DNA from: a virus
Taxonomy: Duplodnaviria > Heunggongvirae > Uroviricota > Caudoviricetes
DNA length: 14,225 nucleotides
IMG/VR virus record: IMGVR_UViG_2778261499_000007
Reading direction: 5' to 3' (one strand)
The notes beneath the pieces were generated by a model. That model was not told where the DNA came from. It did no database searches and saw only the letters and a list, made by a program, of their open reading frames with translations. Position 1 is the stretch's first letter; the number at the start of each line of letters is the position of its first letter. Positions 1 to 14,225 of the stretch are shown one piece after another. Made by a program: the position numbers and the translations under genes.

Positions 1-77
1 CCCCTCAGAGTGGATAGCTGCCAGTGTGGCGTAATTCAGGCCGCTATAGTGCTTTCCGTCATCCCAGCCAACCGCTA
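1..77. repeat. Terminal direct repeat, left copy (identical to 14149-14225)
   Basis: Base-by-base comparison: position 1 aligns with 14149 and position 77 with 14225; position 78 onward is unique. Confidence 0.9.
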
Positions 78-156
78 CACCTTCCATCTGTGAGAGCTCT
101 TTGTGCAGCTTATCCATCATGCGCTTGTCTATGGTGCAATGGACTTTCGGACTCAT
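1..156 (-). CDS. Hypothetical protein, N-terminal part (MSPKVHCTIDKRMMDKLHKELSQMEGVAVGWDDGKHYSGLNYATLAAIHSEG...); continues at 14148->13846 if the unit is circular
   Basis: ATG at 156-154 overlaps the TGA stop of the upstream gene (ATGA, 153-156), suggesting translational coupling. The frame stays open to position 1, and the residues encoded by 1-77 are the same as those encoded by 14149-14225. Confidence 0.5.
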   Translation of the reverse strand, partial: MSPKVHCTIDKRMMDKLHKELSQMEGVAVGWDDGKHYSGLNYATLAAIHSEG

Positions 157-956
157 TTGTTGATCTCCGTGATGTCATCGAGCAACATGTTGGCCTTATC
201 GATCATCGTTTCGTGGAACTCATTCGACACAACAGACTTATCACCTGCGGCAATCTTTCCAGCAGCCTCTCCCTGTGCATATTCCCCGCGATGCTTAGCC
301 CTGGTGGATTTCGTAGCAGCGTTGCCAGCGTTGCTACCCTCTTTAGCACTGTTAACAGCACCCTTTTGCTGTGTTTTGTTCACCTTCTTACTGTTAGTGA
401 AAACTCCGGCATTTTCGACCATCTTCACCTTGAAGGTGCGGAATTCTTCAAAAGTGCAATCAATAGTGATGCAGTCGCCAGAGGAAGAGCTACGCTTAAC
501 TTCACATTTCGTCATGATGAAGTTCTCAAGAAGTCCGGCATCTTCACTAACCAGGCTAACCAGCTGGCGCTTGTCTCTCATTTCCATAAGTGCCTGAACA
601 GCGGCAGCAGGGCGCATAGATTCACGGGGATTATCTGGATCAGTGTTCCGGTCGATGTAGTTCTCTTTCCGGATGATATGAGGGGAAGAGGTGATAATAC
701 CCGTAAAGCTGACAGATTTATCTTTAATGACGGCATGGTCTGACATGGTGGTGCCATCCTCGACCGCATAGCTCGATTTCTCGACAGGGAACGAATAGCT
801 GACATCAGAGATTGAGTCAAAGAAGATAGCCACGTTATCGGTATAGTTGAAGCCATCCATTATATTTTTGTTTTGTGAATATCCCCCACACATAACAGTG
901 AATGCAGGAGATCTCGACTCAGCTTGTTTTGCAGCTGTCAGAGCATCACTAGCCAT
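153..956 (-). CDS. Hypothetical protein, about 267 aa, Lys/Ala/Gly/Ser/Asn-rich C-terminal half; possibly virion-associated (function unknown)
   Basis: ORF-track ORF 153..1010 begins at a TTG; an internal ATG at 956-954 is preceded by GGAGG with about 10-nt spacing, so 956 is the likelier start. Protein-like composition; same strand as the capsid genes. Confidence 0.5.
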   Translation of the reverse strand: MASDALTAAKQAESRSPAFTVMCGGYSQNKNIMDGFNYTDNVAIFFDSISDVSYSFPVEKSSYAVEDGTTMSDHAVIKDKSVSFTGIITSSPHIIRKENYIDRNTDPDNPRESMRPAAAVQALMEMRDKRQLVSLVSEDAGLLENFIMTKCEVKRSSSSGDCITIDCTFEEFRTFKVKMVENAGVFTNSKKVNKTQQKGAVNSAKEGSNAGNAATKSTRAKHRGEYAQGEAAGKIAAGDKSVVSNEFHETMIDKANMLLDDITEINK

Positions 957-1150
957 ATTAAACATGCCTCCAAATTGGTCCACTTCATGGATTTGGCTAA
1001 ACTCGTGCAAGTAGCACTCATCCCGAGGGTGTTAAAGCCAAACCTGCAAAAGATGCAGGCAAAATAGAACTTATCGTTGCCCTGCTTAAAATCTGCAGAA
1101 AATACAGGGCAGTTATTCGTTAGAATCGCTTATAGCTCTTCCCGAGAGCG

Positions 1151-1402
1151 TTATTTTGCAAAACGATTATGGGCATTCAGGGCTTTTTTGCGGTCCTGGG
1201 CTTGTTTGCGTGCAATAAAATGTTCGAAAGTCTCGGCCCAGGTGCATTTATTATATTCACGGTATTTATGCATAGCCTGGCGGCTAACGTCATAGCAGGC
1301 GGCAAATGTGGAGATACGCAGGAATTCCGGCAGATCCTCGTCATCGATATGGATAATATCAAAAGGCACGTCATCACGGTCGCCGTATAAAACAATTTTC
1401 AT
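1151..1402 (-). CDS. Small DNA-binding protein (helix-turn-helix-like segment ISTFAACYDVSRQAMHKY), about 83 aa
   Basis: ORF-track ORF 1151..1411 begins at GTG; the ATG at 1402-1400 is preceded by GAGGTG with 6-nt spacing. The overlapping plus-strand ORFs look like shadows. Confidence 0.4.
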   Translation of the reverse strand: MKIVLYGDRDDVPFDIIHIDDEDLPEFLRISTFAACYDVSRQAMHKYREYNKCTWAETFEHFIARKQAQDRKKALNAHNRFAK

Positions 1403-1436
1403 AAAAGACACCTCAAAAACTTAAGACGGGGATTAT

Positions 1437-1476
1437 GAGTCCTTCCAGGACCTTAGCTAAAGCTAAGCCCTTTGGG
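1437..1476. repeat. Left arm of a 40-bp inverted repeat (partner 4297-4336); itself contains the palindrome CTTAGCT..AGCTAAG
   Basis: The reverse complement of 1437-1476 matches 4297-4336 at about 36 of 40 positions by eye. Confidence 0.7.
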
Positions 1477-1478
1477 TC

Positions 1479-1487
1479 TGTGGATAA
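1479..1487. promoter_or_regulatory. Perfect DnaA-box 9-mer (TGTGGATAA, reverse complement TTATCCACA)
   Basis: Exact match to the TTATCCACA consensus; a second perfect copy lies at 3256-3264. Significance uncertain for an isolated 9-mer. Confidence 0.25.
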
Positions 1488-1537
1488 TAAAAAAGGGAAG
1501 AGGGAAAGACCTATCCCCGATCTCTCACCTCTTCCCT
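1487..1537 (-). terminator. Putative intrinsic terminator downstream of the major capsid gene
   Basis: On the minus strand, GGGAAGAGG/CCTCTTCCC stem halves (1495-1503 and 1528-1536) are followed by a T-run (complement of the A-run at 1488-1494), directly after the capsid stop at 1544-1546. Confidence 0.45.
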
Positions 1538-1543
1538 TTGCTT

Positions 1544-2578
1544 TTATTTAGCCTTGGCAGCGGCGGCGGTGTTTTTAACACTCACTTTAACCACAACTTC
1601 AGGCATCATGTTCATGAAAGCATAAGAGGATTCAACGAAGATTTCGCGTTTGCCTCTGGACTCTTCCATATACATGAAAGCTTCACGTGCAGCGCCGTTT
1701 GCCAGCTTCAGGTTGCGAGCGCAAGGGCCGAAAAATTGAGTATAAACGCCCACCATATCGCCTAACGCATGCGGCTGGAACTGTGGGACTAGATAAGCAG
1801 TATTCTCTGGCAGACTATCCATTTGCACCACACGCAGGGCTAAGCCCGGAATGCGGAAGGTCGGGAAGCCCGGCAGAATATCCTCAGGGAACATCAGACC
1901 TTTATCGGTAATATTCTGATTGCCGAACAACAGCACTTTACGGAGCAGTTCATCAGTCTGAATTGCAGCAAAGAGCTCAGCACGGCAGAACAGGGTGAAA
2001 CCACGCAGAGCGCGAACGACACCACGCTGTTTAACCTTGCTCAGTGCAACCAGGTCCTGCAGCTGTTTAAGGATATCTTGAGCTAGATCCACTTCTGAAG
2101 TGGTTTGCTGTGCGCCCAGCAGTTCGCACACATTCAGTTCTTTACCCTTGGTGAGGATAATTTTGTTCTCAAAGAGAGCAAGCTGGCGTGCTTCTTCATG
2201 GGTCTGGCGTAAGCCTTCGCCCAGTTGAATAACACGACGAGCGGTTACAGACTCTAAATTCTCTTCGGAATCTTTGCCAGGAACGCGGATACCCTGCCAG
2301 TCAGAAGGATAAATAGCACTTGATGCGGCAGTGAACGCCATATCACCCGTGCCCGTTTCACGCTCATCTGCGGTAATGGTCGCCATCTGTTCACCGTAGC
2401 GCGGATACTGACCGAAAGCGGTTTGTTTCACCTGCCGAACTTTGTCATATTCAAATTTGAAGGTATTGCACAGAGCAGTAGTGTTGAAGATATCCATTGC
2501 TGAAATAATCTGATTATCCAGCGGGATGTCTTTAATCAGACCACACAGATCGCGAACTTCGAATTCTTTCTTAGCCAT
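1544..2578 (-). CDS. Major capsid protein, lambda gpE-like family (HK97-fold), about 344 aa
   Basis: Size and position match lambda E (341 aa), immediately downstream of a 111-aa D-like gene. C-terminal segment KREIFVESSYAFMNMMPEVVVKVSV resembles the lambda gpE C-terminus as recalled. ATG at 2578 is preceded by AGGAGG with 6-nt spacing; the track start at 2584 is a TTG. Confidence 0.65.
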   Translation of the reverse strand: MAKKEFEVRDLCGLIKDIPLDNQIISAMDIFNTTALCNTFKFEYDKVRQVKQTAFGQYPRYGEQMATITADERETGTGDMAFTAASSAIYPSDWQGIRVPGKDSEENLESVTARRVIQLGEGLRQTHEEARQLALFENKIILTKGKELNVCELLGAQQTTSEVDLAQDILKQLQDLVALSKVKQRGVVRALRGFTLFCRAELFAAIQTDELLRKVLLFGNQNITDKGLMFPEDILPGFPTFRIPGLALRVVQMDSLPENTAYLVPQFQPHALGDMVGVYTQFFGPCARNLKLANGAAREAFMYMEESRGKREIFVESSYAFMNMMPEVVVKVSVKNTAAAAKAK

Positions 2579-2589
2579 TTCCAACCTCC

Positions 2590-2925
2590 TTATTGTGCAA
2601 CACGCAAATCGCCATTGCTGGCAGCAATAACAGCGGCTAAGCCGTCTTTATCCACGTAGGCCGGATTGATATAACAGCCTTTGTTGGCAACAACGATAAA
2701 AGCATCACCAACCTCAGCACGTTCTACAACCAGCAGCGGAGTTTTATCGGTGTGCGTTTCTTTAACGAAGGTCTCAACCTCGCCAGCCTCAGTCACCACA
2801 ACAACAGTGCCAGCCGGAATCTCAGCTTTAACTTTGTTTTTAATTTCAACGTCGCGAATACTAAATTGCTCATCTGCGGCGTATGAAATGATGTGTCCGC
2901 GTGTGCGGATAGTCATATCTCTCAT
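2590..2925 (-). CDS. Head decoration protein (lambda gpD-like / DUF2190-like), 111 aa
   Basis: 111 aa, beta-rich with Val/Ala/Gly runs, directly upstream of the E-like capsid gene (stop at 2590-2592, capsid RBS 6 nt later). AGGTGA RBS before the ATG at 2925. Confidence 0.55.
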   Translation of the reverse strand: MRDMTIRTRGHIISYAADEQFSIRDVEIKNKVKAEIPAGTVVVVTEAGEVETFVKETHTDKTPLLVVERAEVGDAFIVVANKGCYINPAYVDKDGLAAVIAASNGDLRVAQ

Positions 2926-3255
2926 TTGATCACCTGCGATTTAAATTAACTCCCCTCAAAGAGTTCCGGTATAACCTCTCAAACCGCGACAGGCTCGGGC
3001 CGAAAAGTTATGCCGGAAATCTAAAGGGGGATTGATATAAGGAGAGGGAGATAGCCCCGCACCGTAGCCAAGCGGGGGCTATTCCACATGGGGAAACCGA
3101 CAACAGTCGGATGATAGTTCACAGTATGGGTTACGGTTACTAGAGAGCACTATCACGAAAGGCACTCCCCCGAATCAGTTCAGGCTGCGGTCACATCAGC
3201 GGGGAAATACCTTTCGGGATAGCTACCCACACAGAAAACCCGCAAAAGAAAACTG

Positions 3256-3264
3256 TGTGGATAA
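3256..3264. promoter_or_regulatory. Perfect DnaA-box 9-mer (TGTGGATAA)
   Basis: Exact consensus match within the 870-bp ORF-free leader upstream of the capsid operon. Confidence 0.25.
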
Positions 3265-3408
3265 CTAGCCCAATAGGAGAATTAATCGACCACTCAACGA
3301 TGATCAGGGTAGTGTTATTTATAGGGCGGCACCGCTACCTGGTCGCCTTTACTTTGGAGGAAAATATGGCAAATCAAGATCTTCTCAAATGATATTGATT
3401 CCATACTA

Positions 3409-3428
3409 TACTGTATATTATATCAGTA
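3409..3428. promoter_or_regulatory. LexA/SOS-box-like site (taCTGTatattataTCAGta)
   Basis: CTGT-N8-TCAG with an AT-only spacer; matches the E. coli SOS-box consensus CTGT-(AT)4-ACAG except the first base of the right half-site. Confidence 0.35.
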
Positions 3429-3775
3429 TTTACTCACATTGTCAACACCTTGATTATATAAATTCTAATAATTAGCGTAGTAACGGTATTTTCAGACCTC
3501 TATCAATCCCATCAATACGTCACCCCCACCCTTTAGATGCATACATCCGACCTACTTTGTAGGCTTGGCGTACTGCCAAGGTCGCAGCTATGCGACTCCT
3601 ATCTATCACCACTTTATAAAGCTTGATAGATATCTTTTGATCAATATCAATGTTTTCCGGGTATTTACCCGGCTATAGTTCGAATCAAGGAAGGGGAGCA
3701 TTGATAGAGACACCCAAAGGGGTGACTGAAAGTCACCTGGCATAGCCAGTGAAAGCACCCAACCGAACAAACAAA

Positions 3776-3790
3776 TCAACTTCTCGCAAA
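3776..3790 (+). promoter_or_regulatory. Conserved 15-nt motif TCAACTTCTCGCAAA, copy 1, immediately upstream of the RBS of the 3802 peptide
   Basis: Identical 15-mer at 4367-4381 and a near-identical copy (TCAACCTCTCGCGAG) at 13473-13487. Copies 1 and 2 sit at the same distance from an SD and ATG. Confidence 0.5.
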
Positions 3791-3801
3791 AGGTGATAGT
3801 T

Positions 3802-3924
3802 ATGGGTATCAAGAACAGTGCCAGCGCATGGCAAAAGGCCAGGTTTCATCACCCACACATTGTTAAGGCAATTGAGGTGGTTGGAGTTTTAGCCCTGATG
3901 TTAGCTCTGTGTGTGGAGGTGTGA
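3802..3924 (+). CDS. Small peptide, 40 aa, with hydrophobic C-terminal segment (MGIKNSASAWQKARFHHPHIVKAIEVVGVLALMLALCVEV)
   Basis: Below the ORF-track size cutoff; translated by hand. AGGTGA RBS with 5-nt spacing; predicted C-terminal transmembrane segment. Confidence 0.3.
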   Translation: MGIKNSASAWQKARFHHPHIVKAIEVVGVLALMLALCVEV

Positions 3925-3925
3925 G

Positions 3926-4006
3926 ATGGGCAAAGGAGGCAAAGCATTTTTAATAGGTCTGGCTATCCTGGATGTTCTACTAATCATGATTAAGCGGAGT
4001 TTATGA
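3926..4006 (+). CDS. Small hydrophobic peptide, 26 aa (MGKGGKAFLIGLAILDVLLIMIKRSL)
   Basis: Translated by hand. GGAGG at 3915-3919 with 6-nt spacing; ATG begins 1 nt after the preceding TGA; single predicted transmembrane helix. Confidence 0.25.
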   Translation: MGKGGKAFLIGLAILDVLLIMIKRSL

Positions 4007-4025
4007 ACAGCATTGAGAGGAGTTT

Positions 4026-4286
4026 ATGACGGGGGCTAAAGATATCAGGAGACTGAGGGAAGAGCTGATAGCTGAAATTAAAGCTAAGGCAAAGCAAATG
4101 GAGATAGCCGCACAAATGGATGTAGCGGAACAGATGTACAAGATGGTTGAGGAGGGAACGCCACGACAGGTTATCGCTAAAACCTTCGGTGTGGGGATCG
4201 CCACCGTGCACAGAAGGCTGAAAGCCTATGCCGACTACCACAATATCGAGAGAAAGGAGGATGGGAGATTTAAGAAGAATAAATAG
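4026..4286 (+). CDS. Small HTH DNA-binding protein (coiled-coil N-terminus, C-terminal HTH GTPRQVIAKTFGVGIATVHRRLK), 86 aa
   Basis: ORF track; GAGGAG RBS; clear helix-turn-helix pattern; the overlapping minus-strand ORFs are low-complexity shadows. Confidence 0.55.
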   Translation: MTGAKDIRRLREELIAEIKAKAKQMEIAAQMDVAEQMYKMVEEGTPRQVIAKTFGVGIATVHRRLKAYADYHNIERKEDGRFKKNK

Positions 4287-4296
4287 TAGGAACAGG

Positions 4297-4336
4297 CCCG
4301 AAGGGCTTAGCTTTAGCTAAGGTCCTATCAGGACTC
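4297..4336. repeat. Right arm of the 40-bp inverted repeat (partner 1437-1476); hairpin-forming
   Basis: CCCGAAGGGCTTAGCTTTAGCTAAGGTCCT... is the reverse complement of 1437-1476 with about 4 mismatches; lies between the HTH gene stop and the next gene. Confidence 0.7.
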
Positions 4337-4366
4337 CCACACAGTCCAACAGGTTATTAACTAAAT

Positions 4367-4381
4367 TCAACTTCTCGCAAA
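4367..4381 (+). promoter_or_regulatory. Conserved 15-nt motif TCAACTTCTCGCAAA, copy 2, immediately upstream of the RBS of the 4393 gene
   Basis: Exact repeat of 3776-3790, at the same spacing to SD and ATG. Confidence 0.5.
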
Positions 4382-4392
4382 GGGGTACCACT

Positions 4393-5103
4393 ATGTTTAA
4401 AGGTCTTGTTGTTACGCTATTGGCTTGCATTGTATTTGGTCCATGGGTGTTAGTAATTGCTTTACCTATATTGCTGATCATGAGCTTAGGGAATGATATT
4501 AAAAAGCTGCATGCACAATATAAGGAGCATCCTGGAGCAGTCATAACAAGTCTGGTTATAGTCGCGGGGCTTATTGGCTGGGTCTACTTCTCTCTTCCCA
4601 CAGGAAATACAACTGCAAATGTAGAAGAGGCGAACGCACAGCATGAAGAAGTGGTTAACGTCGCCGACCTTACATGGGAGGACAGGGTAAAAGCATATAA
4701 ATATATTTATGGTGTGCTAGATTGCGATCTCTCTAAAGATATAGGATGCACAGATAAATACCAGATTCACGCCTGGCTGTGGAATCATGCAGAAAAAGGT
4801 GCTTGCAACCAGATTAAAGTGGCGGTTAACAGTGGGGCACCTACTGGGAAAAATAAAGATGTTCTGACGGTATGGTGCAAGGATGTAAAAGGCAATGATC
4901 GTTGGCTACAGATGCGCCACATGGACGGTGTAAGCATAGAAACTACACGAACGGCTCGATGGTATAACGGTGAACTCGTTCACGAAGCATGGCAGAATAA
5001 CGCCTGGATCACTGAGGGAACACTCCTGAATGTTGATATGGAAGCATTGAAGATGCTTAATGAGATGTACGGTGAAGCCGTAGAAACCTCTCCGATGAAA
5101 TAA
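4393..5103 (+). CDS. Membrane protein, 236 aa: N-terminal transmembrane helices and a Cys-containing C-terminal domain; function unknown
   Basis: ORF track; two long hydrophobic segments in the first 70 aa; several Cys in the C-terminal domain; followed by a strong terminator. Confidence 0.55.
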   Translation: MFKGLVVTLLACIVFGPWVLVIALPILLIMSLGNDIKKLHAQYKEHPGAVITSLVIVAGLIGWVYFSLPTGNTTANVEEANAQHEEVVNVADLTWEDRVKAYKYIYGVLDCDLSKDIGCTDKYQIHAWLWNHAEKGACNQIKVAVNSGAPTGKNKDVLTVWCKDVKGNDRWLQMRHMDGVSIETTRTARWYNGELVHEAWQNNAWITEGTLLNVDMEALKMLNEMYGEAVETSPMK

Positions 5104-5113
5104 CCACACCTAC

Positions 5114-5143
5114 CAGGGGCCATCACGGCCCCTTTTTATTTAT
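5114..5143 (+). terminator. Rho-independent terminator (AGGGGCC-atcac-GGCCCCT followed by TTTTATTTAT)
   Basis: Perfect 7-bp GC-rich stem, 5-nt loop and T-rich tail starting 11 nt after the stop of the 4393..5103 gene. Confidence 0.7.
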
Positions 5144-5200
5144 CCCCTATTTACACTCCTTTCAGTCCTGATCATCACTCCCTACCCCCTGATCAATTAA

Positions 5201-5250
5201 CCCCTATTTAAGGGGTATTTAATGGGTATTTAATGCCTATTTATTGATTT
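5201..5250. repeat. Phased tandem repeats of TATTTAA at about 11-bp period (4 to 5 copies), plus a second CCCCTATTTA copy at 5144-5153
   Basis: cccctatttaa / ggggtatttaat / gggtatttaat / gcctatttatt / gatttaat; periodicity of about one helical turn. Confidence 0.6.
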
Positions 5251-6486
5251 AATCCGTTTTATGCCACAACCGCCCGGTTGACAGAGTAAGAGAGAGGGTG
5301 TAACCCTTTTTCGTAATACTAATAAAATCAATAGCTTAGCTCAATTGGCCTTTTCTCTGTTTTTGTCAAATTTAACATACCCTAAAAAACTGCAAAATCT
5401 GGCTGCAAGATTATCTGCAGCTGGATTTCTTACACCTCAATTTGTGGTATCACCCTGACTAGTTTGTGCATAAAATGAACAGTTTTTAACATTTCCTCTT
5501 CACCTGGTAACCACACAAAAAGCTAAAAACGAGGCACAGATAATCTTAGAGGCCTGTTTTCTTGTTATCACTCTGGAAACGTCGTAGAAGTGATTTTGAT
5601 GAAAGATGACCTACCCTATTACACCCCCATTTTTTGTTATCACAATTGCATCCTGTGCGGTGTATGGCTGTGTGCTGAAAGCGGTCTTGGGTGTGGGTGT
5701 CAGAAATATCCATTAGCGGTATTAATACCCGTCAGATGTTCGTCTGAGGTGCCAGGCAGGCGCTCCCCCACCTCCCTTTTTTCTTCTAACAATTCTCAAA
5801 TATCACACCACTGCCGACCACGTTACTACTCTGTTAATTCTTAAGCTTTGCTGTATGTTGTGCACATTATTTATTCAGGTGCGTGTACGTAAATTCTGGG
5901 CCTCCTTATCATGATTTTTAAATCAGATTTTGTAGTTCGGTTTCTTAGTGTAGATAAGATCTATTATGTTAAATGCAATTTTCCCAACCCTTCAAATCAA
6001 TGACTTACATGTAAGCATGCACTAACACCCCACACAGCACATTAGACGTATAGATGGCTATATCCCACATTTTTGATTGTTTTGTAGTCATTCCCCTGAT
6101 CATTTAACCAGTATAGTTTGTTCTTTGCAGACCACAAAATCGGAATTTACATCTGATTAACATAATCTGTTAGCATGATCACTATTACCCACACAACAAT
6201 AACCCCATGCAAGACTCTTCAGGCAATTTATCGGCGTGTTGGTGTGAACAGTCTTTCATGTTCTTTATGTTTTCATTGTCCTGTGTGAGGGAAGGATGGA
6301 CTGCCCCAGGGGCCACACTTATGATGCCCGGTCAACATAGCTATTGATAAAATCAACGGGTGTTGATCTGCATATTTCCCACACATGAGAGGAAATCAGA
6401 GCAAAGAGAGAGGAGAGAGGTTTGCTAGTCAAAATAGGTCAATTGACGGCTAATACAGAGTAAAAAATCAGATGCAATCACTCCCC

Positions 6487-6669
6487 ACCTGTTGGGATTT
6501 CCCGCACCTGTATAAGAATACAGTCATACTTTCCCGTTATACGGTCATACACATGATGGAATAACCTGTTGGAATTTCCTACAGGTTTAACCATACACAG
6601 GAGCTAACCTGTTGGAATTTCCTACTACTACCTGTCGGTATTTCCCACAGGTACCTGTTGGAATTTCCC
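6487..6669. repeat. Iteron array (5 copies of ACCTGTTGGAATTTCCY at 6487, 6564, 6607, 6630, 6653), candidate replication origin
   Basis: Near-identical 17-mers; the last three are spaced 23 bp apart; ACCTGT/ACAGGT inverted half-sites; followed by an AT-rich tract (6670-6710) and, 1.3 kb downstream, Rep-like genes. Confidence 0.7.
6508..6523. promoter_or_regulatory. Canonical SOS-box pattern CTGT-N8-ACAG (CTGTATAAGAATACAG) inside the iteron region
   Basis: Exact CTGT and ACAG half-sites with an 8-nt A/T-rich spacer. May partly reflect the iteron ACCTGT/ACAGGT half-sites. Confidence 0.35.
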
Positions 6670-6797
6670 ACACTAATAGATAAAGAGAATAGATCAATAA
6701 AAAGAACTCCCCCTATAATCCCCCAACAAGGGGGGATGGGGAGGGATCAGAGAGTGGGGAAGGTTTTCTAAGGGAAAAGCTTAACCCACAAATGAAA

Positions 6798-6826
6798 GCC
6801 TAAAGAGCATTAGCGACTCTTTAGGC
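6798..6826. other. Perfect 10-bp stem hairpin (GCCTAAAGAG-N9-CTCTTTAGGC), part of a highly structured ORF-free stretch (about 6790-7100)
   Basis: Exact inverted repeat. Nearby are GGTGAC-N21-GTCACC (6840-6872), TTAAGCC-tct-GGCTTAA, GTCCGGA-N20-TCCGGAC and tandem 17-mers at 6826-6843 and 6873-6889. Confidence 0.5.
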
Positions 6827-7231
6827 AATCTGTGTGTGGGGTGACAATGTATTCCATACATGACACGTCACCCAATTGTGTGTGGGGTGCTTACAGCACT
6901 TAAGCCTCTGGCTTAACCCTTCGGGCCTCTGTGTGGGAAGCGTAGTGCGATAGCACGTAGCTTTATAATGTGGAGTCCGGATAAGAGACTTCTGTTTCCA
7001 ATCCGGACCGTTTAAGCGAGGGATTCCGCTCGCCCGTGTATGCACACACGTAATAGGACGCTCAGAAATCGATTTTAAGGCCCAAAACGGGGCCTACAGC
7101 AACCTAAACCATACTCCATAGTGCAATTGCATTGCCTGATGCTTAAATCGCGTTGTAGGGCATCTCATGAGGTTTGAGTTTAACACCCTCCAAAGTTTTA
7201 ACAAAAAGTGCTCTCCCTCCATTGTGGGCCA

Positions 7232-7261
7232 TTGACAATCTTATTGCATAAATGCTATAAG
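7232..7261 (+). promoter_or_regulatory. Sigma70-like promoter (TTGACA-N18-TATAAG)
   Basis: Consensus -35 hexamer with a 5-of-6 match -10 at 18-nt spacing. One of five (A/T)TTGACAAT-type repeats in 7230-7560. Confidence 0.4.
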
Positions 7262-7551
7262 TGATTCTGGTTTTGACACGGTAGGGGCCATTAATAATGT
7301 TTACCCCTTTGCTGTGGACTTGCTTGCACCTATAGCACACCTAAATGATAATAATTCTCATTGACAATTGGTTGACAATATGATAAGATTATAAATAGGG
7401 GGAGAAACAGATCCGGAGGTCAATGTGGAAATTACTGATGCAATAGCGATCATCAACCTGGCTGTACTGTGGTGCGGTGTTGCCTACATAGCCGGAGTAA
7501 CTGCAATCGACAATCTCGAAGAAAAAATGATAGATAAATACAAAAAGATTG

Positions 7552-7580
7552 TTGACAATTTGACGAATGTCTGATAAAAT
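7552..7580 (+). promoter_or_regulatory. Sigma70-like promoter (TTGACA-N17-TAAAAT) about 125 nt upstream of the 7706 gene
   Basis: Consensus -35 and near-consensus -10 at optimal spacing, oriented toward the replication gene block. Confidence 0.45.
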
Positions 7581-7705
7581 ATAAAGCATAGGGTAATTCT
7601 CATCATAGTGAATTTCCTTAAACAAAAATGCGGGGGCTTGTCTTAAGTTCCCGTTTCTTTTTAACCGTATATCGCACAGGCGGTGAGCTGACAGGAGATT
7701 GAATC

Positions 7706-7915
7706 ATGGCTAAAACCGGACCGATAAGCCAGCTGGTAAACTGGACTACTGACGAAATCGTCGAGAACGTGCTTAAAGGTAACTTTCGAAAAACTTCCGT
7801 TTATGCATTTATTCGTAAACACAAAGGGGAATACCCACATATTGAAGCGGCAATAGAAAAACTTAACTTTATCCGCATTGAGCGTGAGCTGGAAAGATAT
7901 AAACATCTACTTTGA
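7706..7915 (+). CDS. Small hypothetical protein, 69 aa (possible regulator)
   Basis: ORF track; AGGAGA RBS with 7-nt spacing; first gene of the plus-strand block that continues into the Rep-like genes. Confidence 0.45.
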   Translation: MAKTGPISQLVNWTTDEIVENVLKGNFRKTSVYAFIRKHKGEYPHIEAAIEKLNFIRIERELERYKHLL

Positions 7916-7939
7916 TAAATAATCTTGGAGGATCATATT

Positions 7940-8326
7940 ATGGCAAATAACGATGAAAATTTTACTCCCTTTTTTAAACGTTTCATCAAATACACTTTTA
8001 AAAATCCGATTGCAAAAACTGCAACCAATAAAGAAAGATTTCACTTAAATGTGTTGGAGGTAACAATTTATGGTGAAATGGTAAGTTATTCTTTTAAGGA
8101 GGGTGAAGAAATAATTATCTCAGAGCTCTCGACGCAGACATTAGCAGACGATTATGATGTTACAGAGAAAACAGTAAGGTCGGCTATCAAAACATTAGAG
8201 GCTGCAGGTCTGATAAACGTTAAACGAGAACAGGGCAAATCGAATATCTACGAATTGCTAATTACCCCTGATCAGCTTGGCAAGATGTGCGATGAGCAGG
8301 GTATTAGAGAATATTTTATATATTAA
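7940..8326 (+). CDS. Rep-like winged-helix protein, short paralog (about 128 aa); replication-initiator-type HTH
   Basis: Segment ISELSTQTLADDYDVTEKTVRSAIKTLEAAGLINVKREQGKSNIYELL fits the winged-helix pattern of phage/plasmid replication initiators. GGAGG RBS before the ATG at 7940 (track start 7925 is a TTG). Paralogous to the next gene. Confidence 0.5.
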   Translation: MANNDENFTPFFKRFIKYTFKNPIAKTATNKERFHLNVLEVTIYGEMVSYSFKEGEEIIISELSTQTLADDYDVTEKTVRSAIKTLEAAGLINVKREQGKSNIYELLITPDQLGKMCDEQGIREYFIY

Positions 8327-8337
8327 TGGGGGGAACT

Positions 8338-9258
8338 ATGGCAGGAAATAAACTGGGGGCACCTTTTACCCCCTCTTTCGATTTCTTTATTCAGTATGAT
8401 TTTGATAAACCAGTAGCAACAACAATTTCTAATAAAAAGACTGGAACAGTTAAAGAGCGCTTCTATTTAACAGACTTTGAAATGTTGATTTATGGAAAAA
8501 TGGTGGGATTTCATTTTAACGGTGAGGGAATTTATATTTCAGAGCAAAAACTGGCAACTCAACTCAGAAAGGATCGCGGGAAAATAGTAAGCGCTATTAA
8601 ATCTCTGGAAAATGCCGGGCTTATTTCTAAAGATAGCCGGAAAGGCATGTCTAATAATTACAAATTGCTGAAAACCCCTGATCAATTGTTGGATATGTGC
8701 ATTGAGAAGGGCGTAAATATTCCAGAAGGCATCTTAGAGACTTTCGGAAAGACTGCCGCTAAAGTAGAACAGCCTCAGGAAGCCCCAAAACAAGCCACAC
8801 AGCAAGCTAAAAAGGCTAAAGTAGTGCAATTGCCTACCCAAGACACTAAAGCGCCTCAAATTAACGCTGTTAGTGACAAGCCACGCCGGGGCCGTCCTGT
8901 GAAAGATGTCACCGATGGAGGCTGGATCGTCCTGGGTGAGAGTGAGGCTAAAGGCATAATGCGATCACTGTGGGAAAGCAAATACAAAGATTTAAACAAA
9001 CGTCGCCCGATCCTTTTGTCAAAGATTCAGGAGGATTTTTACACCGCAGAAGAGGTAAGCCAACATAAAGGGAAAAGAGAGGGTGAAATCTGGAAACCGG
9101 AAGAATACTGGCATTTAACCAGACCTGTGTTTATTTTTGCAAATAAGCTTATTGGGATGGGATTTGAAATATTGTTGGATAAAACCTGCGGAGATTATCC
9201 CGAAATATTGTGGAGAAATGTTAGAAAAAATAAAAAAGGCATTTTAGAGTTTAAATAA
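8338..9258 (+). CDS. Rep-like replication initiator, long paralog (about 306 aa) with a C-terminal extension
   Basis: N-terminal 120 aa parallels the preceding gene (MA.N...FTP.F...; ...SAIKSLENAGLISKDSRKGMSNNYKLL). The previous stop overlaps an upstream ATG at 8326 (TAATG); 8338 is preceded by a G-rich SD. Iterons lie upstream. Confidence 0.5.
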   Translation: MAGNKLGAPFTPSFDFFIQYDFDKPVATTISNKKTGTVKERFYLTDFEMLIYGKMVGFHFNGEGIYISEQKLATQLRKDRGKIVSAIKSLENAGLISKDSRKGMSNNYKLLKTPDQLLDMCIEKGVNIPEGILETFGKTAAKVEQPQEAPKQATQQAKKAKVVQLPTQDTKAPQINAVSDKPRRGRPVKDVTDGGWIVLGESEAKGIMRSLWESKYKDLNKRRPILLSKIQEDFYTAEEVSQHKGKREGEIWKPEEYWHLTRPVFIFANKLIGMGFEILLDKTCGDYPEILWRNVRKNKKGILEFK

Positions 9259-9275
9259 AAACACTGATAATCTTA

Positions 9276-9289
9276 TTTTTTTTTTTTTT
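9276..9289. repeat. Homopolymeric T tract (14 T)
   Basis: Seen directly in the sequence between the Rep gene stop and the 9307 ORF. Confidence 0.8.
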
Positions 9290-9306
9290 GTTTAAGGAAA
9301 TTTAAA

Positions 9307-9453
9307 ATGTATGGCGATTTTGATTATTACCTGGAAAAGGAAAAATATTTTGAAGATGAACTATCACAACATTTTTCATATTGGGAAGAATATTGTGGTT
9401 GGTTAGCTGAAGATCCAGCAGATGAAGAAAATGATTCTGACATCCCTTATTAA
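9307..9453 (+). CDS. Small, strongly acidic, aromatic-rich protein, 48 aa (MYGDFDYYLEKEKYFEDELSQHFSYWEEYCGWLAEDPADEENDSDIPY)
   Basis: Below the ORF-track cutoff; translated by hand. AAGGAAA RBS about 7 nt upstream; composition dominated by Asp/Glu/Tyr/Trp. Confidence 0.35.
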   Translation: MYGDFDYYLEKEKYFEDELSQHFSYWEEYCGWLAEDPADEENDSDIPY

Positions 9454-9551
9454 TTAATATCCCCTGTTATCCCCAAACAAACTAAATAAATAAACTAAGC
9501 ACTAGAACTAGATTGATTGCCCTGATCTTTTAAACGTTCGGAGAATTAATC

Positions 9552-10040
9552 ATGTTCAAATCTGATCTTTCTGATTCCCAATTTGAAAAACTGGTAGCAC
9601 TGCAGAAATATCTCCCCAGTGATGATCAACCAACACGACAGGCTAAACACTTATTAGTCGAGGGCTTTACCCCTGAATTCGTGGCGGAATATACAGGCGT
9701 TAAACTTGAGAAAGTCCAAAAACTATATAATGAGTCCTGGAATCCACGGTGTCGAGTTCCCCTCAGTGTCTACAACGAAATAGATAGAGATAGAAATGTC
9801 TTCGAAGATCGCCGCCGCAAATCTCTTTTAATGTGGAATTGTGGGATGAATATTGAAGAGATAGCAAAAGAATTAAAAGTAACCTGCTTTCATATCTGGG
9901 GCTTGTTGAGTGAAATCCTACCACGTAAGGAGCTTAATCAACGTTTGCCTAAGCCCGGTAGTCGTGCTTATCGCGAATTTATATTCATCTACCGCCGCCA
10001 TAGCAATAAAGTCCGGAAAGCAATGGCCCAGAAAGCCTAA
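9552..10040 (+). CDS. Hypothetical protein, 162 aa, with two HTH-like segments (possible DNA-binding or regulatory protein)
   Basis: ORF track; GGAGA RBS; basic C-terminus; HTH-like stretches FTPEFVAEYTGVKLEKVQKLY and MNIEEIAKELKVTCFHIWGLL. Confidence 0.45.
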   Translation: MFKSDLSDSQFEKLVALQKYLPSDDQPTRQAKHLLVEGFTPEFVAEYTGVKLEKVQKLYNESWNPRCRVPLSVYNEIDRDRNVFEDRRRKSLLMWNCGMNIEEIAKELKVTCFHIWGLLSEILPRKELNQRLPKPGSRAYREFIFIYRRHSNKVRKAMAQKA

Positions 10041-10113
10041 GTTTTATCTCTTCGATTTATTTATTTTCGACTCACTTTAACCCCTTCCGGGGCTCTAATT
10101 TAAGGAATTCCAA

Positions 10114-10557
10114 ATGTCTCAAATCGCTAAATTACTATCCCAGGTTATCAAAGCTTTCGACGCTGAAGATTCAAAAGTTCGCCAGGATCTTTTAGATGGC
10201 AAGTTTACCAACACCCTGGCATTTACCCGTGACAAAGAGCACTTCTTAAAACACAGACACCACGCTTTTGCTGAATGCAAGTCCGCTAATGGTGATGTTT
10301 TCTATGTCGATTTGGTGGTTATGGCATGTAGATTGTGGATGATTCAGGACCTTATGCGCCAACACGGTGATGATCCTCTTATCAGCATGTGGAACAGCGC
10401 CCAGGATGGCTTTGTGATTGCTGCCTTATCCAAATCAATGATTGAGGCAGAAGGGGCAAGCCTTCAGAACATGGCAGATCTCTTTGAAATAAGCGTAGGA
10501 ATGATGCAGACCATGCTCCAAGCTGTCAAACCTCTCAAACTGGTTAATCTTGATTAA
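10114..10557 (+). CDS. Hypothetical protein, 147 aa
   Basis: ORF track; AAGGAA RBS with 7-nt spacing; no recognisable motif. Confidence 0.45.
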   Translation: MSQIAKLLSQVIKAFDAEDSKVRQDLLDGKFTNTLAFTRDKEHFLKHRHHAFAECKSANGDVFYVDLVVMACRLWMIQDLMRQHGDDPLISMWNSAQDGFVIAALSKSMIEAEGASLQNMADLFEISVGMMQTMLQAVKPLKLVNLD

Positions 10558-10618
10558 GCTATTGATAAATAAGCACTCCCCATTTTTTTGGGGGGTGCAT
10601 CAATGAGAGGATATGCCT

Positions 10619-11002
10619 ATGAATATTGAAGAAATGATAGTTGAATTCGAAGATGGTGATTTCCTGGAAGATGGGGAGTTTAAATACTCCCGTTTTAAAC
10701 AGGCGTTATTTAGCAGTGAGGATAAACCACACGTTAGTGATCTTAACGACGATGATTTATGTCGTTGGGTATGCACCCGCTTATATGAGGATGGAAAATA
10801 TACAGGCCAAAACTTTCCAAATCTCTATTTCAAAGCACAAACATTTGAGGAAGGGCAAAGAGTGAAAAACCTGGTAGATAAAATGCTTTCAGCCGGATAT
10901 TTGCATAAAGAATTATTAAATCCTAAAGCTGAAAGCAAGCGCCATTATATTTTTGTGTGGTCTGTGGGGGATAAGTGCCCACTGAAGCGTAAAGGCAAAT
11001 GA
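10619..11002 (+). CDS. Acidic hypothetical protein, about 127 aa; possible tail assembly chaperone by position upstream of the tape-measure gene
   Basis: GAGAGGA RBS is correctly spaced for the ATG at 10619 (track start 10613 is too close to the SD). Acidic composition and tight packing against the next two genes. Confidence 0.4.
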   Translation: MNIEEMIVEFEDGDFLEDGEFKYSRFKQALFSSEDKPHVSDLNDDDLCRWVCTRLYEDGKYTGQNFPNLYFKAQTFEEGQRVKNLVDKMLSAGYLHKELLNPKAESKRHYIFVWSVGDKCPLKRKGK

Positions 11003-11003
11003 T

Positions 11004-11189
11004 ATGAATACCTACGAAAAGATTTATCAAAAATTAAAAAGTGATAACAATGCTCCCGTCATCAAGGGCGGGGCTTCTTCCTCTGGTGACCTCTCAATCG
11101 AAGAGCTTGCGGAGAAATATAATATTGATAAAGAGGCCCTGAAAAGGGCTATTTCATTATCAAAATCTTTAAGACAAGGCGAGGTATAA
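11004..11189 (+). CDS. Small hypothetical protein, 61 aa, immediately upstream of the tape-measure gene
   Basis: ORF track; ATG 1 nt after the previous stop; its stop lies 1 nt before the tape-measure ATG. Confidence 0.35.
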   Translation: MNTYEKIYQKLKSDNNAPVIKGGASSSGDLSIEELAEKYNIDKEALKRAISLSKSLRQGEV

Positions 11190-11190
11190 A

Positions 11191-13293
11191 ATGGCAATGA
11201 AGGAAGTAGCCAAGCTAACAAACGTTATTTACTGGGATTCTGATAAATCCAGCTGGCGAAAAGAAGTTAAACGGCTTGAGGATTATAAAAAATCCTGGAA
11301 GAAAGCTACCGACGATATAGCTAAAGCGGATTTTAAATCTAATCAGGCTGTGCTCAGAACACAAAGAACACGCGCTAAGGTGGAAGAGCAGATCGCCAGA
11401 GCACAGAAGAAACAACGTGCTCAGGCTGTCAGCCGTCTGACCGGGGGCAATAATCCGGAGCTCTCCTCTATGCGCAAGTTCTATCAGCAGCAAGCCAGAG
11501 AGGCCGCCAGACAACAAAAACTGTTAGATCGTAGTGTTGGAGATGTTCAGCACAGAAAAGCACGTGTAGGGGCCAACAGTGCACGAATCAGCAGCATGTT
11601 TGATGGCTCCCTGGTTGCTCAGTTCCAATCCAGAATTCAGAGAGTTAATGCTGATTATGCTAAAGGGGCTATTAACCTGCAGACCTATAATCAGAAAATG
11701 GCCCGACTCAGATCTGAAATGAAGATGGCAACAGCAGAGGCCGGAAAATTTCAGAGCAGACTAGACAAAGCTGCGGTAGCAGGATCAAAGCTGCATGACA
11801 ACCTGGGCAAACTCAACTCCACACTAGGCAAGATAGCTATTGGCCTTACTGCCGCTGGCTGGGGTGTTCAGCGTGCTGTTAGTGGTGCTATGGGTAGCCT
11901 TGCAGATCGCAACAGTGCGTATTTCAGCTTAATGGCCCAGAACAAGGATGATAAAGAAAAAACTGATCAGCAGATGGCCTACGTCAAAAGAATCTCTTAT
12001 GACTACGGGATGGATCAGCGTGAGACTGAAGGCGGCTTTATGCGCTTTGCTGCAGCCACACCAAGCATAAAAGAGAAAGATAAGCAGGATCTCTTTGAGG
12101 CTATGGCGATTAAAGGCCGATCAGTGGGTGCTACCGCAGACCAACAGAACAGGGCTATCGTTGCACTAGGACAAATATATAGCAAGGGCGGTCGAGTGTA
12201 TGCGGAAGAGCTTAAGGGCCAACTTTCTGAAGCCCTGGCAGGTTCTCAGGTAGATTTCACTAAGGCCGCTATCGATGCCGGAGTCATCAAGAAAGAGGAA
12301 GAATTTAATAAAGCCCTTGAAGATGGCAAGATCACCATGGACAAGCTTCTTCCTTCTCTGGTGAAAATCTGGGGTGCTGCAAAAGAAACTAAAGCTTTTG
12401 CTGAATCCATGAAACAGCCAGAAGTAGCAATGCAGCGCATGAAAAACAGCTTTAACGAGCTGGCGATTCAGTTTATGGGTGTTGTGGATCCTGCAGATGG
12501 CGTTATTAGCTTATCTGAATCTCTAATCTCCATCTTCGAAGACCTCACCACTGATATGGACGGCAGCGGGAGCGCGGCAAAACAGTTCGGTGAGGCAGTC
12601 GGGGCTGCCATGCGGGAGATCATGTATTGGGTAGGCTTCGCTAAGGGATATATCGAGATTAAGGCTAAAGAGTTCGGCATGACCAGTGAGGAAGTCGGAG
12701 GATGGATCGGCAAGCTGGTTGTTGCAATCGCAGGTCTGAAGATCATCGGCACACTTCTTTCTCCGTTTACCGGACTGATTTCACTTGTCACACAGCTGAT
12801 AGCCTTGTTAGGTAAAATCCCTGGTATGAGCAAGCTTCTGGCTTCTGCCTCAGGTGGAACGGCAACAGGAGCAGCGGTCATCAGTGCAGGATCTAACGCT
12901 GAAAGAAGTTTCATTGATGGCAAGACGCAGGAAATGAGTAAGGAGAACTCAAAACAGGGTGCTTTGTTTGAGCTGGGAAGATTTGTTAGCAATGCTGGCG
13001 CACTATTCACACCTGGCGGTGATACTGGTCCTTTGTTCGATCAGGTCAGAGGCTGGTTTAATAAAGGGCCAACATTGACAGTAGACACTGGCATCAGACC
13101 AACACCAACGGGTGGCATAGCTATCCAGAATGGTGGATATCAACCAGTCCAAGTAAATGTAGCCCCACAAGGTGAGATTTCCGGCAAATGGGAGATAACC
13201 ATCGATGAGGGGGGAATTGCCAGGGTAATTCAGAAGGAAGTCAGCGATCAGTTGGATTGGAAAGCCACGCAGGAATCTAACCAGCTTTTCTAA
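11191..13293 (+). CDS. Tail tape measure protein-like, 700 aa
   Basis: Long coiled-coil N-terminal region; segment ADQQNRAIVALGQIYSKGGRVYAEELKGQLSEALAGSQVDF matches the conserved tape-measure domain pattern (SKG...EEL..QL.E.L.G); long hydrophobic helices at about residues 505-560; Gly-rich C-terminus. Confidence 0.7.
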   Translation: MAMKEVAKLTNVIYWDSDKSSWRKEVKRLEDYKKSWKKATDDIAKADFKSNQAVLRTQRTRAKVEEQIARAQKKQRAQAVSRLTGGNNPELSSMRKFYQQQAREAARQQKLLDRSVGDVQHRKARVGANSARISSMFDGSLVAQFQSRIQRVNADYAKGAINLQTYNQKMARLRSEMKMATAEAGKFQSRLDKAAVAGSKLHDNLGKLNSTLGKIAIGLTAAGWGVQRAVSGAMGSLADRNSAYFSLMAQNKDDKEKTDQQMAYVKRISYDYGMDQRETEGGFMRFAAATPSIKEKDKQDLFEAMAIKGRSVGATADQQNRAIVALGQIYSKGGRVYAEELKGQLSEALAGSQVDFTKAAIDAGVIKKEEEFNKALEDGKITMDKLLPSLVKIWGAAKETKAFAESMKQPEVAMQRMKNSFNELAIQFMGVVDPADGVISLSESLISIFEDLTTDMDGSGSAAKQFGEAVGAAMREIMYWVGFAKGYIEIKAKEFGMTSEEVGGWIGKLVVAIAGLKIIGTLLSPFTGLISLVTQLIALLGKIPGMSKLLASASGGTATGAAVISAGSNAERSFIDGKTQEMSKENSKQGALFELGRFVSNAGALFTPGGDTGPLFDQVRGWFNKGPTLTVDTGIRPTPTGGIAIQNGGYQPVQVNVAPQGEISGKWEITIDEGGIARVIQKEVSDQLDWKATQESNQLF

Positions 13294-13395
13294 TGTCCAC
13301 TCTGTGGATTTGAGTTCTACTCAAACCTGCATAGCAGGCACTGATATTGTGATCAAAATCAATAAGTTAGCCTGACCGGACAAACTCCAGGCAAG

Positions 13396-13426
13396 AAAAA
13401 AGCCCCTAAGTGTTAACAAAGGGGCT
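13396..13426 (-). terminator. Rho-independent terminator for minus-strand transcription (AGCCCCT-N12-AGGGGCT followed by six T on the minus strand)
   Basis: Perfect 7-bp stem at 13401-13407 and 13420-13426; the A-run at 13396-13401 on the plus strand gives the U-tail on the minus strand. Confidence 0.55.
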
Positions 13427-13472
13427 CTTCTCCGGTATCCTTTTGATGCGGGGCAAAACCTGCTAACAAAAA

Positions 13473-13487
13473 TCAACCTCTCGCGAG
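13473..13487 (+). promoter_or_regulatory. Conserved motif copy 3 (TCAACCTCTCGCGAG), in the loop of an 11-bp inverted repeat (13458-13468 and 13493-13503)
   Basis: 13 of 15 identical to the motif at 3776 and 4367; not followed by a credible ORF, which argues for function at the DNA or RNA level. Confidence 0.4.
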
Positions 13488-13845
13488 ACTAATGTTAGCA
13501 GGTTGCCGGAAGGTAAGTCAACTCCGGTCTATAAACCTTAAAGCGACTATAAAATCGCCCCGCCAATTGTGATGATCCGACCTTTGAGGCGGGTCCGGTG
13601 CCCAGGGGGTGCAGTGATGCACAAACCAGGCAACGATAAACAGGCTAACAGTGATAGCGGCGCTCAATCAGCGCACTAAATCCTAACCAGTCCGGGAAAG
13701 AGGCTGGCTCTATCGACCGCTCATGCACGGGACAATGCATACCTGATAAAGGATTCTCACAAGGGACCAATCGCGAGAAAGAAGTGGAAAGGGGCTGATT
13801 TGTGGTGTATCACTACGGCCTCAAAAGACATCCTATTGTCTTTTT

Positions 13846-14225
13846 TCAGCCTCTACCTACATTTGACCAATACTTGATTGCACCGATCAAATCATCATAG
13901 TGGCGCATTGCATCATTGAAGCCTTTATAGCTTGCCCATTGTGGTGAAACCTTGTTATTGCTGAATTGCCCACTAATCAGGATAGTCTCCAAAATGTCGG
14001 CATATCGCTTACCAATACGCTTTCTGACGGCCTCAGAGCTCCCACCCTTTACGATTGCATTAATCAGGGCTTTTGTGTGTCTCAGGCTCTCATAGAGCAT
14101 TGCAGCGTGGGCAGATTCCATAAAGGAGCGCTTAGGCAGATCACCCCACCCCTCAGAGTGGATAGCTGCCAGTGTGGCGTAATTCAGGCCGCTATAGTGC
14201 TTTCCGTCATCCCAGCCAACCGCTA
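13846..14225 (-). CDS. Hypothetical protein, C-terminal part (...MESAHAAMLYESLRHTKALINAIVKGGSSEAVRKRIGKRYADILETILISGQFSNNKVSPQWASYKGFNDAMRHYDDLIGAIKYWSNVGRG); same gene as 1-156 if circular (about 152 aa total)
   Basis: The frame is open from the window end down to the TGA at 13846-13848; the upstream portion is supplied in frame by 156->1 through the 77-bp junction. Confidence 0.5.
   Translation of the reverse strand, partial: AVGWDDGKHYSGLNYATLAAIHSEGWGDLPKRSFMESAHAAMLYESLRHTKALINAIVKGGSSEAVRKRIGKRYADILETILISGQFSNNKVSPQWASYKGFNDAMRHYDDLIGAIKYWSNVGRG
14149..14225. repeat. Terminal direct repeat, right copy (identical to 1-77)
   Basis: Same 77-mer as the window start; consistent with a circular contig written with overlap, or a direct terminal repeat. 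Confidence 0.9.

Follow-up and report, generated by a model that had tools for sequence, protein, structure and literature searches.

Tandem early promoters, for example A1-A2-A3 of T7, are known from phages. Plasmid copy-control RNAs (CopA of R1, RNAI of the ColE2 and IncB plasmids) are transcribed from the strand opposite to their target. MicL and DapZ are Type-I 3'UTR-derived sRNAs, whose promoter lies in the upstream ORF and which share the Rho-independent terminator of the mRNA. The c4 RNA of P1/P7 is 77 nt long, is encoded upstream on the same strand as its target, acts at a ribosome-binding site and underlies heteroimmunity (PMC12197685). In the case of IsrK, from the Gifsy-1 prophage, a short terminated isoform acts in trans on the read-through mRNA (PMC4825925).

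Here we analyse a stretch of DNA of 14,225 bp, referred to as the window, in which the 8-mer TTGACAAT is repeated. Judging from the sequence, we consider it likely that the copies are the -35 boxes of the strongest sigma-70 promoters of the window, and that one of these promoters, P3, gives rise to a short terminated RNA, which pairs with the Shine-Dalgarno (SD) sequence and the AUG of a 48-aa ORF. Below, P1, P2 and P3 denote promoters, while P1/P7 always refers to c4.

The predicted promoters resemble trp/tac in their spacers of 17-18 bp and in their -35 context TTGACAAT, which is that of tac (TTGACAATTAATCATC contains the 8-mer). They resemble the tandem early promoters of T7 in that several strong promoters of the same orientation head a gene block within about 330 bp. 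Unlike the trp/tac and T7 promoters, all of them add a TGn extended -10; P3 is inside an ORF with a terminator about 45 nt further on, and P1 is optional and without T at -7.

Similar to c4 and to the CI RNA of the satellite P4, the predicted P3 RNA comes from the same strand and transcription unit as its target and is encoded upstream of it. Like c4, it complements the ribosome-binding site of the target (7609-7628 with 9285-9304, plus the AUG), and RNA and target occur in matched sequence types, as in P1/P7 heteroimmunity (PMC12197685). However, unlike the C4 family, the P3 RNA has no Rfam C4 match and would rely on its own promoter and intrinsic terminator instead of processing; with these dedicated signals, RNase P processing from a precursor would be unnecessary. 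The target also differs from that of c4, being located 1.7 kb away past the replication cassette and being an acidic 48-aa ORF rather than icd/ant. As in the case of IsrK, P3 would give short terminated and read-through isoforms, the short one acting at the translation start of a small ORF (PMC4825925). IsrK, however, is a translation activator, whereas the pairing of the P3 RNA, which covers the SD and the AUG, should be repressive, and the two RNAs are not similar in sequence. P3 is ORF-internal and its RNA shares the terminator of the mRNA as in MicL and DapZ, but the P3 RNA is plasmid-borne and its target gene is on the same element. With CopA and RNAI the P3 RNA is predicted to share the strong constitutive promoter, the short structured RNA that blocks translation initiation at a small, possibly replication-linked ORF, and the existence of specificity types; unlike them, it is encoded separately from its target and on the same strand.

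A whole phage-like plasmid of E. coli

Over its full length the window can be aligned with circular plasmids of E. coli, 13.2-13.7 kb in size, whose annotation lists a major capsid protein, a phage baseplate protein, a tape measure protein and helix-turn-helix (Rep-like) proteins. PLSDB typing describes these plasmids as non-mobilizable. Nearly all contigs with a Rep homologue are 13.3-14.4 kb long and come from E. coli, Shigella or E. albertii. In near-identity and protein searches neither the region nor Rep has a relative among GenBank phages, the tape-measure protein with about 25% identity being the sole phage match, and IMG/VR, scanned for Rep and for the 69-aa protein, returned no matches. 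On these grounds the window is one whole small (~14 kb) phage-like E. coli plasmid with capsid and tail genes.

The plasmids of this family (~13-14 kb) carry capsid, baseplate and tape-measure genes and are without packaging or lysis genes. In the index of a public assembly collection, the 48-aa and 49-aa proteins described below are found in more than 1,600 blocks. Literature searches returned no paper on this family of phage-like plasmids. In the window, the leftward genes from about 2925 form the capsid arm, and the rightward genes from 7425 comprise the 49-aa ORF, the 69-aa ORF, the Rep genes, small ORFs and the tape measure. Two long stretches are ORF-free, 2930-4025 and 5104-7424. A search for tRNA and tmRNA genes found none. 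The features of the control region and of the predicted RNA target are collected in Table 1.

Table 1. Promoters, repeats, ORFs and predicted RNA elements discussed in the text, in window coordinates
Feature	Position	Strand	Description
Leftward consensus promoter	3417..3445	-	TTGACA-N17-TATAAT with TG; carries the fifth TTGACAAT
Five iterons ACCTGTTGGAATTTCCCAC	6485..6671	+	19-21-bp direct repeats; likely Rep-binding origin repeats
P1, candidate sigma-70 promoter	7232..7261	+	-35 TTGACA 7232-7237, 18-nt spacer, TG 7253-7254, -10 TATAAG 7256-7261
P2, predicted sigma-70 promoter	7361..7389	+	-35 TTGACA 7361-7366, 17-nt spacer, TG 7381-7382, -10 TAAGAT 7384-7389
Orphan TTGACAAT copy	7372..7379	+	11 bp downstream of the P2 -35, inside the P2 spacer
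49-aa ORF	7425..7574	+	GTG start, GGAGG Shine-Dalgarno; small hydrophobic (membrane) protein
Degenerate copy TCGACAAT	7507..7514	+	Codons Ile-Asp-Asn of the 49-aa ORF
P3, predicted sigma-70 promoter	7552..7580	+	-35 TTGACA 7552-7557, 17-nt spacer, TG 7572-7573, -10 TAAAAT 7575-7580
Predicted ~75-nt P3 RNA	7586..7662	+	Start about 7586-7588, hairpin 7589-7620, single-stranded linker, terminator hairpin 7630-7654, U-run to 7662
69-aa ORF	7706..7915	+	First gene past the terminator, followed by the Rep genes
Predicted target	9285..9319	+	Translation-initiation region of the acidic 48-aa ORF 9307-9453: upstream U-run, SD AAGGAAA, AUG 9307, first codons

The repeated 8-mer

Exact copies of TTGACAAT are located on the + strand at 7232-7239, 7361-7368, 7372-7379 and 7552-7559, with spacings of 129, 11 and 180 bp, and on the - strand at 3445-3438. 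An earlier note on this DNA had described a cluster of five direct repeats, the fifth being the copy with one mismatch at 7507. The repeat is real. The five exact copies of the window compare with 0.85 +/- 0.99 expected, and none of 200 dinucleotide-preserving shuffles reaches five. Four copies of any 8-mer inside 350 bp are seen in 0/300 shuffles. The 11-bp distance between two of the copies (7361 and 7372) is also confirmed, while two details of that description need correction: the bases preceding the 8-mer are A, A, G and G, so that the motif is (A/G)TTGACAAT and not one with A or T in front, and the degenerate 9-mer starts at 7506 instead of 7505.

The exact copy on the - strand had been missed in the earlier reading, as had a bare TTGACA at 7273. 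Outside the cluster, copies with one mismatch show no excess (15 found against 17.8 expected). In some relatives an extra TTGACAAT is present at the 3' end of rep; it is within codons and has no usable -10.

Predicted promoters

Both strands of the whole plasmid were scanned for sigma-70 promoters with the consensus and with a simple position-weight matrix. The three best matches are, in order, 3445(-), 7552(+) and 7361(+), all with the TGn extended -10. The first of them is the leftward promoter, which scores 12/12 with TG, faces the arm of capsid and baseplate genes and is conserved in the relatives L001 and L002. The second is P3, with a consensus score of 11/12 with TG. The third, P2, has an A/T-rich UP-like stretch upstream. 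P1 takes matrix rank 17; the nearly universal T at -7 is missing from its -10 (TATAAG or TATAAA), which makes it the weakest of these promoters. At all four sites (7232, 7361, 7552 and 3445(-)) the -35 hexamer matches TTGACA in 6/6 positions and TG stands one base 5' of the -10. A at -11, T at -7 and a spacing of 16-18 bp are found together in P2, P3 and the leftward promoter, but not in P1. P3 is embedded in the last codons of the 49-aa ORF; the TG of its extended -10 belongs to TGA, with which this ORF stops.

Well-spaced -10 boxes had been claimed for at least two copies of the repeat, and they are indeed present at 7361 (N17-TAAGAT), 7552 (N17-TAAAAT) and 7232 (N18-TATAAG), with TGn before each. 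The picture of five stacked promoter-like sites holds for 7361, for 7552 and, weakly, for 7232; it does not hold for 7372 and 7507, which have no -10 partner and are unconserved. For 7372 no partner is found at any spacing of 15-19 nt, and this copy is probably a non-essential extra -35-like box in the P2 spacer. The copy at 7507 was rejected as a promoter; it is within codons and is best read as a coding coincidence. Hence, the promoter reading is supported for the predicted P2 and P3, and is plausible, though weaker, for P1.

Conservation among relatives

We compared 47 related plasmid loci, in which the P3 site was judged in all 47 and the P1 and P2 sites in 46. The 8-mer TTGACAAT of the P3 -35 and TGATAAAAT are identical in 47/47 loci, with six spacer haplotypes of constant length. 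The hexamers of P2 are invariant in 46/46 loci representing six haplotypes; the 'AT' that follows its -35 hexamer is unconserved (TTGACATT in five loci). Copy 7372 is mutated to TTGTCAAT in 6/46 loci and to TTGACAGT in 5/46, and copy 7507 drifts to ATCGACAAC in 9/46. The P1 module is cleanly absent in 14 of the 46 loci. Where it is present, the -35 and the TG/-10 are kept and eight spacer positions vary, with up to five bases changed per locus. The P1 homology begins exactly at TTGACA across at least four different upstream contexts.

With P1-P3 pooled, 1/42 positions is variable in the -35, TG and -10 boxes versus 21/46 elsewhere (Fisher p = 1e-6), a comparison of limited power given that the relatives are all E. 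coli or Shigella and closely related. Such constant boxes, with spacers that vary in sequence but not in length, are the signature expected of promoters, rather than of an 8- or 9-bp protein site.

The terminator and the predicted P3 RNA

P2 is located about 28 nt upstream of the GGAGG of the 49-aa ORF. We suggest that it drives transcription of this conserved membrane ORF, which is PGAP-annotated in relatives, starts with GTG or ATG and has mainly synonymous substitutions.

An intrinsic terminator is found at 7630-7662, with a G+C-rich hairpin of 11 pairs (7630-7654) followed directly by TTTCTTTTT, a 9-nt U-rich run. The hairpin comes about 45 nt after the predicted P3 start. The terminator is kept in every relative, and its changes are one-sided and pair-preserving; in three haplotypes each arm is shorter by one base (compensating deletion). 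Because of this conserved terminator, the transcripts of P2 and P3 should mostly end at about 7662, and transcripts from P1-P3 can reach the 69-aa and Rep genes only by read-through. Between the terminator and the 69-aa ORF (7662-7706) the scans found no further promoter that could serve the Rep genes. Hence, the read-through must be appreciable. The earlier proposal of a promoter bank driving the replication block thus survives in part: the ranks and the invariant boxes speak for promoters at P2 and P3, and less strongly at P1, but a simple bank is at odds with the intervening terminator.

The 79-nt transcript predicted for P3 folds into two hairpins, with an A/U-rich linker, the terminator hairpin and a U-tail. 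Its folding energy is -22.2 kcal/mol versus -11.9 +/- 2.7 for shuffles (z = -3.8), and this stability is equalled in 0/200 shuffles. The P1 transcript is not unusually structured. Rfam searches of the whole window (gathering threshold; E <= 1) and of the P3 region 7540-7720 (E <= 10) gave no credible family, C4 included. A sub-threshold Rfam match to the L20 leader amounts to a hairpin plus terminator and was set aside.

Complementarity to the start of the 48-aa ORF

The antisense seed of the P3 RNA is 7609-7628. Its core, 7611-7628 (AATTTCCTTAAACAAAAA), is a perfect 18-nt reverse complement of 9285-9302 (TTTTTGTTTAAGGAAATT), a segment that includes the SD region of the 48-aa ORF. This target is on the same strand, 1.7 kb downstream of the leader and beyond the 69-aa and Rep cassette. 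RNAduplex predicts 31 bp between 7595-7628 and 9285-9319 at -27.7 kcal/mol, with the CAU:AUG pairing at the start codon included. In a scan with 60-nt windows this site is the best non-self target of the P3 RNA on the plasmid, with -31.3 kcal/mol versus a background of -12.5 +/- 3.9; the next best targets have -26 kcal/mol, and other ribosome-binding sites of the plasmid have -25 to -26 kcal/mol. For the transcripts predicted from P1, P2 and the leftward promoter, the plasmid holds no long complement at any other place.

The leader varies most in its linker, and changes there are accompanied by changes in the target. Matched types are seen in the 41 loci that cover both leader and target. In type A, AATTTCCTTAAACAAAAA(T) pairs with (A)TTTTTGTTTAAGGAAATT, 17-19 nt being perfect. 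Type B combines AATTTCCTTTAGTAGACTG with CAGTATTCTAAAGGAAATT (17/19). Type C, AATTTTCCTTTAATGAACT with AGTTCATCAAAGGAAAATT (18/19), has a matched extra base on both sides. In type D, TTTCCTTAATTAACTG faces CAGTTAATTAAGGAAA (27/32 overall), and the target is the start of a different ORF of 53 aa at the same position. Leader and target are matched in 41/41 loci and mismatched in none, which corresponds to few independent co-variation events, since only four or five types exist. Matching was judged by type and by per-type duplex energies; in a MAFFT alignment of leader plus target, type C is misaligned. In most cases a cognate duplex is about 8-12 kcal/mol more stable than its non-cognate counterparts. 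The latter still have -15 to -24 kcal/mol, owing to an anti-SD core that the types have in common. A few cross-type pairs are nearly as stable as cognate ones, for example the RNA of type D on two targets of type A, with -30.5 versus -34.3 kcal/mol for the cognate pair. A metagenome pattern scan yielded only 3 loci.

Type A flanks four different 69-aa/Rep cassettes and type B five, and one cassette cluster is flanked by A/A, B/B or C/C. Thus, the matching is maintained despite recombination in between. In subtype A2 the leader and the target each carry an A-to-G change, and each of these changes gives a G-U pair on the + strand RNA. This agrees with pairing at the RNA level, not at the DNA level. 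In this subtype the duplex no longer extends 5' over the AUG.

A fifth leader type, without a partner, occurs in plasmids that have no separate 48-aa ORF. The Rep of these plasmids ends with ...DSAIPY, resembling ...DSDIPY of the 48-aa protein. A link of the 48-aa protein to replication is only hinted at by the sequences.

Alternative explanations

The repeats could be sites for proteins, and operators for the 69-aa or Rep proteins had been proposed in the earlier note. Binding of Rep, either to iteron-like sites or to an autoregulatory operator of rep, would agree with the position of the repeats between the origin repeats and the rep genes, and P3 TGTTGACAATTT is loosely like the iteron core TGTTGGAATTT. 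However, the TTGACA sites do not differ in plasmids with a Rep whose N-terminal DNA-binding domain has only 16-60% identity to that of the window; being unchanged across all Rep types, they are not Rep-specific. The full five-copy iteron array, in contrast, follows the Rep type: it is found only where the N-terminal winged-helix domain is at least 90% identical (the window, L001, L002 and L013, with L021 as the one exception), and plasmids with other Rep types have different repeats at the iteron position. Nor do the 8-mers form regular direct repeats of about 17-22 bp as iterons do. The claim of a Rep operator thus has to be dropped, and we regard Rep binding to the 8-mers as extremely improbable. 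Another plasmid DNA-binding protein might occupy TTGACAAT on the -35 boxes, in addition to or instead of the polymerase, and silence all major promoters at once; the candidates are the 69-aa protein, an 86-aa HTH_7 protein (4026-4286) and another conserved small HTH protein. The 69-aa protein, 50-100% identical among relatives and without matches in Pfam, PHROGs and NCBIfam, is modelled as confidently helical (pLDDT 88) with a possible helix-turn-helix, but the model has no PDB fold match and no match to a DNA-binding fold. Two bases beyond the hexamer are common to all four good promoters, and in P2 and P3 a second TTGAC(A/G) follows 8-11 bp downstream (TTGACG at 8 bp in P3), which makes direct repeats on one helix face. 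Yet it is precisely this 'AT' and the second copies that change among relatives (TTGACATT, TTGTCAAT, CTCGCA for TTGACG), there are no surplus copies away from promoters, and TTGACAAT by itself makes a strong -35 context, as in tac. The sequence (A)TTGnCAAT is a 4-1-4 palindrome, but this form is not enriched (two found; 22/200 shuffles reach two). An operator of this kind therefore appears quite improbable to us.

The complementarity may also be explained differently. P3 could be a mere promoter of the 69-aa/rep mRNA with the terminator as an attenuator, and the two complementary segments could meet solely in cis, as a long-range contact in the polycistronic mRNA by which, for example, the synthesis of Rep is coupled to that of the 48-aa protein. 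Leader and target do share the strand and the transcription unit, and P3 is the last promoter found before the Rep genes. On the other hand, with a canonical and strictly conserved terminator the short transcripts should predominate, an abundant short RNA is kinetically favoured over an intramolecular contact across 1.7 kb, and the known analogues c4 and IsrK act in trans (PMC12197685, PMC4825925). We consider an exclusively cis-acting contact unlikely. It could be argued, moreover, that the leader and the target are inverted repeats at the DNA level, which flank the Rep cassette for its recombination or exchange, the promoters being incidental, and the arms do bracket the most mosaic segment of the plasmid. 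Such repeats, however, would lead to inversion and not to exchange of the cassette, and 41/41 loci share one orientation. One arm falls exactly on the SD/AUG and the other on the unpaired part of the terminated transcript, and the G-U-compatible changes fit RNA pairing and not DNA identity. The probability of the DNA-level explanation is therefore very small.

Proposed mechanism and its implications

We suggest that TTGACAAT is the consensus -35 with two flanking bases of strong constitutive promoters used by the host polymerase, P1 being a weaker, optional upstream promoter. The P3 transcript would start at about 7587 and mostly stop at the terminator, with a two-hairpin RNA of ~75 nt accumulating. 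The SD/AUG of the 48-aa ORF would then be paired by the exposed linker together with the 3' arm of the first hairpin. The pairing most likely blocks ribosome binding, thus preventing the translation of the 48-aa protein. The short RNA is expected to act in trans on the read-through mRNA, either of its own plasmid or of a sister copy; the leader may also act in cis. The transcripts that read through the terminator would supply the 69-aa and Rep genes. Polarity effects of the pairing on downstream genes are conceivable.

The repeated motif pinpoints the control region of the ~13-14 kb plasmid family. By itself it is ordinary, as consensus promoters repeat their consensus, and the interest lies in the product that P3 appears to make. 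We put forward, tentatively and as a possibility only, that the P3 RNA could be a copy-number or immunity determinant of widespread, undescribed plasmid-borne phage satellites in E. coli. If this is true, the constitutive TTGACAAT promoters would provide an RNA in proportion to plasmid dose, which shuts off 48-aa translation, and the late and tail genes further downstream could be silenced as well, through polarity. The four or five matched types would then be mutually compatible (heteroimmune) groups, and this would explain why the matched flanks are kept while the Rep cassettes shuffle between them. An RNA/target pair with natural specificity variants could explain how replication-linked or late genes are restrained and how cross-talk between related elements is avoided.

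ORF-free stretch, iterons and borders of mosaic segments

Upstream of the replication genes lies a 2.3-kb stretch without credible ORFs, in which PGAP likewise annotates nothing. It is 91-94% conserved with relatives and contains the iterons together with many short repeats. Across the relatives the presence of the iterons follows the type of the Rep N-terminal domain, and plasmids with other Rep types have different repeats in their stead. The N- and C-terminal halves of Rep have recombined independently. A short motif of the TGTGTGGGG / TTGTGGGC type recurs in the window and is located at borders of mosaic segments. Of 46 relatives, 14 have lost the module around P1, a candidate sigma-70 promoter, through a deletion with precise ends between TTGTGGGC and CTGTGGAC.

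Coordinates of features in the window
Feature	Position	Strand	Remark
Baseplate gene	153-1010	-	family gene
Major capsid gene	1544-2584	-	family gene
First leftward ORF	start 2925	-	
Leftward promoter with implied leader	2926-3445	-	apparent
DnaA-box 9-mer	3256-3264		TGTGGATAA, perfect
8-codon ORF	3367-3393	+	MANQDLLK
Leftward promoter	3445-3417	-	perfect consensus
ORF-free stretch	5104-7424		
Five iterons	6485-6671		direct repeats, 19-21 bp, ACCTGTTGGAATTTCCCAC
Recurrent border motif	6833, 6879, 6930, 7221, 7311		TGTGTGGGG / TTGTGGGC type
P1 module	~7229-7313		
48-aa protein	9307-9453	+	
Tape-measure gene	11191-13293	+	family gene

Rep also varies at its end. In plasmids without a separate 48-aa ORF it terminates in an acidic tail ...DSAIPY (related loci L004, 3060-3100, and L044, 4560-4600), which the end of the 48-aa protein, ...DSDIPY, resembles. 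This likeness suggests that the 48-aa protein may be a detached C-terminal module of Rep.

Leftward promoter and its leader

The first leftward ORF begins ~485 nt downstream of the leftward promoter, implying a long leader that is rich in G+C, appears to be structured and has no match in Rfam. Opposite the leader there is a tiny ORF with a strong GGAGG Shine-Dalgarno sequence, possibly a product of chance. The same region holds the DnaA box, distant from the iterons, with ~0.1 such boxes expected by chance.

Plasmid family and its possible nature

The window spans one entire plasmid from a family of circular E. coli plasmids of ~13-14 kb. In the assembly collection, index entries for the 48-aa and 49-aa proteins of the family occur in ~1,700 blocks; our literature search found no paper on this family. 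One complete-genome record, NZ_CP043822.1, is 39.6 kb long, matches the window at three places and looks like a trimer. In two assemblies (loci L032 and L028/L039) the element lies inside far larger contigs of 353 kb and 79 kb, adjoining a transposase and a beta-lactamase gene in the 353-kb contig; these copies may be cointegrates or integrated forms.

Besides the iteron/Rep module, the family carries the capsid, baseplate and tape-measure genes, the product of the last being ~25% identical to tape-measure proteins of rV5-like phages and Felixounavirus. Terminase, portal, tail tube and lysis genes are absent from the family. According to a 2025 review, a single plasmid satellite is known. Because of the phage structural genes present without those four functions, we suggest that the family is a candidate plasmid-borne phage satellite.

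What the first reader, a model, noticed from the sequence alone, without database searches (positions are those of the whole stretch)
10619..13293. Tape-measure-like protein on an element that otherwise has no recognisable tail genes
The 700-aa ORF has the expected tape-measure architecture: coiled-coil N-terminal region, conserved tape-measure motif, internal hydrophobic helices and Gly-rich C-terminus. It is preceded by two tightly packed small ORFs that could be chaperones. No tail tube, sheath, terminator or baseplate gene is recognisable, although the ORFs at 153-956 and 13846-156 remain unassigned. It could substitute for a helper's tape measure to set tail length, or have a non-structural role.
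Basis: partly seen in the sequence, partly recalled or inferred. Interest (0 to 1): 0.6.

Follow-up and report, generated by a model that had tools for sequence, protein, structure and literature searches.

The report
Tape measure gene on satellite plasmid
The ORF is a genuine, selected tape measure protein carried by a widespread ~14 kb E. coli plasmid that looks like an undescribed parasite ("satellite") of rV5-like lytic phages, and it sits beside two other tail genes, so the element probably builds its own version of the helper phage's tail.

Summary
ORF 11191-13293 (700 aa) is a real tape measure protein (TMP): PHROG 5255 at 2e-153, TIGR02675 above its cutoff, and colinear with the 778-aa TMP of rV5-like phages.

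The claim that the element has no other tail genes is wrong.
- 153-956(-) is a tail tube initiator, 50% identical to the rV5-like protein.
- The junction gene 13846..156(-) is a homolog (45% identical) of an rV5 neck-cluster gene.
- The two small upstream ORFs show no chaperone signal, and one looks like a helix-turn-helix (HTH) protein.

The window is a 14,148-bp circle. It belongs to a family of 13.2-14.3 kb, non-mobilizable E. coli plasmids found in hundreds of assemblies. They carry iterons, replication initiator genes and their own capsid gene, but no portal, terminase, tube, sheath or wedge genes.

The trio of tube initiator, TMP and tail completion-like gene recurs in distant ~13 kb metagenomic elements and in a second, ~20 kb E. 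coli family. All trio genes are under purifying selection. Two non-coding motifs match only rV5-like phages.

Best reading: a plasmid satellite of Vequintavirus phages that assembles chimeric, roughly 10 nm shorter tails, like Vibrio PLE. No paper in the searched library describes it. Nothing here has been tested experimentally.

The parts
11191..13293 (+). Tape measure protein, 700 aa. It is a shortened ortholog of the rV5-like (Vequintavirus) TMP and the last gene of the rightward operon.
   Evidence: phrog_5255 at 2.3e-153. TIGR02675 at 3.3e-8, above cutoff. 26% identity over aa 4-502 to the phage JohannBauhin TMP of 778 aa, and a colinear global alignment. 9cuy_W at 2.7e-21. dN/dS 0.17. 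Length 698-707 aa in 120 homologs.
153..956 (-). Tail tube initiator (Dit-like 'phage baseplate protein'), 267 aa from the ATG at 956. The mechanical ORF extends to 1010 with a TTG start.
   Evidence: PF21821 Dit_like at 2.5e-25. phrog_5197 at 4.8e-108. 50% identity to the rV5-like 'tail tube initiator protein'. Solved phiTE tube initiator 9cuy_K at 1.4e-34. RefSeq homologs are annotated at 804 nt.
13846..14148 (-). 3' part of the junction-spanning gene (152 aa in all), which is tail completion / Neck1-like.
   Evidence: Circularisation after removing the 77-bp terminal duplicate gives a 152-aa ORF. phrog_222 at 2.3e-28. 45% identity over the full length to rV5-like bas53_0011, also 152 aa. 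The AF2 model has pLDDT 90 and no PDB fold match. BFVD matches include 'putative neck protein' and 'virion morphogenesis protein'.
1..156 (-). 5' part of the same junction-spanning gene. The start codon is at 156-154 and overlaps the stop of the tube initiator gene by 4 nt.
1544..2584 (-). Major capsid protein, 346 aa, a divergent homolog of the rV5-like capsid protein.
   Evidence: phrog_29 at 5.5e-21. 24% identity over 97% of its length to Vequintavirus major capsid proteins. Relatives hit PF03864 Phage_cap_E. dN/dS 0.10.
2590..2925 (-). Conserved 111-aa ORF immediately upstream of the capsid gene. The helper has its head decoration gene in this position, but homology is not shown.
   Evidence: No family hit. 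No tblastn match to the helper. 47% identical in distant relative L014, and an ORF of similar size sits in the same position in L009. dN/dS 0.09.
1151..1411 (-). Conserved 86-aa ORF of unknown function, between the capsid gene and the tube initiator gene.
   Evidence: No family hit. 35% identical in L014.
10613..11002 (+). 129-aa ORF upstream of the TMP, function unknown. It is not recognisably a tail assembly chaperone.
   Evidence: No hits in Pfam, PHROGs, NCBIfam or PADLOC. No match to the helper. dN/dS 0.16.
11004..11189 (+). 61-aa ORF directly upstream of the TMP, with weak helix-turn-helix similarity. It is replaced by a 78-80 aa variant in some family members.
   Evidence: UPF0122/YlxM, GntR and HTH_11 hits, all below cutoff. 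Variants seen.
9552..10557 (+). Two conserved ORFs in the TMP operon. The first (162 aa) has two weak HTH-like segments; the second (147 aa) is unknown.
   Evidence: The 162-aa protein is 39% identical in L014. dN/dS 0.14 and 0.10.
7925..9258 (+). Two paralogous winged-helix replication initiator-like genes (133 aa and 310 aa). This is a variable specificity region.
   Evidence: phrog_270/678/391 replication initiation hits and HTH_36. Direct repeat D2 links the two genes. Variable between family members.
6485..6671 (.). Iterons: five copies of a ~21-23 nt repeat, the putative plasmid origin of replication.
7552..7580 (+). Near-consensus sigma-70 promoter (11 of 12 positions, extended -10) for the rightward operon that ends with the TMP.
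   Evidence: It lies within the 42-nt inverted repeat I2, shared with the leftward promoter.
3417..3445 (-). Consensus sigma-70 promoter (12 of 12 positions) for the leftward operon: 111-aa ORF, capsid gene, 86-aa ORF, tube initiator, tail completion-like gene. A ~490-nt structured leader follows it.
3704..3755 (.). Non-coding motif A, shared only with the gene-free region of rV5-like phages.
   Evidence: 70 phage records match, all rV5-like, with up to 90% identity over 52 nt and E 8e-11. Present in 3 of 6 plasmids compared.
5781..5805 (.). Non-coding motif B (TTCTTnTAACAATTCTCAAATATC), shared only with rV5-like phages.
   Evidence: 88 phage records match, all rV5-like. Present in all 6 plasmids compared.
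14149..14225 (.). Assembly duplicate of bases 1-77, the signature of a circular contig.

Best explanation
The window is a complete 14,148-bp circular plasmid that acts as a satellite of rV5-like (Vequintavirus) lytic myophages of E. coli.

Between infections it replicates on its own, using iterons and Rep-like proteins. It keeps two near-consensus promoters with homologous sequence, presumably repressed.

When a helper infects, two operons are expressed.
- The leftward operon gives a private capsid protein, a tail tube initiator and a tail completion-like protein.
- The rightward operon ends with a private TMP.

These three tail proteins are the parts that start the tube on the baseplate hub (initiator), set its length (TMP) and finish its head-proximal end (completion protein). 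The helper supplies everything else: hub, spike, wedges, fibres, tube, sheath, terminator, portal and terminase.

The expected result is a chimeric tail about 10-12 nm shorter than the helper's. It would be joined to a small capsid that holds one ~14 kb plasmid copy.

Shown here: gene identities, homology to the helper, conservation of the three genes together, purifying selection, plasmid state, and the absence of other virion genes.

Inferred: helper dependence, incorporation of the three proteins into particles, shorter tails, a small capsid, and the reason a private tail core is needed.
For: (1) TMP identity and colinearity with the helper TMP.
- Both docking ends are recognisably conserved: the N-proximal motif NPE(L/M)xxMRKFYQQQAxEA (47% identity over aa 51-100, visible even at DNA level) and the C-terminal GKxxIxIDEG segment.
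- About 80 aa are missing, in three deletions within the N-terminal third.

(2) Four structural genes have their closest phage homologs only in Vequintavirinae.
- Tube initiator 50%, completion-like 45%, TMP 26%, capsid protein 24% identity.

(3) Structural context from the solved Vequintavirinae virion phiTE.
- The initiator is the first hexamer ring on the hub, the TMP C-terminus is buried in the hub and puncturing device, and the TMP N-terminus lies under the connector.
- So the three satellite proteins occupy one continuous axis of the tail.

(4) The three genes stay together.
- TMP and Dit_like co-occur in all 5 distant element types examined, and the 150-160 aa gene is present in 4 of 5.
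- A second E. coli family of ~20 kb carries them as a contiguous cassette, and they are almost the only genes there with rV5 homologs.

(5) The genes are functional.
- dN/dS is 0.17 for the TMP, 0.20 for the initiator, 0.04 for the completion-like gene and 0.10 for the capsid gene.
- TMP length is 698-707 aa in 120 variants, with a single heptad indel.

(6) Satellite-like biology.
- The element is always a 13.2-14.3 kb plasmid, never chromosomal, typed non-mobilizable, and found in more than 100 sequence variants.
- No portal, terminase, protease, tube or sheath gene was found.

(7) Non-coding motifs.
- Two non-coding motifs match only rV5-like phages among 50,697 phage records.

(8) Precedent.
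- PLE satellites encode a TMP, a chaperone and a baseplate hub protein at 19-41% identity to ICP1. They incorporate these into virions and have tails 10 nm shorter.
- All six satellite-type TMPs seen here (694-761 aa) are shorter than the two Vequintavirinae TMPs checked (778 and 811 aa).
Against: - There is no experimental evidence for induction, packaging or particle composition.
- No small terminase, pac site or capsid-size determinant was identified, so how the plasmid would be packaged is unknown.
- No tail assembly chaperone is recognisable, unlike in PLE.
- The closest known phage is only 50% identical for the initiator and 26% for the TMP. The real helper may therefore be an unsampled relative.
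- The 152-aa protein has no match to any chain of the solved phiTE virion or to any PDB fold. Its structural role, and even its presence in virions, is not established.
- The 78-aa length difference is modest, and no benefit of a shorter tail is known.
Confidence: 0.62

Rival explanations
1. Assembly interference (defence) without transfer. The plasmid-encoded TMP, tube initiator and completion-like protein act as dominant-negative decoys. They poison the tail assembly of an infecting rV5-like phage and so protect the bacterial population. The plasmid itself is not packaged.
For: Divergent copies of multimeric assembly proteins are plausible poisons. The TMP is the most divergent structural gene in the family (67-97% aa identity, against 94-99% for the others), with a variable middle segment, as expected in an arms race. 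Tail-assembly interference is a known defence theme (paper titles listed; PLE11 Rta).
Against: The element also keeps a capsid gene under strong purifying selection. Its size is tightly constrained at 13.2-14.3 kb across hundreds of variants, and even distant relatives are ~13-14 kb. That fits a packaging limit better than a pure defence plasmid. Both docking ends of the TMP are conserved with the helper, which fits productive incorporation. No PADLOC hit was found. The two roles are not exclusive, since PLE does both.
Confidence: 0.17
2. The TMP mainly serves DNA delivery rather than setting tail length. A private TMP, ejected ahead of the DNA, would let satellite DNA cross the envelope while evading entry-level blocks that recognise the helper's TMP.
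For: TMPs are ejected and help genome entry, and a membrane nuclease (SNIPE) associates with TMPs to cut incoming DNA (abstract). The two hydrophobic helices at aa 501-547 are retained. The most variable part of the gene is internal (aa ~270-400 and 476-550), while length is fixed.
Against: This does not explain why the tube initiator and the completion-like gene always travel with the TMP. SNIPE evidence concerns siphoviruses. No entry-blocking system aimed at rV5-like phages was linked to this plasmid.
Confidence: 0.12
3. A decaying remnant of a phage or phage-plasmid, or a mis-assembled fragment of a large phage genome, with the TMP as non-functional cargo.
For: Only a few virion genes remain. 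About 3.7 kb (26%) of the circle is non-coding.
Against: All structural genes are intact and under purifying selection. The same gene order occurs in closed plasmids from four continents. The non-coding regions are 93-100% conserved. Elements sharing the TMP and tube initiator but diverged to 30-37% TMP identity, most of them also carrying the completion-like gene, exist. There is no DNA identity to any phage genome beyond short motifs.
Confidence: 0.04

Closest known systems
[quoted passage not shown]
   Same: Both parasitise a virulent T=13-class myophage. Both encode a private TMP that is a distant homolog (about 20-26% identity) of the helper's and about 10-14% shorter, plus a private protein of the baseplate centre. 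In PLE these replace the helper's proteins in virions and shorten the tail by 10 nm.
   Different: Here the element is an autonomous plasmid with iterons, not an integrated island. It carries its own major capsid protein rather than an external scaffold. No tail assembly chaperone is recognisable. A tail completion-like gene is part of the conserved trio. Incorporation into particles is untested.
EPIPs of Mycolicibacterium aichiense (bioRxiv 10.64898/2025.12.02.691453)
   Same: These satellites also encode a TMP and a capsid protein.
   Different: EPIPs have an integrase, a small terminase and head-tail adaptors. They depend on a temperate siphovirus prophage and have longer tails of variable length. 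They have no tube initiator and are not plasmids.
Capsid-forming PICIs (cf-PICIs)
   Same: Small elements that encode their own capsid protein and take the rest of the virion from a helper.
   Different: cf-PICIs encode a full head and packaging module (portal, protease, terminases, connectors) and an integrase, and they steal complete tails. This element has only the capsid protein plus one or two small head-side ORFs, no packaging genes, and three tail genes.
Satellite P4 (helper P2)
   Same: An ~11.6 kb element that can persist as a plasmid and is packaged in a small capsid built with helper machinery (established knowledge).
   Different: P4 has no homologs of helper structural proteins. 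It uses the Sid scaffold and Psu, and it takes unmodified P2 tails.
TMP, tube initiator and neck genes of Vequintavirinae phages (rV5, phage JohannBauhin bas53_0018, 0019 and 0011; phiTE PDB 9CUY/9MJN)
   Same: These are direct homologs of the three satellite proteins, with the same domain order in the TMP.
   Different: In the phages the genes sit in a complete ~40 kb virion module with a chaperone, tube and sheath. The phage TMPs are 778-811 aa against 700 aa here.

Membership tests
Tape measure protein (TMP) | Sequence signature of TMP families (TIGR02675 / PF20155 / TMP PHROGs) | tested here: met
   TIGR02675 scores 33.7 bits against a cutoff of 21.35. phrog_5255 at 2.3e-153 and four other TMP PHROGs. 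Relatives carry precomputed PF20155 hits. My own Pfam scan found nothing.
Tape measure protein (TMP) | Homology to a TMP seen inside a solved tail | tested here: met
   9cuy_W (phiTE TMP) at 2.7e-21 and 9ndy_F at 9.7e-9.
Tape measure protein (TMP) | Long, mostly helical protein with hydrophobic segments and a Gly-rich C-terminal part, and a constrained length | tested here: met
   Hydrophobic aa 501-547, G/P-rich aa 601-650, heptad periodicity at aa 365-530. Length 698-707 aa in 120 homologs with one 7-aa indel. Helicity itself was not modelled.
Tape measure protein (TMP) | Located downstream of a tail assembly chaperone (often with a programmed frameshift) inside a tail gene cluster | tested here: not met
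   The upstream ORFs hit no chaperone family and have no match to the helper chaperone bas53_0016. The 61-aa ORF lies in the +1 frame, not -1, relative to the 129-aa ORF (coordinates). The gene ends a replication/regulation operon.
Tape measure protein (TMP) | Present in virions, where it determines tail length | not testable with these tools
   Needs electron microscopy and mass spectrometry of particles.
Phage satellite (general) | Lacks the genes needed to form a virion on its own | tested here: met
   No portal, terminase, protease, tube, sheath, wedge, fibre or lysis gene was found among all ORFs scanned. There are no long ORFs in the gaps.
Phage satellite (general) | Autonomous maintenance and replication | tested here: met
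   Closed circular plasmids. Iterons. Rep-like winged-helix proteins.
Phage satellite (general) | Specific link to one helper lineage | tested here: met
   Four proteins and two non-coding motifs match only Vequintavirinae / rV5-like phages.
Phage satellite (general) | Helper-dependent induction, packaging and transfer | not testable with these tools
   Requires infection and transduction experiments.
PLE-type chimeric tail module | Satellite TMP homologous to, and shorter than, the helper TMP | tested here: met
   700 aa against 778 aa, 26% identity, colinear.
PLE-type chimeric tail module | Satellite-encoded tail assembly chaperone | tested here: not met
   No chaperone family hit for any ORF. 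No structure-based test was done.
PLE-type chimeric tail module | Satellite-encoded baseplate-centre protein replacing the helper's | tested here: inconclusive
   A tube initiator homolog is present. Whether it corresponds to PLE BhuB was not tested because no PLE sequences were at hand.
PLE-type chimeric tail module | Sequence homology to PLE genes, or integration like PLE | not tested
   The element is a plasmid. No integrase is present in this family.
cf-PICI | Complete capsid and packaging module plus an integrase | tested here: not met
   Only the capsid protein and small ORFs are present. There is no portal, protease, terminase or integrase.
Phage-plasmid | Plasmid that encodes a complete phage | tested here: not met
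   14 kb in total, with 4-5 virion genes.

The most novel reading that the evidence does not exclude
These plasmids, with their ~13 kb metagenomic relatives and a ~20 kb E. coli sister family, may form a previously unrecognised class of satellites of large virulent myophages. Their hallmark would be a portable 'start, ruler, stop' tail-core cassette (tube initiator, TMP, tail completion protein). By supplying the three proteins that nucleate, measure and cap the tail tube, the satellite would run a private tail-assembly line on helper-made tube and sheath subunits. The completion protein would direct these tails to satellite-made small capsids. This would be a second, independent origin of chimeric tails, in the E. 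coli model system and on a plasmid.
Probability: 0.45. Interest if true: 0.85.

Novelty: new variant of a known kind. Interest (0 to 1): 0.74.

Why it matters
Until 2025, satellites were thought to steal phage tails unchanged. PLE of V. cholerae was reported as the first family to rebuild them.

A second, unrelated family would show that manipulating the tail core is a recurrent strategy rather than a Vibrio oddity. This one is in E. coli, is plasmid-borne and is aimed at rV5-like phages. It would also make the question testable in the best genetic system available.

It would explain how a set of E. coli plasmids typed as 'non-mobilizable' may spread. A recent review notes that many such plasmids have no known transfer route and may be undiscovered satellites.

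rV5-like phages are commonly isolated lytic coliphages. A plasmid that parasitises or blocks them could matter for phage-based applications.

The conserved trio also singles out the 152-aa protein, which has no solved structure, as a likely partner of the TMP and initiator.

Tried and rejected
SEARCHES THAT FOUND NOTHING
- Megablast of the whole circle against 50,697 phage records: no match.
- Scan of IMG/VR viral contigs with TMP peptide patterns: no relatives.
- tRNA and Rfam scans of the window: nothing. Rfam on the helper's gene-free region: nothing.
- PADLOC defence models on the accessory and unknown ORFs: nothing meaningful.
- Literature searches for rV5 or Vequintavirus satellites, or plasmid satellites with a TMP: no description of this family.

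TESTS THAT FAILED OR GAVE NO ANSWER
- A T4-like late-promoter motif and an rV5 late-promoter motif recalled from memory did not verify in the helper genome, so I dropped them.
- The first AF2 model of the 152-aa protein, from a 4-sequence alignment, was unusable (pLDDT 45).
- The 111-aa ORF as a decoration protein: it has only positional equivalence with the helper gene and no detectable similarity.

IDEAS REJECTED
- Chaperone role for the two ORFs upstream of the TMP.
- Autonomous mini-phage, and decaying prophage (see rival explanations).


Full report
WHAT THE WINDOW IS

The first 77 bases are repeated exactly at the end. The sequence is therefore a circular assembly of 14,148 bp.

Closing the circle restores a 152-aa gene on the minus strand that starts at base 156 and ends at 13846.

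The circle has two outward-facing operons.
- The leftward operon is driven by a perfect sigma-70 promoter at 3445-3417. It contains a 111-aa ORF, the major capsid protein, an 86-aa ORF, a Dit-like protein and the junction gene.
- The rightward operon is driven by an 11/12 promoter at 7552-7580. It contains a 69-aa ORF, two Rep-like winged-helix genes, four small ORFs and, last, the 700-aa ORF.

The two promoters lie in a 42-nt inverted repeat, so they are copies of one another.

Five iterons lie at 6485-6671. About 3.7 kb has no ORFs.

CHECK OF THE OBSERVATION

The 700-aa ORF (11191-13293) is a TMP.
- PHROG 5255 at 2.3e-153, plus four other TMP PHROGs.
- TIGR02675 above its curated cutoff at aa 310-386.
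- A match to the TMP seen in the solved phiTE tail, 9cuy_W, at 2.7e-21.

Two adjacent hydrophobic helices (aa 501-547) and a Gly/Pro-rich C-terminal part are present.

The 'coiled-coil N-terminus' is only partly borne out. The region is charged and A/Q-rich, and the family's only indel is one heptad at residue 70. Heptad periodicity, however, is strongest at aa 365-530.

My Pfam scans gave no hit, although near-identical relatives carry a precomputed PF20155 hit.

THE ELEMENT DOES HAVE OTHER TAIL GENES

ORF 153-956(-) is a tail tube initiator.
- Pfam Dit_like at 2.5e-25.
- The solved phiTE tube initiator 9cuy_K at 1.4e-34.
- 50% identity to the 'tail tube initiator protein' of rV5-like phages.

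The junction gene hits PHROG 222 ('tail completion or Neck1') at 2.3e-28. It is 45% identical over its whole length to a 152-aa gene that lies between the capsid and sheath genes of phage JohannBauhin.

I modelled the junction protein with a 56-sequence alignment (pLDDT 90).
- A profile search finds no chain of the phiTE virion.
- It does match ~155-aa phage proteins in BFVD, a few of them labelled 'neck' or 'virion morphogenesis'.

So it is not a tube, terminator or hub fold. 'Tail completion-like' rests on family labels and gene position.

THE CHAPERONE IDEA

The two ORFs in front of the TMP hit no chaperone family. The helper's own chaperone hits phrog_3840 at 6.5e-69.

They have no similarity to the helper. 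The 61-aa ORF has weak HTH hits and is replaced by a different 78-80 aa variant in some plasmids. The chaperone idea is not supported.

WHAT KIND OF ELEMENT THIS IS

The TMP has more than 100 variants at 91-98% identity, almost all on contigs of 13.2-14.3 kb from E. coli.

Closed copies exist as plasmids in 7 of 5,426 complete E. coli genomes and in 5 PLSDB records. They are never chromosomal and are typed non-mobilizable. One 39.6 kb record holds three copies. Gene order is the same in plasmids from Chile, the USA, Japan and China.

No portal, terminase, protease, tube, sheath, wedge, fibre or lysis gene is present.

LINK TO A HELPER LINEAGE

The nearest phage homologs of the capsid protein (24%), TMP (26%), tube initiator (50%) and junction gene (45%) all lie in Vequintavirinae. 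These are ~136 kb virulent myophages.

Independently, two short non-coding motifs match only rV5-like phages among 50,697 phage records, and always in unannotated DNA.
- Motif A (3704-3755): 70 records, up to 90% identity over 52 nt, E 8e-11.
- Motif B (5781-5805): 88 records.
- In JohannBauhin both fall in a 2.5 kb gene-free region where two transcription arms converge.

THE TMP COMPARED WITH THE HELPER'S

The two proteins align from end to end.

Conserved blocks include an N-proximal motif (aa ~88-105), the TIGR02675 region and the extreme C-terminus (GKxxIxIDEG).

The satellite protein lacks about 80 residues, in three deletions within the N-terminal third: 700 aa against 778 aa.

In phiTE the TMP C-terminus is buried in the hub and puncturing device under the initiator ring, and the N-terminal part lies beneath the connector.

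At 1.5-1.6 Å per residue, or the 1.26 Å per residue implied by phiTE (811 aa, 102 nm), the predicted tail is about 10-12 nm shorter. This is inference.

CONSERVATION OF THE TRIO

TMPs at 33-37% identity lie on ~13-14 kb metagenomic contigs. All of these also carry a Dit-like gene, most carry the 150-aa gene, and two also have the capsid gene next to a ~110-aa ORF.

A second E. coli family of ~19-20 kb carries initiator, TMP (751 aa) and a 162-aa homolog as one contiguous cassette. Apart from an 81-aa protein, these are its only genes with rV5 homologs.

In the window the three genes are also neighbours across the junction: 11191-13293, 13846..156 and 153-956.

SELECTION

Across six plasmids, dN/dS is 0.17 (TMP), 0.20 (initiator), 0.04 (junction gene) and 0.10 (capsid protein).

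The TMP is nevertheless the most divergent structural gene: 67-97% aa identity, against 94-99% for the others. Its middle segment is variable. Its length stays within 698-707 aa.

INTERPRETATION

The simplest account is a plasmid satellite of Vequintavirus phages. It would supply its own capsid protein and the three proteins that start, measure and complete the tail tube, and take everything else from the helper.

The closest precedent is PLE of V. cholerae. Its TMP, chaperone and baseplate hub protein are 19-41% identical to those of ICP1. They replace the ICP1 proteins in virions and shorten the tail by 10 nm. PLE was reported as the first satellite family to do this. EPIPs of Mycolicibacterium are a second report of a satellite TMP.

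The differences here are:
- plasmid state;
- its own capsid protein;
- no recognisable chaperone;
- a tail completion-like gene in the cassette.

The narrow size range fits a packaging limit. By volume scaling from a T=13, 136 kb head, T=3 would hold about 15 kb and T=4 about 23 kb. This is my own estimate, not a result.

Rivals are pure assembly interference, a role mainly in DNA entry (SNIPE precedent) and a decaying remnant. The last is contradicted by the selection and conservation data.

WHAT IS NOT SHOWN

Nothing here shows induction, packaging, particle composition, tail length, the packaging signal, or the reason for a private tail core. No paper describing this family was found in the searched library.

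Noticed in passing
window 3704-3755 (motif A) and 5781-5805 (motif B); phage JohannBauhin MZ501083 91846-91895 and 92478-92501: Two short non-coding motifs are shared only with the 2.5 kb gene-free region of rV5-like phages (70 and 88 phage records, all rV5-like). Motif A can form alternative hairpins (CACCC/GGGTG or GGTGAC/GTCACC, then CTGG/CCAG) and keeps its stems while the loops differ. It follows an annotated terminator in phage Murica. Function is unknown; it could be a packaging, origin or regulatory site.
   Followed up: partly
window 2930-4020 and 5104-7700: About 3.7 kb of the 14.1 kb circle has no ORFs, yet 2930-4000 and 5200-6400 are 93-100% identical across the family, as conserved as the genes. 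The most stable predicted RNA folds of the whole plasmid all lie in non-coding DNA: 2881-3280(-), 3521-3680(-), 6560-7120 and 13281-13600. The first of these is the ~490-nt leader between the leftward promoter and the capsid operon. There are no Rfam matches.
   Followed up: partly
window 3406-3447 and 7550-7591: A 42-nt inverted repeat contains both near-consensus sigma-70 promoters. The capsid/tail operon and the replication/TMP operon therefore have homologous promoters and are probably under one regulator.
   Followed up: partly
window 1437-1481 and 4292-4336: A 45-nt inverted repeat (89% complementary) brackets the capsid gene, the 111-aa ORF, the leader region and the small resolvase-type HTH gene 4026-4286 (HTH_7, 3.4e-6). 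These could be matching bidirectional terminators or the ends of an invertible segment. The distant relatives L009 and L014 encode a full resolvase nearby.
   Followed up: no
L015/L016 (Logan SRR16894927 and SRR16894873, ~20 kb contigs); L011-L013: A second family of E. coli elements, ~19-20 kb, carries a contiguous Dit-like, TMP (751-761 aa) and 162-aa cassette. It also has a small tyrosine recombinase and an AntA-like protein, but no recognisable capsid gene.
   Followed up: partly
window 4393-5103: A 236-aa predicted membrane protein sits in the main variable hotspot. Other family members have unrelated 173-195 aa ORFs in its place. It has no Pfam, PHROG or PADLOC hit and may be accessory cargo.
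   Followed up: partly
window 3773-3793, 4364-4384, 13470-13490: There are three copies of a 21-nt motif (AAATCAACTTCTCGCAAAAGG, 76-90% identity) in three separate non-coding regions, one of them immediately after motif A. It could be a binding site for a regulator.
   Followed up: no
NZ_CP043822.1 (39,610 bp plasmid record): One closed plasmid record holds three copies of the element. It is either a real multimer or concatemer, or a long-read assembly artefact. Ten copies of ~13.6 kb would equal one helper genome length (~136 kb), so concatemer packaging into full-size heads cannot be excluded.
   Followed up: no

Follow-up and report, generated by a model that had tools for sequence, protein, structure and literature searches.

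A conserved structured non-coding unit in a phage-satellite-like plasmid and its homologues in small plasmids that encode no replication protein

The locus and its plasmid

The window analysed, a stretch of 14,225 nucleotides, is a circle of 14,148 bp with a 77-bp terminal overlap (1–77 = 14149–14225). It is a circular E. coli plasmid, phage-satellite-like in appearance. It carries capsid-like, Dit-like and tape-measure genes, and a homologue of the Dit gene was found in a 137-kb E. coli phage-like plasmid. No terminase or integrase was found in the plasmid, and a tRNA/tmRNA scan gave no match. Five iterons (6485–6671) and two HTH proteins resembling replication initiators were also present.

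The tape-measure ORF ends at 13293. Facing it on the minus strand is a 152-aa gene (13846..14148+1..156), which spans the junction because the window is circular with the terminal overlap. A protein-guided locus search with the 152-aa protein gave no match in GTDB genomes or IMG/VR, and metagenomes returned close relatives only. The gap between the two convergent genes (13294–13845) has no credible ORF, as the initial annotation had noted: ORFs there reach 51 aa at most, and relatives preserve none of them. The core showed no coding potential. Homologues differ by indels whose lengths are not divisible by three (14 and 2 nt inside the core), frames differ between families, and the window has a stop before GCCTGTTTATC, so that the core was rejected as coding sequence. 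These differences also left the structured RNA without any conserved ORF for a small toxin, which was looked for as in a type I toxin-antitoxin system of the hok/sok kind.

Conservation, parts and fold of the minus-strand unit

Positions 13345–13835 are ~99% identical in nine plasmid copies. Across five whole plasmids, the identity of 13401–13800 (0.988–0.992) equals that of the best-conserved coding parts, and distant relatives retain the unit. Within the gap, variability or deletion in relatives was limited to the tape-measure-proximal segment with small hairpins (13294–13344, plus strand). This segment lies outside the conserved unit, is deleted in four of the nine copies and has other hairpins in its place in pMB4926_4.

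The conserved non-coding unit, delimited by conservation and homology, covers 13391–13845 on the minus strand (~455 nt) and is made up of a structured 5' domain, a pair of stem-loops in the 3' part and a terminator. The initial annotation had listed four hairpins in the gap. All four exist in the sequence, at most 1–2 nt from where they had been placed, but they belong to one homologous unit and are not separate items.

Read on the minus strand, the unit begins with hairpin P0 (AAAAGACA/UGUCUUUU, 13823–13844), seen in the sequence and in the centroid fold. It has A and U runs on its flanks and lies directly 3' of the 152-aa gene stop codon. It corresponds to the A/U-flanked hairpin already described (AAAAGACA 13823–13830 / TGTCTTTT 13837–13844), and compensatory variants were found in L023 (GACC/GGUC) and Pantoea L058 (GGCA/UGCC). 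Helix H1 is formed by UUUGAGGC (13818–13825; RNAalifold, pair count and single-sequence MFE fold) and GCCUCAAA (13583–13590; RNAalifold and pair count). The latter strand lies within the loop of hairpin P5 (GACC/GGUC, 13579–13595), whose stem covaries (GGGC/GCCC, GGAC/GUCC, UCCC/GGGA). Helix H2 pairs AGUGAUA (13808–13814; pair count and MFE fold) with UAUCACU (13650–13656; pair count).

Between the two strands of H2 lie the V1 site, the invariant block UUAUCAGGUA (13740–13749), unchanged in all 14-kb relatives, and hairpin P4 (13686–13708). P4 has the conserved loop CUCUUUCCCGG and covarying stems (CCAG/CUGG, UUAU/AUAA, CUAU/AUAG, UUAAC/GUUAA); the sole two substitutions of pMB4926_4 in this hairpin compensate each other. 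A second block, GCCUGUUUAUC (13635–13645), is invariant in the alignment of relatives. Next to it is V2 (13598–13634), recognized by comparison of relatives as a lineage-variable hairpin: it is missing from L009 and L023, and L022 and L026 have other short hairpins in its place. V2 holds the palindrome noted earlier, GTGCA-GTGA-TGCAC (GTGCAGTGATGCAC), which sits at 13609–13622, one base from its first placement.

The 3' part starts with hairpin SLw (CCGGA/UCCGG, 13506–13527), identified from the small-plasmid alignment, where the homologous position has a predicted hairpin with covarying stem pairs. Its loop contains the −35-like hexamer TTGACT (13516–13521), kept in the listed family representatives. 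SLx (13457–13504; fold z-score and stem conservation) has a 12-bp stem with the −10-like TAACAT (13492–13497) in its 5' arm, and its loop carries the seed CUCGCGAGAGGUUGAUUU at 13470–13487, which is motif copy 3. The inverted repeat AACCTGCTAACA (13457–13468) / TGTTAGCAGGTT (13493–13504) encloses motif copy 3 (13470–13490), in agreement with the first description. In L009, L075, L040, L070, L048, L077 and L078 the SLx stem persists although its sequence has changed, with U.G wobbles on the minus strand; the L022/L025/L033 lineage is without SLx. The unit ends with an intrinsic terminator (AGCCCCU/AGGGGCU, then U6; 13395–13426; sequence and fold), with its stem at 13401–13407/13420–13426 and the U-run at 13395–13400, again as first described. 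L009 (AGCCCCC/GGGGGCU), the small plasmids and the Xenorhabdus plasmids also retain the terminator, built on other stems.

RNAalifold recovered H1 and H2, and single-sequence MFE and centroid folds recovered P0, H1 and H2. In a formal count over H1 and H2, which left out P0 and P5 (1-nt register shifts in the alignment), 92.2% of the positions were paired vs 82.5% in shuffles, with none of 500 shuffles as good and eight pairs with double (compensatory) changes. When the partners were slid as a control, at most 52% were paired. H1 alone was 95.8% paired, with three double-changed pairs and a G-C<->U-A split of 6:5, and for H2 five of eight pairs had changes on both sides. P4, P5, SLx and the terminator all covary, and G.U pairs are confined to the minus-strand orientation. 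The fold z-score was −6.6 for the inverted repeat plus terminator (13388–13512), −3.1 for a candidate short RNA with the U-tailed terminator at its end, and a modest −1.65 for the 5' domain alone.

Could the gap hold merely two back-to-back terminators, with chance hairpins between convergent operons? The gene orientation and the clear minus-strand terminator would fit, and the variable hairpins at 13294–13344 resemble terminator material for the tape-measure gene. Yet ~490 bp are near-invariant, the homology extends across genera and plasmid types, and the long-range helices covary. We give this reading hardly any weight, and the conservation and covariation results already rule it out.

L025 and L033 differ from L022 in the orientation of the 5' domain: with respect to the adjoining sequence, it is flipped along with a divergent 49-aa gene, which we count as evidence of autonomy of this domain.

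A homologous module in small plasmids without a replication protein

An HMM built from nine small-plasmid modules alone matched the window from 13769 to 13396 on the minus strand (E=7.5e-10, ~375 nt), and the reciprocal HMM from the 14-kb family matched the small plasmids with E values of 1e-5 to 1e-8. The UUAUCAGGUA block served as anchor for recovering the small-plasmid homologues. The module is present in 287 PLSDB plasmids. Among its small carriers are qnrD plasmids, whose type is Col3M (pDIJ09-518a, p3M-2A, pVERM; 2,683-bp qnrD), and untyped 1.7–5 kb Rep-less plasmids of Salmonella, Klebsiella, E. coli and Xenorhabdus, the Salmonella and Klebsiella plasmids including ones of 1.7–2 kb. In L075 and the Xenorhabdus plasmid L048 the module is the sole common sequence; the coding content of L048 is only Hcp, DUF4225 and CcdB. 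Plasmids of 1,718 bp and 2,044 bp contain one or two small ORFs besides the module.

The order of parts is shared with the window: UUAUCAGGU(A/G), P4, GCCUGUUUAUC, P5, the UUAUAGUCG block, SLw, SLx and terminator. It is equal in the Col3M and the untyped groups, as is the orientation of the G.U pairs. Between small plasmids and window the stems show covariation, and conservation is seen in the loops and single-stranded blocks. P4 was found only in the 1.7–2.0 kb plasmids and the 14-kb family; in the qnrD and Xenorhabdus forms another hairpin occupies its position. The 5' part differs, too: small plasmids have a CCUAAUGCCCC...AGCGAC start and other long-range pairings, whereas the window has P0 and H1/H2, and H1 and H2 were not confidently traceable in the small-plasmid group. 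The seed sequence and its V1 partner also differ from those of the small plasmids. With 14 kb, phage structural genes, iterons and Rep-like HTH proteins, the host plasmid of the window is unlike the small plasmids, in whose homologues a plasmid-encoded initiator protein is absent. The replicase and the replication method of these small plasmids have been described as unknown, and the function of the module is uncharacterised there as well (PMC3913671, PMC3542290).

Partial copies of the module were found in chromosomes of Pantoea (L058) and Providencia (L043 and L053). Pattern matches in Flavobacterium, Spirochaetes and similar genomes were rejected as chance matches in coding sequence. Rfam scans of the window and the homologous plasmids gave only a sub-threshold ctRNA match, corresponding to just the terminator, and a literature search for the invariant blocks returned 16S primer matches only.

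The initial annotation had proposed a cos, pac or attachment sequence, or a small RNA, as the function of the gap. A cis-acting DNA site for a helper phage, with the hairpins as protein-binding inverted repeats, would suit a phage-satellite-like plasmid with capsid-like, Dit-like and tape-measure genes. Such an element needs some route of packaging, and the gap is its largest strongly conserved non-coding stretch adjoining structural genes. But a search of phage DNA with the region gave zero matches among 50,697 phage records, pattern scans of IMG/VR viral contigs found nothing or chance 16-mers, and nothing similar occurred in the fetched 18.6-kb stretch of the 137-kb phage-like plasmid. The plasmid has no terminase or integrase to go with such a site, and the homologues lie in tiny 1.7–5 kb plasmids without phage genes. 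The stems change yet stay paired, with strand-specific G.U pairs, which fits an RNA and not a sequence-specific protein site, and the inversion of the 5' domain with the 49-aa gene in L025 and L033 speaks against it as well. We regard this part of the earlier proposal as very improbable, while the small-RNA part stood: the covarying helices have G.U wobbles on one strand, the intrinsic terminator is conserved, and the loop with the seed is complementary to two mRNA leaders.

Covariation by itself cannot separate RNA from single-stranded DNA, and the helices might instead form in a single-strand initiation signal (primosome assembly/ssi) for lagging-strand priming of an iteron/Rep replicon. Known ssi signals are structured, 100–300 nt long and present in many plasmids, and the iteron/Rep-like system of this plasmid would benefit from one. 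Against this stand the many G.U (G.T) pairs in the helices, the canonical transcription terminator at the end of the unit and the promoter-like hexamers. With the inversion in L025 and L033, an ssi would also end up on the incorrect template strand, and the Rep-less plasmids have no other replicon for it to serve. An ssi is therefore improbable in our judgement.

Seed complementarity and a proposed replicon and copy-control role

The SLx seed is complementary to V1 (UUUCUCGCGA, 13771–13780) upstream within the unit, a duplex site at a fixed position across families, and the pairing covaries across families. In each family the best V1 duplex site ends 19–20 nt upstream of UUAUCAGG, the sequences differing; in five of seven small plasmids tested it ends 27–28 nt upstream. 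L029 has a compensatory A-U to U-A change in the V1–seed pairing. The duplex energies clearly beat shuffles in only four of the 13 sequences.

The 12-mer TCAACYTCTCGC occurs three times in the plasmid, with 0.10 expected. Motif copy 1 (3773–3787, plus strand), a candidate trans target with 15 nt complementary to the seed (including one G.U), is the seed's best trans target plasmid-wide. It ends 14 nt before ATG 3802, the start of a 40-aa peptide whose C-terminus is hydrophobic. Motif copy 2 (4364–4378, plus strand), likewise a candidate target by seed complementarity, ends 14 nt before ATG 4393, the start of a variable cargo gene: the leader is conserved and the downstream gene differs between plasmids. 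The seed–leader duplexes are 12–15 nt long, and in a seed-restricted scan the two leaders were the best trans targets in the plasmid; duplexfold with the entire short RNA and the leaders was uninformative (z about −1.2). In L022, 12 nt perfectly complementary to the leaders are carried by a short RNA with another scaffold.

These targets, each just upstream of a start codon, could point to a regulatory RNA locus unrelated to replication. As the 3' UTR of the capsid-Dit-152aa operon, the unit would then be a platform for stability or processing that delivers a trans-acting small RNA. This small RNA would repress translation of the 40-aa peptide and the cargo gene, for example as a type I antitoxin or an immunity RNA like P4 CI or P1 c4. 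The hydrophobic tail of the first peptide, the seed kept by L022 in an unrelated scaffold, and the fold and U-tailed terminator of the short RNA are consistent with it, as is the start of the unit at the 152-aa gene stop codon with no strong terminator in between. However, the leader targets are absent in the small plasmids and in the distant 14-kb relatives L023 and L029, where the module structure stays conserved. Rfam gave no match to C4, Sok or another antitoxin RNA, a conserved toxin ORF is absent from the module, and it would be left unexplained why the module is the sole element common to Rep-less plasmids. We consider this explanation unlikely.

We instead propose, at roughly even odds, that the unit serves as an RNA-based replicon and copy-control module, uncharacterised so far and independent of protein, which would also regulate genes in trans. 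The replicon role is proposed because the unit is homologous to the sole module common to plasmids encoding no replication protein, where replication is assigned to it by elimination. The functional unit would be a single minus-strand structured RNA of ~455 nt, read from 13845 to 13391. In its predicted 5' domain, P0 would be followed by a multi-branch fold closed by H1/H2 and including P4, P5 and the single-stranded blocks UUAUCAGGUA and GCCUGUUUAUC. In the 3' domain SLw and SLx would precede the terminator, with the SLx loop pairing with V1 in the 5' domain, and this V1–SLx interaction may decide whether the RNA takes its active fold. The unit would thereby act as a host-dependent, RNA-driven origin, like ColE1 RNAII in principle and unrelated to it in sequence.

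A short RNA with the seed at its 5' end may start inside the unit, at the TTGACT-18-TAACAT hexamers, and could compete for V1, giving a copy-number feedback. The hexamers are conserved in the family representatives and sited inside conserved RNA hairpins (SLw loop, SLx stem); instead of a promoter, they may represent motifs of the RNA. In this plasmid lineage, where the seed also matches the translation-initiation leaders of the 40-aa membrane peptide and the cargo gene, the module might double as a trans-acting repressor. Several points argue against a replicon. With five iterons and two Rep-like HTH proteins, the plasmid does not require a second one, and an RNA that stops at a strong intrinsic terminator would make an unusual primer, in which no RNA-to-DNA transition site can be named. 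Also counting against it are the absence of ColE1 similarity and of an RNAI match, the few V1–seed duplexes that clearly beat shuffles, the modest fold z-score of the 5' domain, the partial chromosomal copies, the missing SLx of the L022/L025/L033 lineage and the difficulty of tracing H1 and H2 in the small plasmids.

More tentatively, this undescribed RNA of 450–520 nt may initiate a protein-independent replicon of a separate kind, one that would be widely distributed among Enterobacterales and extend to the qnrD/Col3M resistance plasmids. Its copy number would be set by a loop–site interaction that a sense short RNA mimics, and the loop would have been recruited in phage-satellite-like plasmids to repress a small membrane peptide and a cargo gene. 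If so, plasmid copy number would be coupled to cargo expression. Should the replication role prove wrong, Enterobacterales would still have a new and widespread family of structured RNAs in need of an explanation.

Hundreds of small plasmids, including quinolone-resistance qnrD plasmids, are catalogued just as 'Col3M' or untyped. The unit gives them one common module, with a strand, boundaries and a covariation-backed fold. Its presence in a 14-kb plasmid with capsid, Dit and tape-measure genes links small-plasmid and phage-satellite-like biology, and suggests a route by which a replicon RNA could regulate cargo genes in trans.

Several known systems resemble parts of this proposal. As in P4 CI RNA (seqA/seqB/seqC) and P1/P7 c4, a satellite or phage-plasmid-like element has one short segment complementary to two repeated leader targets of another transcription unit. 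In contrast to these, the module has no Rfam C4 match, its targets are on another transcript ~4.4 kb away, at translation-initiation regions, and its RNA is embedded in a unit shared with non-phage plasmids. In IncB/IncI-alpha repZ, where a stem-loop/distal-site pseudoknot is blocked by Inc RNA, and in R1 CopA/CopT, a loop likewise pairs with a distant single-stranded site for which a short RNA could compete. Those systems control Rep translation with a true antisense RNA, whereas the small-plasmid homologues have no Rep gene and the competitor here would be a sense-strand copy of the loop.

With ColE1 the module would share an origin without a plasmid initiator protein, a structured RNA of ~500 nt and a proposed control by a ~100-nt short RNA with stem-loops and a U-tailed terminator. 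Its host plasmids also assemble at high read coverage (contig names give cov 1095 and 6450). However, the candidate control RNA lies on the same strand, downstream of the long RNA, and not antisense to its 5' end as in ColE1; the long RNA of the module ends in an intrinsic terminator, with no recognisable origin transition site. ColE1 homology, suspected by eye (CAGGTAT..AGCGG..GCCTGGTATCTTTATAGTC, AAAAACGCC), was ruled out by blastn and nhmmer, neither of which gave a significant match to ColE1 (NC_001371). RNAI (Rfam RF00106) was found in ColE1 itself (73.8 bits) and was absent from the window, the qnrD plasmid and the tiny plasmids; no ColE1-like antisense RNA gene was found. When the plus strand near the two invariant blocks was inspected by eye for an antisense promoter, no convincing −35/−10 pair was seen. 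As a separate observation, the plus strand resembles by eye the bla P3 promoter of Tn3.

Conservation of the gap between the convergent operons

The gap at 13294–13845 lies where the leftward and rightward operons converge. The initial annotation saw no credible ORF in it, which holds (longest ORFs ≤51 aa), and listed a terminator, an inverted repeat, a palindrome and an AU-rich hairpin. All four were found, at most 1–2 bases from the given positions. The inverted repeat around motif copy 3 is the stem-loop SLx, with a 12-bp stem and a 24-nt loop. The GTGCA-GTGA-TGCAC palindrome forms the end of a hairpin that varies between lineages, and some relatives lack it.

In an alignment of nine plasmid copies, 13345–13835 was almost invariant, and the first 50 bp of the gap (13294–13344) were variable or deleted. 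Across five whole plasmids, 13401–13800 had an identity of 0.988–0.992, the level of the best-conserved coding regions. The rare substitutions were in loops or compensated each other. For example, the only two changes in hairpin P4 of pMB4926_4 convert a C-G pair to A-U.

More distant relatives were recognized through the neighboring genes. The 152-aa protein had one relative (50% identity), and the Dit-like protein many (41–66% identity), on contigs of 13–20 kb. Every fetched contig reaching past the Dit or 152-aa gene had a long gene-poor gap before a convergent tape measure gene. Blocks of gap DNA were 72% identical in these relatives, versus ~50% identity for the neighboring proteins, and the anchors AGACAATAG, TTATCAGGTA and GCCTGTTTATC kept their order in all relatives with the gap. 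One lineage (L022, L025 and L033) lacks SLx. Divergent from the 5′ end of its element is a gene for a 49-aa basic protein with an extended −10 promoter (L022 9075–9225, minus strand; L025 4902–5051, plus strand; L033 10805–10954). In L025 and L033 the element and this gene are on the opposite strand from their neighbors, and in L022 the two are oriented as usual. This marks the element as a unit of its own rather than a mere extension of the operon upstream. A partial element, from hairpin P0 to P5 and with no 3′ stem-loops, was found in the Pantoea anthophila chromosome (L058, 4290–4560), with extra compensatory changes. This copy is ~220 nt from a tRNA gene (4778–4859), at the edge of an apparent island of hypothetical genes.

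Fold of the minus strand and pairing of the SLx loop

RNAalifold, with ten sequences of four sequence types, predicted two long-range helices in the 5′ domain: H1, pairing UUUGAKGC with GCMUCAAA, and H2, pairing (U)GAUGGU with ACCAUC(G). For a formal pair count we concatenated the flanks that could be aligned in twelve sequences, one of them the chromosomal Pantoea copy. Of the cells, 92.2% were paired, versus 82.5% in shuffles, and 8 of 16 pairs had changes on both sides. The observed pairing values were reached in none of 500 shuffles, and sliding the partners by 1–3 columns lowered pairing to ≤52%. P0, H1 and H2 were also recovered without alignment, in the minimum-energy and centroid folds of the window itself. 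Among relatives, P4, P5, the 3′ stem-loops SLw and SLx, and the terminator kept their pairing with changed sequences. G.U pairs were frequent and were seen only with the minus strand of the window, which fixes the strand of the element. SLx plus terminator folded with z = −6.6. Plain terminators, which the converging operons and this 3′ end might suggest, are a hardly tenable explanation for a module with two predicted long-range helices.

The sequence CUCGCGAGAGGUUGAUUU in the SLx loop is complementary to motif copy 3. The loop has two kinds of pairing partner: V1 (13771–13780), in the 5′ domain, and the two other motif copies. For V1 we paired, family by family, the sequence following the −10-like hexamer with the region upstream and took the best duplex. 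Its end lay 19–20 nt ahead of UUAUCAGG for the 14-kb family, and for five of the seven small plasmids examined this distance was 27–28 nt. The strands of the duplex varied in sequence between families (UCGCGAGAGG/UUUCUCGCGA, ACGCGAGAGG/UUUCUCGCGU, UCUGCUAAG/UUUAGCAGA, UGGAUUGCGA/UCGCAAUCCA, UGAUUGC/GCAAUCA and AGGAUU/AAUCCU). Duplex energies alone were significant in only 4 of 13 cases; the argument for the putative V1–SLx pairing is one of position and covariation, not of energy. Representatives of every SLx-bearing family conserved TTGACT-18-TAACAT hexamers with 16–18 nt spacing, TTGACT in the SLw loop and TAACAT in the SLx 5′ arm. These form a candidate promoter for a putative 95-nt RNA.

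In this plasmid lineage the SLx loop is also complementary to two mRNA leaders. Motif copies 1 (3773–3787) and 2 (4364–4378), both on the plus strand, each end 14 nt before a start codon, beside a Shine-Dalgarno sequence. The 12-mer occurs three times in the plasmid (0.10 expected), and in a whole-plasmid scan with the seed, the loop segment, the two leaders were the top-ranked trans targets. Leader 2 is constant between plasmids, and the cargo gene after it differs. The cargo slot (4393–5103, plus strand) shows the lowest conservation within the plasmid family (identity 0.25–0.45), and its product here, a 236-aa membrane protein, had no Pfam or PHROG match. In L022 the short-RNA scaffold is a different one, and 12 nt at its 5′ end are perfectly complementary to the leaders. 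Leader 1 stands before the first of two tandem small plus-strand ORFs with hydrophobic stretches (3802–3924, 40 aa; 3927–4007, 26 aa), which lie between motif copy 1 and an 86-aa HTH gene (4026–4286); in the 40-aa peptide the tail is hydrophobic. The seed might control these ORFs, whose products could be small membrane peptides or resemble type I toxins. The leaders would suit a purely regulatory RNA locus, a reading we find rather unlikely for a module that is also found complete in much smaller plasmids.

The module in small plasmids

We searched one genome per species for the exact pattern of two invariant blocks. More than half of the 41 places found were real homologues: qnrD plasmids of 2.7 kb from Proteus and Providencia, small Xenorhabdus plasmids, small Acinetobacter contigs, and partial copies in the chromosomes of Providencia, Moellerella and Pantoea. 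Several chromosomal copies are truncated, which would be expected were intact copies active as origins. With the qnrD-plasmid module as query, 287 plasmids were found in PLSDB, including 1.7–3.5 kb plasmids of Salmonella, Klebsiella, E. coli and Enterobacter with the complete module. A profile built from nine small plasmids only matched the window at 13769→13396 (E = 7.5e-10), and did not match ColE1.

The qnrD plasmid is typed Col3M in PLSDB. According to two papers, such plasmids lack a recognizable replicase and probably replicate by an uncharacterized mechanism (PMC3913671; PMC3542290). A paper dissecting the plasmid backbone mentions neither origin, replicon nor copy number (PMC8789287). 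The module is the sole element common to the qnrD plasmid and a Xenorhabdus plasmid, which encodes Hcp, DUF4225 and CcdB, and no initiator. Plasmids of 1,718 and 2,044 bp consist of the module and one or two small ORFs. Since no plasmid can do without a replicon and the module is the only element that these Rep-less plasmids have in common, the most economical reading, to which we give an even chance, is a protein-independent, RNA-based plasmid replicon; failing that, it would be a new structured RNA family. A single-strand initiation signal is improbable.

If the module is an RNA-based replicon, the V1–SLx interaction would be the obvious candidate control step. One reservation is that no primer-to-DNA transition was identifiable in the module. 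The likeness to ColE1 is in principle only, as an RNA-based replicon independent of proteins. We do not place the module in that family: its sequence bears no similarity to ColE1, it has no RNAI and no evident antisense gene, and its terminator is at the 3′ end. Three Xenorhabdus plasmids (L048, L052 and L059) had, ~100 nt upstream of the module, AAAAAAGATC..GAGATCCTTTTT, resembling the GGATCTTCTTGAGATCC hairpin that overlaps the ColE1 RNAII promoter. A qnrD/Col3M plasmid (L075) had AAAAAACGCC at the 5′ edge of the module, resembling the ColE1 origin transition. Both resemblances are without statistical support.

The Col3M marker and the plasmids are already known. Judged against the accessible literature, several points appear new: the shared module's identity, boundaries, strand and fold, its occurrence in satellite-like plasmids, and its complementarity to cargo leaders.

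The 14-kb plasmid and its genes

The window represents a full circle of 14,148 bp, with its first 77 bp repeated at the end (1–77 = 14149–14225), and belongs to a small group of 13–14 kb non-mobilizable E. coli plasmids. The leftward operon encodes a 111-aa protein, a major-capsid-like protein, an 86-aa protein, a Dit-like tail protein (capsid-like/Dit-like region 153–2925, minus strand) and the junction-spanning 152-aa protein (13846..14148 + 1..156, minus strand). The rightward operon encodes two HTH proteins resembling replication initiators, several small proteins and a 700-aa tape measure protein (11191–13293, plus strand), only distantly related to its counterparts in rV5-like and FelixO1-like myoviruses. 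A Dit homologue (~50% identity) is encoded behind the tape measure gene of the 137.6-kb E. coli phage-like plasmid pRHB39-C03_2 (CP057073.1), a candidate helper type. With these capsid-like, Dit-like and tape measure genes, and a Dit homologue in a phage-like plasmid, the element looks like a phage satellite maintained as a plasmid. No portal, terminase or integrase gene was found in it. A packaging or attachment site, as the initial annotation had considered plausible for the gap alongside a small RNA, would fit such a satellite, and is very improbable for a module shared with the small plasmids.

Iterons, five 21-nt direct repeats with the consensus (T/C)ACCTGTTGGAATTTCC, occupy 6485–6671, with spacings of 23 or 43 nt for four of them. 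Downstream of them are encoded two paralogous initiator-like HTH proteins (7925–8326 and 8326–9258), whose genes also have a common 68-nt DNA repeat. These iterons and Rep-like proteins are the other main reservation about the replicon reading: with them present in the 14-kb plasmid, the module may serve there as a second replicon, as in P1 or N15, or have another role.

Two other long stretches, 2926–3800 and 5104–7700, have no convincing ORFs, and parts of them (3100–3300 and 5400–6300) are 95–98% conserved among plasmids. At 3445→3417 a promoter of perfect consensus (TTGACA-17-TATAAT with TG) is directed into the capsid operon. A 45-nt element with three short hairpins forms an inverted pair (1437–1481 and 4292–4336, 89% complementary), with a partial third copy at 6911–6928. 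The inverted pair reads the same in minus-strand and plus-strand transcripts and, being at gene ends, may be a terminator or processing signal. The 39,610-bp record NZ_CP043822.1 contains three head-to-tail copies of a 13.5-kb plasmid, one of them with frameshifts and truncated genes; it is a true multimer or else an artefact of assembly.
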